Shown here: one piece after another, positions 1 through 64,000 of the stretch
How positions within the stretch are numbered: position 1 is the first letter of the stretch
How the letters are laid out: every line of letters starts with the position of its first letter
Virus record (IMG/VR): IMGVR_UViG_3300009514_000001
Coordinates: 1-64,000 of that record
Length of the DNA stretch: 64,000 nt
Strand: one strand, 5' to 3'
Position numbers and translations under genes: made by a program
The notes under the pieces: model-generated
Databases searched by the model: none
The model's input: only the letters and a program-made list of their open reading frames with translations
What the model was told of the DNA's origin: nothing

Positions 1-160
1 GAAGCTGTGCCAGTCCGACCTGACGGAGGTACCCTGGTAGTAAGCTCCCGGCCCAACGGTGAGGGCGCGTAAGGCGGCGCAAGCCGCTGGACGACTCCCG
101 AGGAACTGTCCCGTTTAGAACGGTGGAGGACAATCGCCAAGCGCATCGATAGGGACGTGC

Positions 161-1054
161 CTAGTGCTCTAGAATGAGTCTCATCTCCTCATCCGACAGG
201 CCTTGCTCAAGCTGACGAGCAACGTGGAGCACCATGCGCTCCATGATTTTCTGGGCGGCCTCGTCGGGTCCCTCGCCTTCGGCAGCTGTCAGTCCACGCA
301 CGAATTCCATCGCCGGACCCAGACCCGGGATGTCGGAGGTGGAGAAGGGGAGTTTGTCGGCCAGGCCACCGCCCGTGGCGAAGCTCTCTGCGGTCTCCCC
401 GTGAAGGAAGATGTCGTCGGCGACTCCACTGACCGCCTTGATGCCAATGTGAAGGCTCAGACTGTGGAGGAGTGCTTTGCTCGCTCCCCAGGCCGCACCG
501 CCACCCATCGCCCCCAGGACCGTCCCGGCGACATAGACGCCCGTCCCATACAGCGTCTTCATCTCGGCCTTGGTCGGCTTGCGCTTCTCCTTGAGGAGCT
601 TGGCGACGATGACCGGGGTGTCGACAACCACCGACTTGACCTCGCCCTTGGCCGATTTCCAGAGCTGAGAGGCAGCAGCCCCCGGGGCCTTCTTGATCCT
701 GGAGGCCGCACTCTTCATGGCCTTGCCGCGGAACGCCTTGTCGGTGACGAGATTCTGGACGTGCTCTGAGGCCCCCTTGAGCTTGACCTTCGCAGCGGGT
801 TTGAGGCCCTTCACGAAGGTGAGAATCCGAGACCCCAGGCCGCCTTTGCTCCCGCCACCGTCTCCGGTGTCCTTGGGGCCCCCTTCGAGGCGGGACTGCC
901 AGTCGGCCTTGCTCAGGGGCTTCTTGCCCTCGCGCTTCTTGCGCTTGACGTAATCCTGGTAGGAGGCCGCCTGGAACGCCCTAGACGCAACGCGCTGGGC
1001 GATGGCGACGCGCTGGGCCATCTCTTGGGCTTCTCTGGGGGTGATGGTCGACAT
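161..1054 (-). CDS. Hypothetical protein, possibly virion-associated (N-terminal AQRVA/IAQRVASR motif)
   Basis: 297-aa ORF with GGAGG RBS; shares the IAxRVA motif with several other ORFs in the window. Confidence 0.6.
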   Translation of the reverse strand: MSTITPREAQEMAQRVAIAQRVASRAFQAASYQDYVKRKKREGKKPLSKADWQSRLEGGPKDTGDGGGSKGGLGSRILTFVKGLKPAAKVKLKGASEHVQNLVTDKAFRGKAMKSAASRIKKAPGAAASQLWKSAKGEVKSVVVDTPVIVAKLLKEKRKPTKAEMKTLYGTGVYVAGTVLGAMGGGAAWGASKALLHSLSLHIGIKAVSGVADDIFLHGETAESFATGGGLADKLPFSTSDIPGLGPAMEFVRGLTAAEGEGPDEAAQKIMERMVLHVARQLEQGLSDEEMRLILEH

Positions 1055-1204
1055 CTTTTCCTCCTACACCAGAGGAGACTATCGAACCAATCTCCAAGAA
1101 CGACGAAAGGAGCCGCATCTTTCGATGCCGCTCCTTCTGCCTGAGCCTAGCGCTAGCTCCCGTTCGACCTACGCGCAGAGGTCGTCAACAAGAAAATGAA
1201 AGTG

Positions 1205-1233
1205 GGTCCATTTTAGTTTCTCCGGACGTATTA
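1205..1233 (+). promoter_or_regulatory. Putative phage promoter GGTCC-N18-GTATTA
   Basis: One of nine intergenic or gene-junction copies with exact 18-nt spacing; upstream of ORF 1291. Confidence 0.65.
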
Positions 1234-1290
1234 GGAGGGACATGGCCTCGACCCGTCGGAGGCCGTCAGAACCTGACTAAGGAACTAGCG

Positions 1291-3216
1291 ATGAGTGACG
1301 AAATTCTCCCAGATGTCATCCCGAACGTAGCTCACCTTCGTGATGACGATGATGGCGACAACCTTGCGGTTGGCCAGTGGTACTGGACTGTCGTCAAAGA
1401 CGAGAGGTGGTTGGGATGTTTGGTTCACATCGGTTCGAACTATGTCCAGGTTCAGCGCGTCGGCGTTGAACACTTCACGAGCGTTCGCATCCACCTGGAC
1501 GAGTTCCACAAGCACTGCGTGGAGCCCGAGAACGAGCCCAACGTCTACATCGGCCAGAAGGTCGAAGAGCACCGCCACCAGGTCCAGGGGCTGATGGGCC
1601 GCGTCAAGCAGCTTTGCGCCAAGTTCGGTCTCACCCCGGCTGGTGCACTCCCCGCCGAGTCCAGCCAGACATCGGGCGCACTCGTGGTGGCCCACGGTGT
1701 CTCCGACATCCAGAAGCATCGCTCCGACCTGGTCAAGGCCAAGGAGGAGACCCTCCCGAACCTGTTCAAGGAGATCGAAAAGCACCACCGCCAGATGGCG
1801 AACTGGATGAAGGCCGAACTCGCACCCCTCAAGGCGAACGAGAACGTTCTCAAGGCCCAGACACGTGGCCTGGAGGACCAGATTTTCACCGTCGACCTGT
1901 ACGCTGGCCTCTCGGAGGAGCTGGTCCTCCTCAGAGATGGCAAGCCGGCCCCGGACGAGGAGAAGATTCGCCTCTACCAGCGCCGCCACTACATGGACGA
2001 GGAGTGTCTACTCCAGTACGAGTCCGGGGGGATGGACTTCAGGGGCATCGGGTCCTTCGACCAGTGGCTCATGAAGGATGAGAACCGGGAGCGGATTCTC
2101 CCCAAGCCCCGGTGTATCGTGGCCTTCCGGGTGCGGCGCCACAATAAGGAGCGCGAGGTCCTGTCCCTGTCCGACTTGTCCCTGTCCGACTTCATCACCT
2201 TCCAAGGGTTCGATGAGGCGGACAAGTGGACGTTCCTCTACCTGCGCAACGGGGACCGGTACTTCAGACTCTCAACGACCATCGAGTTCGGTGAGCGCCT
2301 CTTCCCCGACATCGGGCGGTCCAAGCTCCTCGGCGGCGAGGAGCTGTACATCATGCCTGGGTGGACTCGCTCTAGCGAATGCCTCATCACCGAGCGTGAG
2401 CTGATTGCCAAGCGTGAGAAGGAGGCGAAGGAGAGGGCCAAGTACGAGGATAAGCTGGCTGCCTGGAAGAAGGCTGACCCGAAGGCTCGGGGCCTCCGCC
2501 CCCATCTCTGGTTGGGCTCCAGGCCTTCGTCCGAGAGGTACGAACCGCTCAACCAGGACAGCGTCTACTATGATGACGCGATGGCCGAGATTCACAAGGC
2601 CGCCCGGGACCATAATCGCGTCTCTGTCGTTCTCCAAGGTCTCCTTGACCGGTCGACCGCGTTCCAACCACATCCCCCCTGGCGCCTGTGGACAATCGAG
2701 GGGTTCCAGGGAGCTGTCGAGCTTATCTACAACGACTCTCGGGGTCTCGTTGCGGGCGAGAAGCCGGACTTCGAGGCTTTCCGGAAACGGCTCAACGCCA
2801 CACTCAAGAGAGGGTCGAAGACGGTCGGCCAGGAGTACTTCTGGCTGAGGCGGGAGGCGAAGAAGGAGAACGACCGAAGGGGCGACTCGTTTCCCTACAC
2901 CACGTTCCAACCCTATGGAAATCCTGGTCCTGGGGTCGTCGCCGAAGTCAGTGGGATGAGCAGGGACAAGACCAAGGTGAAGTTCACCTGGGAGCGGAAG
3001 AGGTTGAGCTACGGGTACGACCGTAGCCCCATACGCTGCCACCTCGAAGTCCCCATCGACCGCGTCCTGAATGTGGACGCCTACGAGCCGGGGTCTTACC
3101 AGCAATTCTACCGCGACCATAGAACACGCGCGGAGTACCTGAAGTGGGCTCCACTGCTGCTGGCCTGCGAGGACCACTACCAAGAAAAAGCGAAAAAAAG
3201 CGACATGCGTTCATAG
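1291..3216 (+). CDS. Large hypothetical protein (coiled-coil N-terminal half)
   Basis: 641-aa ORF with consistent GC3-rich codon usage; in-frame 15-bp duplication at 2162-2191. Confidence 0.75.
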   Translation: MSDEILPDVIPNVAHLRDDDDGDNLAVGQWYWTVVKDERWLGCLVHIGSNYVQVQRVGVEHFTSVRIHLDEFHKHCVEPENEPNVYIGQKVEEHRHQVQGLMGRVKQLCAKFGLTPAGALPAESSQTSGALVVAHGVSDIQKHRSDLVKAKEETLPNLFKEIEKHHRQMANWMKAELAPLKANENVLKAQTRGLEDQIFTVDLYAGLSEELVLLRDGKPAPDEEKIRLYQRRHYMDEECLLQYESGGMDFRGIGSFDQWLMKDENRERILPKPRCIVAFRVRRHNKEREVLSLSDLSLSDFITFQGFDEADKWTFLYLRNGDRYFRLSTTIEFGERLFPDIGRSKLLGGEELYIMPGWTRSSECLITERELIAKREKEAKERAKYEDKLAAWKKADPKARGLRPHLWLGSRPSSERYEPLNQDSVYYDDAMAEIHKAARDHNRVSVVLQGLLDRSTAFQPHPPWRLWTIEGFQGAVELIYNDSRGLVAGEKPDFEAFRKRLNATLKRGSKTVGQEYFWLRREAKKENDRRGDSFPYTTFQPYGNPGPGVVAEVSGMSRDKTKVKFTWERKRLSYGYDRSPIRCHLEVPIDRVLNVDAYEPGSYQQFYRDHRTRAEYLKWAPLLLACEDHYQEKAKKSDMRS

Positions 3217-3255
3217 TTGGCCTGGTGGGCGGGCTTACTGGAGTGAAGGGCGGCC
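3208..3255 (+). repeat. Conserved upstream element, copy 1 (CGTTCATAGTTGG..GGGCGGGCTTA.TG..TGAAGGG.CGGCC); copy 2 at 7877-7928
   Basis: Two near-identical ~48-nt intergenic blocks, each followed by an ACAACC(C)GAGAGG leader. Confidence 0.7.
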
Positions 3256-3287
3256 AAAGGGGCTGCTCACAACCGAGAGGCAACACC

Positions 3288-3765
3288 ATGACTAACTAAC
3301 GATACTCCCCTAGCAATCCAGTCCCTCCAGCGCGCGTACAACGGCTCCAACGAGGTCCGCTCCGAGCTAGTCATCCTCAACACCACCGGCGATGTCGACC
3401 CGCTCAACTACGGAGGGGGTGTCGTATTCGAGCGGTCCGAGACAGACACCGTCGAGTGGTGGTTCTGGTCCGGATGTGACGAGATGTACGGCGCCCCCGA
3501 CGACGAGCTGGACGCCAAGTTCAAGGTCTACCGACTCACCGTGCCGGACAACGTGCACGAGGAGTACGACTGGGCCGAGTGGAAGAGCATCAGCTCCTTC
3601 ACGGGCGCCGAGGACATCTGCAAGATGGCCGAGAGCAGTGACCTCCAGGAACGCCTCGTCGCTCTGGAGGCAGTCAAGAGCTACCACGGACCCGACGTCT
3701 TGGACTTCTACCCCGTCACGATGACCGGCCGCGAGCTGGCCCGGAAGTTCGGACTTGACAACTAA
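3288..3765 (+). pseudogene. Hypothetical gene broken at codon 4 by a 4-bp duplication (TAAC TAAC)
   Basis: ATG ACT AAC TAA after a strong GAGAGG leader; removing one TAAC joins the ATG to the long frame ending at 3765. Confidence 0.65.
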
Positions 3766-3819
3766 CCCACTGACGAGTGCTGCTGGGGAGCAGCCGAAAC
3801 GCCCCTCGGGGCGTCTGGG
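3766..3819 (+). ncRNA. Type I hammerhead ribozyme
   Basis: CCCA-CUGACGA-G(U)GCUGCU/AGCAGC C-GAAA-CGCCC/GGGCG-UC-UGGG: complete core, three stems, GUC cleavage triplet ending at 3815. Confidence 0.8.
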
Positions 3820-3841
3820 ACCCACTAACCACAGGAGAAGC

Positions 3842-4078
3842 ATGCTTGATAGTTCCACCCTGAACATCCTTCGTTCACAACATCCAGAGTTCACCTGGCA
3901 GGCCATCAAGGGAGCCGGCGTGATTGGCGCGAGAGGAACGAAGGACGAGGAGACCATCGAGGTCTTCTTCTGGGCCGACACCCACCAGTGGGTTGCCCAA
4001 CACAATGGCGGCAGCCTCACTCTGGGAAACCACTACACGGCCTGTCAGGCGGTCGATGAGACCCTCGCAACCGACTAG
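3842..4078 (+). CDS. Small hypothetical protein
   Basis: AGGAG RBS, ATG at 3842, directly downstream of the hammerhead. Confidence 0.55.
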   Translation: MLDSSTLNILRSQHPEFTWQAIKGAGVIGARGTKDEETIEVFFWADTHQWVAQHNGGSLTLGNHYTACQAVDETLATD

Positions 4079-4086
4079 GAGATGCA

Positions 4087-4608
4087 ATGAAATACGACGA
4101 ACGACACTACACCATGGCCCGCCAGGCGGCGGCTGTGGCTCACCAGGGGCAGACCTACGAGATTTTCCCCTACACCATGCACCTCGACCTCGTCGTCGAC
4201 GTCATCAAGCGACACGGCCTCTCCGGTCCGTTCATCGTCGCCGGGTACCTTCACGACGCGATGGAGGACGGGGCTCTGACCTACTCCAAAATCAAGCGCT
4301 ATTTCGGTGAGAAGGTCGCCGAGATGGTTCTCGCGGTCACTGACGAGATCGGACGCAACCGCAAGGAGAAGAAGACCCGAACCTTGGCCAAGATTGCCGG
4401 AAATGAGGACGCCACCATCCTCAAGTTGGCCGACCGCATCGCCAACGTGGAATTCGGCAAGGAGTTCGGGGGCAAGGTCGACATGTATCGCAAGGAGTAC
4501 AGGGCGTTCCGCCAGGCACTCTACAATCTCGACCACTCACGGGCTTGTCCCCTCTGGCGAGACCTGGACGTGTTGATGGGCTGGGTGGGTGAGGAAATCG
4601 ATGGCTAG
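4087..4608 (+). CDS. HD-domain protein of the RelA/SpoT hydrolase (small alarmone hydrolase/Mesh1-like) type
   Basis: AH.GQ....PY..H, LHDAMED (HDxxED) and KLADRIAN motifs. Confidence 0.85.
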   Translation: MKYDERHYTMARQAAAVAHQGQTYEIFPYTMHLDLVVDVIKRHGLSGPFIVAGYLHDAMEDGALTYSKIKRYFGEKVAEMVLAVTDEIGRNRKEKKTRTLAKIAGNEDATILKLADRIANVEFGKEFGGKVDMYRKEYRAFRQALYNLDHSRACPLWRDLDVLMGWVGEEIDG

Positions 4609-4846
4609 CTTTGATTTCCACACCCTCTACGTGGTCTGCTACCCCGGACCACACTGCCCCCAACCCTTCGACGAGAGGGTCTACACTGACCGCGTCGAGG
4701 CCGAGAAGGTGGCCGCCTACGCACGCAAAGCGAAGGGTCTTGGCGTTCGTCCATATAAGGACGCCAAGGTCCTGTCGCTCGGCGACTTCATCTCGGACGT
4801 CCGCACCGAGGCCCTCGACGCCACCCGAGGAGACCACTGCTGGTGA
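4601..4846 (+). CDS. Small hypothetical protein
   Basis: GAGG RBS; overlaps the stop of the previous gene. Confidence 0.5.
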   Translation: MASFDFHTLYVVCYPGPHCPQPFDERVYTDRVEAEKVAAYARKAKGLGVRPYKDAKVLSLGDFISDVRTEALDATRGDHCW

Positions 4847-5164
4847 CCCCCATGAAGATTCGACTGACCTGCCCTCGCCGACGGCGAGGTCTGTGCCGGG
4901 GCTCTCAACTGGGACGAGCCCCAGGAGAGGAAAGATGCTGAGCGAGCCGACGCCTGGATTACCCAAGCGGTCGAGAACCACATTAAGCGCTGCAGCGGAG
5001 CGTACTAGTCAAAGATCTAGGTGGGATGCCGGATCTCGGTGATCGCATCCTACCCGAAGTGTAATGCGCCCTGTGGAGGTGTGGATCGACGAAGAGGGTT
5101 ACTACAGACTATCAATCTACTCCAAGGACACTTCACCCGCGGGGCGTTACCCCGAGAGGACGAC

Positions 5165-5449
5165 ATGAGAGAAGACCTACAGCAGGCAGTTCGAGAGCTT
5201 CACGAAACGGACCCGCGCCGAGAGGCGTGGAACTTGTTCGAGGTGGTCGGCTCGAGCCAGAGACCCAACAAGTTCGAGATCGAAAAGGTCGACCTCCCAG
5301 AAGTCGAGTGCGAGGAGTTTGAGGCCGATGACGACGCGGCCACATACGTGGCCGAGCGCCTCATGGAGGTACACGGCGGGAACAGGTGGGCCGACCATCC
5401 CTCGTGCGCACAGTGTAGGTTGTGCCTCATCCGCGCACTCTACCCATGA
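5165..5449 (+). CDS. Hypothetical protein
   Basis: GAGGA RBS, ATG at 5165, phage-like codon usage. Confidence 0.5.
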   Translation: MREDLQQAVRELHETDPRREAWNLFEVVGSSQRPNKFEIEKVDLPEVECEEFEADDDAATYVAERLMEVHGGNRWADHPSCAQCRLCLIRALYP

Positions 5450-5827
5450 AGATCCACGGCGACCAGATCAGGTACTGGTCTGTGTTCGATCAAATGCCGG
5501 AGATACTTCGAGGACTTTTATTCTGGCGCGGATGCTGATGATTAGAGCTTTCTGAGCGTCCTGGTCGACGTATCCGAGATGGTCCGAGAGGCCGGAATCA
5601 CGTTCCCTACGGCCATGATGGCCCGAGAGGCCGGAATCACGTTCCCTACGGCCATCACACGCCGCCTGTAGGGACGAAAGGTAAACACGGCGAGGATCTG
5701 ACTGAAACCAACCAACCACTGGGGTGATGTCTTCTGGGGTGTCTGCAAGGGAGTGGGCCAGAACAAGCTGGGCCACATTTTGATGCAGGTGCGCCAGGAG
5801 CTACGCTCCCAACTCCAACAGGAGTGA
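5446..5827 (+). pseudogene. Decayed NADAR (YbiA-like) gene
   Basis: Fragments FLS..GITFPTA and ETN-HWGDVFWGVCKGVGQNKLGHILMQVRQEL in broken frames, with duplications at ~5584-5655 and ~5707. Confidence 0.7.
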
Positions 5828-5830
5828 CCC

Positions 5831-6433
5831 ATGTTCGCAATGTTCACAATGTACGACCCTCACGAGTTCGCCGAGGCCATCGAGGTCCCGGTGGAGGAGT
5901 GGCCAGGTCGGTGCTTCGAGATCGCCTGCCTCATCGTCAAACGTGCGTTGGTCGAGGGTACACCGGTCTATGGACACTGGCTCGGGCCGGTCCATCCGGA
6001 CAACGGCACGTTCGACCCCAAGCGTTCCTTCCAGCGTCATGGCTGGGTTGTGGATGACGACGGTGAGATCATCGACCCCACCCGGTGGGTGTTCGAGAAC
6101 CGCACCCCCTACATCTTCGCTGGCCCCAACGAAGATGGCTTCTACGACGAAGGGGGCAACAAGTTCAGGGACCTGTACCGGAGGCCCTGTCCGTCCCCGG
6201 ATGCTCACGACCAGTTCCCGGACTTCCAGGTCGTGGGTGAGGCCAGGGACTTCTGTATCGCCCAGATGGGCCCACCACCCTGGAACGTCCTCCAGGTGGG
6301 CTGGCTCGCCAACCTCAACCCCCAGCCCCTCGGCGACCTTGCCCCGGTCCTTCACCAGGCCATCAAGGACGCCGGGTGGTCTGGATTCATCCCCATCGAC
6401 AACCGTCTATGGGTCGAGCGCACCTTCGGGTGA
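5831..6433 (+). CDS. Hypothetical protein
   Basis: 200-aa ORF with good codon usage and GGAG RBS. Confidence 0.65.
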   Translation: MFAMFTMYDPHEFAEAIEVPVEEWPGRCFEIACLIVKRALVEGTPVYGHWLGPVHPDNGTFDPKRSFQRHGWVVDDDGEIIDPTRWVFENRTPYIFAGPNEDGFYDEGGNKFRDLYRRPCPSPDAHDQFPDFQVVGEARDFCIAQMGPPPWNVLQVGWLANLNPQPLGDLAPVLHQAIKDAGWSGFIPIDNRLWVERTFG

Positions 6434-6446
6434 GCTTGGAGGCCGT

Positions 6447-7034
6447 ATGACTGAAGAAGGCCATCCCAATTACCCCTTCAAGGCGGAGCCCGGGCGGGGG
6501 AATAGAAGTCACTGGAACCCCATCAGCTGTCGCTGTCGCTGAATACGTCTACGACTTCCTCATCGAAGAGGGAGAGCGTAGGTTGAAAGAGTACAGGGAA
6601 AACGGAGGGGTTGGCTGCTCTCCGACCTCGACACCTGGCACCAGTGCCGGGACCACTACGACGACCAGCCCCACCCCGAGATGGACATCTACTGTGACTG
6701 TGGGTGTGGCACCGAGGGCCTCTGCGAGGAGGAGGCCATTCGCTGGCAGGCCGAGGCCGCCGTCAGTCGGGTTCAGACACTGGCTGAGAAGCCGATGCTG
6801 CGAGAGGCCGTTCTAGTCACGCCTGAACTTGTCCGCCGGTTCGAAACCATCCAAGGCGGGCTCGGCTCTTTCGATGACTCCGAGGCCATCCTGGCCGCCG
6901 CCGAGCGTCGGGGAGTTTCGGTCGAGCAGAACGGCCGCGGCGAAAGAATCGGCCTCCGGCGCAGGTACGACGCCCTCGGCGACTACACGCCCGTGTTCAT
7001 GACTGACAAAGATGACGACGACATCCCCTTCTGA
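6447..7034 (+). pseudogene. Frameshifted hypothetical gene (CxC..C motif in the C-terminal frame)
   Basis: Coding-like sequence continues across three frames to the stop at 7034. Confidence 0.4.
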
Positions 7035-7047
7035 GAGGCAACACACC

Positions 7048-7344
7048 ATGGACACTCCCAAGCGCATCATCCTAGTCCACGACCTAAATCCTGACAGCCA
7101 GGGTCGGCAGTCCTTCACCATGCTTTGGCCGGACGACCGGCTGTTCCTCCTCGGCAAGGAGAAGGCGGAACAGATGAGAAAGAAGGGCCGCACCCAGTAC
7201 GTCCGCGGCCAAGGTTTCTTCGCCAAGGTCGAGGACCACACGAGACCTGGAGACCTCGTCCTCGACGACTTCAACAACACCCGCTTAGAGGAGGCCAAGG
7301 GTCTTCTCCTCCCGGAGAACCATCATGTCACTTCCACGGATTAA
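7048..7344 (+). CDS. Hypothetical protein
   Basis: Preceded by the GAGAGGCAACACACCATG leader. Confidence 0.6.
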   Translation: MDTPKRIILVHDLNPDSQGRQSFTMLWPDDRLFLLGKEKAEQMRKKGRTQYVRGQGFFAKVEDHTRPGDLVLDDFNNTRLEEAKGLLLPENHHVTSTD

Positions 7345-7873
7345 CGCTCACAGCGTCAAACGATGCGTAGGTGAGGTTATCAATTTCATTCTCGACCCGG
7401 ATTTCCCCTTCGAGTTCAACCCCGCCTACCAGCGAGGTGCCGTCTGGAGCGTCGAGCAGAAACGCAACCTCTGGAAGTCTCTCCTGATGGGGCTTCCGGT
7501 GGGGGCGGTGTTCATTAACCAACGGGGGGACCACTCCTTCGGAGCCGAGAAAACCTATCACGTCGTCGACGGCCAGCAGCGCCTGCGAGCCCTGCTGGAG
7601 TTCCGCCAAGGTCTCTACGGCCTCCCCCGCGACTGGTTCGAAGACGACTGGGTAGCTCCTGACTACGAGGGCGAGTTCGTCACCTTCGACGGCCTCTCTC
7701 GGAATGGTTGGTCCTGTATCCGCAAAGAGGCCACCATCATCTGGCTGGAGACCACCCTGAAGACCGAGGCCGAGGAGGCCGAGATGTACCTCCTTATCAA
7801 CTTCGGCGGAGTCGAGCAGACGGCGGAAGACCGCTCCAGGGCTGAGGATGTCGCTTTTTCACAAGAAAAGTGA
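7325..7873 (+). CDS. Stand-alone DUF262 (ParB-like, GmrS/SspE-type) domain protein
   Basis: PAYQRGAVW, LLMGLPVG and VVDGQQRL motifs. Confidence 0.8.
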   Translation: MSLPRINAHSVKRCVGEVINFILDPDFPFEFNPAYQRGAVWSVEQKRNLWKSLLMGLPVGAVFINQRGDHSFGAEKTYHVVDGQQRLRALLEFRQGLYGLPRDWFEDDWVAPDYEGEFVTFDGLSRNGWSCIRKEATIIWLETTLKTEAEEAEMYLLINFGGVEQTAEDRSRAEDVAFSQEK

Positions 7874-8064
7874 CCTCGTTTCATAGTTGGTCCTCTGGGC
7901 GGGCTTAGTGACATGAAGGGGGCGGCCCCCACAACCCGAGAGGAGACGAGATGTCCGCCAACTACTGGCAAAAAGGTCCATTCGGATACACCGCCACAAT
8001 CAGTGGAATCGCTGGTCGCTCTGTCGAGAGGGAGAGTTCCTCGAGACGGCCGATACCCTGAAGG

Positions 8065-8196
8065 TGACGATGGCCCGCGGCGGCGGGCCGAAACGCCCTC
8101 ACGGGCGTCTGGGACGCAAACACCCACCCATGACGATGGCCCGCGGCGGCGGGCCGAAACGCCCTCACGGGCGTCTGGGACGCAAACACCCACCCA
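8065..8196 (+). repeat. Perfect 66-bp tandem duplication containing a hammerhead-like fold
   Basis: 8065-8130 equals 8131-8196; contains UGACGA, the stem GGCCCGC/GCGGGCC, GAAAC, CGCCC/GGGCG and UCUGGG as at 3766. Confidence 0.8.
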
Positions 8197-8464
8197 CAAC
8201 CCGAGAGGCAACACCATGAGCTACGAGAAACGAGACGAGAGAATGGAAGCAGCCCTCAACCGCTTCCGCGCCAACACCCGACGACGCCGCCGCAACCGAC
8301 GCCGGGTCGAGGCCCGGGACCGCAAGGAAGAGCGCTTCCGCGACGTCGACCCGCACCTCGCCCCGAGCAGTATCGCCTGCACCGACGAGGTCTGACACCC
8401 TTCTCCTGTCCACTGGAATTCTAGTGGACAGGAGAACGCACCCAACACCCCGAGAGGCAACACC

Positions 8465-9065
8465 ATGTCAGCTACCGACACCCGACCCGTCGTCCTGTCC
8501 TACGGACTCGGCGCCGACTCCACCGCCATCCTGCTTCGCTGGCTCCTCGACCCGTCGAGCCGTAACTTTGACCTGTCCCAGCTCATCGTCGTCACGGCGA
8601 TGGTCGGCGACGAATTCGACGAGACCGGTCGTCTCGTCGAGGAGCACATCCTCCCCATCATCCGCGAGATCAACGAAGAGCTTCGCAAGCAAGGCCGGCA
8701 TCCGGGTAGCTCAGGTCGCCCGAGGCGGTCGCCTGGAGAAAGACGGCATCGTCGTCCTGGACGACTCCACCAACCCCGAGAAGCTCCACCTCAAGGGCGC
8801 CTACAAGCTCAGTGACGAGCTTCGCCACGCCCTCACCGTTCCCCAGTTCCGGGCCTACGCCCGCAAGTCCCACTCGGCCAGCGACGAGGACCGGCCCCAG
8901 GAGGACAGGAACGAGGCCCACGAGATGGCCAGGATGTTCGCCGCTCTCGAACACGAGGGCATCAAGCCCTGGGAGATTTCCTTTGGCTACCACGACTGTC
9001 CGGAGAGCGTCCTGGGGATTTGCTACCACCAGACCATCGCCAAGGAGTGGTGTGACGTGAGCTAA
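8465..9065 (+). pseudogene. PAPS-reductase-like (adenine nucleotide alpha-hydrolase) gene, frameshifted and truncated
   Basis: N-terminal VVLSYGLGADST PP-loop motif; frame change near 8695. Confidence 0.55.
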
Positions 9066-9082
9066 ACCCGAGAGGTGTCACC

Positions 9083-9367
9083 ATGTCCCGCAAGAAGAAG
9101 AGCAACAAGCAACGACGAGAGCGGCGGGAGCGCCTGAGGGTTCGTCGCCAAGAGCGTTTCGACAACGCCCCTCAGGCCCCCGCTCGCCCCTTCTTTCTGG
9201 GCAAGTCCAGGAAGGGCGACGAGGCGGAAGTTTGCTTTGACTTCCGCGACCAACCTGAGATCGAAGTCGACTTCGAGGATGCAGAGGACCCGGGGGAAGC
9301 CATCAAGGAGGCCTCCCTGCGGAATCAATGGTCTGAGCTGGACCACACCACCAAAGGTGAGGCCTAG
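9083..9367 (+). CDS. Small basic/acidic hypothetical protein
   Basis: GAGAGG leader and ATG. Confidence 0.5.
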   Translation: MSRKKKSNKQRRERRERLRVRRQERFDNAPQAPARPFFLGKSRKGDEAEVCFDFRDQPEIEVDFEDAEDPGEAIKEASLRNQWSELDHTTKGEA

Positions 9368-9939
9368 CTCAGGGCCATCCTCTCAACGTCTGCTCGGGAG
9401 ATGGGAGTTCTGCCGTCCCAGGGCACTTCGGTCCAGACGAAGCCGAACTCGAACCGCAGTCCGCGGGCTTTCGAGTACAGCTCCGAGCCCGGGTCAGGCG
9501 ATATCTGGAGGGCTGGGCTGCCTGAGGGATCAACCGCGAGAACCGCACGGGGGACTCCCTCCGTGAAGTACATGCCGACGACGCCCTCCCTACTCTTGTA
9601 GATGACAGCGTCCTGTTGATACCGACGTCCCAGCTCGAACAGGTCTTGAGAGGACATCCCGGGTACCAAGATGGACCTCTCGGAGACTCCCTCCCACTTG
9701 CCTCGGAGGGGTTCCCACCGACGATAGCCCATCGCTTGGAGGTCACGAATCAAGTTCGTGTGGCGTCTCTTGTTCTCGGACTTCGAGGTCGTCGTGTAGG
9801 CCGACAGAACCCCAAAGTGACTTCCCATGCCCATCAGCTTCCTGAGCTGATGGACGCGAAGGGCCGTCTTCTGTCTGGCTGTCACCACCTCGCGCAGGTA
9901 CCAAGACGCTACGCGCTTCGCAATCTGGATGTCGCCCAT
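9364..9939 (-). CDS. Hypothetical phage protein (FGVLSAY..SENKRRH..QDAVIY), IAKRVA motif
   Basis: GGAGG RBS; resembles a conserved large-phage hypothetical family. Confidence 0.6.
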   Translation of the reverse strand: MGDIQIAKRVASWYLREVVTARQKTALRVHQLRKLMGMGSHFGVLSAYTTTSKSENKRRHTNLIRDLQAMGYRRWEPLRGKWEGVSERSILVPGMSSQDLFELGRRYQQDAVIYKSREGVVGMYFTEGVPRAVLAVDPSGSPALQISPDPGSELYSKARGLRFEFGFVWTEVPWDGRTPISRADVERMALS

Positions 9940-9987
9940 CAACCGTCCTCCCAAGACCCACAGAAATAGACAGAAAACCCAACAAGG

Positions 9988-10016
9988 GGTCCACTTGGAC
10001 TCCCGAGGACGTACAA
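9988..10016 (+). promoter_or_regulatory. Putative phage promoter GGTCC-N18-GTACAA
   Basis: Exact spacing; divergent intergenic region. Confidence 0.6.
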
Positions 10017-10378
10017 GAGAGTGTCACTGGGCTTACGCCCTCGAACCAAACACTGAACCAACCCCAACCAGGAGGTGCCTATGAGGTGGCCCGGCCGCGG
10101 AGGTGACTAGCCGCGGTGCAGGATAAAGCCACCGACGTCAACCAAGCTCTCTGCATTGACCATGTACCCACGTGAGGACGACCCTTGAAGACAGATACCT
10201 GGTGCATCTGGAAGTGGAACGACAACATCGTTGGTGGCCCAATCACCTGGTGCGGACAAGAGCGATACGAGGGGCCTGCATACCGTAGGGTCAATGACGC
10301 CATGTACAAGGGCGGCCCCAAGGTCTGTCCCGGGTGTGTCAATGAAGTCGTAAAGCACCTCCAGGGTAGGAAAGGACC

Positions 10379-11017
10379 ATGAGCAAAGACGACAAGAGCC
10401 ACCCAAGCTACGCAACCATCCGCTGGGGACACCAACAGTCCTCAGGGAACGACCCCCTGTTCATGTCGTCCCTAGGACATCGGAACACCGTCTACGTCGA
10501 GGTGTCTGAGGCCGTCGAATACCTTGACAGAGTCCCGCGGGCGATTGCCAAGGATCTCATTATCCAGCTCCAGATGAGCCCTCTTCAGTGGGCCGAGTTC
10601 ATCTCGACACCGAACCAGGGAACGGGTACCCCGTGTACCATCCAGCGACGAGGCGCCGAGCTGGTGCCCCGGCCTCCCAGGAATGAAGAGACGGCCCGAC
10701 TGCGTCAGAAGGTCCGTAACAAGGCAGGTGAGGTCTCAGAGGGCGGCAAGAACCTCCTCAAGGAGATGGACGCCATCATCGGAGGCAAGTCCGTCCGCAA
10801 GAAGGACCTGAGAGAGCTTCGCGACAAATTCAGCCAGCTCCTCCTACAAATCAACGACCGCCTTCCCTTCGTTGTCCAGGAGTTCCAGGAACACATGGAC
10901 GACCTCACCCACGACGCTGTGGCGTCCGTCAACAGCCAGATTCAACACAAGATTCGAGAGACTGGACTCGCCGCCCTGGGAGTCCAGATTGATGCCCCGG
11001 CGCTGCCGGAAGAATGA
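10379..11017 (+). CDS. Hypothetical protein
   Basis: 212-aa ORF coupled (ATGA overlap) to the small ORF 10185-10382. Confidence 0.65.
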   Translation: MSKDDKSHPSYATIRWGHQQSSGNDPLFMSSLGHRNTVYVEVSEAVEYLDRVPRAIAKDLIIQLQMSPLQWAEFISTPNQGTGTPCTIQRRGAELVPRPPRNEETARLRQKVRNKAGEVSEGGKNLLKEMDAIIGGKSVRKKDLRELRDKFSQLLLQINDRLPFVVQEFQEHMDDLTHDAVASVNSQIQHKIRETGLAALGVQIDAPALPEE

Positions 11018-11480
11018 CCCATGCCTGACGGGTGTCGTACTCAAGTGCCGGGGCAGGAAATAACAACGAGGAACGAACCGTGCACCACGAACCCCCCGAC
11101 AGAGAAGAGCTGTGCGACCTGCTGGTCGCCGAGGCCTTTGCCCTACGACAAGAGTTCCGAGCGGCCGAGCTGGATGACGGCACCGGTCCCGGGACGCCTA
11201 TCCGTCTACGTCTCAACGACCAGGGGTGGAACCTACTCACCGGCGACTCCTCATTCGACCAAGACCTCGAAGGCCTTGTCGCTGTCGGGTGGTTGCCCTA
11301 TGATGCCGATGCCGATGTCTGCGACGACGTTGCCGAGCAATTGCTCGAAGAGCTTGAGGAACTGGCTGCCGAGTAGCCAGTTCACATCGCCTTCCCCGGG
11401 TTGGGTTGCCTCTCGACCGGGGATTCGAAGGCCCTCCGAGTTGGGTGCTCGGGGGGCCTTCACCGCTTTTGGAGTCTGTC

Positions 11481-12104
11481 ATGGATGACCTCGAACGCCT
11501 CCTCCAGCTCGTACACAGCGGAGACCGGGAGGCCGCCAAGGACGTGTTTGCTCAGGCTCGCAGGCGAGGAGACAAGGCCGCAACTCAGATGGCAGGCCTT
11601 CTCCTGTACCCCACCGAGGCCATGTACCTGCGGAGCGTCCTAGTACCGGCCTGGAAGGACCGGGACGCTAGGCTCCTGGAGTTCGCCTCCACATGCCTCG
11701 GGGTGTGTCTGGACGTCGCCACCGTCACGAGGCTGGACGCCCTCCGCTCCCGAGCCAACAGGAAAGACGACTCCCCCCACATGACGACCTCTCTGGACAT
11801 CGTCAGGACACTCCAGGGGGCTCTCGCCAAAGACACACACTGGGATTCCCCCTCCAGGAAAACCACGAAAAGAGACGCTCTCGGAACCCACCGGACGATA
11901 GTCTTGGCCACTCGCCAGGGCGGTACTCTGGTGTGTGGCATCTCCTCCGCCGACGTACTCAACCCTCACCCAGGCCACTTCTGGGACGACCTCAACCCCT
12001 GGGGGTGGACTGCCAGCTCTACCGGCGACGGTGAGTTCCTCCAGCGCTTGCAGAAATGGGCAAGCGACACCCGGAGCGACCGAACCACCATCGACATCCT
12101 CTGA
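11481..12104 (+). CDS. Hypothetical protein
   Basis: GGAG RBS, ATG at 11481. Confidence 0.55.
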   Translation: MDDLERLLQLVHSGDREAAKDVFAQARRRGDKAATQMAGLLLYPTEAMYLRSVLVPAWKDRDARLLEFASTCLGVCLDVATVTRLDALRSRANRKDDSPHMTTSLDIVRTLQGALAKDTHWDSPSRKTTKRDALGTHRTIVLATRQGGTLVCGISSADVLNPHPGHFWDDLNPWGWTASSTGDGEFLQRLQKWASDTRSDRTTIDIL

Positions 12105-12201
12105 CGCCCCGCCCCGGCGGGGTCCTTTTCGATCTTTGGGGGTCCTCCGGGGGAGGACCCCACGCCGTATGAGTCCGATAGCGCCGCAACAGGAGAACCC
12201 C

Positions 12202-12958
12202 ATGACTGACTGGGAGTATGACCTAATTGAGACTTTCTGGCTCCCTGAGCATCTCAGTGAGGGGTTCCACAAAGCAGACGTTGCATTTCAGCATGTTGCG
12301 GGCGAGCCTCACCATCAGTGGACAGTACTGAGGTTCAACTACCCCATGGCTCTTGTCGACATCAGGGATGCTACGTTTGTCGAGATTCACGTAGGTTCTT
12401 CCCTATGGCCTCCTCTCGAAGCACGTCTTCCTCGGTTGTGCGATGGCCTTCGTTCCGAACTCGAACGAATCGGCTGGAGCGCCCTTGACCAAAAGGACTG
12501 CCCATGAGCCAACAGAAGGACATCACCTTGGTCCACATCCTCAAGCACATCGAGACCCTGCGCTCCCAGGAGGTCACCGTGCACGTCGACCAGGGGCGTC
12601 TGGAGTCGAAAGACTGGGAGCGCGTCAACATCCGACAGCACAAGGTCGACGAGGCCACGGTCATCATCGACGGAGAGGCACCGGAGCCTGGGGCCGCCTC
12701 ATGAAATTTCAGGTCATGAAGTCAGCGACTATCAAAGACCCGCAAGGACGGCCCTTGACCGTCAGGCCGCCCAATATTCTGGACCTTTCCGGCGTCCCCC
12801 AGTCCAACAACGAATACTGGCACTACATCATGACTCTCGTCAGGGACCAGCGTATCATCGAACCTCTGCCGGCTGTTTCTGCTGGGCCTTACTTCACCCA
12901 CTGCGCGGACCCCCTGGTGTTCTGGGGAGTCATCTCTGGGTCCAGGAGTTTGCACTGA
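12202..12958 (+). CDS. Three coupled small hypothetical ORFs (12202-12507, 12504-12704, 12701-12958)
   Basis: Successive ATGA overlaps. Confidence 0.5.
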
Positions 12959-13174
12959 TGAGCAAAAAATGACGGATACAACCAGGCGTACCTCATCTGG
13001 TGCTACTACTACTTCGAGGCGGAGCACTACGACCGCAAGGTCTGTCAGCACATGAAGGACGGAGATGCCTTTCCCTTTGTGGCCACTGTGATGATGGTCG
13101 CAATGGCGATAATGACCAAGAAAGCAGAAGGGCCCGCCATCAGGCGAGCCCTTCCACCAGTCGAGCTGGGAGGC

Positions 13175-13471
13175 TTACCGGCCGTCGGCAGCGTCGCCAG
13201 TCGCATCCTCCTCGGCGGGAGCGTCTTCGGTCGTCGCGTCTTCCTCGGAAACGTCCTCGGCGGGTGCGTCTTCAGAGGGGGCGTCCTCGACAGCGGCGTC
13301 GCCTTCGGTACTGTCTTCGGCAGCGGCGTCACCTTCGGCAGCGTCCTTGACGGGAACGTCACCTTCGATGGCGTCGGTCGGAGCCTGGACGTCGGTGCTC
13401 TTGTCGTCACTGCCACAGGCGAAGGTCAGGGTGAGGGCGAGAGTGGCCAGAATGAGAATCAGCTTGCGCAT
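13175..13471 (-). CDS. Lipoprotein with acidic DAxxxD repeats
   Basis: MRK + hydrophobic stretch + TFA-C lipobox; low-complexity Asp/Glu/Ala tail. Confidence 0.7.
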   Translation of the reverse strand: MRKLILILATLALTLTFACGSDDKSTDVQAPTDAIEGDVPVKDAAEGDAAAEDSTEGDAAVEDAPSEDAPAEDVSEEDATTEDAPAEEDATGDAADGR

Positions 13472-13614
13472 TGTTGGTTGGTACTACCCGATATCCCTTA
13501 CGGGATGTCGACAGGAGTTGGGGAAACGGCCCGTCGGCCAAGCCGGCATCTCTACCCGTTCTTCTTTCCCAGGTCAAGTCCAACCCCTGACCATCGTGCA
13601 AAGGAACCATCTAG

Positions 13615-14658
13615 ATGAGAAAGCCCTCTGTCGACAAATTCCAAGGATGCCTCATTGGGTGCGCTGTCGGAGATGCCGTCGGCGCTCCCGCGGAAACCTG
13701 GGGACTGCGAGAGTGTCAGACCTACGTCAAGACCAAGGTCGGACCCATGGCCTTTGAGAGGGTGTTCCGGACGTCCAGAAAGGGCGAGCGAGTCCCCTTC
13801 GGACAGTACACCGACGACACCCAGCTCACCCGAGAGCTGATCTCGTCCATCCTCGACCGCGGCGAGGTCGACCCTGAGCACTACGCCGATATCCTCGTGG
13901 ACCTGTTCGGTAACCGCAACCCGGTCGGTACCGGACGAGCCACTAGAGCGGCCGTCACCCGCCTCTATCAGGGAGTCCCCTGGGACGAGGCAGGAACGCC
14001 CTCGCCATCCGCGGGCAACGGCTCGGCCATGAGGGCCGCCCCCGTCGGCCTGCTCCACTGGAACACCAGGCCGAAGCGTATCAAGAACCTGGTCGAGGAC
14101 GCCGAGGCCCAGGGCATCATCACGCATGCCAACCCCGTGTGTACCGCGGGGGCCGTTGCCCTCGCCACTGCCGTCAAACAGGCCCTCTCGCCCGCCCCTC
14201 CGAACACGCTACGCTGGTGGAAGGACCTGGCGGAGGGGGTGTCCTGCGTGGACCACAACGCCTACGACGACGTCCCGATGGACGAACTTATCCTGAGCCT
14301 GTGGAAGCGCCGTGAGGCCAAACCCGAGGACATCAGGACCTGGCTGATGGACATCACCCCAGACTTCGGCACCAAGTGGCGGGGTATCAGCTCCTGGGTT
14401 GTCTCCAGTGTCCTCTGGTCTCTGTACGCATTCCTCCGGACCCCGGACGACTTCTGGATGACCATCCAGACGGCTATCTGGCCGGGAGGAGACGTCGATT
14501 CGACCGCGGCCATGGCAGGGGCCATCAGCGGCGCCTACAACGGCCTGGGAGCCATTCCCGAGGACGTGGCCAGGCAGGTCAACGACGACGGCTCCCAGGG
14601 CTATGAGGAGCTGTGTGAGATGGCCAGCAAACTCCATCAACGAACAGTAGGAGGCTAG
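13615..14658 (+). CDS. ADP-ribosylglycohydrolase (ARH/DraG family)
   Basis: AVGDAVG, YTDDTQ, GNGSAMRAAPVG and GGDVDSTAAMAGAISGA motifs. Confidence 0.92.
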   Translation: MRKPSVDKFQGCLIGCAVGDAVGAPAETWGLRECQTYVKTKVGPMAFERVFRTSRKGERVPFGQYTDDTQLTRELISSILDRGEVDPEHYADILVDLFGNRNPVGTGRATRAAVTRLYQGVPWDEAGTPSPSAGNGSAMRAAPVGLLHWNTRPKRIKNLVEDAEAQGIITHANPVCTAGAVALATAVKQALSPAPPNTLRWWKDLAEGVSCVDHNAYDDVPMDELILSLWKRREAKPEDIRTWLMDITPDFGTKWRGISSWVVSSVLWSLYAFLRTPDDFWMTIQTAIWPGGDVDSTAAMAGAISGAYNGLGAIPEDVARQVNDDGSQGYEELCEMASKLHQRTVGG

Positions 14659-14660
14659 CG

Positions 14661-15491
14661 ATGGGAGACATCTTCACCGACGCCAACAAGGGCTACTGGA
14701 GAGAGAAGAAAGCCCGGGCGAAAGCGGCTCGGCTCAAGGACGAAGCAGCCCAGAGGGAGGTAGAAGCCATGGGAGACGGACAATATCACGCTTGGAAGGA
14801 GCAAAGAGACAAGGAAGACAAGGAGAAGCTCCGCAAGAGCAAGCAGGTCACCGGTCACAGTGCCAAGAACATCATGCGGGTGATATCCTTGAGCGTTCCC
14901 CAAGAGGCCTGGGAAACAGTCGTCCAGGTCTTCCAGAACAATGGGATGCTTCTTCACGATACGAAGGTGCCAGAGCCCGACGGGGGGCCTCTGCTCGATG
15001 TCTGGATTCGACCGGATACGATTAGGACCCTCCCTCTCCCGGACCAGAAGGGGTTTTTCCTGGAACCCTCCAACCTTCGAACGTCGTACGACAGGGCCGA
15101 CGTGTTCATCCACGCGATGGTCCGACATACCTGTCCCGACGGCGGCACCAAGAAATGGACTCAGGACCACACTCTCGGCAGGACCGTGTGGGACAGCCAC
15201 CTCGGATTCCAGTGCCGCTGTGGCGTGTGGGTGGGCATCACCCAGGCCACGTTCCAGGCTCTCCCAAACTCCTGGGACAGCCTCCTGAGTGGACATAAGG
15301 AACGAGACCTCTTGGCCACCAGGACGGCATCCGACAAAGAGAACCTCCTCGGCGAGGTCGAAGAGATGGACGTAGGTGAGGACGTTCCCAAACTCACCCG
15401 AGAGGACCTCCAAGAGGCTCTAGGCAAGGGGAAGGTGTTTGTCCATACCGACCACGGCCTCCAGGCCGCCCCAGAGGACATTCTCAGCTAG
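14661..15491 (+). CDS. Hypothetical protein
   Basis: 276-aa ORF with GGAGG RBS. Confidence 0.65.
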   Translation: MGDIFTDANKGYWREKKARAKAARLKDEAAQREVEAMGDGQYHAWKEQRDKEDKEKLRKSKQVTGHSAKNIMRVISLSVPQEAWETVVQVFQNNGMLLHDTKVPEPDGGPLLDVWIRPDTIRTLPLPDQKGFFLEPSNLRTSYDRADVFIHAMVRHTCPDGGTKKWTQDHTLGRTVWDSHLGFQCRCGVWVGITQATFQALPNSWDSLLSGHKERDLLATRTASDKENLLGEVEEMDVGEDVPKLTREDLQEALGKGKVFVHTDHGLQAAPEDILS

Positions 15492-15492
15492 A

Positions 15493-15798
15493 ATGCGTAT
15501 CCCACACCGGTGCTCACGGTGTCAGGCGCGACATGCGTTCAAGTTCCACTGGCAGACGTACCGGAAGGTCATGAGGTGCGCCCAGTGTGGCTACGCCAAG
15601 TTCTACGTCGACAAGGCGAGGATGCGAAGAAACAACGGCAAACTGGCCTGTCTCTGTGACGCCTACCACTATCCTCACCGCTATCAGTCCGGTCAGTGTA
15701 TTCACGGCCCGAACCCGTATGGGTCTGTCTCGTTCGAGCCACCACCCCCGCCGTTCGACTACAGCGCGCCCGACGACGACGACGGGACGCCCTTCTAG
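15493..15798 (+). CDS. Small Cys/His-rich (Zn-binding) hypothetical protein
   Basis: CxxC, CxxC and CxC..H..C patterns. Confidence 0.55.
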   Translation: MRIPHRCSRCQARHAFKFHWQTYRKVMRCAQCGYAKFYVDKARMRRNNGKLACLCDAYHYPHRYQSGQCIHGPNPYGSVSFEPPPPPFDYSAPDDDDGTPF

Positions 15799-16028
15799 TC
15801 CCCGAACAGTTCCAGAATGCCAACGGGGCCTTCGTGGAGAGGCTCCCAGTTGGTCTCGAACTGCTCTTCGGACTCGACTCCGAACATGCCGACCGAACAC
15901 CCGGTGTCGTAATAGACGGTGCCGTCGATACGGTCGAGGACCTGACACTGATGAGCCGACGCAACTCGATGGCGGTACGTCGGCTCAAAGGGGTCGGCCT
16001 TCGTAAAGGTGTAGCCGTTCTTAGTCAA
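15795..16028 (-). CDS. Small hypothetical protein ending ILELFGD
   Basis: Follows ORF 16021-17170 on the same strand; the C-terminal motif recurs elsewhere. Confidence 0.4.
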   Translation of the reverse strand: MTKNGYTFTKADPFEPTYRHRVASAHQCQVLDRIDGTVYYDTGCSVGMFGVESEEQFETNWEPLHEGPVGILELFGD

Positions 16029-17170
16029 GGAAATCGCCCTTACGAGCCAGCCGCTCGGCTTCGCGGATGACAGTCGAGATGCTGGCCTCTCCCAGCTCCC
16101 GGGACCGCCTACCTAGACTCACCTCGTACTCTCCTCGGAAAGTGTCGTAGTGAACTCCGAGGTAGGTCCTCCCACCGAAGGCAGGGTCAGAGGCTTCGTT
16201 CCAGATAGAGATCCGGATAGAGTCGATACTCCGGTCGGCAGTGAGGTCGGAAGACAGGCCGTATTTTCGCTCGAAGTGATGAGCGATTTGTAGAAGAGCT
16301 TTCTTTGCCTTCGCTGGTGAGAGGGCCGCCCGGCGGTCAAGTCTCTTCGCGGCTTTCACAGCGAGGTAGGCGTCGTCCGAGGCGATACCGGAGTCCATCA
16401 GACTCTTGGCAACGTCTCTTTCCAAGAGACCGATGCCGAGCATCGAACGGGCCCTGTGAATCAGGCTTTCGTCGACCATTGCTTGAAGAGACCTCCCGGA
16501 AGACGCCGTCTCCCTGTCAGCAGCGACAACGGCGTCGAGGAGCTTGTTGCGGAGGGTCTCGTCCTGGACCGTCGAGGCGAACTTGATGGTGTCGGCTCGG
16601 AGGGCCTGATAGCCGTCGTTGCTTTCGGAGGCGACCATCTCCAGACCGCCACCCGCGGTCTCGTGCGCCGAGTCCCGGAGAGCGTCATTGACAGACCCGC
16701 CGCCGGTGTCGTCGACGTACTTGCGCAGCTTGCGAGAGAGGAAGTTAGCGAGTGATCTGAGTTCCTTGCGAGAGTCCTCGAACAGGTGGTCGAGGTCGCC
16801 GTCGAACATGGTCACTCCCTCTCCTCGGAGGGTCATGAACGCCAGGTAGTCGCCGTCGGCGTCCATGAAGGCGTCGGCCTGTTCGCCCAGGTCCTGGCCA
16901 GCCAGGTATCCCTTGAGAGGGTTCTGCTTGAACCAAGACTTGAGGGCCTTCTCCAGCTCCCTTTGGAACTTGTCGATGGCCTTCCCCACCTCTTTGGTGG
17001 CCTCGGCATCTCGGCCGTCCAGCCCCATCGACTCGGCCTCGCCCTGGACCAGCCAGTCCATCACGTCCGGGTCGTCGAGGGCGGCCATCTTCTCCAGGAT
17101 GGGCAGGATGTGCTCCTGGAGGTGAGGCTTGTCGGCGATGTAGCGAATGGTGGCGTCGCGAAGGCTCATG
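16021..17170 (-). CDS. Hypothetical protein, possibly virion-associated (LRDATIRYIADKPHLQEHILPIL motif)
   Basis: GAGGAG RBS; motif shared with ORF 56752-57705. Confidence 0.6.
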
Positions 17171-17252
17171 TGGAATCTCCTCAGGAGGTCTCGGGTCCAG
17201 ACCGCTGGTTCGTCACCCTGGTGCAATTATCGAAGCTCTAGTGGCTTAGGGG

Positions 17253-17281
17253 GGTCCTGTCCAGGCCCCGGTGCGGTATAC
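17253..17281 (+). promoter_or_regulatory. Putative phage promoter GGTCC-N18-GTATAC
   Basis: Exact spacing; upstream of ORF 17288 and the ligase N-half. Confidence 0.6.
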
Positions 17282-17287
17282 AGAGGT

Positions 17288-17644
17288 ATGGAGCTGAGGG
17301 AGTCCCCAATGGCCTGGAAAGTGGTTTACGATGGACGACGTGGGCAGAGTCTCCACCCGGTTGAGAAGCCGGCGCCCGAGTGCGTCTCGCCCCACTGTGA
17401 CTGCAAGACACAGTGGCCCAAGCCCTCTTGGGACAACCATCTGGGGTTTCGCTACGCCGATCACAGCAACCATTGGGAGGTCCGAGATGCCGCCCTAGCC
17501 CTGGACAACCGGGCTGAACGGGCGGTTCCATCCCTGTGGCTCGCCCACATGGAGGAGATCGGCCGCCCCGTGAGACAGGTCTCTTGGAGAGGGGCCCACG
17601 GCAAAATCCCGAAATTCTACAGAAGAAGAGGACAAGAGCAATGA
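17288..17644 (+). CDS. Hypothetical protein
   Basis: GAGG RBS; ATGA overlap with the ligase N-half. Confidence 0.55.
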   Translation: MELRESPMAWKVVYDGRRGQSLHPVEKPAPECVSPHCDCKTQWPKPSWDNHLGFRYADHSNHWEVRDAALALDNRAERAVPSLWLAHMEEIGRPVRQVSWRGAHGKIPKFYRRRGQEQ

Positions 17645-18756
17645 ACAAGAGCGCGCTCACCAGGAAGATTGAAGATGCCAGAAAGGCCTACTACGGACCT
17701 AACGCCCCTCTCATGACGGATGCCGAGTACGATGCTCTCGAAGACGAGCTTCGCCTCCTCGACCCCGAGCATTACCTGCTCATGACAACAGGGACTCCTC
17801 CTGGCGACAGCGGCTGGGAGAAGGTCTCCCACGGCATCCCGATGCGCTCACTCAACAAGGCCCAGGTCTTCGATGAGATGGGCACCTGGTTCAAGAGCCT
17901 GGGACAGGTCCCCTGCCCACCTCTGGAACCCTCTCTGGTATTGACCGAGAAGCTCGACGGGATCTCATGCTCCCTCCAGTACATCAAGGGCCGACTCGTC
18001 TCGGCCCTGACCCGAGGTGACGGTGCCGTGGGTGAGGATATCACCCGCAACGTCAGTCTGATGAAGGGCGTTCAACACCGGCTGCCGAAAGGACCCTATG
18101 AGAACTGGAGCGGCCACCTCCGAGGTGAGATCGTCTGTCGCCGGTCCGACTTCGAGAAGCACTTCAAGGGCTACTCGAATCCCCGGAACACGGCGAGCGG
18201 GACGGCCAAACGTGAGAGCGACCCGGAGCCCTGCAAACACCTGACGGTCATCGTCTACCAGATGGTTCCCGAGGGCGGCTACATGATTTCGAAGATGACG
18301 GAGCTGGAGACCATCCAGAGCCTCGGGTTCATCGCCCCCAACTACGTTGGCCTGAAGTTCGACCGCATCGAGTCCATCTACCGAGGGTACGTTGACGACC
18401 AACGGGAGCTGTTGGACTACGACATCGACGGCCTGGTCATCGAGGTCAACTCCCAGTCCTTCGCTGAGGACCTCGGCGAGCTGAACAAGAGACCCAAAGG
18501 TGCCGTCGCGTTCAAGTTCCCCCACGACTCCAAAGAGACTACCCTGGAGCGCGTCGAATGGCAGGTCGGCAACACCGGCCGCATCACGCCGGTGGCGGTG
18601 TTCAAGGCGGTCAACCTGGCCGGTGCCAACGTTACCCGGGCAAGTCTCCACAACGTGTCCTACGTCAAGTCACTCAATCTCCACGAGGGCGACAAGATTC
18701 TCGTCAGCCGACGAAATGACGTCATCCCGGCCGTAGAGTCCAACCTCTCAAGGTAA
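17641..18756 (+). CDS. ligA: NAD-dependent DNA ligase, N-terminal half (Ia + adenylation + OB domains)
   Basis: YY..D.EYD.L, EKLDG, RGDG..GEDIT, NPRN.ASG, DIDGLV, WQVG.TGRITPVA and RASLHN; stops right after VIPAV. Confidence 0.93.
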   Translation: MNKSALTRKIEDARKAYYGPNAPLMTDAEYDALEDELRLLDPEHYLLMTTGTPPGDSGWEKVSHGIPMRSLNKAQVFDEMGTWFKSLGQVPCPPLEPSLVLTEKLDGISCSLQYIKGRLVSALTRGDGAVGEDITRNVSLMKGVQHRLPKGPYENWSGHLRGEIVCRRSDFEKHFKGYSNPRNTASGTAKRESDPEPCKHLTVIVYQMVPEGGYMISKMTELETIQSLGFIAPNYVGLKFDRIESIYRGYVDDQRELLDYDIDGLVIEVNSQSFAEDLGELNKRPKGAVAFKFPHDSKETTLERVEWQVGNTGRITPVAVFKAVNLAGANVTRASLHNVSYVKSLNLHEGDKILVSRRNDVIPAVESNLSR

Positions 18757-19252
18757 CTAAGGAATCCGGTAAGAATGGCCAAAAAGAAAACTGGGTTCTC
18801 CCTGTTCAAAAACCCCGTCACCAGAATGAGCGCGACGCCTCTCGTAGAGCGAAGGGTGTCATGGAGAAGCTGGCTGGCGTCGGCTCGGCGTTCAACAAAC
18901 TCCCCAAGAGCCCGACACCCGTCAATCTCTTGGCCTTTGGAGTACAACTCCCAGAGGAGCCGACCAATCTCCTGGCCGACCTTCTTGTCCTGCCCCTCCT
19001 CGTTCCGGTCGAGGAACCAGAAGTTCTGGTCGCTCTTCGACCCTGAGGACACGACAGTCTCGTCCCAGAGCTTCGTCACCTTGACCTGGTCTTTGTTGCT
19101 CCCGAGGACCTCGGTGTTGGGGTGGTTGGCGAGCACGCGGCCGATGAGTTCGTGGAACTCGAACATCCAGAACTGCGTGAGAGAGGGGTCGGACGACGGG
19201 TCCAGGGCCTTCTCTGAGAGGAGCTTGGACAGACCGACGACTCCAAAGGGAG

Positions 19253-19969
19253 TTGTACGGCTCCCGTGTTGAGGTGATGAGTTCCGGTCGCTGGAACTCG
19301 ACCCTCCGTTCCTGGAACATCGGTGAGGATTCCCTCGAAAGCGAACAGACCAGTGCTCTCCTGGAGCGTATCGAGAGGTTCTTCGCTGCTGGGCATTCTC
19401 GGAGCATCATCCTTCATGGGTCCCCGGGAACGGGCAAGAGCGAGATGTCCAGGACGATCTCGAAGAGCCTCCAGGGGATGACCCTGTTCATCAACGCATC
19501 CGAGTTCAAGAGCCTCCAGTCGAATACTCTGTCCAACTGTCTCGACCTCCTCCACCCTGACATCGTCATCATCGACGACCTCGACTGTGTCTACGACGTC
19601 AAATCACTCCTCTCGGCCATCGACCGCATTCACCGGACCACCAGGCTGTTCATCGTGACAGCGAACGACCTGGAGTCCTTCGATGCTGCTGCGGTTCGGG
19701 CAGGGCGCTTCGACGAAATCGAGGTGGTCAGGAGAGTGGTCATGCCCGAGGACATGATTCCGGGCCTGGAGGAATCCGTCTACAAAGACCTCAACGACTG
19801 GCCCGTTGCCTTCGTCGAGGAGCTGGGGAAGAGGCTTGAAGTCCTGGGGGATGAGAGCCTGAGCGAGGAGATGGGACGACTCAAGGCCCGTGAGGAAGCA
19901 AACGTCGTCAACCGCAAACGGGGTGCCGCATCCCTAGAAGAAACTACGGAAGGTAGCAGTGATGAGTAA
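19253..19969 (+). CDS. AAA+ ATPase (N-terminal region 18775-19253 appears frameshifted)
   Basis: LHGSPGTGKS, IVIIDDLD, TAND and RAGRFD motifs. Confidence 0.8.
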   Translation: MYGSRVEVMSSGRWNSTLRSWNIGEDSLESEQTSALLERIERFFAAGHSRSIILHGSPGTGKSEMSRTISKSLQGMTLFINASEFKSLQSNTLSNCLDLLHPDIVIIDDLDCVYDVKSLLSAIDRIHRTTRLFIVTANDLESFDAAAVRAGRFDEIEVVRRVVMPEDMIPGLEESVYKDLNDWPVAFVEELGKRLEVLGDESLSEEMGRLKAREEANVVNRKRGAASLEETTEGSSDE

Positions 19970-21092
19970 CAAGACGTTCCTGACTGGTGTTCACGAGATT
20001 GACCGTGTGTTCGGTGGTCTACCAATCAACACGGTCTGGACCCACCTCGACATCGACTCGAAGAGGGGTGACAAGACCCTCGACAGATTCATGGCCGCCC
20101 TCCGCAAGCAAAATCTTCGCGCTATGTTCTTCGATGTCGTGCCGGAGGAGCGCCCTTCGGACTGGGACTTGGTTCTCGTCCGCTGCGACGAGGAGAGCTT
20201 CGTCGAACAACTTCGACGGGCCCAGCATCACAGCGTCTATGGGGGCGTCGGGACGATTCTCTCCGTCAACGTCCCCGAGCGGTTCCTCGACTTCGTCGAA
20301 CGGAAGGGGACCGTCGAACTGGCTCGCCTGTACCGAGGGGAGTTGGCTGAACGATGCGACCTGGTAACGGCCACCCTACCTCGGCCCTATGACGTCGGGA
20401 TTTGGATGAGCTGCCTCAAGTCCCGCCAACGGGGATTCGGCTCCTTCGAGTGGCCTCCTGTCGAGAGACTCCCCGACAAGCCGTCCCTATCTGAGGCGAT
20501 GAGTGTCATCGGCGACACCCTGGGCGACAACGCTCTCCTCGATGGTCTGTCCTGGGAACCTCGTGGGTCAGCATCGACGAGCTTCGGGACTACAACCGCA
20601 TCGACGAAAGTGATTGACGCCTTGGACATCGACGACCTGGTCCGTCGCCTTCCGGTAGGACAGAACGTCCGTCGCCTCGCTGTCCGCATCGTCCGCGAAG
20701 CGGGACAGCGTGGTGGCTCTGTGCTCGTCGACCTAGTGGCGAACCTGATCTCACGAGCCAATGAGGTCGACCTCTACGAAGAGGAACGCAACGAGGCCCT
20801 AGAGGACCTGGAGAGCCTCATCCTGGAGGTCAGCTTCGAGGGTCAGGACTTCGAAGAGTCCCTCAAATACTGGAAGTCTGTCGAACAACTCCGGAGACTG
20901 GAGAGCCTCATCCTGGAGGTCAGCTTCGAGGGTCAGGACTTCGAAGAGTCCCTCAAATACTGGAAGTCTGTCGAACAACTCCGGAGAAAAGCCATCGACC
21001 TCCTCATCGAGCACGGCGTCGACCGCGACGAGATGGACAGCGACCTTCTCAAGGGCATCAAACTACTGGCCGAGAGAGACGATGACGACTGA
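19962..21092 (+). CDS. Hypothetical protein with a degenerate RecA/DnaB-like N-terminus and a 90-bp internal duplication
   Basis: TGVHEIDRVFGGL; 20808-20897 equals 20898-20987. Confidence 0.55.
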   Translation: MSNKTFLTGVHEIDRVFGGLPINTVWTHLDIDSKRGDKTLDRFMAALRKQNLRAMFFDVVPEERPSDWDLVLVRCDEESFVEQLRRAQHHSVYGGVGTILSVNVPERFLDFVERKGTVELARLYRGELAERCDLVTATLPRPYDVGIWMSCLKSRQRGFGSFEWPPVERLPDKPSLSEAMSVIGDTLGDNALLDGLSWEPRGSASTSFGTTTASTKVIDALDIDDLVRRLPVGQNVRRLAVRIVREAGQRGGSVLVDLVANLISRANEVDLYEEERNEALEDLESLILEVSFEGQDFEESLKYWKSVEQLRRLESLILEVSFEGQDFEESLKYWKSVEQLRRKAIDLLIEHGVDRDEMDSDLLKGIKLLAERDDDD

Positions 21093-21399
21093 CCCTACGA
21101 CCATCCGCTGGTACCTCTGGGAAGCCGACGACGGCTCCAGCAGCTATTACTCTCCCTCTCCCGGACACCCCGACAGACATCTGAAGGAGGAGGACAGGGA
21201 CCCCTATACCCTGGCCAAGACCTTCGACGTCGTCGGGTGCGGCAAGGAGTGCTGGGACGAGAACAACCCGCCAGAAACTCCACACAACGACATGTGCAGG
21301 ACCTGCTATTGCACTGGTATGCAGGCCCTGTACGACCACTACGACTGGGAGGCGTACAACCCACCTCTCCCTGGAACCTTCAAGGACGACGATGTCTGA
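21082..21399 (+). CDS. Small hypothetical protein (CxxxC, CxxC)
   Basis: Overlapping, coupled ORF. Confidence 0.5.
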   Translation: MTTDPTTIRWYLWEADDGSSSYYSPSPGHPDRHLKEEDRDPYTLAKTFDVVGCGKECWDENNPPETPHNDMCRTCYCTGMQALYDHYDWEAYNPPLPGTFKDDDV

Positions 21400-21679
21400 C
21401 GACCCAGTCCTCGCCCTCGCTCCCTTAGTGCCGGTCGACGGGGTTTTGGAGCCGGTGTATGACGCCGTGTTGGTTGACGTTGGGCCCAACCGTTTGGCCA
21501 CCCTCAGGAGGCTCCGCATCGGTCTCTGGCCCGACCTTGGCCTCCTGGAGGTCAAGAGACGGATGGACAAGCTCCCTGTCATCCTGCGGGAGGACATCGA
21601 CCTCTCCGATGCCCAGGACATCAAGAGGGAGTTCTCTCGCTTCGGGGCTCGGGTCGAGATCGTACCTGGGTCCAGTTAG
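21392..21679 (+). CDS. Ribosomal protein bL12 (L7/L12) C-terminal-domain-like protein
   Basis: YDAVLVDVGPNRL...LGLLEVKRRMDKLPVILREDIDLSDAQDIK.EFSRFGARVEI aligns by eye with the bL12 CTD. Confidence 0.65.
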   Translation: MSDDPVLALAPLVPVDGVLEPVYDAVLVDVGPNRLATLRRLRIGLWPDLGLLEVKRRMDKLPVILREDIDLSDAQDIKREFSRFGARVEIVPGSS

Positions 21680-21697
21680 GTGAGCTAGGTCGTATAA
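21669..21697 (+). promoter_or_regulatory. Putative phage promoter GGTCC-N18-GTATAA
   Basis: Exact spacing; upstream of ORF 21729. Confidence 0.65.
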
Positions 21698-21728
21698 CCA
21701 GGTGCTACAACTGACAAGGAGACTACGG

Positions 21729-22127
21729 ATGGCAAGACGACTCAACGACCTATTCAAGCGCGTACAACGACGACGAGGCCCTGGACTCGCTGACCTCAGC
21801 GACCTGAAGAAGCGCCTGGGCATCGAGGAAGCAGAACCCCATGAGGCCCTTCTCAGCTACCCGATGGCGGTAGCCTCTCGCTTTGCCGCGGCGGCCGGAA
21901 CCCTGCGGGACAAGGTCGACACAATGGACCCCTTGGATGGGTTGGTTGAAGTCGGTCGGGCCAAAGCCCTTGCCGGAATCATCCGGTCACAGGAGGGGGA
22001 GGCCAAAGCCGAGGAGATATTGACCATCCTCGGGGTCGATCTGAAGGGTCTCCAGCGGCGCCTGGAGGAACGCCTGGTCGAGGAGATGACCGATCTCGTC
22101 ACCAACTCCCTCTCGGGAGGTGAGTAG
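21729..22127 (+). CDS. Hypothetical protein
   Basis: AGGAG RBS. Confidence 0.55.
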   Translation: MARRLNDLFKRVQRRRGPGLADLSDLKKRLGIEEAEPHEALLSYPMAVASRFAAAAGTLRDKVDTMDPLDGLVEVGRAKALAGIIRSQEGEAKAEEILTILGVDLKGLQRRLEERLVEEMTDLVTNSLSGGE

Positions 22128-22717
22128 TGACCCACATCGAACGCGAGCACAAGTGGACCGTAAGGCCCTTCTTCCACTTCCCTGTCGGCAGCTTCGACCG
22201 CAAACACGATATTTGGACCCCTCACGGCGTTTTGGTGGGAGACGGAAAGTATGCTCCCTCCACGGAGAAGCGTATCATCCAGGTGTACCTGGACGGCACC
22301 AGTCTCGACCTCCGCAACACCGAACGCATCCGCCTCATCAAGGAGGACGGCAAGTGTCGCTTCTTCCACACCCACAAGACTCACCGGACCGCGGGGGAGG
22401 CCTACGAGACGGAGAAGGAGATTACGAACACGGAGTTCTCTCGCCTCTACCGGACCTTTCGCAGCCCTCTGGCCAGTGACCTCGTCAAGACTCGTCGGAC
22501 GTTCACCTGGAAAGACATTGTCTGGGAGATGGACAAGTTCGACCAGCCCACCTACTCCCGGTATCTGCTGGAGGCTGAGGTCGAGGACTTGTCCGCCACT
22601 CTGGAACCACCCCCTCTCTGGTCCGTGACCAAAGTTACGGGGGACCCGAAGTACTCCAACGCTTACCTGGCCCTCACCGAGCTGGGCCGGCTCCTTTGGG
22701 AGGACACTAGAACATGA
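22127..22717 (+). CDS. CYTH-domain (triphosphate tunnel metalloenzyme) protein
   Basis: N-terminal EREHK (ExExK), RIR, K.R and EAEVE motifs; C-terminal VTGDPKYSN. Confidence 0.85.
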   Translation: MTHIEREHKWTVRPFFHFPVGSFDRKHDIWTPHGVLVGDGKYAPSTEKRIIQVYLDGTSLDLRNTERIRLIKEDGKCRFFHTHKTHRTAGEAYETEKEITNTEFSRLYRTFRSPLASDLVKTRRTFTWKDIVWEMDKFDQPTYSRYLLEAEVEDLSATLEPPPLWSVTKVTGDPKYSNAYLALTELGRLLWEDTRT

Positions 22718-23388
22718 CTCACCCACTCATTCGTCCGGGCAAGATTGTCCTCCTCACCGGCTATCCCGAGAGCGGGAAGACGACTGAGGCCCTGAAGGCC
22801 TCCGCCGAAGTCAACAACGAAGGCGGAGCCGTGTTCTACGTCGATGCGTGCAACCAATTCGACCACCAGTTCGCCGAACACCTGGGGGTGCCGGTGACTG
22901 ACAAGGAAGCGTTCGGGCTGATGTACGCCTCCGTCATCGACCAGGCTGTCCTGGTGTCGAAAGCGGCCATCAAGTCTGGAGTCGACCTGCTCGTCCTGGA
23001 CATGGTCAATGCCATGGTCGAGCCCGGGGCGGAGACTTTCTCCCTGGTGGACCAGGAGGACCGGGCGGACGAGGTGCTCAGGGCCCGAGCCCGAGAGAGG
23101 GAGGACTTCTTGGAGATGTCCCAGGAGGAGGTCATCGAAGGTGATCCCGAAGAAGGCATCGACACGGAAGAGGAAATGGACACCGTAGACGTCCCTGAGA
23201 GCCCCGAGGAGCTGGCCCTTGCCGAGACGTGGCAAGAGCACCTGGAAGGTATCCAGGAGGCTCTCAGAAGCTCTCACACGGCTGTCCTGGCCCTCTGGGG
23301 AACGTCCCGCAAGTTCCTCAACACCAAGGGTGCGTATGTCCCCTGGTCGAAGGCCGCCGAAGCCGTCCTCGACGTGGAGTCCCTCTGA
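22714..23388 (+). CDS. Short RecA-like ATPase with an acidic insert
   Basis: GKIVLLTGYPESGKTT, FYVDA...D..FA..LGV and VDLLVLD. Confidence 0.75.
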   Translation: MTHPLIRPGKIVLLTGYPESGKTTEALKASAEVNNEGGAVFYVDACNQFDHQFAEHLGVPVTDKEAFGLMYASVIDQAVLVSKAAIKSGVDLLVLDMVNAMVEPGAETFSLVDQEDRADEVLRARAREREDFLEMSQEEVIEGDPEEGIDTEEEMDTVDVPESPEELALAETWQEHLEGIQEALRSSHTAVLALWGTSRKFLNTKGAYVPWSKAAEAVLDVESL

Positions 23389-24011
23389 TGAGCACTGACA
23401 TCTGTAGCAACCTGCGCGTCGCCACCGGCGGCTACCTGATGAACATCAGGCGGGCGTCCGACAACATGATGCAGGCAGTTTCACAGCCCAAAACTCTGGA
23501 GGAGAGGGCAGAGACCTCTTTCATGAGTATGCTGGAGACCGTCAGAAAAGCCTGTGCTTGTGACTGGTTCACGATGGCCGAGTACGACCAGATGTCCCGC
23601 TTCAACGGATTTGAGTCTGAGCCGGAGCTTCCCACCGGGATGGTCCTCCTTCACACGCTCCGACACTCCTTGGGCGGGTTCGTCGCCACGTTCCCGAAGA
23701 ACCCCGAGGAGGAAGTCATCCTGCCGACCATCTCCGATGTGATGGAGGCCCTGATGAGCTTCGAGTACGTCCTGAACTTCGAGGAGGAAGAGGAAGGGGA
23801 AGAGGAAGAACACACCCAGGGGCCGTGGAAGGGGACGGGGACGTACAAATTCATCAGCCAGGTCACGGTCGACGGACCCGAACTGCACTTAAGTGAGGTC
23901 GCCCTGACTTCGGAGGAGACCGCCGCCTTCGAGGTGATGACTCCAGCGCAGCAGGACCTCTTTCTTCTCAGCCGCAGCCTAGAAGACTCCGAGGAGGAGG
24001 GTCAACCATGA
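23388..24011 (+). CDS. Acidic hypothetical protein
   Basis: TGATG coupling to the RecA-like gene. Confidence 0.55.
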   Translation: MSTDICSNLRVATGGYLMNIRRASDNMMQAVSQPKTLEERAETSFMSMLETVRKACACDWFTMAEYDQMSRFNGFESEPELPTGMVLLHTLRHSLGGFVATFPKNPEEEVILPTISDVMEALMSFEYVLNFEEEEEGEEEEHTQGPWKGTGTYKFISQVTVDGPELHLSEVALTSEETAAFEVMTPAQQDLFLLSRSLEDSEEEGQP

Positions 24012-24356
24012 AAGAAAAGACCATGAATGCCAGAGTCACGAGAACGATGCTCGGGTTCGAGGACCACGGCATTCTGACCGCCCTTGTGGACGTCACCTTT
24101 GCTGATGGCGGACAGGGCTTCGGTGGTCTGTTCCTCGACAACGCCAACCTCGCCTGGTTCGTCAAGGCGTCCTCAAGGCGGTGGGTGTCGACAAGTGGGG
24201 AAGCCTCAAGGGCAAGCCGTGTCGAGTTAGGGGCACCGCCGTGAAGCTCACGGCCATTGGCCACTTCATCGACGACGAGTGGTTCGACATTACGAACCCG
24301 CCTCCAGTCGACTCGGAGAACGTCCCCGCCCCCGATAAGGGATACGAGATCGTCTA

Positions 24357-24385
24357 GGTCCTGAGGAGATTCGGAACCCGTACTA
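24357..24385 (+). promoter_or_regulatory. Putative phage promoter GGTCC-N18-GTACTA
   Basis: Exact spacing; directly upstream of the ligase C-half. Confidence 0.6.
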
Positions 24386-24412
24386 GAAGATAGAACAGCC
24401 AATGAGGAGACC

Positions 24413-25252
24413 ATGAACATTCTCGACATGTTTGGTGACGAGGAAGACCAGGCCCAGCTGACCAGCCAGCCAATCGCCATCCCCACCCACTGCCCGGAGT
24501 GCGAGTTCCCGCTCCGGATGGACGGGGAGTACCTGGTGTGCAAGAACGGCAAGGCCTGTCCCGCTCAGGTGACGGGGGCAATGAAAGCCTGGATTTCCAA
24601 GCTGGGCATCCTTCACTTCGGCACCTCTCTCATCGAGGCCATCGTCGAATCCGGCTTGGCCAAGACTGTTCCCGACCTCTACCGACTCAAGGCGCCCCAG
24701 GTGGCGGCACTGACGATGTCCGGCCGGCGCGTCGGCGACAGCACGGCCCACACTGCCCTCTCCAACCTACACGCCAAGAAGGACCTGGCTCTGGCTACTA
24801 TGGTCGGTTCCCTGGGCATCCCGATGGTTGCCCGAAGCATGTGCAAGACCATCGCCCAGGGAGGTTTCGATACCATCGACCTGATGATGGTGGCCAAGGT
24901 CGACGACGTGGCCGCCATCCCGGGTGTCGGCCAGAGCAAGGCCGAGAGCTTTGTTGCCGGCATCGCCGAGCGCAAGGAGATCATCGAAGACCTCCTGGAG
25001 GTGGGAGTCACCATCAAGGCGGCGGCCGACGGACCCCTCAGGGGCAAGCTCTTCTGCATGACCGGGTTCCGCTCGAAGGAGATGGAAGAGGCCATCGAAG
25101 ACGCTGGCGGCATCATCAAGTCGGGCGTCAGCCGCAAGCTCGATTTTCTGGTTGCGGACGACCCGGATTCGACCAGCGGCAAGCCCAAGAAGGCCCGCAG
25201 GTACGGCGTACCCATCATCGACAAGGCGACACTCTGGGGGATGGTATCGTGA
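24413..25252 (+). CDS. ligA: NAD-dependent DNA ligase, C-terminal half (Zn finger + HhH + BRCT)
   Basis: PTHCPEC...C.N..ACPAQ, LGI..V, IPGVG..KA, LRGKLFCMTG, SGVSRKLDFLV and KARRYGVPII; own GAGGAG RBS. Confidence 0.9.
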   Translation: MNILDMFGDEEDQAQLTSQPIAIPTHCPECEFPLRMDGEYLVCKNGKACPAQVTGAMKAWISKLGILHFGTSLIEAIVESGLAKTVPDLYRLKAPQVAALTMSGRRVGDSTAHTALSNLHAKKDLALATMVGSLGIPMVARSMCKTIAQGGFDTIDLMMVAKVDDVAAIPGVGQSKAESFVAGIAERKEIIEDLLEVGVTIKAAADGPLRGKLFCMTGFRSKEMEEAIEDAGGIIKSGVSRKLDFLVADDPDSTSGKPKKARRYGVPIIDKATLWGMVS

Positions 25253-26082
25253 ATGACCATACACTCGTCGATGCCCTCCTAGAGGGCATCTGTGACAACC
25301 TCGAACGACATCAGGCAAAGGCCCAAGGACCGAAAAGCGAGGTCAAGAAGTTCGCTCAACTCGTCCGAAAAGAGTTGGAAAACGATGTCCTGGCAAGAGT
25401 CTCCCGAAGCCAAGCCAACGAGTTGCGTCTGGAGTTTGTTCGCGCCCTCGACTTCTGCCTCCACTGTGGTGAGGACACCCGAGACCGTGTCTGCTACTGC
25501 TACCGAGACGAATGAGGTGTCATGGCTACCGCCCTCACTACCGCCCGCACTCTGGTCCAGATGGACCTGCCGCCACCCCCAGGCATTGATGACTGGGCCG
25601 CTCCGGAGGGTGTCCTCTCCCCCACGGAGGTGAAGGAGCTGCGTATTGGCCGCAAGCTCTTGATGCACGGCTGGGTCGAGTTCGGCTACCCTGAGGACTC
25701 CCTCTCCCGACGAGGGGTTGTACACCCCGTGGAGGGGCCTCCCCTGGAGGTCTACTTCATCGGCTGGCGGTACCGATGCGAGGGTGTCCGCACACCTGGG
25801 CACAAGGCCGGCTGGTCGGGCGTAGACCACTGGGACCCGGGCTCGCCTTCGGAGTTCTCCATGAAACGGAGAGTTCTCGTCGTGCAGGTCAAGAGGGGAC
25901 CTGGGTCGAGGATTGAGGAAACCCTCCCCTCTCAAGTGACGAGGAAGAGATGACCATCCAGGTCGAACAAGAGATGTACGGATGGACCCTGGAGCCCCTA
26001 CGGAACCAGACTCGGGACATGGAAGAGTTTGCTCAGAAGATAAACGACTTCCTTGTCGCAATGGGGATTGACGCCCCGACCT
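25249..26082 (+). CDS. Three small hypothetical ORFs (25249-25515, 25522-25953, 25950-26082)
   Basis: Coupled starts and stops after the ligase C-half. Confidence 0.5.
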
Positions 26083-26159
26083 GACGACGGTAAGGTCCGC
26101 GGCGCTACTCATTTAGAGCCACGGGCCTTTGAGGCCCCTCACTCCCCGAGGAGGGAACC

Positions 26160-26438
26160 ATGAACAAGAATGAACTGATCACCGCCGTCCACAACAACAA
26201 TGACAACCTCACCAAGAAGCAGGTGGAGCAAGTCATCTCCACCTTCTTCAACGTGACCGCCAACGAGCTGAAGTCCGGCGGCGCGGTCAGATACCACGGA
26301 TTCGGTTCGTTCACCGTCTCCCAGCGGAACGCTCGTAAGGGCCGCAATCCGCAGACCGGCAAAGCCATGAACATTCCGGCCAAGAGAATCGTGAAGTTCA
26401 AAGCCGCCAAGACTCTCTCGGAAACCGTCAACGTCTGA
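26160..26438 (+). CDS. hup: HU/IHF-family DNA-binding protein
   Basis: MNKNELI, GFGSF..RNARKGRNPQTG..IPAKR.VKFKAAK.L. Confidence 0.95.
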   Translation: MNKNELITAVHNNNDNLTKKQVEQVISTFFNVTANELKSGGAVRYHGFGSFTVSQRNARKGRNPQTGKAMNIPAKRIVKFKAAKTLSETVNV

Positions 26439-26466
26439 GCCGACAGTCGACCGAGAGCACCATAGA

Positions 26467-26496
26467 GAGGGGACTCTGACCCAGGGTCCCCTCTCC
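26467..26496 (+). terminator. Hairpin after HU
   Basis: AGAGGGGAC...GTCCCCTCT inverted repeat. Confidence 0.5.
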
Positions 26497-26557
26497 TCGT
26501 TTCGAGGAGGTACCATGAGCCTCGTCAGCTCAAACCCCTACTCCTGAGGATACCAGC

Positions 26558-27688
26558 ATGATCATCGAGTATATCTGGATTGACGGAACCGGGCCAACGC
26601 CCCAGCTCCGAAGCAAGACCAAGGTCGACAACAACAACAAGTCCCGGCTGGTGACAGAAGCCGTCCAGGACGGATTGGTAGCCACCGACGACGACGACAA
26701 CATCCCAGAGAACCTGCGTGAGTGCTATCTCGGCCCTGTCTGGGGCGCCGACGGCAGTTCGACGAACCAGGCGGCAGGAAAGGACTCCGACATCATCCTC
26801 GTCCCTGTCTGCTCAGTACGGGACCCGTTCCGGGCCAACGCCTTCCTGAACCTTTGTGAGGTCCTCGACAGCAAGGGAGAGCCTCACTCAAGCAACACCC
26901 GGGCGAAATTCCGAAAAGTCCTCACCCCACGGAGGCACTTCCAGCCTTGGCTCGGCCTGGAGCAGGAGTACACCCTCCTGACGCTCTCTAACCACGTGTC
27001 CTTGGATGCCAAGGGCAACACGGCCTTCGTCCTGGACCCCCTCGGGTTTGTAGCTCAGAAGGGCTACCCCAGACCCCAGGGTCCCTACTATTGTGGGGTC
27101 GGAGCCAACAACATCTACGGCCGAGGGGTCTACGAGGAATTCCTCAAGGCCACCTCCCTCGCCGGCATTGCCATCACGGGGGCCAACTGGGAGGTCATGC
27201 CTGGACAGGCTGAGTTCCAGGTCTCTGCCCCGGAAGCTCTCCTGACCTGCGACCATCTCTGGCTCGCCAGGTGGATTATCCAGCGCGTCGCGGAGGACCA
27301 CAGGGCCGTCGTGTCCTTCGATCCCAAACCGGCCGATGGTGACTGGAACGGCGCCGGTATGCACGCCAACTTCTCCACCGGGGTGATGCGAAGCCGGGAT
27401 GGACTCGACGTCATCAAAGAGGCCTGTGACCAGCTCGAAGAGCACGTCCAAAAGCACCTAGACGCCTACGGCGAGGGCTACGAACGTCGCCTCACGGGCG
27501 ACCACGAGACGTGCTCCTTCCAAGAGTACCGGTGGGGCATCGCTGACCGGACGGCCAGCGTCCGCATCCCCCTCCAAGTCAAGGAGGATGGCAAGGGCTA
27601 CCTAGAGGACCGTCGGCCAAACGCCAACGCCGACCCGTACAACGTCGGCCGGGTCCTCGTCGACACCATCTGTCGTCGGTTCACCTAG
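26558..27688 (+). CDS. glnII: Glutamine synthetase type II
   Basis: EYIWIDG, DGSST, EQEY, PQGPYYCGVG, EVMPGQ.EFQ, DWNGAGMH.NFST, LTG.HET and GYLEDRRP. Confidence 0.95.
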   Translation: MIIEYIWIDGTGPTPQLRSKTKVDNNNKSRLVTEAVQDGLVATDDDDNIPENLRECYLGPVWGADGSSTNQAAGKDSDIILVPVCSVRDPFRANAFLNLCEVLDSKGEPHSSNTRAKFRKVLTPRRHFQPWLGLEQEYTLLTLSNHVSLDAKGNTAFVLDPLGFVAQKGYPRPQGPYYCGVGANNIYGRGVYEEFLKATSLAGIAITGANWEVMPGQAEFQVSAPEALLTCDHLWLARWIIQRVAEDHRAVVSFDPKPADGDWNGAGMHANFSTGVMRSRDGLDVIKEACDQLEEHVQKHLDAYGEGYERRLTGDHETCSFQEYRWGIADRTASVRIPLQVKEDGKGYLEDRRPNANADPYNVGRVLVDTICRRFT

Positions 27689-27696
27689 CAGCCTGA

Positions 27697-27731
27697 CCAA
27701 CGCTTTCTGAAAAAATTGCAGAAAGCGTTGG
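27697..27731 (+). terminator. 13-bp perfect stem hairpin after glnII
   Basis: CCAACGCTTTCTG / CAGAAAGCGTTGG. Confidence 0.6.
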
Positions 27732-27732
27732 G

Positions 27733-27761
27733 GGTCCGGTGTGGGTCCCTCCTCCGTATTA
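27733..27761 (+). promoter_or_regulatory. Putative phage promoter GGTCC-N18-GTATTA
   Basis: Exact spacing; upstream of the NYN gene. Confidence 0.65.
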
Positions 27762-27795
27762 AGAGGAGGAGACCCACACTGGACCCGGAGAGGAG

Positions 27796-28743
27796 ATGAT
27801 GACCTCTGACGCCGCTGCACTTTTCGTCGACTTTGAAAACCTCTACTACCGCCTCTTGGACGCACCGTTCAGTCTACGAGGAGACGAGGCCCTCTCGAAG
27901 TCCCTTGACGTCCTGAACGAACTTCGAGACGCCGCCCGCAAGAGTGGCCACTCCCTCATCGTCGAGCGCTGCTATGCCGACTGGGAGTTGATGCCGATGA
28001 CTGCTCAGAGGCAGCTCCAAATCGCTGGAATCCTTCCCAGGTACGTCGACTCTCGCCGCAAGAAGAACTCGGCCGACATCGAGATGAGCCTCGACGTCCT
28101 GAATGTCGTCCTCACCAGGCCCGAGATAACCTTCGTCATCCTAGTCGGCGGGGACCGGGACTACCTGCCCATCCTGAGGCGTCTGAAGGAACACCACCGA
28201 TCCGTTCGCATCGGCTCCCTCAAGGAGTCCCTCTCCGGAGACATGCGGGAGTTCGCCAACACCTACTCCCTGGCCGACGTGGTCGAACTGAACCAGTGGG
28301 TTGAGAGCAAGGAAAAGATTCCCTCGGCTGAAGAAAGCCTCGTAGAGGTCCAGGACGTCGTGGTTGAGGACCTTGTGGTTGAGGACCTTGAGCCGATCGC
28401 TGTCGAAAAGACGCCCAAGACCGCCCCACCTGTAGAGCAGAACCACAACACGAGGAAGGCCCAGAGCATCGAGGTCGGTGAGTGGCACGAACGCTACATC
28501 CGGGCCATGTTGGACTTTCTACGAGACCACGGGTACGACGAGGTCCACATGGGGCCCTACCTTCGCTGGCTGAACCACTCTGGTCGCTTCGACCTAGTCA
28601 GCCACCGCGAACAGAGGAAAGTACTCGACGACCTCCAGGCCCTCGGTGCGGTGAACATCGAGAGCCGGCGCGCCTACGAGGGCCACACCTTTGGTGTAGC
28701 CCACATTGACTGGAACCACAGCCTGGTTCAGTCCGCAAACTAA
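27796..28743 (+). CDS. NYN (LabA/DUF88, PIN-like) domain protein
   Basis: LFVDFENL, KNSADIEMSLD and GGDRDYLP. Confidence 0.88.
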   Translation: MMTSDAAALFVDFENLYYRLLDAPFSLRGDEALSKSLDVLNELRDAARKSGHSLIVERCYADWELMPMTAQRQLQIAGILPRYVDSRRKKNSADIEMSLDVLNVVLTRPEITFVILVGGDRDYLPILRRLKEHHRSVRIGSLKESLSGDMREFANTYSLADVVELNQWVESKEKIPSAEESLVEVQDVVVEDLVVEDLEPIAVEKTPKTAPPVEQNHNTRKAQSIEVGEWHERYIRAMLDFLRDHGYDEVHMGPYLRWLNHSGRFDLVSHREQRKVLDDLQALGAVNIESRRAYEGHTFGVAHIDWNHSLVQSAN

Positions 28744-28752
28744 GGAGACCAC

Positions 28753-29432
28753 ATGTCGCGCTACAAGTTCGAGCCCGGAACCAAAGTCCTCTACCTGGCC
28801 GGAGAGGACATCATCGAGACCACCATCGAGAGGCTCGGCTCAGGCCATCCGGAGATGGGTCCGTCCTACCTCATCACCGTCGGTGAGAGTGACGAGAGTG
28901 AGATCGTGGAGGTCTACGGGGACCATCTCCTGCCCCAGTTGGGGTTGGAGCGAGACAAGACCAAGCCCGCGGGCGTCGTCCGCTACACCTTCCGCGACGA
29001 CAAGGGCCAGCAGTGCTCCCTGGAGTTCAACCGTCACAAGGACAGCGGAATGCTCTGGGTCGGCATCGAGGTCAACCTCCAGGGCACCAAGCTCGTCGCC
29101 GGACGCATGTGTCTCAACCGAGCCCAGGCGATGGTCATCGCCCCCCTGCTCGCTCAGTTCGCCGTGAGCGGGACCCTCTCGTGAGCGTGGTCGAGGAATT
29201 CAGGAAGCTCTGGGAGCAGAAGCACATTGACGCCACCGCTTTCTGGCTGGCAGTGGCTGAGGGGATAGATGAACGAGGCGAGGAGACCGAGTGGGAGCTA
29301 CTTCAGGGGCTGAGGACTTGGCCGGATGGAGTTGCCCACGGGTTGAGGAGCTTCTCGTCAAACATGCAAAAGGGGAGGATACCTTCACAGGCAGTTCTCA
29401 CTACAACGCCAGGACCAACTGTCACACCCTAG
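28753..29432 (+). CDS. Two hypothetical ORFs (28753-29184, 29181-29432)
   Basis: AGGAG RBS and GTGA coupling. Confidence 0.5.
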
Positions 29433-29734
29433 GGTACACAAACTGTACCCGCTAACTTAACAATTTCTGTCTAAATCTCACTTTTTCTCGGTAGTGTAGT
29501 TATACCAACCCCCTAAGTAGGTGAAGGTCATGATGAGGAAAGCCATGATTGTCCGAGTTACCGCAACCGAGTTTGAAACTGACCAGGGGAGGGTGTTCCC
29601 GCACCCTGTCCCCTTTGAGGAAGATCAGGTGCCTTCCGTCGAGGACTTCCAGAAATGGTACGACCATTGGTTTGCCCTTTTCTGCGATGAGTTCTCGGGA
29701 GAGAGAATCGCCGTGCTGCCAAAGAGAGGAGAGG

Positions 29735-30361
29735 ATGCCGAAGAAGGATAAACTTCTGTCTCTCGGCAAAGCCTCCACTTTGCTAGGTCTTCACCCAAAC
29801 ACACTCCGCAACTGGAGTAATGAGGGGAAGATCAAGTCCGTCCGAACGCCTGGGGGTCACCGTAAGTTCCCCCTCTCGGAGGTCCAGAAGCATATGGGGC
29901 TGGAGTCCTCTGAGGATCAACCAGGAAACCGCACCGCCATCTACTGCCGTGTCAGCAGTCACGACCAGAAGAAAAAAGGTGATCTAGAACGCCAGGCGGG
30001 CCGGGTGAGTTCTTACTGCGTCCAGAAAAGCTACCAGGTGGTTGATGTCCTCCAAGATGTCGGGTCTGGTATGTCTGAGAATCGACCTCGTTTGCGTAAG
30101 CTATTCAAGTTGGTGGACGACCACCAAATTGACCGGGTGGTCGTCGAGCACAAGGACCGCCTGACCCGGTTCGGTTTCGGTCTCTTGCAAGCCTACTTCG
30201 GGAGTCACGGAGTGGCCATCGAGTGGACAGAGGAGACTCTGGGGAAATCCTACGAGGAAGAGTTGGTGGAGGACATCTTGTCCCTCATGGCGTCCTTCTC
30301 CGCCCGCATCTACGGCAAGCGTTCCGCTGAAAACAGGAAGAAAGCCCAGGATAATAAATGA
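29735..30361 (+). CDS. tnpA: IS607 serine-recombinase transposase
   Basis: MerR-like HTH (LGLHPNTLRNW..RTPGGHR), then IYCRVSS.DQK..DLERQ and EHKDRLTRFGF. Confidence 0.93.
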   Translation: MPKKDKLLSLGKASTLLGLHPNTLRNWSNEGKIKSVRTPGGHRKFPLSEVQKHMGLESSEDQPGNRTAIYCRVSSHDQKKKGDLERQAGRVSSYCVQKSYQVVDVLQDVGSGMSENRPRLRKLFKLVDDHQIDRVVVEHKDRLTRFGFGLLQAYFGSHGVAIEWTEETLGKSYEEELVEDILSLMASFSARIYGKRSAENRKKAQDNK

Positions 30362-31080
30362 AAATGAGAGTCTGTATCCCATATTTCGGCGCGAAGTTTA
30401 TGAGAGCACCTCACTACCCGGCCCCTCAACACGACACCATTGTGGAGCCTTTTTGTGGGGGTGCGGGTTATTCTCTGAGACATCACATGAAAAAGGTGAT
30501 TCTATTTGACAAGAGTGAGTACGTCGTTGGTGCCTGGAGGTTCCTTCTCAGATCTCCAAAAAAAGAAATACTCAATTTGCCCCTTCTGGAACCTGGTGAG
30601 GACGTATCCGATCTGAGCATCTGCCAAGAGGCAAAGTGGTTGATCGGGTTTTGGATCAATCAGGGATCTGCGGTTCCGAAGAGGACTATGGGGGGCAGGC
30701 GGTCAAATAGAAGATTCGGAACCTGGGGAGATGCTGCCCGTCAGCGACTTGCTGACCAAGTTGGATCCCTTCGTCACTGGGAAATAAATCAGGGGAGTTA
30801 CACAGAAGTGCCTGATATTAAAGCGACTTGGTTTATAGACCCTCCATACCAAATCCAGGGTAAACATTACCCCCACCGCATCGGGGACTATACGGGTTTG
30901 GCTTTATGGTGTCGGAGCCGAAGAGGTCAGGTGATGGTGTGCGAAAGTGAAGGCGCAGACTGGCTTCCTTTCTCTCCTGTCACAACTGTCGTCGGTGCCA
31001 CGCACCGAAAGACAACCGAAGTTCTCTGGACAAACAAAAACGAGGCATTGGTTCCTCCTATCCACAAGGTGGATAAGTAG
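30358..31080 (+). CDS. Dam/D12-class N6-adenine DNA methyltransferase
   Basis: YFGAK, IVEPFCGGAGY (motif I) and FIDPPY (motif IV). Confidence 0.85.
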   Translation: MKMRVCIPYFGAKFMRAPHYPAPQHDTIVEPFCGGAGYSLRHHMKKVILFDKSEYVVGAWRFLLRSPKKEILNLPLLEPGEDVSDLSICQEAKWLIGFWINQGSAVPKRTMGGRRSNRRFGTWGDAARQRLADQVGSLRHWEINQGSYTEVPDIKATWFIDPPYQIQGKHYPHRIGDYTGLALWCRSRRGQVMVCESEGADWLPFSPVTTVVGATHRKTTEVLWTNKNEALVPPIHKVDK

Positions 31081-31082
31081 TT

Positions 31083-32346
31083 ATGTCTGTCGTCCAAAGG
31101 GCATACAAGGTTGAGATCGACCCCAATAACAAGCAACGCACCGCTCTGCGGTGCCGCTCTGCGGTGCCACGCTGGTTGTGCCAGGTGGGCATTCAATTGG
31201 GGACTCTCCCGTAAAATCGAGTCCTACAAGGAGACGAGGAAGTCCCCGAACAACATCGAGCTTCATCGGGAGTTGAATAAGCTCAAGAGGGCCGACCCAG
31301 AGAACGGTGGAATTCCCTGGATGTACAACGTCTCGAAGTGCGCACCACAGGAAGCTCTCCGAGACCTGGATAAAGCGTTCAAGAGCTTCTTCAGACGCTG
31401 TAAGAAGGGGGCCAAGAGAAAAGGTTTCCCTCGGTTTAAATCTCGTCGGAAGAGTCCCCTCAAATTTCGCCTCACAGGGGCTATCAGGACTTCCGAAGAC
31501 GGCAAACAGATCAAACTCCCCAACTTGGGGTGGATCCGGCTCAAAGAGACCGGGTACCTCCCAGGACCCGAGAGGAAAGAAGTGAAAATCCAGTCGGCAT
31601 CACTCTCTGAGCGAGCCGGAAGGTGGTTCGTTTCTCTGACCTGTAAAGTAGAGGTTCCTGATACCGCACCACGACCGAGAACCAAAGTCGTTGGGGTGGA
31701 TGTTGGAATCAAATCTCTTGCGGTGACGAGCGACGGACAGGTGTTCGAGAATCCGAAAGCCCTGGCTCGTGTGCAACGCCGCTTGCGGCGAGCACAAAAG
31801 GCACTGGCTAGGAAACAGAAGGGCAGTAGGAATCGGGAGAAGGCACGTAGGAGAGTTGCGAAGCTCTACTATCGGGTGTCGTGCATCCGACAAGATGCTC
31901 TACACAAAGCCACCAGTGAGATCGTGAAGGGCGCAGATGTAGTCTGCATCGAGTCCCTGAACGTCTCTGGGATGTTGAAGAACAGGAAACTCTCTCGTGC
32001 TCTTTCTGACGCATCCCTGTCGGAGTTCTTGCGTCAGTTGGCCTACAAGGCTGAGTGGGCCGGTGTTGAGGTGGTAGAGGCCGACAGGTTCTACCCATCG
32101 AGCAAGACCTGTTCTGGGTGTGGTCACGTCAAACAGGACTTGTCTTTGTCTGATCGTACCTACTCTTGTGGGGAGTGTGGTTTGGTGATGGACCGAGACC
32201 TGAATGCCGCAATCAATTTGAAAAACTTGGCCCCGAGTTCCGGGGTGTCAGCCTGTGGAGAGAATGTAAGACCCCAGTCGGAGCTTGCTCGGGTTGGGGC
32301 TATCTCTGCGAAACAGGAACCGAACACAGGAGCTACACCATGTTAG
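31083..32346 (+). pseudogene. tnpB: TnpB RNA-guided nuclease, frameshifted by a 13-bp duplication at 31141-31166
   Basis: GVDVG, CIESL and DRDLNAA RuvC residues and the Zn ribbon are intact; removing one CCGCTCTGCGGTG restores MSVVQRAYKVEIDPNNKQRTALRCHAGCARWAFNW. Confidence 0.88.
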
Positions 32347-32471
32347 CTTTTGGTAAGTTTCGGAGAACGGTTGATGACCCCTCAGGGAGGGTATGACGTG
32401 CTGACGGCCAAGGGTGTGAGAGTCGTCCAACTGGTCTACTTCGGTCCCATCAAGGGTCGGGTACTCAAGTC

Positions 32472-33197
32472 ATGAACCACCGAACTGGCGATCCCGTCTC
32501 CATCCCCCAGGGCAAGGGTTCTCTGAGGGAAGACCTCGTGCGCCGCCTGAATAACGTTGCCCTGGACATCGAGATGTACAGGGAGGGCTTAGACATCGAC
32601 GAACACGTCGCCCTCGACTTTGCCCAACGCTGCGACGTGATTTGTGGTCTTCTCAAGAGGGACAAGGAACCACCATCACCCTTCGCCCAGTTTGTTGACC
32701 CGGCCCTCTTCTGGGCGGCGGTAGCGCAAGGATGGAGTCTTCAGACCAAGGTCGACAATCTCCTCCACGTCGTTGTTCTCGGTCCGACTGGGGTCCCGTA
32801 CGTTCGTACCGACGACTTCGACTCGCCTTTCTTGGCTAAACCGAAAATGTCCTCCCAGTACCCGATCATCGGCATCTGGGTCGTCCGCGACGTGAACGGA
32901 GTTGAGGGGAGTCCCTATTGGGACGAGTTCGCCGGCAACAGCGAGTATACCGTCGTTCGACTGGTCGACGGTGGTGTTGGCATCGTCAGCACCGACTATG
33001 AACGATCCGGTCCCGGGAGACACCGCGTACGGAGGTATTTCAAGGACGAAAAGAGGGGTGAATCCGTCGAGGGCCCACTGAACGCCACCGCCTCGACCAC
33101 CTGGCGCACCTACGAGAATGGCCAAGGAGATGCCTACGGGAGACTCCTCAAGAAGGCCAAGGCCCGGGTGAGGTGTCCGGGGCATGAGATCGCCTAG
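32472..33197 (+). CDS. Hypothetical protein
   Basis: 241-aa ORF. Confidence 0.55.
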   Translation: MNHRTGDPVSIPQGKGSLREDLVRRLNNVALDIEMYREGLDIDEHVALDFAQRCDVICGLLKRDKEPPSPFAQFVDPALFWAAVAQGWSLQTKVDNLLHVVVLGPTGVPYVRTDDFDSPFLAKPKMSSQYPIIGIWVVRDVNGVEGSPYWDEFAGNSEYTVVRLVDGGVGIVSTDYERSGPGRHRVRRYFKDEKRGESVEGPLNATASTTWRTYENGQGDAYGRLLKKAKARVRCPGHEIA

Positions 33198-33225
33198 GTC
33201 CACTTCGGTCCCTCCGGCCGTATAA
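33197..33225 (+). promoter_or_regulatory. Putative phage promoter GGTCC-N18-GTATAA
   Basis: Exact spacing; upstream of the PARP-like gene. Confidence 0.65.
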
Positions 33226-33265
33226 CAGGGTGGAAGCAAACCACCCTTGTCGAGAGGACAAACCG

Positions 33266-35011
33266 ATGGCCAAGGCCGACAAACTCAAGCGAAAGCTCCT
33301 CCCCCCCAACCACACTGCTGCCGACTTCCAGTACAGGGGTCGGCCATCGACTGATGTGGGCGACTTCGGCGAGGACGTGGGTATCGCTGACGGAGCTTGC
33401 GTCAACCAGTTCGGCGATGACGGCTCCGACAAGGGCCGCAACAACTGCAAGTACTACCACGGCGGCGTCGTCCAGAGTACCAAGGACAACTCCTGGTGGT
33501 GCTACTTCCAGTACGGACGCATCGACGACAGTGGCGAAAGCTGGACGGCCCCCTACTCGAACCCGGCGAAGGGTGGCGACTTCCGCGGCGGAGACTTCCA
33601 GTTCTACGGATGCGAGAGCGAGGCCCACGCGCGCAAAGAGTTCGCCGCCCAGATGAGGAAGAAGTCCACGAACCGCCTGGAGAGGAAAGACCTCGGCGGT
33701 GGCGTGAAGGTCTGGGTCTCGAAGACCGACAAGAACGGCAAGAGCAAGGATGGCTACATCATCCAGGCCTTGGCCACACGGACCCGAGGCCTCCCCGACG
33801 CCTACACCATCAAGGACGACACCGGAGTCACCATCAAGGACGACACCGGAGTCGCCGAGGCGAAGGCGAAGCCCAAGAAGAAGACCAAGCGAGCGTCTTC
33901 GGCCCCCAAGGTCCACCCCCAGGTCGTCAAGCTCGCCCAAGACCTCGTGGGTGGTACCAAGACCTTCGCCCGGGCTGCCGCGGCGGCCACGGGTGTCACG
34001 CCCACCCTGGCGGCCATCACCGAGGCTCGCGACGTCATCATCCCCCAGGCGCTCCAGCTCCTCGCCAAGATCGGAGATGACCTCGACGCCCAGCTCAACG
34101 ACAAGAACCTCCAAGGACTGTCCCGCTACATGGCCGGGCGCATCCCCGTCATCATCCCTCGTGGAGCCACTCAAGAGGACCGGGCCAAGATGCTGCTCCT
34201 CTCCAAAGACACCATCATGGAGCGCCAGCAGGACCTCGACGCGTTCGAGGCCGCCCTCAAGTCTGAGGACTTCGAGACCGAAGGGGACTCCCCGGTCGTC
34301 GACTACAACGCCATGCTCGGCGCCCTGGTCGACTGGATTGACCCCCAGAGCGAGTTGGGAAGGTGGTTGGAACCCACATTCCGGGCGATGTCGAACAATC
34401 GTCACTACAACAGTAGGGGACGTCTGGTCATCAAGAACATGTTCAAGGTGGTTCGGCCGGACAGGGACGCCCTTTTCGTGGCTGCGACCAAGAAAGTCGC
34501 TGCCAAATGTCGGGGAAGAGTCGACCTCAAGGCGCGTCTCCAGCCACCAGCCAGGCCCGATGTGTCGGACATCTCGGACGAATACGACCAGGCCAACGTG
34601 TTCCTGGGCATCCACGGAACCCGGGCTGTGAACATCCACCCCATCATGTCGACGAACCTGAGACTTCCAAAGTCTCTCAGAGGAGTCGTAATCACCGGCA
34701 GTGCCTTCGGATCGGGTATTTACGCAGCTTCCGACTGGAAAAAAAGCTATAATTATTGTGGGCTTAGCAGCTCCTACTACGGGGGTGGAGGTACGATTTC
34801 GGGCCGCGGGTTCTTCATGTTCCTCCAGGACATCATCATGGGCCAGGCATACAAGGCCCGATCCGTGGGTTCTTGGCAGACTCCTCCCAACGGGTGTGAC
34901 TCCATCGCGGCCTACCCGGACTTCATGAGGACGCTTCAGAACGACGAGCACATCATCTTCGACCCGTCGTATCAGCGTATCCGATACCTCATCGAAGGGG
35001 AGATTCACTAG
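33266..35011 (+). CDS. PARP-like ADP-ribosyltransferase with WGR and helical regulatory domains
   Basis: YFQYGRI (WGR-like), helical middle, IHGT, GSAFGSGIYAAS..KKS.NY, FMFL.D...G and LQNDEHIIFD..Q.IRYL (H-Y-E triad). Confidence 0.85.
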   Translation: MAKADKLKRKLLPPNHTAADFQYRGRPSTDVGDFGEDVGIADGACVNQFGDDGSDKGRNNCKYYHGGVVQSTKDNSWWCYFQYGRIDDSGESWTAPYSNPAKGGDFRGGDFQFYGCESEAHARKEFAAQMRKKSTNRLERKDLGGGVKVWVSKTDKNGKSKDGYIIQALATRTRGLPDAYTIKDDTGVTIKDDTGVAEAKAKPKKKTKRASSAPKVHPQVVKLAQDLVGGTKTFARAAAAATGVTPTLAAITEARDVIIPQALQLLAKIGDDLDAQLNDKNLQGLSRYMAGRIPVIIPRGATQEDRAKMLLLSKDTIMERQQDLDAFEAALKSEDFETEGDSPVVDYNAMLGALVDWIDPQSELGRWLEPTFRAMSNNRHYNSRGRLVIKNMFKVVRPDRDALFVAATKKVAAKCRGRVDLKARLQPPARPDVSDISDEYDQANVFLGIHGTRAVNIHPIMSTNLRLPKSLRGVVITGSAFGSGIYAASDWKKSYNYCGLSSSYYGGGGTISGRGFFMFLQDIIMGQAYKARSVGSWQTPPNGCDSIAAYPDFMRTLQNDEHIIFDPSYQRIRYLIEGEIH

Positions 35012-35226
35012 CTGGAGTGCTCGGTCACTCTAACCGCCCAGTCCAGGAACTCTTGGACTGGGCGGTTCCGTTTCATGCGGTTACACCTGCTGCAACAAGG
35101 AACACAGTTGTCCACCTCATAGCCTCGGTCGTTATCGACCCGGTCGATGCCTGAGGCACGCAAGACGGGGGTTATCTCCTGTGCCCGATCTGTCGTGCCG
35201 AGCGCCCCGCGCCCTCCTGATTGCAC
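35008..35226 (-). pseudogene. HNH endonuclease fragment
   Basis: GIDRVDNDRGYEVDNCVPCCSRCNRMK. Confidence 0.7.
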
Positions 35227-35229
35227 TTG

Positions 35230-35747
35230 AGACGGGGCGTTCGTCGTTCTTGACGACGACTCAGCGAGTTTGCATACTTGGCGAGCAATCAGGAGGCCGC
35301 CTTGAGGAGGCGTTCGACATCCAGGTCCAGTGCTTCGACCCGGAGGCCGTCGCCCGTCTCAACCGCATCTCGAAGGAGACCGGGGCCGAGTTCGTGCTCA
35401 CGACCAACTGGCGGCGACGCATCGGACCTGAACGCCTGGTCCGAATCCTCAAAGCCATCGGCGTCATGTTCGATGGCCTGGTGTTCCAGACCGGAGTCCG
35501 GTTCAGCCACCAGGAGCGCTCCGACGAGATTCTCGGGTGGCTCAACGACAACCACGGCAAGCTCAACATCGAGAGCTTCGTCATCCTGGAGGACCTCCAC
35601 CCGATGCGCCAGCTTGAAAGGATGACCGTCAGGACGGACGCCCGCTGGGGTCTCCGCGAGAACCACGTCGAGAAGGCCATCGACATCCTCACCGAGTCCT
35701 CGAATGAGGACTGGCTCCCTCTTCTCAACGCCCCGGAGTTCTACTGA
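35230..35747 (+). pseudogene. HAD_SAK_2-like (HAD superfamily) protein lacking a clear N-terminus
   Basis: DPEAVARLNRI..TGAEFVLTTNWR, RSDEI..WL, FVILED and GL.E.HVEKAIDIL; no intact DxDGV start found. Confidence 0.6.
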
Positions 35748-35838
35748 TGGGAAGCGCACCTGAAGCACGGATTTTCTACGGCTACTTCCTCGACGACCTC
35801 GACATCGACGGCTACGCTCGAGAACTTAGGAGAACCCC

Positions 35839-36423
35839 ATGTCCATGACAGACAAGATGCAGAGCCTCCGACGCCACGGAGCAACCAACTTCAACTTCCT
35901 CACTCTGACGAGCGGCCTCTTCGGCCTGGTCGTTGTCCTTTCCGAGGAGGCATCCAGAGCACGGGGTCTGATTCGTATCCTCCAGGTCAATGCTACGACC
36001 CCAGCCGAGACGCCCGGACGACTGATGGACGAAGTCCTCCAGCGCCTCGAAGGCCAGAAGGACATCCCGAAGCACTGGATTGGAGAGGCTGAGACCTCGA
36101 CTCCCTCCGAGGGTCTCAAGCTCATCGTCAAGGAGCGGGAGCGCCAGGTCCAGAAGAAGGGATTTACGCCCGACAAGGACCGTCAGTACACCGACGGTGA
36201 GCTGTACCGGGCAGCTATCTGCTACGCCGCCGGCAAGATGCCGGTGTTCATCCCCTCGGAAGAGGGGGTGGGACATAACAACAGCCCCAACGGAGACAAG
36301 ATGGTCGACCCCTGGCCCTGGGACGCCGAGCACGACCACCGGTCCGCGGACCGAGTCGAAGGTCTGGCGAAAGCGGGAGCGCTCATCGCCGCCGAAATCG
36401 ACCGCCTTCTCTCGATGAGTTGA
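35839..36423 (+). CDS. Conserved phage hypothetical protein (ERERQ..GFT..D..Y..GEL..AA.CYA..WPW..AGALIAAEIDR)
   Basis: Recognisable recurrent phage domain of unknown function. Confidence 0.65.
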   Translation: MSMTDKMQSLRRHGATNFNFLTLTSGLFGLVVVLSEEASRARGLIRILQVNATTPAETPGRLMDEVLQRLEGQKDIPKHWIGEAETSTPSEGLKLIVKERERQVQKKGFTPDKDRQYTDGELYRAAICYAAGKMPVFIPSEEGVGHNNSPNGDKMVDPWPWDAEHDHRSADRVEGLAKAGALIAAEIDRLLSMS

Positions 36424-37389
36424 ATGATGTCTCTCTCCCCGAAAGAACTGGTCGAACACTCCATTACCATCGCCGAGGAGTACCGGCGTCAGGGCCTCAA
36501 CCTGACCCTACGCCAGCTCTACTATCAGCATGTCGCTAGGGGCCTCACGGGCTCCGGGCAGAAGGTCTACAACCGCCTGGGGGCCGCCCTGACCAAGGCC
36601 CGCTACGATGGCAGGTTCCCGGTCGAGTGGCTCTGCGACCGGGGGCGGTCTGTAGAGTCCTCTCAGTCGACGGGCCACAACGTGAAACCCGACTCCGCGA
36701 TGGTCCAGGCTGAGCGCATCATCGGCGACCTTCCACACTGGCTACTCAAGTCTGAGCGCTGGGTGGGCCAGCCTATATACGTTTCGGTGTGGGTCGAGAA
36801 GGAAGCCCTGGCGGGGGTGTTCGAGCCCGTCACTCAACAGTTGGGCGTCGGCATGTTCGCCTGCAAGGGATACCCCTCTGTCAGCGCCCTGTACCAGTGG
36901 CTCGAACAGGCCGACCGAGCCGCCCAGGGCATCTGGGACGACGGTCACGACCACTTCGAGGGCCACGCCGAGAGAGCGGTGGTGCTCTACTTTGGCGACC
37001 ACGACCCTGATGGCTTCGAAATTCCGAGGTCGGCCAAGCGCAACCTCGACAAGCTGGTCAACGTCACCCGGTTCGATCCCGGGCCCATCGAGTTCCGGCG
37101 CATCGCCCTGAATATGGACCAGATTCGCCAGTACTCCCCACCCCCGTTCGAGGCCAAGACCACCTCCTCACGCTACGCCACCTACCGCGTAGAGCACGAC
37201 ACCGAGGACGCCTGGGAGCTGGATGCCCTGGAGCCGACGGTCCTTCGCGATCTCATCAGGACCAACGTCCGGGCCTTGTTCGACCAGGACATCTATGCGG
37301 ACAACCAGGACCTGGTTCGAGAGGCTCGCGAGGAGATGCGTGAGCGCATGGCCGACATCGAGTGGCTCGAAGAGGTCGTCGGAGACTAG
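36424..37389 (+). CDS. Topo VI-A/Spo11-like TOPRIM-domain protein
   Basis: TLRQLYY, VWVEKEAL, GDHDPDG and WELDAL. Confidence 0.75.
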   Translation: MMSLSPKELVEHSITIAEEYRRQGLNLTLRQLYYQHVARGLTGSGQKVYNRLGAALTKARYDGRFPVEWLCDRGRSVESSQSTGHNVKPDSAMVQAERIIGDLPHWLLKSERWVGQPIYVSVWVEKEALAGVFEPVTQQLGVGMFACKGYPSVSALYQWLEQADRAAQGIWDDGHDHFEGHAERAVVLYFGDHDPDGFEIPRSAKRNLDKLVNVTRFDPGPIEFRRIALNMDQIRQYSPPPFEAKTTSSRYATYRVEHDTEDAWELDALEPTVLRDLIRTNVRALFDQDIYADNQDLVREAREEMRERMADIEWLEEVVGD

Positions 37390-37886
37390 CGCTCCAGCGG
37401 CACCGGGACGCCAGAGTAGGGAGCCTGCTTGAGGTCCCCGGACTTGACCACCCCGGCCAGGTGCCGGATGTAGGCCTCGGCGACCTCACTGGCGCTATTG
37501 AGGCCGGAGATGTTCGGCGGGTCGATGTGAGAGGCGCTGAAGCTCTCCGTGATGTTCGGCTTGCGGGGGTCGTGGACGAACTGCTGGAACATCGCCGCCG
37601 GCAGCTCAACCACGAAGAGCATGGCCCGGTGGTCGCCCGACTTGAACAAGTTGAGATGCAACTTCCGATCTCCATCCAGGTGGACCCGAGGCGGGTGTGA
37701 GTTACTCGGGTCGATGTTCGTCGCCCTCTTGCGGATGAGTTCGACGACGGCATCTCTGAACTTGCGGGAGAGATCGACGTCGGTGGTCGAGAGGAGCTGA
37801 CGGATGTAGGCCAGGGACGACGTCTGCTGCGTCACGTAGATGTAGGCCACCCTCCTGGCGATGTTCTCGGCGGCTTGTCGGTTCAT
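37386..37886 (-). CDS. Hypothetical protein (IARRVA motif)
   Basis: GAGGAG RBS. Confidence 0.55.
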   Translation of the reverse strand: MNRQAAENIARRVAYIYVTQQTSSLAYIRQLLSTTDVDLSRKFRDAVVELIRKRATNIDPSNSHPPRVHLDGDRKLHLNLFKSGDHRAMLFVVELPAAMFQQFVHDPRKPNITESFSASHIDPPNISGLNSASEVAEAYIRHLAGVVKSGDLKQAPYSGVPVPLER

Positions 37887-37936
37887 CCAGCCCTCCTCAA
37901 GTCTCTACAGAGTACCAGGCGATAGAGAGACAAGTG

Positions 37937-37965
37937 GGTCCACTTTCGGACCCGGTGTCGTATGG
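37937..37965 (+). promoter_or_regulatory. Putative phage promoter GGTCC-N18-GTATGG in front of the cas operon
   Basis: Exact spacing, 23 nt before the GTG start at 37988. Confidence 0.6.
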
Positions 37966-37987
37966 AGGGCTACGAGGTGAGGAAAGA

Positions 37988-39985
37988 GTGAGAGACATCT
38001 ACGCCAGGCCGGGACAGCTTCTTTACGACCACCTGCTGGGTGTCTGTCGAAAAGCTCTCCCAAAGGCAGCTCGACTCAATCTTGAAAAGCCCCTGTTTGA
38101 CCTGATTGTGAGCCACGATTTAGGTAAGGCTTCATTTCTCTGGCAGCAAGGATTGCAGAGAGGAGACAGACCCCTGCCTGACCACGTCTCCGCAGGGGCT
38201 AAGGTACTTCTCGACAGAGGGAGTCCGCTATTCCTGTTGTCGCATAGCCACCATGGTAGTCTAGGCAGTCTCGCGGCTTGTCGCCCCCAAGTAGGGGAGT
38301 TCTCAGTACCCGAAGAAGTTCTGATTTGGCTCTCTGATAACGCACCGAGGCTGGCTAGTGAAGTCCACCAAGAGCTGGGCCTGGGTGTTGAGTTCGGCAG
38401 GGAGAACAACCCCTGGTGGCTGGAAGACACCCCAGAACAGGTCTCTCTTCGTCTACGGCTCCTCTTCTCCCTTCTTGGAGACATGGACATCCAAGATGCT
38501 AGGGAGTTCGACACAGGAGAACGCCAGAATCATCACGGAGTGCAGGAGCTTCACCAGAGGTTCTTGGAGTGGGTCGACAACAGTCCCTCAACTGTCGTCT
38601 CCGAAGCCCTAGCGTTCGCCCGGCACCCCCCCGGTAGGTACCGCATCACATCCCCCCACCCCATCGGCAAGACGACTGCGGGGCTGGGATACGGACTGGC
38701 CCATGCGAGGGCGCACGACCTGGACAGGGTCGTTCTGGTCGCCCCCTACCTTTCCCACCTACACCATCTGGAGGAGCGTCTCACAGACCTCTTCGGAGAG
38801 CGACTGGTCTCTAGTTCAGTTCTCCAGCACCACACCGGGATAGCCACTTCCGAGTTGTCTCCTTGGGCCAAGCCGCTCATCCTGACTACCTCGGCCCAGT
38901 TCTGGGGGACCCTCAACCATCACCATAAGATGGCCCTCCGCAACGTCCACTATCTCTCCCACAGTGTCGTCATCCTCGACGAGAACCAGGCTCTCACCTC
39001 TCGCCTTCACGACCACTATGAAAGCACCCTGAACCTGATGCGGGATGAGTGGGGGTGTTCGATTGTGCAGACAGGACAAACTATCCGTGCCCGCTCAAGA
39101 GAGATGCCAGCCCGCCTGTCGTCTTCCTCAGGGACAGATAATCGGTCGTCCACCCTACTAGGGGAGGTGGAGTGGTCTGCTGTTGCCTCACGGGCTAGTG
39201 AGTCGACCAGAGCAATGGTTGTCACCAACACCATCGCCGATGCTCTGGAGGTGGCCAGCCACATGCCGGAGGGAACTGTGTGCCTGACCAGTCGCCTCTG
39301 CTCGCGAGACCGACAGGACATTGGACACCGCCTCCGCCTCCGAACACAAGAGGGCCCCCTGAGAGTGGTTGCGACTCCCCTGACGGAGACAGACACCGGG
39401 ATGCTCTTCGGTCTCGTGTTGAGGGCCATGTGTGGAGCGGGGTCCCTGCTCCTTTCACGGGCACACCTCCTCCCCGGAGGGGAGATGGGCATCTTCACCT
39501 CGACACCCCCAAGGGCGGCTGGTCGGGATGCCGCTATTACCCAGAGGCTTCTCCAAGACCCCTGGCAGCTCACAGACTCGGACTGGCTGGCCGAGTACTA
39601 CGACCAAGTCTTAGCGACAGGAACCGTCAGCTCCGACCTCGTCAGAGCGGCCCATGAACTCGACTTCAGAGGAGCATCCAGAGCCTTCAGGCTCATCTCA
39701 GATAACAAGACCAACATCCTGCTCGTGAGACACCCCAACGTTGACATCCAAGATGAGATTGACTCCGTATTGGGAGGCCTGAGGTCCCCCTCACCAAGGA
39801 TACGGCGAAAAGCGCGTCGAGACGCCCTGAGATACTCCGTGCCCCTTTCTGAGTATGAGTTGAACTCTGCTAGGAACCAGGGCCTTATCGGAACCCTCGC
39901 CACACATCTGGAATGTGACCTCGAAACACCCATCTGGCTAGGGGGCTACGACGACACAAGTGGAGGACTTCGTTTTTTCTCTTGA
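37988..39985 (+). CDS. cas3: Type I-C Cas3: intact HD domain, degenerate SF2 helicase
   Basis: DHL, SHDLGKA, DHVSAG and SHHG (HD); SPHPIGKTT, ILDENQ, VTNT, ATPLTETDTG and SLLLSRAHL (eroded helicase motifs). Confidence 0.88.
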   Translation: MRDIYARPGQLLYDHLLGVCRKALPKAARLNLEKPLFDLIVSHDLGKASFLWQQGLQRGDRPLPDHVSAGAKVLLDRGSPLFLLSHSHHGSLGSLAACRPQVGEFSVPEEVLIWLSDNAPRLASEVHQELGLGVEFGRENNPWWLEDTPEQVSLRLRLLFSLLGDMDIQDAREFDTGERQNHHGVQELHQRFLEWVDNSPSTVVSEALAFARHPPGRYRITSPHPIGKTTAGLGYGLAHARAHDLDRVVLVAPYLSHLHHLEERLTDLFGERLVSSSVLQHHTGIATSELSPWAKPLILTTSAQFWGTLNHHHKMALRNVHYLSHSVVILDENQALTSRLHDHYESTLNLMRDEWGCSIVQTGQTIRARSREMPARLSSSSGTDNRSSTLLGEVEWSAVASRASESTRAMVVTNTIADALEVASHMPEGTVCLTSRLCSRDRQDIGHRLRLRTQEGPLRVVATPLTETDTGMLFGLVLRAMCGAGSLLLSRAHLLPGGEMGIFTSTPPRAAGRDAAITQRLLQDPWQLTDSDWLAEYYDQVLATGTVSSDLVRAAHELDFRGASRAFRLISDNKTNILLVRHPNVDIQDEIDSVLGGLRSPSPRIRRKARRDALRYSVPLSEYELNSARNQGLIGTLATHLECDLETPIWLGGYDDTSGGLRFFS

Positions 39986-40079
39986 CGAGAGTCAGAGAAA
40001 GCCCTTGCCTTTCCGACCACGGGAACACCCGGGGAACTATTAACAACACAATGTGGTTGAGGCGAAAATTGAGGCGAAA

Positions 40080-40754
40080 ATGAACCTGAGAAAACTACTC
40101 AGCGACCCTGTGAGGGTCAAGGTCACAGGCAGAAGAGGCCTCTTTTCGCGCCATGACTTTCCTACGGAGAGGATTTCATACCCTATCATGACCCCCAGTG
40201 CCGCCCGGGGGCTGCTCAGAAGGATATACGGAAAACCTCAGCATTTCTGGGTGATACAGGCGGTTCAGGTGCTGAATCCAATTCGGTTCGAGAACATCAC
40301 CTACAACGAGGTGAGACTCCCGAAGAGACCTGTTCCTGTGAATGTTAGCAATACATCTCAGGTCCGTATTCAGAGGTCTGCCCAGGTTCTCATAGAGCCC
40401 TCCTACATCATCGAGGCACGGGTTCTGGTGCATCCCTATGCGTACAGGAACGGAGGCATGCCCACCAAGCACACGGAACAGCTCAAGAGACGTCTGAAGA
40501 GGGGCCAGTTCTTCCTCCAACCCGATCTCGGCAAGAGCGAGTTTTTCGCTGATTGTTCTTTGCCGGACGGCAGCGAGAGTCCCCTTCCAGTGAGCCAGGA
40601 CCTCGGCCGTATCCCTCTCTTCGTCGATCAGAGCGAAGGGCGCTCGCACTACTTCCAGGCCTTCATGAAGCGGGGTGTGGTGCAGGTGCCGCAGAAGCAG
40701 CTTCTGGACGTCCTGGAGCCGAAACTCCTCGACCAAGACCCTTGGAGAACGTGA
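40080..40754 (+). CDS. cas5: Type I-C Cas5 (Cas5d, crRNA-processing)
   Basis: ERISYPIMTPSAARG.L..IYGKP..W.I..V.VLNPIRF..I..NEV; TKH..Q..RR..RGQ.F.QP.LG..EF. Confidence 0.92.
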   Translation: MNLRKLLSDPVRVKVTGRRGLFSRHDFPTERISYPIMTPSAARGLLRRIYGKPQHFWVIQAVQVLNPIRFENITYNEVRLPKRPVPVNVSNTSQVRIQRSAQVLIEPSYIIEARVLVHPYAYRNGGMPTKHTEQLKRRLKRGQFFLQPDLGKSEFFADCSLPDGSESPLPVSQDLGRIPLFVDQSEGRSHYFQAFMKRGVVQVPQKQLLDVLEPKLLDQDPWRT

Positions 40755-42655
40755 TGTACAATCTCATCCGAGAACTCACCAAAGTACGGGTGCCCTCGAC
40801 GTTCCCGGGCCCTGGGTATCTCCTCAGAACTGCCAACGTGTTCTGTCACCTAGACAGATCGGGATTCTCTCACTGGGAGGTCAAGAAAGAGGGTGAGCTT
40901 TACATGCTCCCCGACTCTGGACGTACAGGGACGGGTACAAAGGTCGGCCTGTGGGGTGACCAGGTGAGGGTCTACACCGGGAACAAGGAGACCAAGAAGG
41001 CCCGGGCCAAGAGAGAGGCCGCGAACAAGGCGAAGGGGAGAGACAACTCCAACGACTTGGCGGTTGCAATGGCCAAAGCTGTGAGCGAGGCCCACAATCG
41101 CATCAAGGGCCGCGCCGGAGAGGACACCAGGCTGAGTCTCGTCTACACATTTCTCACGGACGAGAGTCAGCGTCAGCGGGCTTACGATGCCCTTCCGGAT
41201 GACGTGAACCCGAACAGTCCTGTCGTCCTTGTTGTCGAGGGGAGGACGATGGTCCGTCCCCAGGAAGGTCCCTGGGCATCTCCGAACATCGACCTCTACG
41301 AGGAAGAGGGCAAACGCATTGCCTGGGTAGGCAATCTCAAGACCGTCGAGGGGGTGTGTAGCGTCACAGGCGAAAAGGACCTCATCCCCGACATCCACCC
41401 TGGGTCCGTGAAGATTGGTGACTCCAGAGCCCAGCTACTTTCCGGAAACATCCCCCAACACTTCCCCAATCCCAAAGGCAAGCTGTGGAGCACTGGCATC
41501 GGCCTGGAGGCTGCCCAGCAGTACACGACCGCCCTTGACTACCTGACGACGGACAAGAACCACCACCTGACGGCCCTCCACACCACGACCAAGAACCCCT
41601 CCTCCAGCGACTTCCAGAAGATAGTCTGGTGGGGCCGGGACGAGGACGCCTCCCTTCCTATCTACCAGAGCATTATCCGCCCCTCTGCGGAAGTCCGCAC
41701 GGCTATCGAGGAAGCCCTTGAGGGGAGGGGAGGTCCGGTCAACCTCGAACACCCCTTCAACACACTCGTCCTAGGTACCCACGTCAGACGCCTGGTGGTG
41801 CTCAGCATGTCGAGCGATACCCTCCTGGGTGTCTACCAGAGTGCCAGTCGATGGCTGAGAATGACCGAGACTCTCAGCGTTGATGAAAGGGGCGCCCTTG
41901 CCCGGAAAAACCACTCTCTCAAGGCCCTGTCGAGGGCCCTTCTGCCCCGCTCAAAGGAGGGTGAGTGGTTCGGTAAGTGCTCTCCCTACACGACGCAGGA
42001 CATCCTGAGGTCCATGCTCTTTCGGGAGCCCCTCACCAAGAGGCTCATCCACGGCCTGATGACTCGTCTCGAACGTGACCAACAGCTAACCACCGCCCGC
42101 ACAGCCCTCTTGCAGGTCTACCTACACCAACGAGGAATCATGGCTGACAAGACCCAAGCCCGAACCCCCATCGACCCGGAACTGGGAGGGTACGTCGGAT
42201 ACAATCTCGGACGTCTCCTCCAAGAGGCGACGGCCATCCAAAAGGCGGCAATCCGAGTCAATCGGGACTTGAGTTCCACCCTCTCATCCTACGCCAAGAA
42301 CCACCCCCGACGGCTGTACGACAAAACCACTCAGAAGGCGGACAATCACTTGACCTCTCTCAGGACCAAAGGGGACTACGGACTGGCCTCAATGTTCGAG
42401 AAGCGCCTGGGGGCCATCATCGGACGCATCTCTATGGTGCCGAAACAACTTCCCGAGGAGCAACTCGCACTGTTTCGCAAGGGACTGCGGGATCAGTATC
42501 TGGCCTCCCAGGCCGCCAACAAAAGACGATCTCAACTTAACAACGAGGACATCGCCAAGGACGAACTCGCATACCAGAAAGCGCAGGTCGACCTGACTCT
42601 AGGTCTCATTGACCCGGAGGACTGCCCTGCACCACCCACCACCGACAAGGAGTGA
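40754..42655 (+). CDS. cas8c: Type I-C Cas8c large subunit
   Basis: CSVTGEK...HP, AAQQYTTALDYL and C-terminal GYNLGRL..Q..A; TGATG coupling to cas5. Confidence 0.82.
   Translation: MYNLIRELTKVRVPSTFPGPGYLLRTANVFCHLDRSGFSHWEVKKEGELYMLPDSGRTGTGTKVGLWGDQVRVYTGNKETKKARAKREAANKAKGRDNSNDLAVAMAKAVSEAHNRIKGRAGEDTRLSLVYTFLTDESQRQRAYDALPDDVNPNSPVVLVVEGRTMVRPQEGPWASPNIDLYEEEGKRIAWVGNLKTVEGVCSVTGEKDLIPDIHPGSVKIGDSRAQLLSGNIPQHFPNPKGKLWSTGIGLEAAQQYTTALDYLTTDKNHHLTALHTTTKNPSSSDFQKIVWWGRDEDASLPIYQSIIRPSAEVRTAIEEALEGRGGPVNLEHPFNTLVLGTHVRRLVVLSMSSDTLLGVYQSASRWLRMTETLSVDERGALARKNHSLKALSRALLPRSKEGEWFGKCSPYTTQDILRSMLFREPLTKRLIHGLMTRLERDQQLTTARTALLQVYLHQRGIMADKTQARTPIDPELGGYVGYNLGRLLQEATAIQKAAIRVNRDLSSTLSSYAKNHPRRLYDKTTQKADNHLTSLRTKGDYGLASMFEKRLGAIIGRISMVPKQLPEEQLALFRKGLRDQYLASQAANKRRSQLNNEDIAKDELAYQKAQVDLTLGLIDPEDCPAPPTTDKE
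42140..42655 (+). CDS. cas11: Cas11c small subunit from an internal in-frame start in cas8c
   Basis: GAGG-AATC-ATG in frame, just before the Y.LGRL C-terminal domain. Confidence 0.6.
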   Translation: MADKTQARTPIDPELGGYVGYNLGRLLQEATAIQKAAIRVNRDLSSTLSSYAKNHPRRLYDKTTQKADNHLTSLRTKGDYGLASMFEKRLGAIIGRISMVPKQLPEEQLALFRKGLRDQYLASQAANKRRSQLNNEDIAKDELAYQKAQVDLTLGLIDPEDCPAPPTTDKE

Positions 42656-42659
42656 AAGA

Positions 42660-43613
42660 ATGGACGTCAAGTGTATCAACCCAAAGACCCGCCACGATTT
42701 GCTAATCACCTTCAGCGTCACCCGAGGCAACCCCAACGGAGATCCGGATGCCGGAGGAGCGCCCCGAGAAACCCAGGATGGCTATGGCATCGTCACCGGT
42801 GAGAGCATCAAGCGCTTGGTACGGGATGCCGCGGAAGAGGTCTTCGAACAGAAGATTTACATCCGGTCCGGACCGCCCCTAGAGGAGGCTCTGTTGAAGG
42901 CCGTCGAGCGAGCCTACAACGGAGACTCCTCCGAAGCTCCCCGTGACAAGAAAGGCAACCTCCTGGTGGCCCAGGTACCAAAGGACAAAATCCAGGCCAT
43001 CCTCGACGAACTGAGATCGTACTTCGACAACCGCATGTTCGGAGCCGTTTTCGCCAGTCAGAAAGTCCCTGTCGGACGATTCCGAGGACCCGTAGCTATC
43101 GGAGATGCCCGGTCCTTCGATGAGATCGTAGTCCGAGAAAATCGCCTCACTCGGGTCGTCTCCGCCAAGTCCGATGAGGGCAAGGACCGAACCGGCCAGG
43201 GCACCTTCGCGGAGCGCTACGCCGTCGACTTCGGCTTCTACGAAAGCTTCGGCAGCTTCAGCCCCCACGGCTCTGGCAAGCACGTCTCCGAGGAGGACCT
43301 CAAGGTGCTCTTCCAGTCTCTCGTCACGGGGTTCCAAGAAAGCGCCTCCGCCCGTCGTGGGGGCTCCTACCAGGTTCACCGCATCTACGTGTTCACGCAC
43401 GACAACGCCCTGGGTAACGCCTCCCAGCACGATCTCCGCAAAGTCGTCAAGGTGACCAAGCGGAAAGACGTGGATAGTCCCCTCTCCCTCGACGACTACC
43501 TCGTCGAAGTGAACCGAGGTGCCATCCCCAAAGGAGTTCACCTGAGCATCATCGACAACAGCAACGTCCTGGACCCGCAGGCCTGGTACGTCGACAGCTC
43601 CCGTCCTCGATAG
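42660..43613 (+). CDS. cas7: Type I-C Cas7 (Csd2)
   Basis: GNPNGDPDAGG.PR, G.VT.ESIKR.VRD, FDNRMFGAVF, RGPV and HDNALGNA. Confidence 0.95.
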   Translation: MDVKCINPKTRHDLLITFSVTRGNPNGDPDAGGAPRETQDGYGIVTGESIKRLVRDAAEEVFEQKIYIRSGPPLEEALLKAVERAYNGDSSEAPRDKKGNLLVAQVPKDKIQAILDELRSYFDNRMFGAVFASQKVPVGRFRGPVAIGDARSFDEIVVRENRLTRVVSAKSDEGKDRTGQGTFAERYAVDFGFYESFGSFSPHGSGKHVSEEDLKVLFQSLVTGFQESASARRGGSYQVHRIYVFTHDNALGNASQHDLRKVVKVTKRKDVDSPLSLDDYLVEVNRGAIPKGVHLSIIDNSNVLDPQAWYVDSSRPR

Positions 43614-43789
43614 TACCCGTTCGAACACCCCAGTGATGAGGAGACCCCTAGGGGTGCTCGAACGATAATGAAATCAATAGGTTGGATGCACTTTTGAGAG
43701 CCTCCCATCTTGTTCTTTGATAAGTGAATTAGGGGTGCTCGAAAACAGTACTCCAACTACCTAAGAACACTAGCTTTTGGGCTAGTGCG
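43614..43789 (+). promoter_or_regulatory. CRISPR leader
   Basis: AT-richer region with CGTTCGAACACCCC/GGGGTGCTCGAACG inverted repeat and a second AGGGGTGCTCGAA. Confidence 0.7.
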
Positions 43790-45473
43790 GTCGTCTTCTC
43801 GAAAGAGGAGACGGGAGATTTCAACGTGAGAAAGCTGAGGAGGTTCTGGAAGCATGGAGCGTCGTCTTCTCGAAAGAGGAGACGGGAGATTTCAACGAGG
43901 TGGGCGTAGACTCCGGGGGACTCGCCTTCAGTCGTCTTCTCGAAAGAGGAGACGGGAGATTTCAACGAGTTCGATGGGGACCGGCTTAAAGGAATCCTGA
44001 GCAGGTCGTCTTCTCGAAAGAGGAGACGGGAGATTTCAACGCCGAGAAGTACCCGGTGTAGTCGTAGCCATGGAACAGTCGTCTTCTCGAAAGAGGAGAC
44101 GGGAGATTTCAACGAGTGTGTAGTGGGCTGCCCCGCTACGGATTACGGGTCGTCTTCTCGAAAGAGGAGACGGGAGATTTCAACGATGATGCCTGCGGTG
44201 ATGTAGGGGCCGTCTTTCCGGGTCGTCTTCTCGAAAGAGGAGACGGGAGATTTCAACCTAGGATAGGGAAACGGGTTCAGCCGAAGACGCACGTCGTCTT
44301 CTCGAAAGAGGAGACGGGAGATTTCAACGTTGAAGAGAAGACCAGGAGAGACAGAGAGGCCACGTCGTCTTCTCGAAAGAGGAGACGGGAGATTTCAACA
44401 ACGTCGACACCAGTCTCTTCTCGCCCTTCTTGAGAGGTCGTCTTCTCGAAAGAGGAGACGGGAGATTTCAACTGATTCTGTCGGACACGACTGTCCTCGA
44501 CGCACTGAGTCGTCTTCTCGAAAGAGGAGACGGGAGATTTCAACGTCTTCAGGAGAGCTGGAGCCGACCCCACCCGACCCCACCTGAGCCCGTCGTCTTC
44601 TCGAAAGAGGAGACGGGAGATTTCAACATGGTCAGGGTCTCGACGGGGAGGTGATACGAGGGCGGTCGTCTTCTCGAAAGAGGAGACGGGAGATTTCAAC
44701 CCGAAGAGATCGTCGGAGGCGAATCCGCCACCCACGAGTCGTCTTCTCGAAAGAGGAAGATTTCAACTATCCGAGGTTAGAACAGGACAGTGAAGGTGTC
44801 GCCTGAGAGCTGAACTCGTGTCGTCTTCTCGAAAGAGGAGACGGGAGATTTCAACAGGGCCTGGCTACCCCCAGGAGACTTCTGGGCGGGCGTCGTCTTC
44901 TCGAAAGAGGAGACGGGAGATTTCAACTCACTCTCGTGGTCCACATCCAACCTCGGGGCTCCTGTCGTCTTCTCGAAAGAGGAGACGGGAGATTTCAACG
45001 ATGAAGAGCCGAAGCCGCGCCAGCGCCCGAGAAGCGCGTCGTCTTCTCGAAAGAGGAGACGGGAGATTTCAACGGAGGGACAGCGTGTTTCTTCTTCGGC
45101 TTGGCTTCCTGTCGTCTTCTCGAAAGAGGAGACGGGAGATTTCAACCGGAGCAGATGCTACGCAGGGCGGAGACTGCCCGCGGTCGTCTTCTCGAAAGAG
45201 GAGACGGGAGATTTCAACGGACTACGAGCGCCGCTATCCTGGCACCACGCACCCCGTCGTCTTCTCGAAAGAGGAGACGGGAGATTTCAACAGGTGCGGT
45301 CGTCTTCTCGAAAGAGGAGACGGGAGATTTCAACAAAGACAGGGACACGGTCGTTCACACCTGGTGTCGTCTTCTCGAAAGAGGAGACGGGAGATTTCAA
45401 CGGCAATGTCGCCCGCTGTTAGCCCCCAGCGCAGCCAGTCGTCTTCTCGAAAGAGGAGACGGGAGATCCGGGG
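43790..45473 (+). CRISPR. Type I-C array: 24 repeats GTCGTCTTCTCGAAAGAGGAGACGGGAGATTTCAAC (36 bp), 23 spacers, mostly 34-38 bp
   Basis: Counted by hand; 9-bp stem with GAAA loop and a G-U pair supports the + strand; the last repeat (45438) is degenerate. Confidence 0.97.
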
Positions 45474-45527
45474 CTTCGAGCCCCTTCAACTGCAACCAAG
45501 CCACCCCACGAGGAAGGATTACAACCA

Positions 45528-46418
45528 ATGGCTACTGCAACTATGACCAACACCGTTCCCACCGTCGACTCCGTACTCCAGGGCACCTCCAACTGGAGGG
45601 ACGCCGCCTTCGAAGCCTGTAAGTTCTACGTCGACCAAGGCCAGTGCTTCAGCTCCGGCGAGGTCGCCCGAGACCTTCGAACGCACCGGACCGATCTCAA
45701 GTTCTCCGTCATGGGTGTCGGAGAGTACCTCCGCGACCTGTTCTACGGCGGAGGGATGCCTGACTACCAGGCCCTCGGCATGACCATGCCTGTTCAGCAG
45801 GTCGGCCGAACGACCACCGGCAAGGGGCGGACCCCGGCGGGCCGAGACGTCTTCGTCTACTGCCCTGACCCAACTGAGGGCTACAACCACGACTTCGAGG
45901 TCGACATCCCTCGTCCCCCGGTTGATGGCGGGTTCGTCGCAACCGGCATCCTTCCAGGACGCGTCTCGGCGACGAGACCTACCGGAGCGCCGGCTCTGAC
46001 CCCCGTTCCGGTGGGCGCGACTCCTTCGGGCATCCACCCGCCGCACCAGTCGACCTACACTCGCCAGCCGACGGCCAAGGCCGCCAACATCACTGGCAAG
46101 GCTCCAAAGAAGGACCCCGAGGCCAAGGTCCACACCGACCGCCGCCTCTGCATCTCCCGCAACGCCTTCGAGGCCTTCGTCCACCTGACAAAGACGCCGA
46201 TGAAGGGAGGTGACCCGATTTACCTCTCCTTCGACGGAGACACAGCCACCGTCACCCTCGACCAGGTTCCCGGGTCCAAGCCCTACAGCCTGGCCACGGA
46301 GAGGGGACGCATCCTGTTCCCGTCGCCGAACAAGACCAAGTCCTTCGCTCCGGGCAAGACGACTCCGGTGACCATCACCGCCAAGAGTCTCTCGGTGAAC
46401 CTGGCGGACGTCTACTGA
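45528..46418 (+). CDS. Hypothetical protein
   Basis: 296-aa ORF with good codon usage. Confidence 0.7.
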   Translation: MATATMTNTVPTVDSVLQGTSNWRDAAFEACKFYVDQGQCFSSGEVARDLRTHRTDLKFSVMGVGEYLRDLFYGGGMPDYQALGMTMPVQQVGRTTTGKGRTPAGRDVFVYCPDPTEGYNHDFEVDIPRPPVDGGFVATGILPGRVSATRPTGAPALTPVPVGATPSGIHPPHQSTYTRQPTAKAANITGKAPKKDPEAKVHTDRRLCISRNAFEAFVHLTKTPMKGGDPIYLSFDGDTATVTLDQVPGSKPYSLATERGRILFPSPNKTKSFAPGKTTPVTITAKSLSVNLADVY

Positions 46419-46444
46419 CGTGACGGACCTGGCCAAGAGCAACA

Positions 46445-46482
46445 AGACCCCTCGGGCTCTCTCACGGGGCCGGAGGGGTCTT
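46445..46482. terminator. Hairpin between convergent genes
   Basis: AAGACCCCTC...GAGGGGTCTT. Confidence 0.55.
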
Positions 46483-46500
46483 GCGTTTCGTTCGGGCTGG

Positions 46501-46788
46501 TCAGGTTATGATGCCCAGCAACTCGCCCTCACGGAGCAAGTAGTGATCCTTTCCTTCGAGTTGGACCGTCGCGGCACCTCCGGCATACTTGCCGTAGATG
46601 ACGCGGTCGCCCACCGAGACTTCCATCGGGATTCGCTCCCCTTGCTCGTTTCGAGCGCCGGGTCCAACGGCGATGACGACCCCCTCGTTGGGCTTGTCTG
46701 GATTCACGAGCAGGATGCCGCCCTTGCTCCGTCCTTCGGCTTTGTGGGGTCTGATGAGTACGCGGTCGCCCAGTGGCTTGATTCCCAT
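46501..46788 (-). CDS. groES: Co-chaperonin GroES
   Basis: IKPLGDRV, GGILL, GVVIAVGPG, VGDRVIYGKYAG and LLREGELLGI. Confidence 0.95.
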   Translation of the reverse strand: MGIKPLGDRVLIRPHKAEGRSKGGILLVNPDKPNEGVVIAVGPGARNEQGERIPMEVSVGDRVIYGKYAGGAATVQLEGKDHYLLREGELLGIIT

Positions 46789-46849
46789 GGTGTCCCTCCT
46801 GTCGAGACGGGTATGGTGCTGACGTGACACTACCACCAAGGAGAACCAG

Positions 46850-47290
46850 ATGAACGACCCGTATCGAGTAGTTGAGGTCGACGACAACCTCACGGTCCTG
46901 GAAGAGAATCCCGAAGCCGCCTACGGCAAGGCCAAGCGCGAGGGCAACCTGGCCTACGCTGTCGTCTCACTGGCCGACATCCGGGACGACTGGTTCGCCT
47001 GGATGGCCTACAAGCTCTGTCGGAATGACGACCAGCTAGATATGCCGACCGCCTCTGTCGTGGTCTCCCTAGCCGCCATCCGACGACCCGTCGAACCGAG
47101 TCAGGTCGTCGAGTGGTTGGCGGAGTGGCTCAAGGAGCCCAGCGGCGTAGAGGACGTACTCAACCGACTTCTGAAGGACGGCAACGTCCAGACCAAGGAC
47201 GGCCCCATCGAGGCCGTCCGTAACCTCAACGGCCAGCTCCAGTTCATCTCGACGAATACCTGGCCCATACCCAAGTTGGAGACTAAGTAG
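46850..47290 (+). CDS. Hypothetical protein
   Basis: AGGAG RBS. Confidence 0.55.
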   Translation: MNDPYRVVEVDDNLTVLEENPEAAYGKAKREGNLAYAVVSLADIRDDWFAWMAYKLCRNDDQLDMPTASVVVSLAAIRRPVEPSQVVEWLAEWLKEPSGVEDVLNRLLKDGNVQTKDGPIEAVRNLNGQLQFISTNTWPIPKLETK

Positions 47291-47483
47291 TGTCAGAGAC
47301 CATCGAAACCGGAACCGTCTTCACCCCCGGCAGCTCCAGCAACCTAGCCTTCGGAAACGGTCAGTGCATCTGCTCGGCCGGAGGATATCGGAACCGCTAA
47401 ACCAGTTCCAACTCTACTCTAGGACCCTTGGGAAACCGTTTTACCGGTCCCTGAGCGTCTGTTTTCTGATCTCAGGAGACTCC

Positions 47484-48371
47484 GTGTCATCAGTACGCAT
47501 TCCCGAACCCCACGAAATCGACCTCGTTCTCTACCACGCCGGCTGCACAGACGGCTTCACAGCAGCCTGGGCAGCCTGGGAGGTCCTCGGCGACAAGGCC
47601 GAGTACATCCACGTCCAGTACGGGTCCGACCCGCCAGACGTCGAGGGACGCAAGGTCGCCGTCGTCGACTTCAGCTACCCCCGGGAGCAGCTCCAGGAGA
47701 TGGCCTCGAAGGCAGAGGCCCTCGTCGTCCTGGACCACCACAAGACGGCGGAAGCTCAGCTCCACGGCCTCGACTACGCCCGGTTCGACATGGACAAGTC
47801 CGGCGCTGTCCTCTCCTGGGAGTTCTTCCACCCCGGCAAGACGGTTCCTCCGGGTGTCCTCTACGTCCAGGACCAAGACCTCTGGCAGTGGGAGATGGCT
47901 GACTCCAAGGAGTTCTCGGCCGGCCTCGGCCTCCGGGAGTTCGAGTTCGAGGTGTGGCGAAAGGTCATGTATGACTCCTGGGAGGTCACCGACGAGGGGG
48001 TCATCATCCTCAAGTACGTCGACAACCAGGCCTCCCGCCTGGCGAAGAAGGCGGTCTTGGTCGAGATCAACGGACAGCGGATGTGGATGGTCAACGCCAC
48101 CAACCACGCCAGCGAGATTGGCCATCTCCTGTGTGCTCGCGAGGATGACGTCGGGGTCGCAATGATTTGGTTCTACGAGGCCCAGAAGAGTAGGGCACGG
48201 GTGTGCTCTCTTCGGTCTCGCAAGGGCGGGGTTGATGTGGGTGCCTTCGCGGCCTCGTTCCGCAAAGACAACCCGGAGAAGGTACTCTCGGGGGGTGGTC
48301 ACCAGGCAGCCGCAGGGTTCGTCTGGAAAGGTCCTATCGAGGACCTGGTCACCTTCATTGATGACGAGTGA
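47484..48371 (+). CDS. DHH/DHHA1 phosphoesterase (NrnB-like)
   Basis: YHAGCTDG, VVDFSY, LDHHKT, DQDLW, SLRS and GGGHQAAAGF. Confidence 0.9.
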   Translation: MSSVRIPEPHEIDLVLYHAGCTDGFTAAWAAWEVLGDKAEYIHVQYGSDPPDVEGRKVAVVDFSYPREQLQEMASKAEALVVLDHHKTAEAQLHGLDYARFDMDKSGAVLSWEFFHPGKTVPPGVLYVQDQDLWQWEMADSKEFSAGLGLREFEFEVWRKVMYDSWEVTDEGVIILKYVDNQASRLAKKAVLVEINGQRMWMVNATNHASEIGHLLCAREDDVGVAMIWFYEAQKSRARVCSLRSRKGGVDVGAFAASFRKDNPEKVLSGGGHQAAAGFVWKGPIEDLVTFIDDE

Positions 48372-48378
48372 GCGAACG

Positions 48379-49580
48379 ATGGACAGGCTGCACCACTACG
48401 GACGAGATGACTCCGGGGCTCTCTACGAGCTGGCGGTAATCTCTCGTCGTAGGGGTGACCGGGCGCCTTGGGGCGTCGCTGTCAGCCGTCTCGTCGTTCT
48501 TGAGCAGTGGAATCTGCTCGCCGATGCCTTTTTGGGGAGTCCACTTCCCTGGCTCCGGTCGTATTATCCAGTAACAGGGCGCTGTGCCTCCTCATGGAAA
48601 GTGGCAGCACGGTGCCTCCGGGCCCTAGAAGGCCCGGACTGGTGGCTCTGGCTCCAACAGCATTCACTGGACTCTTGCGTCGCCGGTATCCTACATGGCG
48701 ACGACCGGGACCTCAGCGAGGCTGTCAGGGCCGACTGGAACCGGCTTCTTGCCGAAGGCGTCAGCCAAAGGATTCTCGCCAAGGGCAAGAGAGGACCGGT
48801 TCTCTGGGTTCGAGTCCCAGTTCCTTCACTGGACACGAGGATGCGATGAAACACGTTCTGCCCGAAGACACGACCGAGAAAGAGTTCCCCCGCCAGTTGG
48901 CCGCCATCCTGGCGAAAGCCTCGGACGGTGACGAGATCGAGCTGCCGACCAATGAGCTGTGCCAGGTGGCCGCCGAGACCCTCAGGGAGGACTACCCCAA
49001 CAAGCAGAATATCCGCCTGATCAGCCAAGAACCAATTCCCGTGTTCCAAGCCCCGGGCGGCGGACCCATGGTGCTCATCGGACCACCGCCGTGGCTCCAG
49101 GGAGAGGGAGACAACGACACTCCCCTGGCCGGCTCACCTCTCAGAGACTACGACGCCTGGATTCAAAAGCTCCAGGAGGACGGCCGGGTCCCAAGCGAAG
49201 AGGACGTCCAGGAGTGGCGGGAAAGGGAGGCGAGCATCCGAGGCCACGAGACCTGGATGGCCGGCTGGTTCGACAGCATGATTCACGGGTTCATCATGGC
49301 GGGCAGGGAGGAAGGGACCAACGAGTTCCTCGACCGAACCCGCGTCCTTGTCCACCAGAGCGCCCTCGTTGTAGGACACCTGATGGAACTGGCTCGCCAG
49401 GCTGCCAACCGGGAGGAAGGAAAGGGACCCGAAGTCCTTCAGGAGCTTCGGGACCTGATGCGCGACGGTATCCGTTCGGGCATCTCGGACACCTCCAACT
49501 GCCAGTGCCCGAGCTGCGTTCAGCGACGCGAGGAAGAAGCCCGCGCCGCCGAAGCCGCTCTGGATGAGGATGGGGATTGA
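48379..49580 (+). CDS. Two hypothetical ORFs (48379-48849, 48846-49580)
   Basis: ATGA coupling. Confidence 0.55.
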
Positions 49581-49589
49581 CAGGTTGTC

Positions 49590-49734
49590 GCAGAGTCCGC
49601 GCGAGCGGAGATGAGCCCGACCCCTGCTGCGGGACCGGTGGGATGCTCGCGCCTACCCCACATGCGTGGGGATGAGCCCGTACCCTGGTCTGATGCGAAG
49701 CCCGAGTCCGCTCCGCACACGCGGAGATGATCCC
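49590..49734 (+). CRISPR. Degenerate type I-E-like mini-array: 3 repeats of 29 bp, spacers of 32 and 26 bp
   Basis: Repeats at 49590-49618, 49651-49679 and 49706-49734, each 5 nt + 6-bp stem + 4-nt loop + stem + ATGA(G/T)CCC. Confidence 0.65.
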
Positions 49735-49737
49735 CTC

Positions 49738-50766
49738 CTAGAGGTCGCCGAAGATTTGGCCCCACCAGGGAGCGATATCCCACTTGGTCTTCACCACATG
49801 GTGGTGGCCGATGACACCGCGGAACGTGCTGGCTCCGCCTTTGCCCGTGAGAGCCTCACGGGGGATGACCCCGTGGTAGGGCTCGCCCGTCTCCTCCAGG
49901 CCGTCCTTGCCCCTGGGGATGCGGAACGGGATGCCGAGCGCGGCACAGAGGTCCTCTGTCAGCTCCCTGGCCGCCTTGGCCAGTCGGGGCTCCAGGGTGA
50001 CGATCTTGTCTCGACCCCGAGGATTGGGGTTGTCGACCAGCTCGACGTTCCACCCCTTCTTCTTGAGCTTCTTGAGCCACTTCTCCGTCGGCTGCTGACA
50101 GATGTCCAGACCGACGGACCGGCTGTTGGCCCCCGCCGCGTGCCAGGCCCGGTGGATGGTGTCTAGGAACTGGTAGAAGTAGACCTGGTCCTCCGCGACC
50201 TGCAAGTCCAGGCCGCCGTGGGAGGACACGTTGCGCTTGTCCGAGACGATGTTGCCCTTCTTGTCGAACTTGGCGTTCTCGAAGACGTTGAACAGGGACT
50301 GGGCTGAAAAGGCGCCCCAGTGCCAGACGATGTAGTCGATGCCCTGACCCAGCTTACGGCCCTCGTTGTAGTCCTTCTCCCGGTGCAGGTCGAGGCCGCC
50401 CCCATCATTGAAGTTGATGAACTGGTAGCTGCGGCCCTCGGGAAGGGCGATCTCCTGTCCGTCGTGAATCAGACGGTTCACCCACGGACCCACTTGTTTG
50501 AGGTGGTCGCCGTAGTTGTCCTTGATGGCCCTCCAGGTCCCGTTACCGAGTTTGCCGTCCCAGTCCTCCTCGTCCTCGAACACGGCCCTCTGGATGTCGT
50601 GGACGGCCTCGGCGAACGCGAGACTACTCGGGTCCTGGGCAAGGTCTGGAAAGGCCTCCAGAGCCGCAAGGGGCATCTTGTCGTAGAAGTTCAGCTTGGC
50701 TTCGGCGCGCTCGTTGAAGTCGGCGGCCTTCTTCGGGTCGTACCCGAATTCCATCAGGTCACTCAT
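49738..50766 (-). CDS. N-acetylmuramoyl-L-alanine amidase (endolysin-like) with a PG-binding motif
   Basis: DGKLGNGTW, IVWHW, VSSH, RAWHA..AN.RSVGLDI and GHHHV..TKWD. Confidence 0.8.
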   Translation of the reverse strand: MSDLMEFGYDPKKAADFNERAEAKLNFYDKMPLAALEAFPDLAQDPSSLAFAEAVHDIQRAVFEDEEDWDGKLGNGTWRAIKDNYGDHLKQVGPWVNRLIHDGQEIALPEGRSYQFINFNDGGGLDLHREKDYNEGRKLGQGIDYIVWHWGAFSAQSLFNVFENAKFDKKGNIVSDKRNVSSHGGLDLQVAEDQVYFYQFLDTIHRAWHAAGANSRSVGLDICQQPTEKWLKKLKKKGWNVELVDNPNPRGRDKIVTLEPRLAKAARELTEDLCAALGIPFRIPRGKDGLEETGEPYHGVIPREALTGKGGASTFRGVIGHHHVVKTKWDIAPWWGQIFGDL

Positions 50767-50771
50767 CTCTC

Positions 50772-51272
50772 TCACCCTCGTTGGAGTTCTCGGAGGCTCT
50801 TCAGACGGTACTCGTCGAAGAGTCTCCATACGGGATCGACATAGGGGCGGACGAGAACCCTCTCCGCCTCCTCACGAGTTTCTACTCCTGGCTTGACTCT
50901 CTGCCTGGCCATGAAATAGAAGCTATAGGCAACCTCCGGACTAGACTGACACCAGACAACGACCGGCAACCCTTCGAGCCGAATGTCGTCGGTGTCGGGA
51001 ACCCGGAATAGGGCTCTCGCCGTGGCTGCTACCTCAGCCGAACTGTAGTGCTTAGGTCTCTCCTCCTCGTAGAGGTCAAAGAGAGGACGCCAGACACCCT
51101 CCTCGTAGGGTGACGCCAGATAGTTCGCCCCATGGGCAAGCCAGAAGGTGTAGCGGCCGTCCTTGACGAAGGCGTCGACCTTGGTCTTTGACAGTATACC
51201 CTTCCGAGGAGGTCTCCGTGACCGGACCCGGTCCTTGCGCTTCCTCTGTTTCTTGCGCTTCTGTCTGCCCAT
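50772..51272 (-). CDS. Hypothetical protein with a basic N-terminus
   Basis: 166-aa ORF. Confidence 0.5.
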   Translation of the reverse strand: MGRQKRKKQRKRKDRVRSRRPPRKGILSKTKVDAFVKDGRYTFWLAHGANYLASPYEEGVWRPLFDLYEEERPKHYSSAEVAATARALFRVPDTDDIRLEGLPVVVWCQSSPEVAYSFYFMARQRVKPGVETREEAERVLVRPYVDPVWRLFDEYRLKSLRELQRG

Positions 51273-51455
51273 GACTTTCCGTCAGCAGATTGTTGAGTGC
51301 GTGGCGGCTCGCCACCTAATCCTCAAAACAACCCACCACCCATCCCTCGAATTACCCCTCTCCACCTTACCCACCTTAGACACCGCCACGCACTCCTCTC
51401 GTTGTTCCTTCGATACTTGCGCCTAGCGTAGTCGACCTCAGAGGAGCGTACCCAG

Positions 51456-51812
51456 ATGAAACTACTCAGGCCCTCCCGTTGCAGCCAGTGCGGACGCACC
51501 ATCCAGGTTCCAGGGCGCGGTTCCTACCGCATCGCCTGTGAGTGTGGCCACCTCAACGAATACCGCGGCACCCCCTCCCGGAAGTGGGAGAAGCCAACGC
51601 CTCCGCGAGAGCCGGCCCCCAGGATTGTGCCCGAGCCTCGACCGGCACCGGAGCCGGAACCAGAGCCTCTCCCCGAGTGGAACAGCAGGATGCTCAAGGC
51701 CGAGCTGTTCACCACCGCCACGGAGTGGTCCCTGGATGTCAGCACTGACAGCACCAAGGCAGAAATCATCGAGGCCCTCAAAGACCTCGAAGCCAGCCGG
51801 AGCGGAGAATGA
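51456..51812 (+). CDS. Small protein: Zn ribbon + Pro-rich linker + SAP/HeH-like helix pair
   Basis: CxxC..CxC, PEPE linker and KAEL..A....V....TKAEIIEAL. Confidence 0.55.
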   Translation: MKLLRPSRCSQCGRTIQVPGRGSYRIACECGHLNEYRGTPSRKWEKPTPPREPAPRIVPEPRPAPEPEPEPLPEWNSRMLKAELFTTATEWSLDVSTDSTKAEIIEALKDLEASRSGE

Positions 51813-54768
51813 CAGCCATGAATCCTCGCCTCCAACTGGAGAGGTTGTCGCAAAAGGTCTCGCGTGAGTTCCTCCGGGCTCTTGACCGGGACGAGTACGA
51901 GGAGGCTAACAACATTCTGCGGGAGTTCTCTCGCAAGGCCCTTCCTATCCTGCAATCTCTCGACAAGGAGTTGACTGGAAGGAACGATAGCAGACTCACG
52001 GAGAAAGGACTGTATGAGGCCTTGTTCGAAGGGTCCGGCTCCTATGTCTACTACCTGAGCGACGGGGGCTACAGCCGGTTGGTGTTTGACATCATGCAGA
52101 CAATGGGCTCCTCTTCGCTCCCGTTTGGCATCGAAAGAGGCCTGGCAACAGCCAGGACGCTCTCCCGTTGGGACGAGATGAGAAAGGCGAGCGGAGGTCT
52201 TCTGGCCGAGCTTGAGAGGAGAGTGGAAGCTCTCCTCTCTGAGGCGGAAAGTAGGGAGGGCAAAATCACCTACGAGGAAGCCAAAGAGATAGGAGGACCC
52301 TTCAAGGAGTGGTTCCTGGCCACATTCCTCATCGAGAGGAGTACCACCCCGAGGGGAGGAAAGAAGGTCAAGGAAGAGGCAAGGAAACTCCTCTGGGCGC
52401 TGACGAACGGCATCTACATAGGAGGGGGGTGGACAATCCAATCGGTCCGCGCCGCTTGGGGACAATTCCGGCCTCTGGCACCCACCCTTGTCAAGCTCTT
52501 CTCAGATGAAGGGAAAGACAAGGACCACCTCCGCGAGAAGAAGACCTCCCTCGCGACCTACGTCAACCAAAGGGGGTTGTCGAACAAGACCTTCCTCAAG
52601 TACGTGGGGGTTATCGAAGCCGTCATAGGCAACCTCAAAGGGTGGCGCCGCAAGGCCCTGGGGAGGGGATTGAGAGTCATCCTCGCCAGTCCCGACCACT
52701 TTCGCGGAACAGCCTCCGGGAAATATCGAAGAGAGGAGGATGCTCTCTACGTTCGAGCCACGCCCAAGGTCCTGAAGAGGACTTCTGGGGCGTATGCGTC
52801 CCCCGAATACATCATCGTCCACGAACTGGGTCACAGGTACGAGTACAAACAGCGAGTCCCCCTGGACTTCGACAGGACCCCTTGGACAACAACCAGGTAC
52901 TCCCGCACGGAAGGCGAGGCCTTCGCGGAACTGTTCGCTCTCGGCCACTTCGGATATCCAGAGTACAGCGACATCCTAGTCAAGTTTGAGGAAGTCATGA
53001 CGGGGAAGAAAAAGAGGCGAGCAACGATGGGCCCCAGAGCAATCGCCCGTAGCATCGCCGAGCGTCTCTCCTGCGGACCTCACCCATGCCAGTGTGGTGG
53101 GGCCTGTCAGTGTGGCGGCACCTGCCGGTCCAAGGGCGCCGACCAGGCCAAGGACGCTGAGCAGATGGTCTACTTCGACGCTGACCACATCGACGTCGAC
53201 GTGACCATCGGTGAGGTCGAAATCGAGAACAAGGGTGGACAGCCGGACATGATAGGCGGATTAAAGGGGGAGTACTACGGAGACATCCCGTTCTCCGAAA
53301 CTTACGGAGACTTGGGTGCCAAGCTCCAGTTCGGTTCCTGTTTCAATGAGGTTGCCCAGGCGGAAAATAGCTTGGTTCTCGCTAGTAATAACCACCCTTG
53401 CGACGGCGGATTTTACGGTTGTGAACCAACCCCCTATCCGCCCAGGACTCACGTCCTCTCCGCAGGCTGTAACACCGATGAACTACCGGCTGAGCCCAAA
53501 CATAGAGACCCTGTCAGACCTCGTCAAGGGGACTCCTGGAAGCTCGCCGGCTGGGATCGAGGTCTCACTGTGGACCAGGTCGAGTTGAAGCTCTCCTACG
53601 CCGACAGAGAGGCCTACGTCCCTTTTGTACCGGGCGCTCGACCTGACCTGCAAGACCAGCAGGAAGAGCGCCCTTTCAACGAGTACATCCACCCCGACGC
53701 CCTCCCGAACGACGACGAGAGCGAGGCTCACCCAGCCACTCCGACGCCGGCGGAGGTCCTCATTCGCAAGGCATCAGCCGGCAGAGTCAGACCCTACCTC
53801 CTCAAGTACCTGAAGATTCTCGGCGAGAAGATTCGCCCTAAGATCAAGATTCGGGGTCGAGGTGGTTGGGCCAAACCCTGTGGACCAGCAGAGATCCTGG
53901 CACCACCACGATTGTCCTCCAGAAGCGCATCCTCGACGACCCGTCCACCCTGGAAAGGGTCGTTGCCCATGAGGTGGTCCACCACGTTGAGTTCATGAGC
54001 GTGGCGCGGGAAGACATCAAGAGGATGAAGTACCATCCCGAGCACGGGAAAATGTTCCTGGATTTGGCTGCCAAGGTAAATGCAGCGATGGGCTCCGGCT
54101 TCGTGACCGTCACATCAGACCAGACATACGTCGAGACTGAGAACACCCGCGAGTTCTACCTCCTGGTAGAACCTCTCCCCTACAGAGGAGAGACCCGATA
54201 CGGCTGGGCGTGGGGAGCCAGGATGACCAAGCGCACCAAGGCGAAGGTGGAGCGCTCCATAAGGAGTGGTGGGAAGCTGGTTCGGACCCGGGATGGACGG
54301 TGGCTAAACGGGGCCAAGCTCAGTCAAGGGGGGTACTCCCTTGCCAAGCCGGGAAGCCCCGAGGAAGATGAGATCAAACACATCCTGGGCATCAAGCCGG
54401 AAAAGCACGCCAGTGCCAGGAGAACGGTGGTTCTGCCCAAGGGTTTCCGCAAGGCGGTCGAGAAGCACGCCAGTGGCGTGTTCGTCATCCTGGGTGGCAA
54501 GAAGTACAAGCTCGTCAAGAAGGGTCACAGCGGAGCCTGGGAGGTCGAGGGAGTGCCCGGTCGACGAGGCGGCGGTCCTCATGTCGGCGAGAGATACATG
54601 CTCAGGGCCAAGCCCTCAAACACGATGTTGTCAGCCTCCCCAGGTGAGTCCCGGACGCCGAGGAGAGTCTACCTCTCCCCGACGACAAGCCGAGGCACGG
54701 CAGACAGGGGGAGCGACGAGAAGGTCTACTTCCCGTTCGACGAGATGGTCCTCTTGCTTCCTCGCTAG
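51809..54768 (+). CDS. Large multi-domain protein with two HExxH zincin motifs, apparently split by a frameshift near 53866
   Basis: IVHELGHR in ORF 51809-53998; VAHEVVHH in ORF 53866-54768. Confidence 0.55.
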
Positions 54769-56747
54769 ATCCCTAACAGGTCCATCAGCTCATCGACCTG
54801 GCGTTGCTCCTCGGGGCTCATGGACTTGCGCTCCACTTCTTCGACCACGGTCTTGATGGCCTTCGGAGAGACCGTCGGGGCCACGTCTGGCTGCGGGAAC
54901 TTGGTCACTCGACCTGTGTGGAAGTGGAACTCCACCGGGACCGGGATGCGGAGCTTCTCAGCGATGGCCAGACGGTGGTTGCCTTCGGCGACCTTGGCAG
55001 AGCCGTCACGGCCGATGTGGAAGTGCAGCGGCTCCTTCGGGTTCCACCCGTTGCGCCGCATGTCCTCCACCAGAGCGTCCCACTTCATTGGTCCTTCGAG
55101 CCAGACGCTCTTGCCCCCGACCTTGGCGTAGCCTGAGCGGCTGTTATCTCGGGTCCAGCGATACTCCTTGTGAGGGGCCATCTCCCGAGGCTTGAACGGT
55201 TGGGGCATCGAATCGTCGAGAGCCTTATCTCCGTCCTCGGACCATCGTCGGATGACCTCGTCGACGGACACGCCGCGGCGGAGACGGTAGTAACCGGCCA
55301 CCCGCTGCATGTACTCGCCGGCGACCCTCTGGGCCATCTGGGACTGAATCAGCTCATCATTCTCCCGTTCTATCCAGAGACGTCGGACCCCATCCAGAAG
55401 TTTATGGGAGGGGTAGCTCTGCCCAAGCTGTTTGGGGGTCGTGCCCATTGCGTTACAGAAGTCGACCAACCACTGCGAGCGCTTTGCGGCGTACCCAGGG
55501 TCCCTCCCGTAGGGCCCGAAACAGAACTCGAAAACCGCTCGCATCTCCTCGGGGTGAGGGGGCCGCCCCCAGACCAGATTGTACTCGGTGATGATTCTGC
55601 CCAGGGCGTCGCCCATGATGTCGGCCGGACCATCGCCGTTGTACATCGCCTCATCGGCAGGGTCGACACCTGGGAAGGCGTTGAGCAGGCCACCCTTGTC
55701 GACCGGCGGAGGGGAGATGCCTGGGTTGCCCGGTGTGATGGCCCACCAGCCGGCGACCTTGTTCGCCAGTCTCCTCTCACCCTCGGCGACCAACTCCATG
55801 CTCTTGACTGGGGCCGGCTCGACGCCGACAACCTGGTAGTCCCGGAGACGACCTCGGTCGAGCGTCTTCATGAGGCTCTGCTCATTGATGACCACCCGCC
55901 ACAGGTCGCGAATCTCGCCGCCTCCCAGGTCGCTGGCGATGCCGTAGGCCCGGTCGGCGTCCGTCGTCAGGAAGATGCCTGGAGGAACCGTCCGTGCGTT
56001 CTCGTAGTGGCGCCTGTCACGCGTCGGGCGGGCCGTCCATAGGAGGAGCCACTTGCCAGGCTTCGAGGTGCTCCCAGGGCTCTCCAGCTCCCTCACGAGG
56101 CCGAAGTAGTCTGACTCGTCTGCGGAGTTCTGGAAGAAGTAGGAGTCCTGGCCCTCCAGGACCTCCATCACCACGACCTTGCTACCTTCAAGGTAGGCTG
56201 AGAATCCCATCAGGTCGCCGAGGCGGACATAGCCACCGGTGACCGGAGTGGTCAGGCCCGTCTCCTCATTGTACATCGGCTCGACCACCACATCGTGGAC
56301 GCCGGACCAAGTCTTGAACCGCTTGGTGGCTTTCTCGATGTGGCCCACGAGAGTATCCAGGTTGACCTTGCTCTCGTCGATTACCTTCTGAGCCGAGGGG
56401 CGATAGTTCTCGTAGAGCTGGTCCTCGGTCATGCTAAGCTCTTCGACTCCCTGGAGCTGGTCGAGGTAGTCGTAGACCTTACGCCAGGTGCTGAACAGCT
56501 CCGTGGGGACGCGGTCGAATAGACCCCGGTCCACCACCATCAAGCTGATCTCAGAGGCGTTGCCGTCTCTCAGGGCCTGGGCGTAGTTCGAGCCGATGTG
56601 GGGCTCCAGAAGGTCTGCCAGGTCGACCCCGTTGATGCGGTTCTGACGGAGGCGCTCGTACCTCTTCCAGGCATACCGAGCCCCCTCGGCCAGGTCAGCG
56701 TCCAGGTCGTCGAGGTACTTCTTCGCGTCAATAGTGACTCGGCCCAT
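54765..56747 (-). CDS. Large multi-domain protein with a C-terminal ParB/Srx-like domain
   Basis: LVEDMRRNGW..PL...VAEGNHRLAIA; internal LANKVA and MAQRVA motifs. Confidence 0.6.
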   Translation of the reverse strand: MGRVTIDAKKYLDDLDADLAEGARYAWKRYERLRQNRINGVDLADLLEPHIGSNYAQALRDGNASEISLMVVDRGLFDRVPTELFSTWRKVYDYLDQLQGVEELSMTEDQLYENYRPSAQKVIDESKVNLDTLVGHIEKATKRFKTWSGVHDVVVEPMYNEETGLTTPVTGGYVRLGDLMGFSAYLEGSKVVVMEVLEGQDSYFFQNSADESDYFGLVRELESPGSTSKPGKWLLLWTARPTRDRRHYENARTVPPGIFLTTDADRAYGIASDLGGGEIRDLWRVVINEQSLMKTLDRGRLRDYQVVGVEPAPVKSMELVAEGERRLANKVAGWWAITPGNPGISPPPVDKGGLLNAFPGVDPADEAMYNGDGPADIMGDALGRIITEYNLVWGRPPHPEEMRAVFEFCFGPYGRDPGYAAKRSQWLVDFCNAMGTTPKQLGQSYPSHKLLDGVRRLWIERENDELIQSQMAQRVAGEYMQRVAGYYRLRRGVSVDEVIRRWSEDGDKALDDSMPQPFKPREMAPHKEYRWTRDNSRSGYAKVGGKSVWLEGPMKWDALVEDMRRNGWNPKEPLHFHIGRDGSAKVAEGNHRLAIAEKLRIPVPVEFHFHTGRVTKFPQPDVAPTVSPKAIKTVVEEVERKSMSPEEQRQVDELMDLLGI

Positions 56748-56751
56748 GGCC

Positions 56752-57705
56752 TTAGTCCACGGCAAGGTAGTAGTGGAAGTTAATACCCAGGTCGCTCATG
56801 ACCTTGGTGACGTCGCGGAACGACATCTTGGGGATGTCGGACTCGTTCTGGCGGGCCCACTCGTAGAACTTCTTGGTGCCCGTCCGCTTGCGCTTGCGGG
56901 GGATGGCCGTCGGCTCGTTGATCTTGTCGGTCAGGTCCCTGACCATGAAGCTCTGCGGTTCGGCAACGACCCTGACCTTGGGGCCGGAGACGTCGACAGG
57001 GTCCATCCCTACCGGGTCGATGCGAATGCCCTTGTGAGTGCGTTCGTCGAGCATCAGGCGGTAGCTGAGGCCCAGGACTGACTTGGCCATGCGAAGGGCC
57101 TTCGTGTAGTCCGCCGAGTAGAGAGAGGAGGACACGTAGTCCAGGAGAGCCTTGCCGAGGCCATCCAGGTACGTCTGGGACCCCAAGCTGAACTGGTCGA
57201 CCTTCTTCCCCCGCTTGCCGGCGTAGGTGAGGTCCCAGACCTTCACCCAGTCCGCGAGACGCTGAACGCGGATGCGACCGTTCTCGAACTTCTCCCCGAC
57301 GGCCAGGGGCTTCCCGGTCGCCCGCTGGACCTTCTTGATGAGTTCGGGGTGCCACTGGCCCTGGTCCCGTGTTCCATACTCCAGCTTCCGAAGCTCTCGG
57401 TACTTCTCGAACTCACGGTCGAGACTGCGAGCTTGTCTAAGGATGGGCAGAAGACGATCTCGAAGCTCCGGCTTGGCGTGAGCCAGACGGACCACCTCGT
57501 CGAAGAGGGCGGCCTCCTTGTCCGGCTGCGGATGGATGTCGCGCTTGTCGAAGTCCTCGCGCTCAACACGCTCCTCTCCATCCTTGTCGAGGTCAGCGAC
57601 CTGAGACGCCCGACGACCCAACCAGCTTCCTCTGGCCTCCTTGGTTGGGCCGCTGACCATCTGGTTCACGACTCGGCGAGCAATCTCCCTGGCGTCCATA
57701 TTCAT
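56752..57705 (-). CDS. Hypothetical protein, possibly virion-associated (IARRVV and VRLAHAKPELRDRLLPIL motifs)
   Basis: GGAG RBS; shared motifs. Confidence 0.6.
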   Translation of the reverse strand: MNMDAREIARRVVNQMVSGPTKEARGSWLGRRASQVADLDKDGEERVEREDFDKRDIHPQPDKEAALFDEVVRLAHAKPELRDRLLPILRQARSLDREFEKYRELRKLEYGTRDQGQWHPELIKKVQRATGKPLAVGEKFENGRIRVQRLADWVKVWDLTYAGKRGKKVDQFSLGSQTYLDGLGKALLDYVSSSLYSADYTKALRMAKSVLGLSYRLMLDERTHKGIRIDPVGMDPVDVSGPKVRVVAEPQSFMVRDLTDKINEPTAIPRKRKRTGTKKFYEWARQNESDIPKMSFRDVTKVMSDLGINFHYYLAVD

Positions 57706-57760
57706 CTCCCAATTGGTCCGCACTGGCTGTCCAATACTCCGGTTGTATAGGAGGCATATC

Positions 57761-57860
57761 ATGCCAGCAGATTCCACATTTGAACAACGACGCATCGCCC
57801 GCCGAGTGGCGGACGCCTACTTCAGAGCCCATCCCGCTGCGCCACGTGACAACAGGGCCA
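57761..57860 (+). pseudogene. N-terminus of an IARRVA-motif gene truncated by the IS remnant
   Basis: GGAGG RBS; MPADSTFEQRRIARRVADAYF runs into tnpB-derived sequence. Confidence 0.5.
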
Positions 57861-58154
57861 TGCTCAGGAGTCAAGGTTATCGAAGCGGACCGATGGTTTC
57901 CCAGCTCGAAGACGTGTTCTGGGTGCGGGGAAGTAAAGTCTGACTTGAGTTTGTCGGACCGGACGTACGAATGTTCGGGGTGCGGTCTCAAACTAGATCG
58001 AGACCTGAACGCCGCAATCAATTTGAAGCAGTTGGCCGGGAGTTCGGCGGTATCAGCCTGTGGAGAGGACGTAAGACCATCAGGAGAGCTTGCTCACCTG
58101 ATGGCGACCTCGATGAAGCAGGAACCGGACAGAGGAAAAAGTTCTGGAGAACGG
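57860..58154 (+). mobile_element. tnpB: IS607 remnant: 3' end of tnpB plus the right end/omega-RNA region
   Basis: GVKVIEADRWFPSSKTCSGCG..DRDLNAAINL; ends GGAGAACGG like the element ending at 32370. Confidence 0.85.
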
Positions 58155-58182
58155 GTCCAGTTGACTCCTCGCGGTCGTATAT
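58154..58182 (+). promoter_or_regulatory. Putative phage promoter GGTCC-N18-GTATAT overlapping the IS right end
   Basis: Exact spacing; the first G is the last base of the IS end. Confidence 0.6.
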
Positions 58183-58217
58183 AGGTATAAGACCTATTCC
58201 GTCGCAAGGAGAAGACG

Positions 58218-58958
58218 ATGACGAACGCCAACAGTACCCTCACAGCCGCCGCTCTTTCTGATGCAGACAACGATGCGCTCACCCGCATCATCACGCGCAA
58301 GAAAGGCATCTCCCGAGGCAAGGGAAACAACCGCAAAGTCTACGGAGACGACCTGGTCGAAGTCCTCGTGGTGACCGGCTTCGACTATCACGAGGTCGTC
58401 GAGCGCTCCTGGCAGGAGCTGAAGAACCTCGACATCAACGACGTCGTTGGAGAGCTTTCCGGACGTCTCGACGGCGAAGGCAACCCCATCACCCGAGACG
58501 ACATCGGCGCCGCGATGAAGGAGCTGCAAGCCAGCTTCTCGGCCAGCCTCGACGGCCGCAACCACGCCTCGACAGAGGGTAACTTCGAGACCCTGGAGGT
58601 CGACGGACAGAAGGTTCGAACAGTCAAGGTCTACAAGGGCCCGAAGACGGGGCAGAAGCGGGCCACCGAGGGTCTGGCACCGGGGACCATCTACATCCAC
58701 GGCCTCAAACTCTCAGAGAAGGTCCTGGAGCCAGCAGCCAATGGGCCCAAGCCCAAGAGCAATTCCTCGGCGAAAACCATCGCCAAGCGGTTCGTTCGTG
58801 GTAAGCTCTCGGTGGGTTCCTACGTGAGCTACGAGCTGCCTCCCGAAGGCAAGCCGTTCATCGTTCGTCCAGGAGGGACGACCCCGTTCCATTCGGACGG
58901 CAGTCGCATCCGGTTCCGCAACGCCACCGTCGAAACCCTCTTCGGTATTGCAGGGTGA
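58218..58958 (+). CDS. Hypothetical protein
   Basis: 246-aa ORF with AGGAG RBS. Confidence 0.7.
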   Translation: MTNANSTLTAAALSDADNDALTRIITRKKGISRGKGNNRKVYGDDLVEVLVVTGFDYHEVVERSWQELKNLDINDVVGELSGRLDGEGNPITRDDIGAAMKELQASFSASLDGRNHASTEGNFETLEVDGQKVRTVKVYKGPKTGQKRATEGLAPGTIYIHGLKLSEKVLEPAANGPKPKSNSSAKTIAKRFVRGKLSVGSYVSYELPPEGKPFIVRPGGTTPFHSDGSRIRFRNATVETLFGIAG

Positions 58959-58959
58959 G

Positions 58960-58988
58960 TACGACCCCGCATGAGCGGGGATGTTCCC
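58960..58988 (+). repeat. Solitary type I-E-like CRISPR repeat unit
   Basis: TACGA-CCCCGC-ATGA-GCGGGG-ATGTTCCC has the 5+6+4+6+8 layout of I-E repeats. Confidence 0.55.
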
Positions 58989-58999
58989 AAACGGGAACA

Positions 59000-59089
59000 G
59001 GTCATTGACCGCTATTGACCTCCTCCGCGAGCACGGAGATTCCCGGTCATTGACCGCTATTGACCTCCTCCGCGAGCACGGAGATTCCC
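59000..59089 (+). repeat. Perfect 45-bp tandem duplication
   Basis: 59000-59044 equals 59045-59089. Confidence 0.9.
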
Positions 59090-59099
59090 AAAGGAGCAC

Positions 59100-59633
59100 A
59101 TGACAGACACCATTCTTTTCCAAAATCGCTGGGTCAAGGTCATCGACCGTGACGGCTACACCATGGTCCACGGGGCCGGGAATGCCGTCGCGGTTCTCCC
59201 CTTTCGAGGGGCGGTCGGCCAAGCCACAACCGCTGACGTGGAGTTCCTGGCTCGCATCGAGCCCTGTCCTCCCCACGGACCGAAGCCCCACCTCTGTGGC
59301 ATTACGGGGGGCATCGAGGGCCGGGAGAAGCCGGTCGACGCTGCGGTGAGGGAGACCTTCGAGGAGTCTGGGTTCCGGGTCACCAGGGAACAACTGGTTC
59401 GCCTGGGCATGGTATGGCCGAGCAAGATGTCGACCACCATCATGCACCTGTTCGCCGTCGATGTGTCCAGCGTCCCCTGGGAGACTCCCCCGGGGGACGG
59501 GACCGTCTACGAGGCCCAGTCGATGACTGTGTGGCTCCCTTACGAGAAGTCCGCCCTGGTCCCAGACGCAGTCTACTGCTCGATGATGCTACGCCTGGGA
59601 CGGTTCTTCCGTGAGGGCCTCTGGGGCGGGTGA
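59100..59633 (+). CDS. Nudix hydrolase (ADP-ribose pyrophosphatase-like)
   Basis: Nudix box GGIEGREKPVDAAVRETFEESGF; N-terminal AVAVLP. Confidence 0.88.
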   Translation: MTDTILFQNRWVKVIDRDGYTMVHGAGNAVAVLPFRGAVGQATTADVEFLARIEPCPPHGPKPHLCGITGGIEGREKPVDAAVRETFEESGFRVTREQLVRLGMVWPSKMSTTIMHLFAVDVSSVPWETPPGDGTVYEAQSMTVWLPYEKSALVPDAVYCSMMLRLGRFFREGLWGG

Positions 59634-59883
59634 GTCTCCGAAGAGGTCGAGTATGCCGCCCTCGGAGGGCGCCGCGGAACGTTCTTCGTTGAGTTGGAAG
59701 AGTCGGTCGAGTAGTTCATCCTCGACTGGTCGTGTCCAGCATAGCTCGGAACGTCGAGGTCGTCCCACCCGTAGCTTCTGAGGACCTCCATCTCTTCGTG
59801 GAGCTGTTGAAGCGGGTAGTTCGCCGGCCTTGATAGTGTTGTAGAGCTTGATAGTGTTGTAGAGCTTCGTCAGGACCTGGTTC
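59631..59883 (-). pseudogene. MmeI/type IIL-like R-M C-terminal tail, copy A (frameshifted)
   Basis: LTKLYNTIK..LHEEM..YGW.DL..ILDLFGD; homologous to 62527-62815. Confidence 0.65.
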
Positions 59884-60526
59884 CTACGTCCTGAATGTGG
59901 ACGGATTCACGCTGGCTCCGGAAGAGCGTGACGCCCTTATCGACAAGGACCCGAGGAACGCCCAAAGAATCTTCCCCTACATCGGAGGAAAAGAGGTCAA
60001 TAGCTCACCGACTCAAGACTTCCATCGATACATCATCAACTTCGGCCAGATGTCGCTGGAAGAGGCCGAACAGTGGTCAGACCTGGTTGAGCGGCTGAGA
60101 AGACTCGTCAAACCGGAGAGAGATAAGCTCAAAAGAGACAATTACCGACTACTCTGGTGGAGGTTTGGAGAGCCCCAAGTAGGCCTCTACCGCGCCCTCT
60201 CCGGACTACATCGTTGTTTGGTTACGGCTGCGACTTCGAAGCATGTGATGTTCTCGTTTCAGCCGGCGGGGAGGGTGTTCGGTCACGTCCTCTACGTGTT
60301 CCCTTTGGAGTCGTGGACGGCCTTCGCGGTGCTCCAGTCTCGGGTCCACGAGTACTGGGCTCGCATCATGGGCTCTTCTCTTCAAGGAACTTCCCGCTAT
60401 ACGGCGGAGACCTGCTTTCGAACCTTCCCCTTTCCTCGTGAGGACCCCAAAGAGGTCATCCTCTCGGAAGGCATCGGACAGCGGCTCTATGCCGCCCGAG
60501 CCGAGTGGATGACCTCGAATCAGAAA
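59879..60526 (+). pseudogene. MmeI/type IIL-like target-recognition-domain fragment
   Basis: RIFPYIGGKEVN, RYIINF, WWRF, TSKH, FAVLQSRVHEYWA, RYT..TCFRTFPFP and RLYAARA. Confidence 0.75.
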
Positions 60527-60555
60527 CGAAACTCAGACCCTTGTTGGCCCCCAAC

Positions 60556-60748
60556 GGGAGGGGGTCCGGGCGCTCCGGAGCCCGACGTAGACGAGAGTTC
60601 AGCGCGGCCGTCACTGGGTCCGGGCGCTCCGGAGCCCGACGTAGACGAGAGTTCAGCGCGGCCGTCACTGCGGCCGTCACTGGGTCCGGGCGCTCCGGAG
60701 CCCGACGTAGACGAGAGTTCAGCGCGGCCGTCACTGCGGCCGTCACTG
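60556..60748. repeat. Compound tandem repeat (GGTCCGGGCGCTCCGGAGCCCGACGTAGACGAGAGTTCAGCGCGGCCGTCACT x3 with sub-duplications); related single copy at ~62836-62905
   Basis: Read directly from the sequence. Confidence 0.85.
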
Positions 60749-61450
60749 AAGGGTCTGTCGAGATTCCGCCAGGTCACTCCTGGTCCTAACCACCCATTCC
60801 ACCACTTCGGCAACCAGCTCGTCCTGGGTCTTCGTGGCATCCAGAATGACCCTCCCTTTGCGGGGAGTGTTCGAGTAGGGGCCTTCGACCAGGTCGAGAT
60901 AGGCCTGGCGGTACTGGGCGAGCTGGTCAGGAGTCTCGAATGAATCCGCTTTTCGACCGGCCTGGATGCGCTCGTAGGCCACCTCTGGAGCCAGGTCCAT
61001 GACCAGGAGGAGGTCGGGAACTGGGCAAATCTGCGTGGCCTCGAACCAGATGCGCTGCCGCAGACCGTATATCCCTCCTTGGGCCGGCATGCGCAACGCC
61101 TGATAGACGATGGTGCTGTGGTAGTAGCGGTCCGTGACGATGACTTCGCCGCGCTCCAGGGCCGGACGGATGACCCGACGGGCGTGCTCGGCACGGTCGA
61201 GCATGAACAGCCAGTACTCCTCCAAGGGGGAGTAGCGCTCGTCCCTGCTCTCACAGAGAAGCCTGCCGAACTTCCCGTCGCGGGTCGGCTCCCTTGTCTG
61301 GGATGCTGGAAGGCCCTTTTCCCGGAGGGCGGGGACCAGGTTGTCCACGAGGGTGCTCTTGCCCGCGCCGTCCATACCCTCAACCACGACCAACATGCCG
61401 TGGCCCACGACACCGGCAGGAACCGGCTGACCCGTCTTCATCATCGCCAT
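60743..61450 (-). CDS. tmk: Thymidylate kinase
   Basis: VVEGMDGAGKST, TREP, DRAEH, TDRYYHSTIVYQ and PDLLLVMD. Confidence 0.93.
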   Translation of the reverse strand: MAMMKTGQPVPAGVVGHGMLVVVEGMDGAGKSTLVDNLVPALREKGLPASQTREPTRDGKFGRLLCESRDERYSPLEEYWLFMLDRAEHARRVIRPALERGEVIVTDRYYHSTIVYQALRMPAQGGIYGLRQRIWFEATQICPVPDLLLVMDLAPEVAYERIQAGRKADSFETPDQLAQYRQAYLDLVEGPYSNTPRKGRVILDATKTQDELVAEVVEWVVRTRSDLAESRQTLQ

Positions 61451-61460
61451 CTTCTCTCCT

Positions 61461-62462
61461 TCACATCTTGAACGACTTGGGGGCAGGACCCTTGAACCCC
61501 TCCCACGAGGTGATGTGGTCCCACCTCGACTCTTTACCATACCCACCCTCGCTCTGGGGTGTCTCGTAAGTCAAGCGCAGGACCTCCATAGCACTCGCGC
61601 CCTTGCCTGCCTTCTCCTTTCCTACGCGGGTTCGCTTGTAAGCGGACCCACTGTTCTGGATACGGATGCAGGCGGCCAGTATCTGACCTCCATTCGGTCC
61701 GTCGAGATCGGAAGTCCACCCGAAGTTCCGGGCCATCTTGAGGCCCTTGGCTCCATACTTCTTGAGCCACACCTCTGCCTGGAACTTCATCGCCTCCGGC
61801 TTGCGGGCCGCCCACCACCAGCCGGCACAAAGCCAGTTGTAGCGAGCCTGATGCCTGCGCTCTCCTTGTTTGGCCCGGACTCGTTCACGAATCCAGTCGT
61901 GGTCGCGCATATTCTCCGCCGTCTCAGCTCCCCAGGCCTGAGCTGACAGCTCCGGAAGGGCTCGAACGAACGAGGCCAGGAAGGGCGGCGCTGTCCCCGC
62001 CCAGTAATGGGCGATGCCGATACTGAACTCGTCCACAGAAACCCAGCTCTTGGGGTCTCGGCTGAACTTGCCCCCCGGCCTCCATCCGCTGACCAAACGG
62101 AACATGGCGTCGTGCCACCTACCGTGTGAGGTGAAGGACTCCCAAGCTGGGGCCCTGATGGGATACCTGAGGTCTCCGGGTTCTTGGGCATGGTCGTACC
62201 CCCAGCGAGGGACGAAGATGGGCATGGGATGGAGGGTGAGCATCTCCTCGGAGAACGGTCCGTACCGGTGAACCAGCTCCTCTTGAGTGCCCGGTCCAAG
62301 CATCCCGTCAACGGTCAGCCTGAGGGCCTTCTGTTGCATCTCCACCCAGGCGACGCCGGCGAGAGTCGTCGGGTCAACCATGACACCGGTGGACTGGCAG
62401 AGGAAAGGACCGGGAGCGCGCTTGCGGTTGTAGGCAATGGCCTTGTCGACATTGACAGCCAT
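61461..62462 (-). CDS. Protein with an N-terminal peptidoglycan-binding motif; possible cell-wall hydrolase
   Basis: QQKALRLTVDGMLGPGT; the rest is unassigned. Confidence 0.55.
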   Translation of the reverse strand: MAVNVDKAIAYNRKRAPGPFLCQSTGVMVDPTTLAGVAWVEMQQKALRLTVDGMLGPGTQEELVHRYGPFSEEMLTLHPMPIFVPRWGYDHAQEPGDLRYPIRAPAWESFTSHGRWHDAMFRLVSGWRPGGKFSRDPKSWVSVDEFSIGIAHYWAGTAPPFLASFVRALPELSAQAWGAETAENMRDHDWIRERVRAKQGERRHQARYNWLCAGWWWAARKPEAMKFQAEVWLKKYGAKGLKMARNFGWTSDLDGPNGGQILAACIRIQNSGSAYKRTRVGKEKAGKGASAMEVLRLTYETPQSEGGYGKESRWDHITSWEGFKGPAPKSFKM

Positions 62463-62526
62463 GGAGACCTCCTGTGGTGAAGTGTCTTCACCACAGGCGA
62501 TTTCATAGGCTGGCTAGTGTCTCAGT

Positions 62527-62815
62527 TCAGTCTCCAAAGAGGTCGAGTATGCCGCCCTCGGAGGGCGCTGTAGTCCGTTCATTCAACACGAAGAGCCGGT
62601 CCAGCACTCCGTCCTCGAAATTCTGGTCGTGTTCGGTGTAGGGCGGGACGTCTAGGTCACCCCACCCGTAGGCTTTGAGGACCTCTCGGTCCATCTCTTC
62701 GTGAAGCTGTTGGAGTTCGGGCAGCTCACCGGCCTTGATGGTGTTGTACAACTTCGTCAGGCCTTTCTGGTTCGAGGCCATCCACTTGGCCCGGGCCGCA
62801 TAGAGACGCTGAGAA
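62527..62815 (-). pseudogene. MmeI/type IIL-like R-M C-terminal tail, copy B
   Basis: QRLYAARAKWMASNQKGLTKLYN..LHEEMDREVLKAYGWGDL..LDRLF.LNER..ILDLFGD. Confidence 0.7.
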
Positions 62816-62905
62816 CGGTGGAGCCCTGATGAATTGACCCTTCGTTGGCCTCTAGGGGCAAGGGGTCCGGACGCTCAGGACCTCGACGTAGACGGGAGTT
62901 CAACG

Positions 62906-63199
62906 TCATGCTGCGTTCCTCTCCGTGTGATGTCCGCCTCGTGGCCAGACCTTGGTCACAGGCTTCCTGCGCTGTCGAGTGTACCTCACCGTCGACCAGG
63001 TGTCAGGCGGGTGGACGACGATGAAGAACCCCAGTTCTCTGGCGATGCTGTGGGCCTGCTCGTCGGCCCCGACACAATCTCCATGGTGGAAGACGGGCTG
63101 TGTGTTGCAGCGCTCTACGATGCGTCTGAGGAGCTTGTAGAGGGTCTGTCGCTGGAGGTCCGTCAGACCATCCCGTGTGCCAGTGAACCCTACGTGCAT
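62906..63199 (-). CDS. SLOG/YspA-like small phage protein, possibly truncated
   Basis: VGFTGTRDG..FHHGDCVGAD.QAH.IA..VVHPP. Confidence 0.6.
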   Translation of the reverse strand: MHVGFTGTRDGLTDLQRQTLYKLLRRIVERCNTQPVFHHGDCVGADEQAHSIARELGFFIVVHPPDTWSTVRYTRQRRKPVTKVWPRGGHHTERNAA

Positions 63200-63876
63200 C
63201 GCCTCGGCGGGACCAAAACCTCGAAGGAGTAGTCCTCCACCCCGAGGTGTTCGAGATAGAGGTCACAGACCCGAGTGAACCCCTTGTGGACAAGAACCCG
63301 CAGACGCTTCACGACCTGCCAGGTGGCTGGGTACTTGGACGCCAGTTGGCGGTCGCTCGAAAAGGGAGCCTTGGGCTTGAAGAAGTCCGGGTGGAGCTTG
63401 AGGGCCTTGACGATCTCTGCGCCCAGGAACTTGAGGGCGTCCTGAGTCTGCTTTGTCGCGGCCACCAGCAAGGAACCGTCCGTCAGAAGGGCTCGTTGCT
63501 CGCAGAGTTGAATGGCCTGGAAGAGGAATGGCTCTTCACTAAACTTGAAGTTTAGAATCTTGCCACCGGGGAGAAGGTTCTCCGTCGGCTTCACAACCTG
63601 GAGCCCGTCCGACGGAGATGTAGAGACCCTCAGCTTGACCGTGCCGTAGAGCAACATCTGTTTGACCAGATGCCCCGAGAGCGTGGTGAACTCCTCGTTG
63701 AACCTGGCCAGGCCCCCTGCCACGGACTTGTCCGGGGACTCCGTCCACTGGTAGCGAGGGCGAGTGGCCAGGTTGAGCTGCAAGGTCAGGGCTCGAAGGC
63801 GGTCAACAGCCTGTCCGAGGATTGGATAGGTCTGGAGGGCCTGGTTGATGTGTTCGACTTGGTCCACAGCTCTCAC
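63190..63876 (-). CDS. Hypothetical protein
   Basis: 228-aa ORF. Confidence 0.5.
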   Translation of the reverse strand: MRAVDQVEHINQALQTYPILGQAVDRLRALTLQLNLATRPRYQWTESPDKSVAGGLARFNEEFTTLSGHLVKQMLLYGTVKLRVSTSPSDGLQVVKPTENLLPGGKILNFKFSEEPFLFQAIQLCEQRALLTDGSLLVAATKQTQDALKFLGAEIVKALKLHPDFFKPKAPFSSDRQLASKYPATWQVVKRLRVLVHKGFTRVCDLYLEHLGVEDYSFEVLVPPRRCT

Positions 63877-64000
63877 CGGATTTCTTGGGACACCACGACG
63901 GCTTCTCCCCTCCTACCTTAGGGTATTTTCCACCAAAGCGTGCACGTTGCGCTGCGTCCTTGTGTCGGCATTGCCCGAAAGCTCTCTTGTGCTGGCCATT

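What the first reader, a model, noticed from the sequence alone, without database searches (positions are those of the whole stretch)
17641..25252. Naturally split NAD-dependent DNA ligase with separately promoted halves 5.7 kb apart
Seen: ORF 17641-18756 has Ia, adenylation (KLDG) and OB domains and stops cleanly after VIPAVESNLSR. ORF 24413-25252 begins with a ~19-aa new leader and then PTHCPEC, exactly where LigA continues (Zn finger, HhH, BRCT). About nine genes lie between them. Each half has its own RBS and an upstream GGTCC-N18-GTA motif (17253, 24357). No intein Cys/Ser start or His-Asn end and no intron is visible. Both halves are intact in a window full of pseudogenes. Inference: a two-subunit LigA assembled in trans, or an independent nick-binding clamp module.
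Basis: partly seen in the sequence, partly recalled or inferred. Interest (0 to 1): 0.8.

Follow-up and report, generated by a model that had tools for sequence, protein, structure and literature searches.

The report
Split phage DNA ligase, halves dislocated
A jumbo phage encodes its NAD-dependent DNA ligase as two separate, conserved genes 5.7 kb apart; two-subunit ligases are already known from T5-like phages, but here the break traces to a mobile endonuclease cassette and the halves have since drifted apart.

Summary
ORF 17641-18756 encodes LigA domains Ia, adenylation and OB. ORF 24413-25252 encodes Zn finger, HhH and BRCT. They meet exactly at the OB|Zn linker, with 10-11 ORFs between them. 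Contigs from a second sample reproduce both junctions, so it is not a misassembly.

Both halves are under purifying selection (dN/dS 0.20 and 0.11). Their catalytic and Zn motifs are intact. Each is preceded by a conserved promoter-like motif. The best reading is a two-subunit ligase assembled in trans.

That idea is not new. T5 has ligA/ligB, and a PR1-phage heterodimeric ligase on nicked DNA is in the PDB (9hu3).

New here:
- The window sits in an all-split clade of jumbo-phage ligases.
- Relatives carry one family of TnsA-like endonuclease genes exactly at the split.
- All split alleles share a junction tail and a mosaic 3' end, which fits spread as a homing cassette.
- Relatives form a series: adjacent halves, endonuclease between, 2 kb apart, and 5.7 kb here with no endonuclease left.

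The C-subunit's "leader" is a conserved terminal peptide (ILDMFG). It resembles sliding-clamp-binding motifs and recurs at the ends of three other ORFs in the window. This is a new variant of a known kind, of moderate interest.

The parts
17253..17278 (+). Promoter-like motif GGTCC-N18-GTA upstream of the small-ORF plus LigA-N operon
   Evidence: One of 10 sites in the window against 1.6 expected. Each site lies 30-70 nt upstream of an ORF start. The equivalent site, GGTCCACTT...GGTA, is conserved upstream of the same operon in L090.
17309..17644 (+). 111-aa ORF of unknown function; its stop overlaps the LigA-N start codon (ATGA)
   Evidence: JGI gene call and sequence. L090 has the same arrangement with a 4-nt overlap.
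17641..18756 (+). LigA-N, the catalytic subunit: domain Ia, nucleotidyltransferase (KLDG) and OB fold; 371 aa; ends ...VIPAVESNLSR-stop
   Evidence: Pfam and PDB matches. Motifs I, III, IV (Asp) and V and the Ia residues are conserved. dN/dS 0.20 against L090. A contig from a second sample is identical apart from one mismatch (L102).
18660..19166 (-). Minus-strand ORF (168 aa) related to the N-terminal domain of L090's 674-aa AAA protein; its 3' end overlaps the end of LigA-N
   Evidence: GC3 phasing shows minus-strand coding at 18760-19240. 29% identity to L090 AAA residues 54-162.
19253..21092 (+). AAA ATPase in two overlapping ORFs (19253-19969 core; 19959-21092 C-terminal part fused to a homologue of L090's 125-aa gene, with a perfect 90-bp tandem duplication)
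   Evidence: Pfam AAA 4.7e-13. Alignments to L090. Duplication at 20808-20987.
21082..24357 (+). Rest of the intervening block. ORFs: 21082-21399; 21392-21679 (L7/L12 C-terminal-domain-like); 21702-22127; 22127-22717 (weak CYTH-like hit, below Pfam cutoff); 22714-23388 (RecA-like); 23388-24011; 24008-24244; 24241-24357. A further promoter-like motif lies at 21669-21694.
   Evidence: Pfam, JGI gene calls, motif. These genes are unrelated to those between the halves in L098 and L099. No endonuclease remnant was found.
24357..24382 (+). Promoter-like motif GGTCCTGAG...CGTACTAGA, 30 nt upstream of the LigA-C start
   Evidence: Conserved upstream of the C-half in L097, the relative with 88% C-half identity.
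24404..24409 (+). Shine-Dalgarno GAGGAG of LigA-C
   Evidence: Sequence read directly.
24413..25252 (+). LigA-C, the DNA-binding subunit: N-terminal leader, Cys4 Zn finger, HhH and BRCT; 279 aa
   Evidence: Pfam and PDB matches. AF2 mean pLDDT 93.2 and pTM 0.80; best structural matches are LigA C-terminal regions and 9hu3 chain B. dN/dS 0.11 against L097. The second-sample contig L104 is 99.94% identical.
24419..24439 (+). Conserved terminal peptide ILDMFGD (residues 3-9) followed by an acidic spacer; resembles a clamp-binding short linear motif
   Evidence: F7 and G8 are nearly invariant in the clade. The peptide is present in all C-halves of the window's clade. It is absent from other split lineages, T5 LigB and fused linkers. 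pLDDT is 63-67 for residues 1-20. The same motif sits at the termini of other ORFs in the window.

Best explanation
The two ORFs are the two subunits of one NAD+-dependent DNA ligase.

LigA-N (Ia, NTase, OB) would carry out adenylylation and nick-sealing chemistry. LigA-C (Zn, HhH, BRCT) would supply the DNA-binding half that, in single-chain LigA, closes the protein ring around the nick. The two are made separately and would assemble on nicked DNA, as in the T5/PR1-type heterodimeric ligase.

The gene was fractured in an ancestor of this jumbo-phage clade. A free-standing TnsA-like (PD-(D/E)xK) endonuclease cassette inserted into the DNA that encodes the OB|Zn linker. The cassette supplied the new stop (tail ...NL(D/S)...) for the upstream piece and the new start for the downstream piece.

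In the window's lineage the endonuclease gene was later lost. About 5.7 kb of unrelated genes now lies between the pieces. Each piece keeps its own ribosome-binding site and a promoter-like element of the same class, so they are probably co-expressed.

Shown:
- domain content, exact split point and intact motifs;
- purifying selection on both halves;
- a clade-wide split;
- the endonuclease at this site in relatives;
- a shared junction tail and mosaic 3' ends;
- independent assemblies of both junctions.

Inferred:
- physical assembly and ligase activity;
- co-expression;
- the order of events (insertion, loss, dislocation).
For: Domain content and split point.

The split is real and inherited:
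- The ten best N-half hits (56-76% identity) are 362-384 aa with adenylation and OB domains only.
- The window lies in a 14-row all-split clade, SH-aLRT 95.
- L102 and L104, from a second sample, reproduce both junctions.
- L090 and L097, from unrelated samples, share the separated arrangement on the N and C sides.

Function is retained:
- dN/dS is 0.20 (N) and 0.11 (C), against 0.29 and 0.44 for neighbouring genes.
- The KxDG Lys, RGDG, motif III Glu, motif IV Asp, motif V Lys and domain Ia residues are conserved. The four Zn Cys are invariant.
- The C-half model has pLDDT 93.
- N and C divergences correlate across 15 genomes, Spearman 0.79.

Precedent:
- T5 ligA/ligB (PMC3632103).
- 9hu3, 'PR1 phage heterodimeric DNA ligase in complex with 21-mer nicked DNA', is split at the same linker.

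Origin:
- A TnsA-like_N endonuclease gene lies exactly between the halves in L012, L093/94, L095 and L096. The four belong to one family, 39-70% identical.
- All 48 split N-halves share the tail VE(A/S)NL(D/S).... None of 75 fused proteins has it.
- Fused/split sister pairs are 0.8-0.95 identical mid-gene but 0.2-0.6 identical in the last 60-80 aa. Split alleles from different clades share that 3' end.
- Graded series: adjacent halves (L091, L017); endonuclease between (L093 and others); 4 genes, about 2 kb (L098); 6 genes, about 2.2 kb (L099); 5.7 kb (window).

Framework: homing-endonuclease insertions split phage genes into functional pieces (PMC2988022). The 'fractured genes' model includes later dislocation of the parts (PMC2677866).

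Promoter-like motifs.
Against: - There is no biochemical or expression evidence for this phage. No sequencing runs were listed, so transcription and read-level continuity could not be examined.
- No multimer prediction was possible, so N-C contact is inferred only by analogy.
- No endonuclease remnant survives in the window. The insertion-then-loss history rests on relatives.
- The T5-type split is a separate lineage, so mechanistic transfer from 9hu3 is by analogy.
- The whole phage LigA family, fused and split, has Glu/Asp/Ile where E. coli has motif IV Lys290, so its chemistry may differ in detail.
- 'Split' for most tree rows is inferred from protein length and tail, not from inspected loci.
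- The tree was built with the quick method, and recombination violates its assumptions.
Confidence: 0.78

Rival explanations
1. The halves no longer work as one enzyme. LigA-C would have become an independent DNA- or nick-binding scaffold, tethered through its ILDMFG peptide to a hub such as a sliding clamp. LigA-N would act alone or with another partner.
For: - The leader is a conserved, flexible terminal peptide found only in this clade.
- It recurs at the termini of three other ORFs, which points to a hub other than LigA-N.
- The halves sit in different transcription units with 10-11 genes between them.
- From memory, isolated LigA N-terminal fragments can self-adenylylate.
Against: - Wherever the contig is long enough, both halves co-occur in every genome of the clade.
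- Their divergences are correlated.
- Both carry the same class of promoter-like motif.
- From memory, isolated N-terminal LigA fragments are poor at nick joining without the C-terminal domains.
- Clamp tethering and heterodimer function are compatible with each other.
Confidence: 0.13
2. The ORFs are decaying remnants of a ligase gene broken by rearrangement in a degenerating genome region, and the phage relies on the host ligase.
For: - The adjacent AAA ATPase gene is in pieces and partly on the opposite strand.
- The region carries a 90-bp duplication.
- More distant relatives have a fused gene.
Against: - dN/dS is 0.11-0.20, lower than for neighbouring genes.
- There are no internal stops and all catalytic and Zn residues are kept.
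- The split is shared by a whole clade with up to about 45% amino-acid divergence.
- The RBS and promoter-like motifs are conserved.
Confidence: 0.03
3. Assembly artefact: the 222-kb contig wrongly joins two regions or two phages, and the real genome has a contiguous or adjacent ligase.
For: In the second sample, contig L102 ends at window 19440. Contig L104 diverges from the window left of 19541, into 53% GC sequence.
Against: - L102 covers the N-half stop plus 684 nt with one mismatch. L104 covers 19541-27380 at 99.94%.
- The 100-nt gap between them lies inside an AAA domain that aligns continuously, Walker A to Walker B, with L090's protein.
- L090 independently places the AAA gene downstream of its N-half.
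- L097 has the same genes upstream and downstream of its C-half and no N-half upstream.
Confidence: 0.02
4. The pieces are re-joined after transcription or translation into one polypeptide, by a split intein, trans-splicing, an intron or ribosomal bypass.
For: Relative L099 does have an intein-type fracture with a Vsr/DUF559-like endonuclease, but at a different site (Ia|NTase). Fractured genes with split inteins are known in phages, including one ligase (PMC2677866).
Against: - LigA-N ends 5 residues after the OB fold, with no Hint or intein N-fragment (Pfam).
- LigA-C starts with a 20-residue leader that has no His-Asn followed by a Cys/Ser/Thr junction.
- No Rfam intron or other RNA family was found in 17000-26000.
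- The interval holds 10-11 ORFs with their own promoter-like motif.
- T5/PR1-type enzymes work as heterodimers without re-joining.
Confidence: 0.02

Closest known systems
Heterodimeric NAD+-dependent DNA ligase of T5-like phages (T5 ligA/ligB; PR1 phage ligase, PDB 9hu3/9i5i)
   Same: The split falls at the same inter-domain linker. Subunit A ends just after the OB fold (...GGVIPKIVEKVED) and subunit B starts just before the Zn finger (MKIQIPTHCPIC). T5 also has promoters annotated between the two genes. The PDB title states a heterodimer bound to nicked DNA.
   Different: - The T5 genes are adjacent, about 200 nt apart. Here they are 5.7 kb apart with 10-11 ORFs between.
- T5 LigA lies on a separate, very long branch.
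- T5 LigA lacks the NL(D/S) tail, and T5 LigB lacks the ILDMFG leader.
- No endonuclease is associated with the T5 split in the record I read.
Phage genes split by free-standing homing endonucleases (Aeh1 nrdA/mobE, T4 topoisomerase gene/mobA, phage 25 gene 43) and the 'fractured genes' model
   Same: An essential DNA-metabolism gene that is contiguous in relatives is divided where an endonuclease gene sits in other relatives. The pieces keep their order and orientation and appear functional (PMC2988022; PMC2677866). The 5' end of the cassette supplies the stop and its 3' end supplies the start, as in L012. There is mosaic co-conversion next to the site.
   Different: - The endonuclease is a TnsA-like PD-(D/E)xK enzyme, not HNH, GIY-YIG or Vsr-like.
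- The host gene is LigA, at the OB|Zn linker.
- In the window the endonuclease is gone and the pieces are dislocated by 5.7 kb. The model predicts this stage, but I did not find it described for a ligase.
Single-chain bacterial LigA (E. coli 2owo, T. filiformis 1dgs)
   Same: All six modules are present in the canonical order across the two ORFs. The halves match E. coli LigA with E-values of about 7e-50 (N) and 7e-20 (C).
   Different: There are two polypeptides. The family has Glu/Asp/Ile at the position of E. coli motif IV Lys290. The DNA-binding half carries an extra N-terminal peptide.
Sliding-clamp-binding short linear motifs (bacterial Q-phi-x-[L/M]-[F/L]; T4 gp43 tail SLDFLFG)
   Same: The LigA-C leader ILDMF matches positions 2-5 of the bacterial consensus. 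It lies in a flexible terminus with acidic flanks (PMC11139829). It also resembles the T4 polymerase and gp55 tails. DNA ligase is a reported beta-clamp partner.
   Different: Position 1 is hydrophobic instead of Gln. No clamp gene was seen in the 64-kb window. Binding is untested.

Membership tests
NAD+-dependent DNA ligase (LigA) | Nucleotidyltransferase domain with the KxDG lysine and motifs III, IV and V | tested here: met
   KLDG, TRGDG, RGE, DIDG and AFKFP are present and conserved. Exception: the residue equivalent to E. coli motif IV K290 is Glu, as in the whole phage family.
NAD+-dependent DNA ligase (LigA) | Domain Ia with NMN-binding residues (Y-[HY] ... D-x-x-Y-D) | tested here: met
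   AYYG...TDAEYDAL aligns to the E. coli Ia motif and is conserved family-wide. Nlig-Ia hit in the JGI precomputed Pfam.
NAD+-dependent DNA ligase (LigA) | OB fold, Cys4 zinc finger, HhH and BRCT in that order | tested here: met
   OB in the N-half. The four Cys are invariant, and HhH and BRCT are in the C-half.
NAD+-dependent DNA ligase (LigA) | All modules on one polypeptide | tested here: not met
   Two ORFs 5,656 nt apart.
Heterodimeric phage LigA (T5/PR1 type) | Split between the OB fold and the Zn finger into A (catalytic) and B (DNA-binding) subunits | tested here: met
   9hu3_A aligns to N-half residues 100-366. 9hu3_B residue 3 aligns to C-half residue 21.
Heterodimeric phage LigA (T5/PR1 type) | Adjacent ligA-ligB genes | tested here: not met
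   The T5 genes are 200 nt apart. The window's are 5.7 kb apart.
Heterodimeric phage LigA (T5/PR1 type) | Common descent of the split with the T5 lineage | tested here: not met
   T5 LigA is a separate long branch outside the jumbo-phage family. The junction tails differ. The long branch makes its placement uncertain.
Heterodimeric phage LigA (T5/PR1 type) | The subunits form a complex on nicked DNA and seal it | not testable with these tools
   No multimer prediction or assay was available.
Gene fractured by a free-standing homing endonuclease | Contiguous gene in relatives, and pieces in the same order and orientation | tested here: met
   Fused ORFs of about 640 aa in L002-L005 and many others. 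Both halves lie on the + strand in N-then-C order.
Gene fractured by a free-standing homing endonuclease | Endonuclease gene between the pieces | tested here: not met
   None in the window. It is met in relatives L012, L093/94, L095 and L096.
Gene fractured by a free-standing homing endonuclease | Patchy distribution, with mosaic or co-converted flanks shared among invaded alleles | tested here: met
   At least 13-21 state changes on the tree. Shared tail. The identity drop in the last 60-80 aa is shared across clades.
Gene fractured by a free-standing homing endonuclease | The endonuclease cleaves the uninterrupted allele at the insertion site | not testable with these tools
   Requires an enzyme assay.
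Split intein / fractured gene with intein | N-intein at the end of the upstream piece, and a C-intein ending in His-Asn plus a nucleophile at the start of the downstream piece | tested here: not met
   No Hint or intein hit in either half. See the termini. L099 does have this arrangement at the Ia|NTase site.
Sliding-clamp-binding motif | Q-phi-x-[L/M]-[F/L] in a disordered terminal or loop region, often with acidic flanks | tested here: inconclusive
   ILDMF matches positions 2-5, is terminal, has low pLDDT and has acidic flanks. Position 1 is Ile, not Gln. Clamp binding is untested.

The most novel reading that the evidence does not exclude
The gene fission gave the DNA-binding subunit a free N-terminus that carries a sliding-clamp-binding-type peptide (ILDMFG plus an acidic spacer).

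The same terminal peptide ends at least two small proteins (15795-16028 and 62527-62781). A looser version ends a 666-aa protein (54765-56765). That would define a phage-wide hub-binding motif.

On this reading the ligase is recruited to Okazaki-fragment nicks through a clamp-tethered LigA-C, which then captures LigA-N. The new terminus would be a selective reason why the split persists and why the genes can drift apart.
Probability: 0.3. Interest if true: 0.7.

Novelty: new variant of a known kind. Interest (0 to 1): 0.5.

Why it matters
Two-subunit NAD-dependent ligases are known from T5-like phages. This locus and its relatives add three things.

1. They document how such a split arises and evolves. 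The stages seen are a mobile TnsA-like endonuclease cassette at the OB|Zn linker, lateral spread with co-converted flanks, loss of the endonuclease, and progressive dislocation of the halves up to 5.7 kb. The fractured-gene model predicts this late stage, but I did not find it described for a ligase.

2. The family supplies natural fused, adjacent and separated variants. These suit experiments on how LigA domains assemble around a nick.

3. The conserved terminal peptide on the DNA-binding subunit, shared with other proteins of the phage, is a testable lead to a recruitment hub, possibly a sliding clamp, in an uncultured jumbo phage. It could explain why fission is tolerated or favoured.

For annotation, LigA halves in phage genomes should not be called pseudogenes merely because they are short or far apart.

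Tried and rejected
- **Read-level check.** The look-up of sequencing runs listed no run for 18650-24600 or for 24300-25260. Contigs from a second sample were used instead.
- **Introns and ribozymes.** Rfam at the E-value threshold gave no match over 17000-26000.
- **Sigma-70 promoters.** None were found in 17000-25600. Terminator-like hairpins were no more frequent than in shuffles.
- **Endonuclease remnant in the window.** tblastn with the four TnsA-like proteins, and Pfam on the intervening ORFs, found nothing.
- **Homology among the intervening genes.** The genes between the halves in the window, L098 and L099 are unrelated, so the separation has no common inserted module.
- **Fine synteny with the IMG/VR relatives L002-L005.** They are too diverged. 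Only the RecA-like gene and one neighbour recur.
- **L104 breakpoint.** I first read the breakpoint at window 19541 as possible misassembly of the window. I rejected this because the AAA domain is continuous against L090.
- **AAA 'inversion'.** I considered a recent inversion. At only 29% identity it is old, or it reflects a paralogous domain.
- **Leader as a docking peptide specific to LigA-N.** This is disfavoured because the same motif ends other proteins, and because T5-type and other split lineages lack it.
- **Identity of the other motif-bearing proteins.** Pfam, PHROGs, NCBIfam and the ESM Atlas gave nothing above noise.
- **Literature.** No paper on the PR1 heterodimeric ligase, or on non-adjacent LigA halves, was found in the searchable library. 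That is not proof that none exists.
- **Multimer structure prediction.** It was not possible with the tools on hand.

Full report
**What is there**

The window is the first 64 kb of a 222-kb IMG/VR viral contig, IMGVR_UViG_3300009514_000001. Window and contig coordinates coincide. GC is about 60%.

ORF 17641-18756 (371 aa) matches the LigA adenylation domain (1.7e-41) and OB domain (1.3e-24). It aligns to E. coli LigA residues 21-388.

ORF 24413-25252 (279 aa) matches BRCT and HhH. It aligns to E. coli LigA 400-666 and T. filiformis LigA 397-656, including the four Zn-finger cysteines.

The break is therefore exactly in the linker between the OB fold and the Zn finger. Both start codons have Shine-Dalgarno sequences. 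No Hint or intein domain is present, the termini carry no intein junction residues, and no Rfam family matches in 17000-26000.

Gene calls and GC3 phasing give 10-11 ORFs between the halves:
- a minus-strand ORF at 18660-19166;
- an AAA ATPase in two ORFs;
- an L7/L12 C-terminal-domain-like protein;
- a weak, sub-threshold CYTH-like protein;
- a RecA-like protein;
- several ORFs of unknown function.

**Is it an artefact?**

No sequencing runs were listed for this DNA. However, a second metagenome (3300009537) gave two independent contigs.
- L102 equals window 12456-19440 with one mismatch. It covers the N-half, its stop codon and 684 nt beyond.
- L104 equals window 19541-27380 at 99.94%. It covers everything from inside the AAA gene through the C-half and beyond.

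The 100-nt gap between them lies inside an AAA domain. That domain aligns without a break, Walker A to Walker B, to the 674-aa homologue in L090. L104's unmatched left 1.8 kb is 53% GC and is the likelier chimera or variant.

Two unrelated samples also show the same separated organisation.
- L090 (N-half 76% identical) has the N-half followed by small ORFs and the AAA gene, with no C-half in the remaining 3.7 kb.
- L097 (C-half 88% identical) has homologues of the window's upstream and downstream genes around its C-half, and no N-half upstream.

**Are the halves functional?**

Nei-Gojobori dN/dS is 0.20 for the N-half (against L090) and 0.11 for the C-half (against L097). Two neighbouring genes give 0.29 and 0.44.

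The following are conserved:
- the KxDG lysine;
- TRGDG;
- the motif III Glu;
- the motif IV Asp;
- the motif V Lys;
- the domain Ia Y-Y...D-x-x-Y-D signature.

The Zn cysteines are invariant in the clade.

One departure is a Glu at the position of E. coli motif IV Lys290. It is shared by the whole phage family, fused and split alike, so it is unrelated to the split.

The C-half is predicted as a confident standalone fold (mean pLDDT 93.2, pTM 0.80). Its best structural matches are LigA C-terminal regions and chain B of 9hu3.

Across 15 genomes, pairwise identities of the N and C parts correlate (Spearman 0.79). The two halves of the window therefore share one history, and the C-half was not acquired separately.

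**What is already known**

T5 encodes ligA (323 aa) and ligB (259 aa) about 200 nt apart, with two promoters annotated between them. They are described as ligase subunits A and B (PMC3632103).

PDB 9hu3/9i5i is titled 'PR1 phage heterodimeric DNA ligase in complex with 21-mer nicked DNA containing phage nick sequence' (released 2026-01-14). Its chains are close relatives of T5 LigA and LigB. Chain A ends just after the OB fold and chain B starts at the Zn finger, the same linker as here.

So a natural two-subunit LigA, even one with separately promoted halves, is not new. I found no paper on that structure in the searchable library.

**Distribution among relatives**

In a search of 5.8 billion proteins, the ten closest N-half relatives (56-76% identity) are all 362-384 aa with adenylation and OB domains only. 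Beyond them, forms of about 370 aa and about 640 aa are intermixed. The four closest IMG/VR relatives (45-49%) have an uninterrupted ORF of about 640 aa.

A maximum-likelihood tree of 134 adenylation-plus-OB regions puts the window in a 14-member all-split clade (SH-aLRT 95). It needs 21 split/fused changes, of which at least 13 are forced by well-supported branches. T5 lies on a separate long branch.

Inspected loci form a series:
- halves adjacent: L091/92 with one in-frame stop and a restart 10 nt later, and L017/18/20 with a 95-nt gap in another frame;
- one gene between: L012, L093/94, L095, L096;
- four genes, about 2 kb: L098;
- six genes, about 2.2 kb: L099, whose N-half is further broken at Ia|NTase by an N-intein plus a DUF559/Vsr-like endonuclease;
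- 5.7 kb: the window.

**Origin of the split**

The single gene between the halves in L012, L093/94, L095 and L096 is a TnsA-like PD-(D/E)xK endonuclease (PF08722, 33-49 bits against a cutoff of 26.5). L093's copy also has a weak NUMOD3 hit. The four belong to one family (39-70% identity) although their host ligases lie in different clades.

In L012 the endonuclease ORF overlaps the last 50 nt of the N-half, and its stop overlaps the ATG of the C-half. The cassette therefore supplies the new stop and the new start, as the fractured-gene model proposes (PMC2677866).

All 48 split N-halves end with the same tail, VE(A/S)NL(D/S)(E/L)G(I/V)xN..., which is shortened in the window's clade to NLSR, NLSNH or NLSIS. 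None of 75 fused proteins has it.

In ten fused/split sister pairs, identity is 0.8-0.95 in the middle of the gene but falls to 0.2-0.6 in the last 60-80 residues. Split alleles from different clades share that 3' segment (...RASLAGV.QVE.L.LF.GC.(I/V)LVS...).

This is the mosaic pattern expected from co-conversion during homing. It explains the patchy distribution better than many independent nonsense mutations would.

The window has no endonuclease remnant. The genes between the halves in the window, L098 and L099 are unrelated to each other. After the fracture, different material accumulated in the gap in different lineages.

Homing-endonuclease insertions that split nrdA, the T4 topoisomerase gene and gene 43 into functional pieces are the established precedents (PMC2988022).

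**Expression signals**

GGTCC-N18-GTA occurs 10 times in the window against 1.6 expected, with 0 of 100 shuffles reaching 10. Nine sites are on the + strand.

The fuller consensus is GGTCCAnTT-N13-CGTAt(a/t)a. Each site lies 30-70 nt upstream of an ORF start that has a Shine-Dalgarno sequence.

The site at 24357 is 30 nt before the C-half and is conserved in L097. The site at 17253 precedes a 111-aa ORF whose stop overlaps the N-half ATG, and an equivalent site is conserved in L090.

Both halves are therefore probably driven by the same class of phage promoter. From memory, the -35 GGxxC / -10 CGTA layout recalls ECF-sigma promoters. I did not test this.

**The leader**

C-halves of the window's clade begin with M(x)1-4 followed by phi-phi-x-[LM]-[FL]-G. 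Examples are ILDMFG, ILTMFG, MLSMFG, LLTMFG and IFTMFG. A variable Pro-rich or acidic spacer of 10-20 residues then precedes the Zn finger.

Other split lineages and T5 LigB start only 8-15 residues before CPxC. Fused linkers (median 17 residues) lack the motif.

In the AF2 model, residues 1-20 have pLDDT 63-67 and do not pack on the body.

The strict pattern IL[DE][LM]FG[DE] occurs three times in 17,558 ORF residues of the window, each time at a terminus:
- the LigA-C N-terminus;
- the C-terminus of ORF 15795-16028 (...GILELFGD), whose L090 homologue ends ...GILGLFGE;
- the C-terminus of ORF 62527-62781 (...GILDLFGD).

A looser version (...ELMDLLGI) ends the 666-aa ORF 54765-56765. That makes four terminal hits against 0.11 expected, with 0 of 2000 shuffles reaching four.

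The bacterial clamp-binding consensus is Q-phi-x-[L/M]-[F/L], with QLDLF the strongest. It lies in disordered termini with acidic flanks. The Gln is important but not essential, and ligase is a listed beta-clamp partner (PMC11139829; PMC4976356).

T4 DNA polymerase ends ...SLDFLFG and gp55 ends ...SLDFLYEAND. From established knowledge, these are the tails that bind the gp45 clamp.

The leader therefore looks like a hub-binding motif, possibly for a sliding clamp. It does not look like a peptide specific to LigA-N. This remains a lead. No clamp gene was seen in the 64 kb, and the other motif-bearing proteins could not be identified.

**Verdict**

The 'two-subunit LigA' interpretation is supported by comparative evidence and by a solved precedent, so it is not categorically new.

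Four points do appear to be new:
1. The window belongs to a large jumbo-phage LigA family in which the OB|Zn linker is the target of a mobile TnsA-like endonuclease cassette.
2. Mosaic junctions document the cassette's lateral spread.
3. The halves have been progressively dislocated, up to 5.7 kb here, while both stay under selection.
4. A conserved terminal peptide on the DNA-binding subunit is shared with other proteins of the phage.

I rate this a new variant of a known kind, with moderate interest.

Noticed in passing
window 37934-45473: Phage-encoded type I-C-like CRISPR-Cas locus. It has a weak Cas3-like ORF at 37934-39985, Cas8c/Csd1 at 40553-42655 (132 bits) and Cas7 at 42609-43613 (188 bits). 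An array of 23 repeats (GTCGTCTTCTCGAAAGAGGAGACGGGAGATTTCAAC, spacing about 72 nt) lies at about 43790-45473. Spacer targets were not examined.
   Followed up: partly
window 15795-16028 (-), 62527-62781 (-), 54765-56765 (-): Three ORFs end in the same peptide that starts LigA-C...GILELFGD*...GILDLFGD* and ...ELMDLLGI*. Terminal enrichment is significant. The proteins have no recognisable family. They may be clients or competitors of the same hub.
   Followed up: partly
window 1205, 9988, 17253, 21669, 24357, 27733, 33197, 37937, 58154 (+) and 61648 (-): A family of promoter-like sites, GGTCCAnTT-N13-CGTAt(a/t)a, each 30-70 nt upstream of an ORF start. No sigma-70-like promoter was found in 17-25.6 kb. 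The layout recalls ECF-type promoters (from memory, untested). No sigma factor gene was identified in the window.
   Followed up: partly
window 18660-21092: The AAA ATPase next to LigA-N is in pieces relative to the single 674-aa ORF of L090. An N-domain-like segment lies on the minus strand (18924-19247), the core at 19253-19969, and the C-part at 19959-21092 in another frame, fused to a homologue of L090's 125-aa gene.
   Followed up: partly
window 20808-20987: A perfect 90-bp tandem duplication (30 aa repeated twice) inside ORF 19959-21092. It is also present in the second-sample contig L104.
   Followed up: no
window 29500-32350: An IS200/IS605-type element: a resolvase-like ORF, a D12-class methyltransferase-like ORF and OrfB/TnpB (Cas12f-like) at 31111-32346. 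It coincides with a GC dip to 0.53.
   Followed up: no
L104:1-1819 against window 19541: The second-sample contig diverges from the window inside the AAA gene into 53% GC sequence that encodes a DUF2062 protein. It is either a chimeric assembly or a structural variant.
   Followed up: partly
window 18418-18450 (N-half residues 260-270) and the whole family alignment: The motif IV lysine (E. coli K290) is replaced by Glu/Asp/Ile in this phage LigA family, in fused and split members alike. Bacterial-type outgroups keep Lys and T5 has Arg.
   Followed up: partly
L099:5347-7841: In this 191-kb relative, LigA is additionally fractured between domain Ia and the NTase domain. An N-intein (Hint) fragment is followed by a DUF559/MTES_1575 (Vsr-like) endonuclease gene. 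This is the classic 'fractured gene' layout, so that ligase is encoded in three pieces.
   Followed up: partly
window 7641-35250 and relatives L091, L093, L095: The ligase neighbourhood is rich in NAD/ADP-ribose and RNA-repair genes in the window and several relatives. These include ADP-ribosylglycohydrolase, PARP, HAD 'Swiss army knife' RNA-repair domains, NYN, GmrSD_N, S-AdoMet lyase and a Gln-synthetase-like gene.
   Followed up: no
window 21392-21679: A 95-aa protein with a ribosomal L7/L12 C-terminal-domain match (1.1e-08) is encoded between the ligase halves.
   Followed up: no

Follow-up and report, generated by a model that had tools for sequence, protein, structure and literature searches.

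A WGR-helical domain-ART PARP of a huge phage, with a linked partner gene and an ARH3-like hydrolase

PARPs with a WGR-helical domain (HD)-ART layout are known from bacteria, phage PARPs have been catalogued and "PARP1 DNA-damage sensors" have been proposed for jumbo phages; the reading of such a gene as a PARP and DNA-damage sensor is already in print (PMC7824862, PMC9503650, PMC11662467). The PARPs of Herpetosiphon aurantiacus and Clostridioides difficile CD160 share the prokaryotic WGR-(HD)-ART arrangement and the H-Y-E triad with the gene described here; in bacterial PARPs generally, YGR variants are common and the HD is often visible by modelling, not by Pfam, as is also the case here (PMC4245714, PMC5966428, PMC8120803). 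The activity of the Herpetosiphon PARP is DNA-dependent, and DNA-dependent PAR synthesis has been published for a bacterial WGR-HD-ART enzyme (PMC4245714, PMC8120803). Among phages, PARP-family ARTs with an H-Y-E triad are represented by Aeromonas phage Aeh1, Cellulophaga phage phi4:1, the jumbo-phage PARTs and the ART of Klebsiella phage 05F01, and the phage enzymes have been predicted to modify the host or to sense DNA damage (PMC4245714, PMC7824862, PMC9503650, PMC11662467). In the literature searched, neither a phage PARP with a shown activity, trigger or target nor a description of a partner or ARH linkage for phage PARPs was found.

The analysed stretch of 64,000 nucleotides (the window) belongs to a huge phage. 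The phage origin proposed for its PARP gene was borne out by the 222-kb IMG/VR record with terminal repeats and by a TerL-like ORF located by tblastn, while the models Terminase_6N and Terminase_6C were silent and ten large ORFs had no PHROG match. The PARP-family gene, P0001, occupies positions 33266-35011 of the + strand including the stop codon (ATG at 33266, stop at 35009-35011) and encodes 581 aa; alignment of homolog N-termini places the start at this ATG and not at GTG 33230. Its upstream signals (33197-33258, + strand) comprise a GAGAGGA ribosome-binding site (33252-33258), 7 nt 5' of the ATG, and the motif GGTCCA-N18-TATAAC (33197-33226). The earlier note had credited the gene with its own promoter motif, and in part this stands: the motif recurs upstream of two further + strand genes (9988 and 21669), but a scan for the sigma-70 consensus upstream of P0001 returned no site. 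An antisense ORF of 604 aa (33194-35008) lies opposite the gene and is most plausibly an artefact of high GC. A blastn search with P0001 over 50,697 phage records gave no match.

Every sequence motif on which the PARP assignment had been built was recovered in P0001, namely YFQYGRI (residues 80-86), DLDAFEAAL (323-331), HGT (450-452), GSAFGSGIY (478-486), KKSYNY (492-497) and NDEH (559-562), and the WGR/HD/ART architecture held in sequence, profile and fold. The WGR domain (33323-33790, + strand; about residues 20-175) was detected by Pfam, by profile and by Foldseek. In place of the W-G-R usual in the family it has Y-G-R (Y83-G84-R85): among 148 homologs position 83 is W in 130, Y in 9 and F in 7, R85 is kept in 141, and K62, Y164 and R172 are invariant. 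A lineage-specific insertion covers about residues 87-108. The domain is followed by a basic linker of low confidence (33791-33898, + strand; about residues 176-211), with pLDDT below 50 at residues 187-200 of the predicted model and a tandem duplication of 24 bp, perfect and in frame, at 33805-33853; it was found by Tandem Repeats Finder and encodes TIKDDTGV twice. The HD (33899-34300, + strand; about residues 212-345), homologous to the PARP regulatory domain, carries a near-invariant D-L-D motif (323-325). The ART catalytic domain (34301-35008, + strand; about residues 346-581) contains H450, Y486, E561, K493, S494 and Y497.

The HMM searches that had been suggested gave a divided result, with PARP and WGR above their cut-offs and PARP_reg silent. 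Pfam PARP matched P0001 with 44.7 bits (cut-off 26.7, E 1.4e-11) and WGR was borderline with 22.3 bits (cut-off 22.0), although 31 of 44 family members are matched by the WGR model (best E 7.7e-11). PARP_reg had no single-sequence match in P0001 or any family member tested, and the HD was seen by profile and structure. A profile of the P0001 family matched the PARP1 WGR-HD-ART chain with E 3.3e-37, including a stretch aligned to the PARP1 WGR and one matching the HD (i-E 4e-08). The PARP-fold match was found by Foldseek, in which the P0001 model hit PARP1 bound to a double-strand break (E 2.9e-17) and the alignments spanned about 590 columns of PARP1 and PARP2 WGR-CAT on DNA; residues 212-581 (HD and ART) align as a single rigid body with PARP1 661-1008, and the top structural matches are PARPs without exception. 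All 148 homologs retain H450, G451, Y486, K493, Y497 and E561, which upholds the proposed H-Y-E triad as H450-Y486-E561. These three residues align with H862, Y896 and E988 of PARP1. The assignment of P0001 to the PARPs was thus confirmed far beyond chance. With its three domains in the PARP1 order and an intact NAD+ donor site, P0001 is probably a PARP1/2/3-type ADP-ribosyltransferase that uses NAD+.

In comparison with human PARP1/2/3 (PDB 4dqy, 7s6h, 6x0l, 7aeo), the WGR-HD-ART core is shared at an identity of only 15-21%. P0001 lacks zinc fingers and BRCT, has about 20 additional conserved N-terminal residues, reads YGR for WGR and carries a family-specific loop (about 498-515) and a shortened loop ahead of the catalytic Glu; in place of HPF1 it is accompanied by a different, undescribed partner. 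The loop preceding the Glu is much shorter than in PARP1, and the residues aligned to PARP1 Y889, M890 and Y986 are S, A and N in P0001 and A/S, A and N family-wide, so that the family departs from PARP1 at two acceptor-site positions. These changes leave polymer elongation unassured. The H-Y-E triad is needed for polymer synthesis yet is insufficient, as PARP3 and PARP4 retain it and are mono-transferases. By its architecture, and by analogy with the characterised enzymes, P0001 would be activated by DNA breaks and might elongate chains; with regard to the product, we lean slightly towards short modifications, mono- or oligo-ADP-ribose, over polymer.

While the bacterial layout and the phage PARPs were known beforehand, the commonness of the P0001 family on viral contigs of 200-620 kb, the linked partner gene and the co-occurrence of an ARH3-like hydrolase are new. 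Clustered at 90% identity, the family makes up at least 308 metagenomic clusters, and IMG/VR contigs hold about 40 copies of full length, so the description of such PARPs as uncommon in prokaryotes and their viruses was overstated even for this family alone. Typical PARP-domain proteins of 400-470 aa matched P0001 by phmmer solely in the ART domain (E about 1e-13). Among annotated phage records the only full-length match came from an uncultured 595-kb phage (34% identity), and Klebsiella phage 05F01 matched over HD and ART only (25% identity). The same family is found in Nannocystaceae (Plesiocystis pacifica SIR-1, Enhygromyxa salina, Pseudenhygromyxa), with about 50% identity to P0001 over its full length; these copies, unlike P0001, are chromosomal, and they form one clade nested among phage sequences. 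Plesiocystis pacifica had previously been listed among PARP-carrying bacteria (PMC4245714). In the Nannocystaceae the same partner gene lies immediately downstream, whereas the other neighbours are not conserved. A link to a T6SS, raised by DUF2169 and VgrG downstream of the Pseudenhygromyxa gene, was rejected because these genes are not conserved across the other six Nannocystaceae loci.

The earlier note missed two genes found alongside the P0001 family, the partner and an ARH3-like eraser. The partner is a previously unannotated gene of about 250-300 aa that is almost always located 3' of the PARP gene. On the same strand and 0-3.2 kb downstream, it was present in 8 of 8 Nannocystaceae genomes, at 11 of the 13 distinct loci of clade-A phages and at 11 clade-B loci, and the gap in relatives is as small as 20-27 nt. 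The clade-B partner is homologous to that of clade A (hhalign probability 97%, E 3e-11), and in the reverse test a PARP gene was found upstream of the partner homolog in four of four long contigs. The partner of the window, P0270 (45528-46418, + strand; 296 aa), is counted in addition to the 11 of 13 clade-A loci: it lies 10.4 kb downstream of P0001, whereas it directly adjoins the PARP gene in relatives, and a type I-C CRISPR-Cas locus sits within the intervening stretch. P0270 had no match in Pfam, NCBIfam or PADLOC, and nothing significant was found in the PDB by Foldseek or by sequence profile. The predicted model has a winged-helix-like N-domain, a disordered linker (138-193) and a C-domain (about 197-296) that superposes on MazE/AbrB/SpoVT/MraZ domains over about 96 residues with an rmsd of 3.2-3.5 Å, a probability of up to 1.0 and a TM of 0.56-0.63 normalised by the hit. 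This resemblance to the swapped-hairpin domains is structural and has no sequence-level counterpart in Pfam, NCBIfam or the PDB. Both halves of the fold are on one chain, as in MraZ, and P0270 differs from all of these proteins by the winged-helix-like domain fused through the disordered linker.

The candidate eraser is an ARH3-like ADP-ribosylglycohydrolase (13615-14658, + strand; Pfam PF03747, E 4.2e-63) which matches ARH3 chains over its full length (E 5e-15). It occurs in 8 of the 9 clade-A phage records and in 8 of 11 partner-bearing clade-B records as against 0 of 5 partner-less ones, counts that are not phylogenetically independent; the published background is about 5% of jumbo phages (PMC9503650). 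Characterised bacterial PARPs pair with PARG, in contrast to the P0001 family with its ARH3-like hydrolase and winged-helix/AbrB-like protein. The PARG model PF05028 matched nothing in the 222-kb genome and was equally silent in every control genome. In the phage of the window the PARP, partner and ARH genes are spread across 33 kb, and in one sub-lineage of clade B the partner and the ARH have both been lost; the PARP can thus persist without them. P0001 itself belongs to a block of + strand genes for DNA metabolism with the promoter-like motif in common. An NAD-dependent DNA ligase (17536-18756, + strand) is also found near the PARP gene at four related loci (L003, L014, L017, L021), a HAD_SAK_2 RNA-repair-type phosphatase adjoins it in the window and in L088, and NAMPT, NUDIX, PRPP synthase and UvdE adjoin it in relatives. 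NAMPT, Macro and Metallophos are absent from this phage genome. An IS607-like element and an HNH fragment are likewise close to P0001.

The reading that we favour, and regard as probable, is that P0001 is a DNA-end-activated PARP working in a module with the partner and the ARH3-like eraser to give a reversible ADP-ribose signal. By analogy with PARP1/2/3 and the Herpetosiphon PARP, its WGR domain would bind a DNA break or end, whereupon the autoinhibitory HD would be loosened and the NAD+ site opened, and the activated enzyme would ADP-ribosylate itself and nearby proteins. For the partner, whose modelled winged helix and MazE/AbrB/MraZ-like barrel are both of DNA-binding type, we propose a role as DNA-bound cofactor, targeting factor or main substrate of the PARP, and the hydrolase would remove the mark. 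Such a signal at DNA breaks or ends during infection would most likely be tied to the replication or repair of phage DNA or to the handling of genome ends. The arrangement follows the same writer, accessory and ARH3-type eraser logic as the human PARP1/2-HPF1-ARH3 serine-ADP-ribosylation circuit, and the alignment of the phage ARH with ARH3 runs from end to end. P0270, a putative cofactor, had no HPF1 match in fold searches, in which the hits were winged-helix and AbrB/MraZ-type. More tentatively, the three genes could be an ancient, mobile, reversible ADP-ribosylation system native to huge phages and passed once to the Nannocystaceae, with the partner as a dedicated HPF1- or histone-like DNA-bound cofactor or substrate.

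A conflict module, be it toxin-antitoxin-like or one for abortive infection or superinfection exclusion, is unlikely and yet the best of the other explanations. The PARP would then be a latent toxin that uses up NAD+ or ADP-ribosylates essential targets once its WGR domain encounters foreign DNA ends, with the partner as antitoxin or repressor and the ARH as antidote. The antitoxin-typical MazE/AbrB/SymE-type folds resembled by the C-domain of P0270, the tight adjacency of PARP and partner in relatives, the apparent movement of the PARP module between phages and Nannocystaceae chromosomes and the neighbouring CRISPR-Cas locus, IS607-like element and HNH fragment would suit such a role, and ART-ARG toxin-antitoxin pairs have been reported in phages (PMC9503650). 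However, PARP, partner and ARH all lacked a family match in PADLOC 2.0, the partner is large, located downstream instead of upstream and equipped with a second, winged-helix domain, and the 10 kb between P0001 and P0270 are awkward for a strict toxin-antitoxin pair. The regulated WGR-HD layout is moreover typical of signalling PARPs and not of constitutive toxins. It also speaks against a host-takeover transferase, by which P0001 would mono-ADP-ribosylate host proteins such as RNA polymerase or translation factors independently of DNA damage, like T4 Alt, ModA and ModB: a conserved WGR and HD would be superfluous there. This role has been proposed in print for jumbo-phage ARTs and PARTs (PMC7824862) and would fit the position of P0001 in its DNA-metabolism block, but we judge it improbable, as the fold and triad are PARP-type H-Y-E and not the R-S-E of the cholera-toxin-like Alt/Mod enzymes, and as Nannocystaceae chromosomes stably keep the PARP with the same partner, which argues against a purely anti-host function. 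Slightly less probable still is that P0001 ADP-ribosylates DNA or RNA phosphate termini (genome-end capping or break marking) and not proteins, a reading favoured by the two DNA-binding-type folds of the partner, by the phosphatase beside the PARP gene in the window and L088 and by the ability of PARP1, PARP2 and PARP3 to ADP-ribosylate DNA break termini in vitro, but opposed by an ARH3-like eraser, a type known above all to act on protein serine-ADPr and PAR, and by PARP-gene neighbours that vary between phages.

If the tentative view of an ancient system native to huge phages is true, viruses of prokaryotes would have their own counterpart of the ADP-ribose circuit that eukaryotes use in DNA damage, and this would bear on the origin of that circuit. 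The P0001 family offers a compact, soluble-looking WGR-HD-ART enzyme together with two candidate working partners and thereby makes several questions directly testable: whether PARP-based DNA-break sensing exists in phages, how the signal is used in infection (to mend cuts made by restriction or CRISPR, to handle genome ends or to keep out rival phages) and whether PARPs are tuned by an accessory DNA-binding protein outside eukaryotes. That the bacterial copies are placed within a broad radiation of phage sequences is also relevant to the debate on whether the PARPs of bacteria and phages came from eukaryotes or the reverse.

The PARP gene is a plus-strand ORF of 581 aa (product P0001) that runs from an ATG at 33266 to a stop codon at 35009-35011. 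Alignment of homolog N-termini placed the start at this ATG and not at an upstream GTG (33230), and a GAGAGGA element lies 7 nt upstream of it. On the opposite strand the gene is overlapped by a 604-aa ORF; the GC content is 60% and we infer that this ORF is a high-GC artefact. An earlier note had proposed a DNA-break-activated phage PARP composed of WGR, helical regulatory (HD) and catalytic (ART) domains, and all of the motifs it quoted were found (residues 80-86, 323-331, 450-452, 478-486, 492-497 and 559-562). Pfam matched the catalytic domain above its cut-off (E 1.4e-11), while WGR in P0001 was barely at threshold (22.3 bits versus a cut-off of 22.0). Among 44 diverse relatives, PARP was matched in all 44 and WGR in 31, with a best WGR E of 7.7e-11. 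A profile of the PARP family alignment matched a human PARP1 WGR-HD-ART construct (E 3.3e-37) in three colinear stretches corresponding to WGR, the helical domain (i-E 4e-08) and ART (4e-20). The AlphaFold2 model derived from the same alignment was confident (mean pLDDT 84.3, pTM 0.80), and its top Foldseek matches were PARP1 on a DNA double-strand break and PARP2 on DNA, over about 590 aligned columns (E 2.9e-17). Residues H450, G451, N456, G482, Y486, K493, Y497 and E561 are invariant across 148 full-length homologs. In the same set G84 and R85 are nearly invariant, and position 83 is W in 130 sequences, Y in 9 (including P0001) and F in 7. Pfam, the family profile, the model, Foldseek and residue conservation thus confirmed both the WGR/HD/ART architecture and the H-Y-E triad (H450, Y486, E561), and the identity of P0001 as a PARP1/2/3-type ADP-ribosyltransferase is secure. 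The most economical reading, and a somewhat favoured one, is that DNA ends or breaks activate the enzyme through WGR and HD. The gene also carries a perfect in-frame 24-bp tandem duplication (33805-33853), which places TIKDDTGV twice in the disordered WGR-HD linker (residues 181-196).

The family departs from PARP1 at points that bear on its product. Positions aligned with PARP1 Y889, M890 and Y986 are A/S, A and N, respectively, and the catalytic Glu follows a loop about 26 residues shorter than that of PARP1. The H-Y-E triad is necessary for elongation and does not guarantee it, as exemplified by PARP3 and PARP4. Polymer synthesis is therefore not assured, and polymer formation by P0001 is uncertain, with our expectation leaning slightly against it. 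Two surveys cover bacterial WGR-(PARP_reg)-PARP proteins, one from 2014 (28 sequences, with Plesiocystis pacifica named as a carrier; PMC4245714) and one from 2018 (72 sequences, many with YGR in place of WGR and with a helical domain visible in models where Pfam misses it; PMC5966428). DNA-dependent PAR synthesis was demonstrated for the Herpetosiphon PARP, as was activity for C. difficile CD160 PARP (PMC8120803). Phage PARPs are known in Aeh1 and phi4:1 (PMC4245714), were reported in jumbo phages (PMC7824862) and rank with the commonest viral ART families (PMC9503650). In 2024 a jumbo-phage "PARP1" was explicitly proposed to be a DNA-damage sensor acting with an NAD-dependent ligase (PMC11662467). 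Given these surveys and the 2024 proposal, the PARP reading of the earlier note is reasonable but previously published. No biochemical test of any phage PARP was found in the literature searched.

The window makes up the first 64 kb of its source record, a 222,005-bp IMG/VR virus classed with direct terminal repeats, for which CheckV estimated a completeness of 42%. Scanning of the genome gave no match to two terminase Pfam models, and PHROGs matched none of ten mid-sized or large ORFs. A TerL-like ORF lies at genome position 188443-190560; it resembles crAss-like phage large terminase subunits (E 4e-7) as well as two huge uncultured phages (485 and 595 kb), with up to 52% identity (52% to the 485-kb phage LR745208.1). 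The 595-kb phage also provides the closest annotated-phage match of P0001 (34% identity, covering 98% of its length). The element is a highly divergent huge phage. Beyond the window, at 66-221 kb, the genome contains a long run of minus-strand ORFs with giants of 3789, 3604 and 2411 aa.

Among its scored candidates, a word-indexed search identified 308 proteins with E <= 0.001; the top 120 were all full-length and 47-83% identical to P0001. An exhaustive search of 50%-identity representatives gave 58 at E <= 1e-30. About 40 full-length relatives occur in IMG/VR, mostly on contigs of 200-620 kb, and all close copies in bacterial genomes come from Nannocystaceae (Plesiocystis pacifica SIR-1, Enhygromyxa species and Pseudenhygromyxa). 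The maximum-likelihood tree resolved two clades, A and B, each supported 100/99, and placed the window sister to locus L088 (L-numbers denote loci of relatives with a PARP-family gene), then L003. All Nannocystaceae copies group in a single clade (100/100) that sits inside the phage sequences of clade A. As the tree was midpoint-rooted with seven distant PARP-domain proteins as the outside group, this nesting suggests, but does not prove, the direction of transfer between phage and bacterium.

In seven Nannocystaceae genomes the sole conserved neighbour of the PARP gene is the gene immediately downstream, encoding a partner of about 250 aa. It lies on the same strand 0-3.2 kb past the PARP gene at 11 of the 13 distinct phage loci in clade A; L016 lacks it within 10 kb. 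In the window the partner gene (product P0270) is located at 45528-46418, 10.4 kb downstream. A divergent version is present in 11 clade-B loci and is homologous to the clade-A version (hhalign probability 97%, E 3.3e-11, 212 columns); within clade B, the loci lacking a detectable partner are L040 and a single derived sub-clade (11 loci). When the search was reversed from partner homologs on long contigs, a PARP gene was found 20 nt-2.5 kb upstream in four of four cases, one of them in an eighth Nannocystaceae genome. At least 156 proteins make up the partner family; all are labelled hypothetical, many come from contigs that also gave PARP matches, and none is matched in Pfam, NCBIfam or PADLOC. 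The partner model (pLDDT 82) shows two confident domains connected by a disordered, variable linker (138-193). In AlphaFold DB clusters, residues 197-296 resemble domains of the SpoVT/AbrB, MazE, MraZ and SymE types, with E values from 2e-3 to 2e-2, an rmsd of 3.2-3.5 Å across about 96 residues and probabilities reaching 1.0. The ESM Atlas gave the same resemblance (TM 0.56-0.63 by the hit); the PDB gave no significant match by Foldseek or sequence search. The most fitting description of the partner is a predicted DNA-binding protein from an undescribed family.

Between the PARP and partner genes lies a type I-C CRISPR-Cas interference locus (37934-45470) comprising Cas3c (37934-39985; PADLOC E 4.7e-72), Cas5c (40053-40754), Cas8c (40553-42655), Cas7c (42609-43613; exceeding the NCBIfam cut-off) and an array (43790-45470) in which a 36-nt repeat occurs about 24 times and which ends 58 nt before the partner gene. 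Cas1, Cas2 and Cas4 were not seen among the flanking ORFs tested. ORFs at 44277-44735 (minus strand) and 44818-45546 (plus strand) fall within the array and were judged spurious. The PARP of L088, the closest relative, is 83% identical. Relative to L088, the window has an insertion of about 3.3 kb just upstream of the PARP gene: an IS607-like element (29549-32346), read as an insertion because this syntenic relative lacks it. It encodes a MerR-HTH serine recombinase (29549-30361), a D12-class DNA methyltransferase-like ORF (30358-31080) and TnpB/OrfB (31111-32346), and its GC content is lower (0.53). Directly upstream of the PARP gene, a 241-aa plus-strand ORF (32472-33197) was unmatched in Pfam, PHROGs, NCBIfam and PADLOC; its sole similarity, weak and over 41 aa, is to the corresponding L088 ORF. 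An upstream motif, GGTCCAnTT-N14-CGTAyAA, is common to 9988, 21669 and 33197, with a GGTCCA-N18-TATAAC form at two of them. The motif does not match the sigma-70 consensus and may represent a phage promoter class, as all three sites are on the plus strand within the first 34 kb.

In both the window and L088 the PARP gene is followed not by the partner but by a gene for a HAD_SAK_2 phosphatase domain protein of the 'Swiss Army Knife' RNA-repair type (35181-35747, plus strand). This gene and the next, encoding a 194-aa protein that matches the C-termini of many PHROGs of unknown function (35839-36423, plus strand), are syntenic with L088; a 321-aa protein matching phrog_6247 ('DNA topoisomerase') follows (36424-37389, plus strand). 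A 72-aa HNH endonuclease remnant (35008-35226, minus strand) is convergent with the PARP gene and abuts its stop codon. Comparable HNH pieces at the matching spot in L008 and L015 suggest that the PARP 3' end is a homing-endonuclease site. The window's NAD-dependent ligase (17536-18756) recurs near the PARP gene in L003, L014, L017 and L021. Genes of the NAD economy adjoin the PARP gene in relatives: NAMPT and NUDIX genes lie upstream (4144-6449) and UvdE and NUDIX genes downstream (10968-12303) of the PARP gene in L005, a PRPP synthase gene (2503-3450) separates PARP gene and partner in L094, and a NUDIX gene (5853-6389) follows the partner in L092. In the window there is a NUDIX ORF (59100-59633) and no NAMPT.

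The window also encodes a candidate ADP-ribose eraser, an ADP-ribosylglycohydrolase (ARH; 13615-14658, Pfam E 4.2e-63). Its alignment with ARH3, a PAR and serine-ADPr hydrolase, spans the full length (E 5e-15), whereas alignment was partial with DraG and weak with arginine-specific ARH1. Among the records examined, ARH was found in 8 of 9 from clade-A phages, in 8 of 11 clade-B records with a partner and in none of five records without one (three of these 98-100% complete), counts that share ancestry and are not independent events. The background frequency is about 5% of jumbo phages (PMC9503650). In the sub-clade that has neither partner nor ARH, a calcineurin-like phosphoesterase (Metallophos) is always encoded within 10 kb of the PARP gene (L023, L025, L028, L030, L032, L034, L039, L041, L042, L045); it also occurs at L036, L047 and L003, is absent from the window's genome and might be an alternative ADP-ribose-processing enzyme. 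The genomic association makes a functional link between PARP, partner and ARH probable; the main rival reading is a toxin-antitoxin-like conflict module. While the PARP alone is of a known kind, its combination with a dedicated partner and an ARH3-type instead of a PARG-type eraser sets the system apart.

What the first reader, a model, noticed from the sequence alone, without database searches (positions are those of the whole stretch)
37937..45473. Adaptation-less type I-C CRISPR-Cas wired into the phage transcription programme
Seen: cas3-cas5-cas8c-cas7-leader-array with no cas1, cas2 or cas4 in the window; the operon sits behind the same GGTCC-N18-GTAT motif as replication and accessory genes; Cas5 keeps the Tyr and Lys-His residues used for crRNA processing, so no Cas6 is needed. 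By eye no spacer matched elsewhere in this window. Established: large phages carry such minimal systems and rely on host Cas1-Cas2. Inference: a long-resident system aimed at competing elements or host genes.
Basis: partly seen in the sequence, partly recalled or inferred. Interest (0 to 1): 0.65.

Follow-up and report, generated by a model that had tools for sequence, protein, structure and literature searches.

The report
Phage-borne type I-C CRISPR without adaptation genes

Summary
Window 37937-45473 holds cas3-cas5c-cas8c-cas7, a 176-nt leader and 24 repeats of 36 nt with 23 spacers. The window is the first 64 kb of a 222,005-bp IMG/VR virus record whose ends overlap by 96 bp. That record encodes baseplate, tail-fibre, PolA and DnaB genes. 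Six-frame HMM searches of all 222 kb find no Cas1, Cas2, Cas4 or Cas6.

The Cas5c triad (Y50/K130/H131) is kept. The repeat folds into a 10-bp hairpin followed by exactly 11 nt, as type I-C processing requires. Cas3 keeps every HD-nuclease residue and the Walker A and B motifs. Its RecA2 motifs III, V and VI are eroded.

A GGTCC-N17-CGTAT motif precedes cas3 and nine other operons, all in the first 99 kb (seven in the window against 0.31 expected).

No spacer matched the phage itself, cultured phages, plasmids, 18 kin phage records or 401 Planctomycetota genomes. The few spacers scanned against IMG/VR and JGI metagenomes also found nothing. The repeat occurs nowhere else, so use of a host Cas1-Cas2 has no support here.

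All four Cas proteins are at most 39% identical to anything found. Adaptation-less CRISPR-Cas on huge phages has been known since 2020. This is a new, very divergent member of a known kind, and interest is moderate to low.

The parts
37937..37963 (+). Promoter-like motif GGTCC-N17-CGTAT, 24 nt upstream of the cas3 start. Its 5' part forms the palindrome GGGTCC-ACTTTC-GGACCC.
   Evidence: Seven copies in the window against 0.31 expected. Ten strict copies in the genome, all 6-59 nt upstream of a start codon, plus one weaker copy at 48538.
37988..39985 (+). cas3 (665 aa): a fused HD nuclease and SF2 helicase of subtype I-C. The HD motifs and Walker A/B are intact. RecA2 motifs III, V and VI have diverged or are deleted.
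   Evidence: PADLOC Cas3c model, E = 6e-72 over nearly the full length. PDB phmmer hits to 8ZNS and 8G9U. Foldseek hit to 8ZNS at 8e-23. Alignment A2. No Pfam hit, and NCBIfam scores are below the curated cut-offs.
40080..40754 (+). cas5c (224 aa from the ATG at 40080; an alternative GTG start lies at 40053): the pre-crRNA endoribonuclease, with triad Y50/K130/H131.
   Evidence: Pfam Cas_Cas5d, 59.7 bits. PDB hits to Cas5d structures 3KG4, 3VZI and 8DEX at 1e-25 to 1e-30, with the Y and KH residues aligned. The triad is defined in PMC8524198.
40754..42655 (+). cas8c/csd1 (633 aa), the large subunit. Its start overlaps the cas5 stop codon (TGATG).
   Evidence: Pfam Cas_Csd1, 132 bits against a cut-off of 27. 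Weak PDB hits to Cas8c of N. lactamica and D. vulgaris.
42140..42655 (+). Putative internal cas11c reading frame (171 aa) inside cas8c: an ATG preceded by GAGGA.
   Evidence: In-frame start with a Shine-Dalgarno site. The region aligns to the Cas11c part of D. vulgaris Cas8c. The precedent is in PMC7684278. This is inferred, not shown.
42660..43613 (+). cas7/csd2 (317 aa), the backbone subunit.
   Evidence: Pfam Cas_Cas7, 188 bits. NCBIfam TIGR02589, 187 bits, above its cut-off of 182. PDB hit to 7KHA_B at 3e-35.
43614..43789 (+). AT-richer leader. It holds two direct copies of AGGGGTGCTCGAA (43650-43662 and 43731-43743) and an inverted imperfect copy (43620-43631).
   Evidence: The 13-mer is found only here in the 222 kb. 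No sigma-70-like promoter and no terminator-like site lies between cas7 and the array.
43790..45473 (+). CRISPR array: 24 repeats of 36 nt and 23 spacers. Twenty spacers are 31-38 nt; the others are 47, 52 and 7 nt.
   Evidence: The repeat RNA folds into a 10-bp stem, a GAAA loop and an 11-nt tail at -14.9 kcal/mol, z = -3.0.
44738..44767 (+). Defective repeat 14: a 6-nt deletion (GACGGG) removes part of the 3' arm of the hairpin.
   Evidence: Sequence.
45292..45298 (+). Truncated 7-nt spacer 21 between two intact repeats, the scar of a deletion.
45438..45473 (+). Terminal repeat with a degenerate 3' end, which marks the leader-distal (old) end of the array.

Best explanation
This is an interference-only type I-C CRISPR-Cas module carried by a roughly 222-kb tailed (contractile-tail-like) phage.

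Proposed mechanism:
1. The operon cas3-cas5c-cas8c(-cas11c)-cas7 and the array are transcribed from a phage-specific promoter-like motif. That motif is shared with nine other operons in the first 99 kb of the genome, probably an early or middle class.
2. Cas5c cuts each repeat at the 3' base of its hairpin. This leaves an 11-nt 5' handle (GAGAUUUCAAC) on the next crRNA.
3. Cas5c, Cas7, Cas8c and probably an internally translated Cas11c assemble on each crRNA into a Cascade complex.
4. Cascade binds matching DNA and recruits Cas3, whose HD nuclease cuts the displaced strand.
5. With no Cas1, Cas2 or Cas4, the phage cannot add spacers by itself. The 23 spacers are therefore a fixed or slowly decaying repertoire. 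It is most probably directed at other mobile elements or phages that share the unknown host.

Shown here: the gene content, the motif integrity, the repeat structure, the absence of adaptation genes, the phage context and the motif enrichment.

Inferred: expression, processing, interference, and the class of target.
For: Subtype assignment: Cas8c, Cas7c and Cas5c pass the Pfam cut-offs, and Cas7 also passes the NCBIfam equivalog cut-off. Cas3 matches the PADLOC Cas3c model at 6e-72 and solved I-C Cas3 structures by sequence and by fold.

Intact catalytic equipment: the Cas5c triad Y50/K130/H131. All invariant Cas3 HD residues (H15, H43-D44, K47, H66, H88-H89, D165, D167, D170), Walker A G227-K228-T229 and the DE(N)Q box at 331-334. 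Four uninterrupted, translationally coupled ORFs.

Repeat: a hairpin followed by exactly 11 nt, with the canonical GTCG start and AAC end.

No adaptation genes or Cas6 in 222 kb.

Phage context: baseplate wedge, baseplate and tail-fibre proteins, PolA, DnaB and helicases. Eighteen kin phage records share the 1154-aa baseplate protein over its full length. The terminal overlap is 96 bp.

Motif.

No self-targeting. The codon usage of the operon lies within the phage's own range.

Precedent: huge phages with CRISPR-Cas that lack Cas1, Cas2 and Cas4 (PMC7162821; PMC11656645). In IMG/VR, 29 of 50 records with a related Cas7 lack Cas1.
Against: No protospacer was found for any spacer, so neither a target nor a PAM is known.

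Cas3 RecA2 is eroded. Motif III TATQP has become TGQTI. Motif V has lost AGVD. Motif VI QAAGRCNR is reduced to a single Arg after a 5-residue deletion. The model confidence across residues 365-575 is mostly below 50. Processive degradation by Cas3 may therefore be impaired.

Three array units are damaged.

There is no expression evidence, because no sequencing run could be listed.

CheckV rates the record 42% complete despite its terminal repeat, so missing genes cannot be excluded with certainty.

No sigma factor that would read the motif was found. The motif is absent from the kin phages.
Confidence: 0.6

Rival explanations
1. The system works by binding or nicking rather than by shredding. 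Cascade binds its targets, but Cas3 has lost efficient ATP-driven translocation. The outcome would be transcriptional blocking or a single nick in the R-loop, not long-range degradation.
For: RecA2 motifs III, V and VI, which are invariant in the 14 closest I-C Cas3 proteins, are changed or deleted here, while the HD domain and RecA1 are intact. RecA2 is modelled with low confidence. As precedents, huge-phage systems with missing or altered nucleases have been suggested to act as repressors (PMC7162821), and nuclease-free type IV-A systems silence their targets (PMC11656645).
Against: Walker A, Walker B, motif Ia and one motif VI arginine (R491) remain. The C-terminal domain aligns to the end of the protein (Y654, G659). 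The whole protein still scores 6e-72 against a Cas3c model. Sequence divergence alone does not show loss of activity.
Confidence: 0.17
2. The system is a decaying relic. It was captured once from a bacterium together with that donor's spacers and is no longer useful to the phage. On this view the spacers are fossils of the donor's immunity.
For: There is no adaptation module. Three array units are damaged. Cas3 motifs are eroded. No target was found anywhere that was searched. None of the 18 kin records carries a Cas7.
Against: All four genes are intact and coupled, with 5.6 kb free of frameshifts or stops. Twenty-two repeats are perfectly identical. Catalytic residues of Cas5c and of the Cas3 HD domain are kept despite at most 39% and 28% identity to the nearest relatives, which argues for purifying selection. 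The operon has phage-like codon usage and a phage motif in front of it.
Confidence: 0.13
3. The system is not truly adaptation-less. Either the record is an incomplete genome and cas1, cas2 and cas4 lie on a missing part, or spacers are added in trans by a host I-C adaptation complex that recognises this repeat and leader.
For: CheckV estimates 42% completeness, because kin phages have genomes of 315-380 kb. Twenty-two identical repeats with mostly regular 34-38-nt spacers look like an array built by a working integrase. Acquisition in trans has been shown for a plasmid type IV-A system (PMC11656645).
Against: The two ends share an exact 96-bp overlap that occurs nowhere else, which is typical of a closed circular assembly. 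In I-C loci the adaptation genes normally lie between cas7 and the array, and here the leader follows cas7 directly. The repeat, or its 18- to 29-nt cores, is absent from GTDB species genomes, IMG/VR and JGI metagenomes. The array is identical in the second sample that holds it.
Confidence: 0.08
4. The contig is host chromosome, a plasmid or a chimeric assembly, so the system is an ordinary bacterial one.
For: No terminase, portal or capsid family was recognised.
Against: Baseplate, tail-fibre and phage-type replication genes are present. One strand carries about 100 kb of giant structural-type ORFs. There are no tRNA genes in the record. Eighteen viral kin records were found. The kin phages also lack a Terminase_6 hit, so that absence is uninformative. 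IMG/VR classes the record as a virus with direct terminal repeats.
Confidence: 0.02

Closest known systems
Canonical bacterial type I-C (Dvulg) CRISPR-Cas, for example from Desulfovibrio vulgaris, Neisseria lactamica or Bacillus halodurans
   Same: The gene order cas3-cas5c-cas8c-cas7 is the same. There is no Cas6, and Cas5c has the Tyr/Lys/His triad. Cas3 is a fused HD nuclease and helicase. The repeat starts with GTCG, forms a hairpin, has an 11-nt 3' tail and ends in AAC. A likely internal Cas11c start lies in cas8c.
   Different: There is no cas4-cas1-cas2. The repeat is 36 nt rather than 32-33 nt, and its tail is GAGATTTCAAC rather than TGGATTGAAAC (7 of 11 positions identical). The proteins are only 25-39% identical to any relative. 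Cas3 is about 60 residues shorter, and its RecA2 motifs III, V and VI are eroded. The system sits on a phage genome behind a phage-specific motif.
Adaptation-less CRISPR-Cas systems of huge phages (Al-Shayeb et al. 2020, PMC7162821), including their 'type I-C variant'
   Same: The genome is a phage genome of more than 200 kb. The type I-C-like system lacks Cas1 and Cas2, has no Cas6 and has a Cas5d-like processing enzyme.
   Different: The published variant has an unrelated helicase in place of Cas3, altered Cas5 active-site residues, and a second Cas-phi system. This phage has a true, though divergent, Cas3c with an intact HD domain, a conserved Cas5c triad and only one array. Sequence relatedness to the published phages could not be tested.
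Vibrio phage ICP1 type I-F CRISPR-Cas
   Same: A phage-encoded class 1 system with Cas3-type nuclease activity, used by the phage as a weapon.
   Different: ICP1 carries Cas1 and a Cas2-3 fusion and acquires spacers. Its target, the PLE island, is known. Here there is no adaptation module and no known target.

Membership tests
Type I-C CRISPR-Cas | Signature large subunit Cas8c/Csd1 | tested here: met
   Pfam PF09709 scores 132.1 bits against a cut-off of 27, covering profile positions 50-551 of 559. The stricter NCBIfam equivalog TIGR01863 scores 91.5, below its cut-off of 218.65. PDB hits to Cas8c are weak, about 1e-4.
Type I-C CRISPR-Cas | Cas7 of the Csd2 family | tested here: met
   TIGR02589 scores 187 bits against a cut-off of 182.25. 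Pfam Cas_Cas7 scores 188 bits. The PDB I-C Cas7 structures 7KHA and 8G9S match at about 3e-35.
Type I-C CRISPR-Cas | Catalytic Cas5c (Tyr/Lys/His triad) in place of Cas6 | tested here: met
   Y50, K130 and H131 align with the triad positions of solved Cas5c proteins. The triad is defined in PMC8524198. No Cas6 family match was found in 222 kb. RNase activity was not assayed.
Type I-C CRISPR-Cas | Single-chain Cas3 with an HD nuclease and an SF2 helicase | tested here: inconclusive
   The fold and family are met: PADLOC Cas3c at 6e-72 and Foldseek 8ZNS at 8e-23. The HD domain and RecA1 motifs are intact. RecA2 motifs III, V and VI differ from all 14 nearest relatives, with motif VI largely deleted, so helicase competence is open.
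Type I-C CRISPR-Cas | Repeat with a stable hairpin followed by an 11-nt 5'-handle sequence | tested here: met
   RNAfold gives a 10-bp stem, a GAAA loop and then exactly 11 unpaired nt. The length (36 nt) and the sequence differ from the 32-33-nt canonical repeats. No Rfam CRISPR-DR family matches.
Type I-C CRISPR-Cas | Adaptation module cas4-cas1-cas2 next to the array | tested here: not met
   No Cas1, Cas2 or Cas4 match was found in six-frame searches of the whole record, while the control genomes scored positive. The module is therefore an interference-only derivative, not a full I-C locus.
Type I-C CRISPR-Cas | 5'-TTC PAM | not testable with these tools
   No protospacer was found, so no PAM could be derived.
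Type I-C CRISPR-Cas | Cas11c small subunit translated from inside cas8c | tested here: inconclusive
   An in-frame ATG at 42140 has GAGGA 3 nt upstream, at the position that aligns with the Cas11c part of D. vulgaris Cas8c. Translation was not shown.
Phage-encoded adaptation-less CRISPR-Cas (huge-phage class) | Encoded on a phage genome rather than on a host chromosome or a provirus flank | tested here: met
   The record is a virus record with a 96-bp terminal overlap. It carries baseplate, tail-fibre, PolA and DnaB genes and has 18 kin phage records. Capsid and terminase genes were not recognised in it or in its kin.
Phage-encoded adaptation-less CRISPR-Cas (huge-phage class) | Spacers target competing phages, mobile elements or host genes | tested here: inconclusive
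   All spacers were searched against the phage's own genome, INPHARED, PLSDB, 18 kin records and 401 Planctomycetota genomes. Spacers 1, 2, 4 and 12 were scanned against IMG/VR, and spacer 1 against JGI metagenomes. No credible hit was found. Most spacers were never searched against the large metagenome collections.

The most novel reading that the evidence does not exclude
The phage has domesticated a type I-C system into a fixed-repertoire weapon with an altered Cas3. On this reading Cas3 is an HD nuclease on a helicase whose RecA2 ATPase motifs are degraded. It would nick or block its targets rather than shred them, and it would be switched on as part of a private phage regulon (GGTCC-N17-CGTAT) early in infection. 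That would make it a natural short-range or binding-type variant of I-C, distinct from both the canonical I-C system and the published huge-phage variant.
Probability: 0.15. Interest if true: 0.6.

Novelty: new member of a known kind. Interest (0 to 1): 0.35.

Why it matters
The locus adds a well-resolved and very divergent example to the set of phage-borne, adaptation-less CRISPR-Cas systems. It is a complete Cascade-Cas3 interference module on what appears to be a closed 222-kb phage genome.

Two details could be useful:
- The Cas3 is compact (665 aa) and keeps its nuclease but has unusual RecA2 motifs. This bears on how much helicase activity type I interference needs, and on the engineering of compact I-C editors.
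- The cas operon shares a clear sequence motif with nine other phage operons. This gives a testable handle on when in infection a phage deploys CRISPR.

It does not open a new category. The central biological question, what the 23 spacers are aimed at, stays unanswered.

Tried and rejected
Spacer targets, all searches negative:
- BLAST of every spacer against the masked 222-kb genome found only chance hits.
- Six-frame peptide matching of the spacers to the phage genome did no better than shuffled spacers.
- BLAST of the whole array against INPHARED phages found only a 33-nt, 88% identical hit at E = 0.5. BLAST against PLSDB plasmids found nothing.
- Pattern scans with every sixth base free: spacer 1 against JGI metagenomes and IMG/VR, and spacer 2 against IMG/VR.
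- Codon-degenerate scans of spacers 4 and 12 against IMG/VR.
- The array against 18 kin phage records and against 401 Planctomycetota genomes.

Repeat searches, all with zero hits: a 33-mer and an 18-mer against IMG/VR, a 29-mer against GTDB species genomes, and a 23-mer against JGI metagenomes.

Rejected lead. One 29-of-30-nt match of the repeat (not of a spacer) lies at the start of a RecD2-like gene in a Planctomycetota MAG. It sits inside a coding sequence and there is no array there, so I treat it as coincidence.

Host inference failed. The relatives of the phage ThyA are a taxonomic mixture, with a Phycisphaerae MAG first at 63% identity and then marine archaea and others. There are no tRNA genes.

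Other searches that led nowhere:
- Sequencing runs: none was listed, so read laying was not used and there is no expression or population data.
- Sigma factor for the motif: only weak hits below cut-off.
- Terminase_6 families: absent here and also in the kin phages, so uninformative.
- The IMG/VR locus L075, a 221-kb contig, looked like possible kin carrying the same system but is not.
- Paper search for the JGI sample identifiers: nothing.

The large profile search (search of protein representatives) and complex prediction were not used, because no claim depends on them. No alternative genetic code was used.

Full report
**1. The observation**

The window is the first 64,000 bp of a 222,005-bp IMG/VR virus record (JGI sample 3300009514). 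On the + strand there are four consecutive, closely packed genes:
- cas3, 37988-39985. The ORF opens at 37934, but the GTG at 37988 has a strong Shine-Dalgarno site.
- cas5c, 40080-40754.
- cas8c, 40754-42655. Its ATG overlaps the cas5 stop codon.
- cas7, 42660-43613.

Pfam assigns Cas_Cas5d (59.7 bits), Cas_Csd1 (132 bits) and Cas_Cas7 (188 bits), all above their cut-offs. NCBIfam's I-C Cas7 model is also passed.

Cas3 has no Pfam hit and scores below the NCBIfam cut-offs. It does match the PADLOC Cas3c model at E = 6e-72 over almost its full length. It matches solved I-C Cas3 proteins by sequence (8ZNS 2e-12, 8G9U 1e-11). A predicted model matches them by fold (8ZNS 8e-23).

A 176-nt leader (43614-43789) follows cas7. 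The array runs from 43790 to 45473 and has 24 repeats of 36 nt. Twenty-two are identical. Repeat 14 has a 6-nt deletion, and the last repeat has a degenerate 3' end. Twenty are 31-38 nt long, and the others are 47, 52 and 7 nt. It is the only array in the genome.

**2. Is it really adaptation-less, and really a phage?**

Six-frame HMM searches of all 222 kb find no Cas1, Cas2, Cas4 or Cas6, while the control genomes score positive. PADLOC and Pfam scans of the neighbouring genes on both sides find nothing related to Cas.

The record has an exact 96-bp terminal overlap that occurs nowhere else, as a closed circular assembly would. It encodes:
- a gp6-like baseplate wedge protein, further baseplate proteins and a tail-fibre protein;
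- a family A DNA polymerase, a DnaB-like helicase and large helicases;
- a thymidylate synthase interrupted by an HNH domain;
- giant ORFs of up to 3,789 aa along one strand.

The 1154-aa baseplate protein has full-length relatives (32-48% identity) in 18 IMG/VR records, three of them 315-380 kb long.

One caveat remains. CheckV rates the record 42% complete because its kin are larger. No terminase or capsid family was recognised, but the same is true of the kin, including one rated 100% complete.

**3. Functional state of the parts**

- Cas5c. It aligns over its whole length with solved Cas5d/Cas5c structures (3KG4 9e-30, 3VZI, 8DEX). Y50, K130 and H131 (numbered from the ATG at 40080) fall at the positions of the Tyr/Lys/His catalytic triad defined by mutagenesis (PMC8524198).
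- Repeat. The repeat RNA folds into a 10-bp stem with a GAAA loop, followed by exactly 11 unpaired nucleotides. This is the geometry that type I-C Cas5c cleavage requires. Compared with the canonical 32-33-nt I-C repeats recovered from IMG/VR loci (...GTGGATTGAAAC), it is longer. Its tail, GAGATTTCAAC, shares 7 of 11 positions, including the terminal AAC. No Rfam repeat family matches.
- Cas11c. An in-frame ATG at 42140 is preceded by GAGGA. It lies where the D. vulgaris Cas8c sequence starts to align as the Cas11c small subunit. This is consistent with the internal translation described for I-C (PMC7684278). It is an inference.
- Cas3. In an alignment with its 14 nearest relatives, every invariant HD residue, Walker A (GKT), motifs Ia and Ib and the DExQ box are retained. 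Motif III (TATQP) reads TGQTI. Motif V (STQxxEAGVD) reads ATPLTETDTG. Motif VI (QAAGRCNR) is reduced to one arginine by a 5-residue deletion. In the AlphaFold model the HD and RecA1 parts are confident, while RecA2 (residues 365-575) is mostly below pLDDT 50. The nuclease looks intact, and the translocase is in doubt.
- Array. Three of its units are damaged: the deleted repeat 14, the 52-nt unit after it, and the 7-nt spacer 21.

**4. The transcription motif**

GGTCC-N18-GTAT occurs 7 times in the window, all on the + strand, against 0.31 expected. Genome-wide there are 10 strict copies and one weaker copy. The consensus is gGGTCCa.Tt......Cc..gGtCGTAT.

All copies lie in the first 99 kb. They are on the + strand up to 58 kb and on the - strand from 65 to 99 kb. 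Each strict copy lies 6-59 nt upstream of a start codon, most of them preceded by a recognisable Shine-Dalgarno site. One copy lies 24 nt before cas3.

The genes behind the other copies are a PARP/WGR protein, a NYN-domain RNase, a protein with a peptidoglycan-binding domain, and unknowns. They are not recognisable replication genes.

The bipartite layout resembles ECF-type promoters (GGAAC-N16-17-CGT). That resemblance is from my own knowledge and is only a lead. No credible sigma factor was found in the phage. The motif is absent from all 18 kin records.

The leader has no copy of this motif, no sigma-70-like promoter, and no terminator-like site between cas7 and the array. The array may therefore be read through from the cas promoter. 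The leader does hold a 13-nt element of its own, AGGGGTGCTCGAA, in two direct copies plus one inverted imperfect copy. That element is unique to the leader.

**5. Targets and host**

No spacer matches the phage itself at the DNA or the peptide level. The whole array finds nothing credible in 50,697 cultured phage records, 72,556 plasmids, 18 kin phage records or 401 Planctomycetota genomes.

Spacers 1, 2, 4 and 12 were scanned against IMG/VR, and spacer 1 against JGI metagenomes. All were negative. No PAM can be derived.

The spacers average 62% G+C, close to the phage's own 60%.

The repeat is absent from IMG/VR, from 185,579 species genomes and from JGI metagenomes. No host array that could lend Cas1-Cas2 was identified.

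The only other contig with this system comes from the sibling sample 3300009537. It is 99.99% identical, array included. No sequencing run could be listed. The host remains unknown.

**6. Origin**

The Cas proteins are far from everything that was searched:
- Cas7 is at most 39% identical to any relative found among 5.8 billion proteins.
- Cas3 is at most 28% identical.
- Against 56 IMG/VR loci with a related Cas7, identities are at most 37% (Cas7), 39% (Cas5), about 31% (Cas3) and 26% (Cas8).

The codon usage of the operon falls within the phage's own range. None of the 18 sampled kin records carries a Cas7.

Together this fits an old capture that has since adapted to the phage and sits in a poorly sampled lineage. 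It does not prove that history.

**7. Comparison with what is known, and verdict**

Huge phages that carry CRISPR-Cas without Cas1, Cas2 and Cas4 were described in 2020. They include a type I-C variant with a Cas5d-like enzyme and a foreign helicase in place of Cas3 (PMC7162821) and were reviewed in 2024 (PMC11656645).

In IMG/VR, 29 of 50 records with a related Cas7 lack Cas1. Among the 16 records rated at least 90% complete, 10 lack it.

This locus is a new, unusually divergent member of that known kind. It works like a type I-C interference module. It does not meet the full I-C locus definition, because the adaptation module is absent. The helicase competence of its Cas3 is an open point.

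Three parts of the interpretation remain unsupported inferences: reliance on host Cas1-Cas2, the class of target, and the identity of the genes that share the motif. Interest is moderate to low (0.35).

Noticed in passing
window 33266-35011 (+): A 581-aa protein with a PARP catalytic domain and a WGR domain lies directly behind another copy of the GGTCC-N17-CGTAT motif (33197). It may be a phage ADP-ribosyltransferase acting on host or nucleic-acid targets.
   Followed up: partly
window 27796-28743 (+): A NYN-domain protein (a predicted RNase, Pfam 3.7e-15) is also preceded by the motif (27733).
   Followed up: partly
window 43620-43743 (leader): The 13-nt element AGGGGTGCTCGAA occurs twice in direct orientation, 81 nt apart, and once inverted and imperfect. 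It is found nowhere else in the 222 kb. It could be a regulator or integration-related site, or a sign of a partial leader duplication.
   Followed up: partly
window 43826-45437 (spacers): Twelve of the 23 spacers begin with G, including the six closest to the leader, against about 30% G in the genome. This may mean the true repeat-spacer boundary or the acquisition rule differs by one base.
   Followed up: no
L019:15034-16383 (-) = genome 219034-220383: A 449-aa protein matches a PHROG transposase family (phrog_506, E = 7e-117). This suggests an insertion-sequence-type element inside the phage genome.
   Followed up: no
L018:11657-13120 (+) = genome 195657-197120: The thymidylate synthase is interrupted by an HNH endonuclease domain (residues about 124-261). 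Its closest genomic relative is in a Phycisphaerae MAG (63% identity), followed by marine archaea.
   Followed up: partly
genome 99-190 kb, - strand (L013-L018): There is a run of giant ORFs (3,789, 3,604, 2,411, 1,942, 1,839 and 1,646 aa). Those scanned against PHROGs or Pfam gave few or no family matches; the two largest were not scanned. There are no tRNA genes anywhere in the 222 kb.
   Followed up: partly
L107:604-633 (Planctomycetota MAG, contig of 2,133 bp): A 29-of-30-nt match to the first 26 nt of the CRISPR repeat plus 4 flanking bases lies at the 5' end of a RecD2-like helicase gene. There is no array there, so I judge it a coincidence of a palindromic coding sequence.
   Followed up: yes
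window 60562-60730 (+): A tandem repeat of about 54-66 nt, in three copies containing GGGTCCGGGCGCTCCG, lies inside a coding region.
   Followed up: no
whole record (G000): CheckV estimates 42% completeness, although the contig has an exact 96-bp terminal overlap. The kin phages are 315-380 kb, so this phage either has a much smaller genome than its relatives or the overlap is misleading.
   Followed up: partly
window 48538-48564 (+): A weaker eleventh copy of the promoter-like motif (AGTCC in place of GGTCC) lies inside a predicted gene, upstream of 48846-49580.
   Followed up: no
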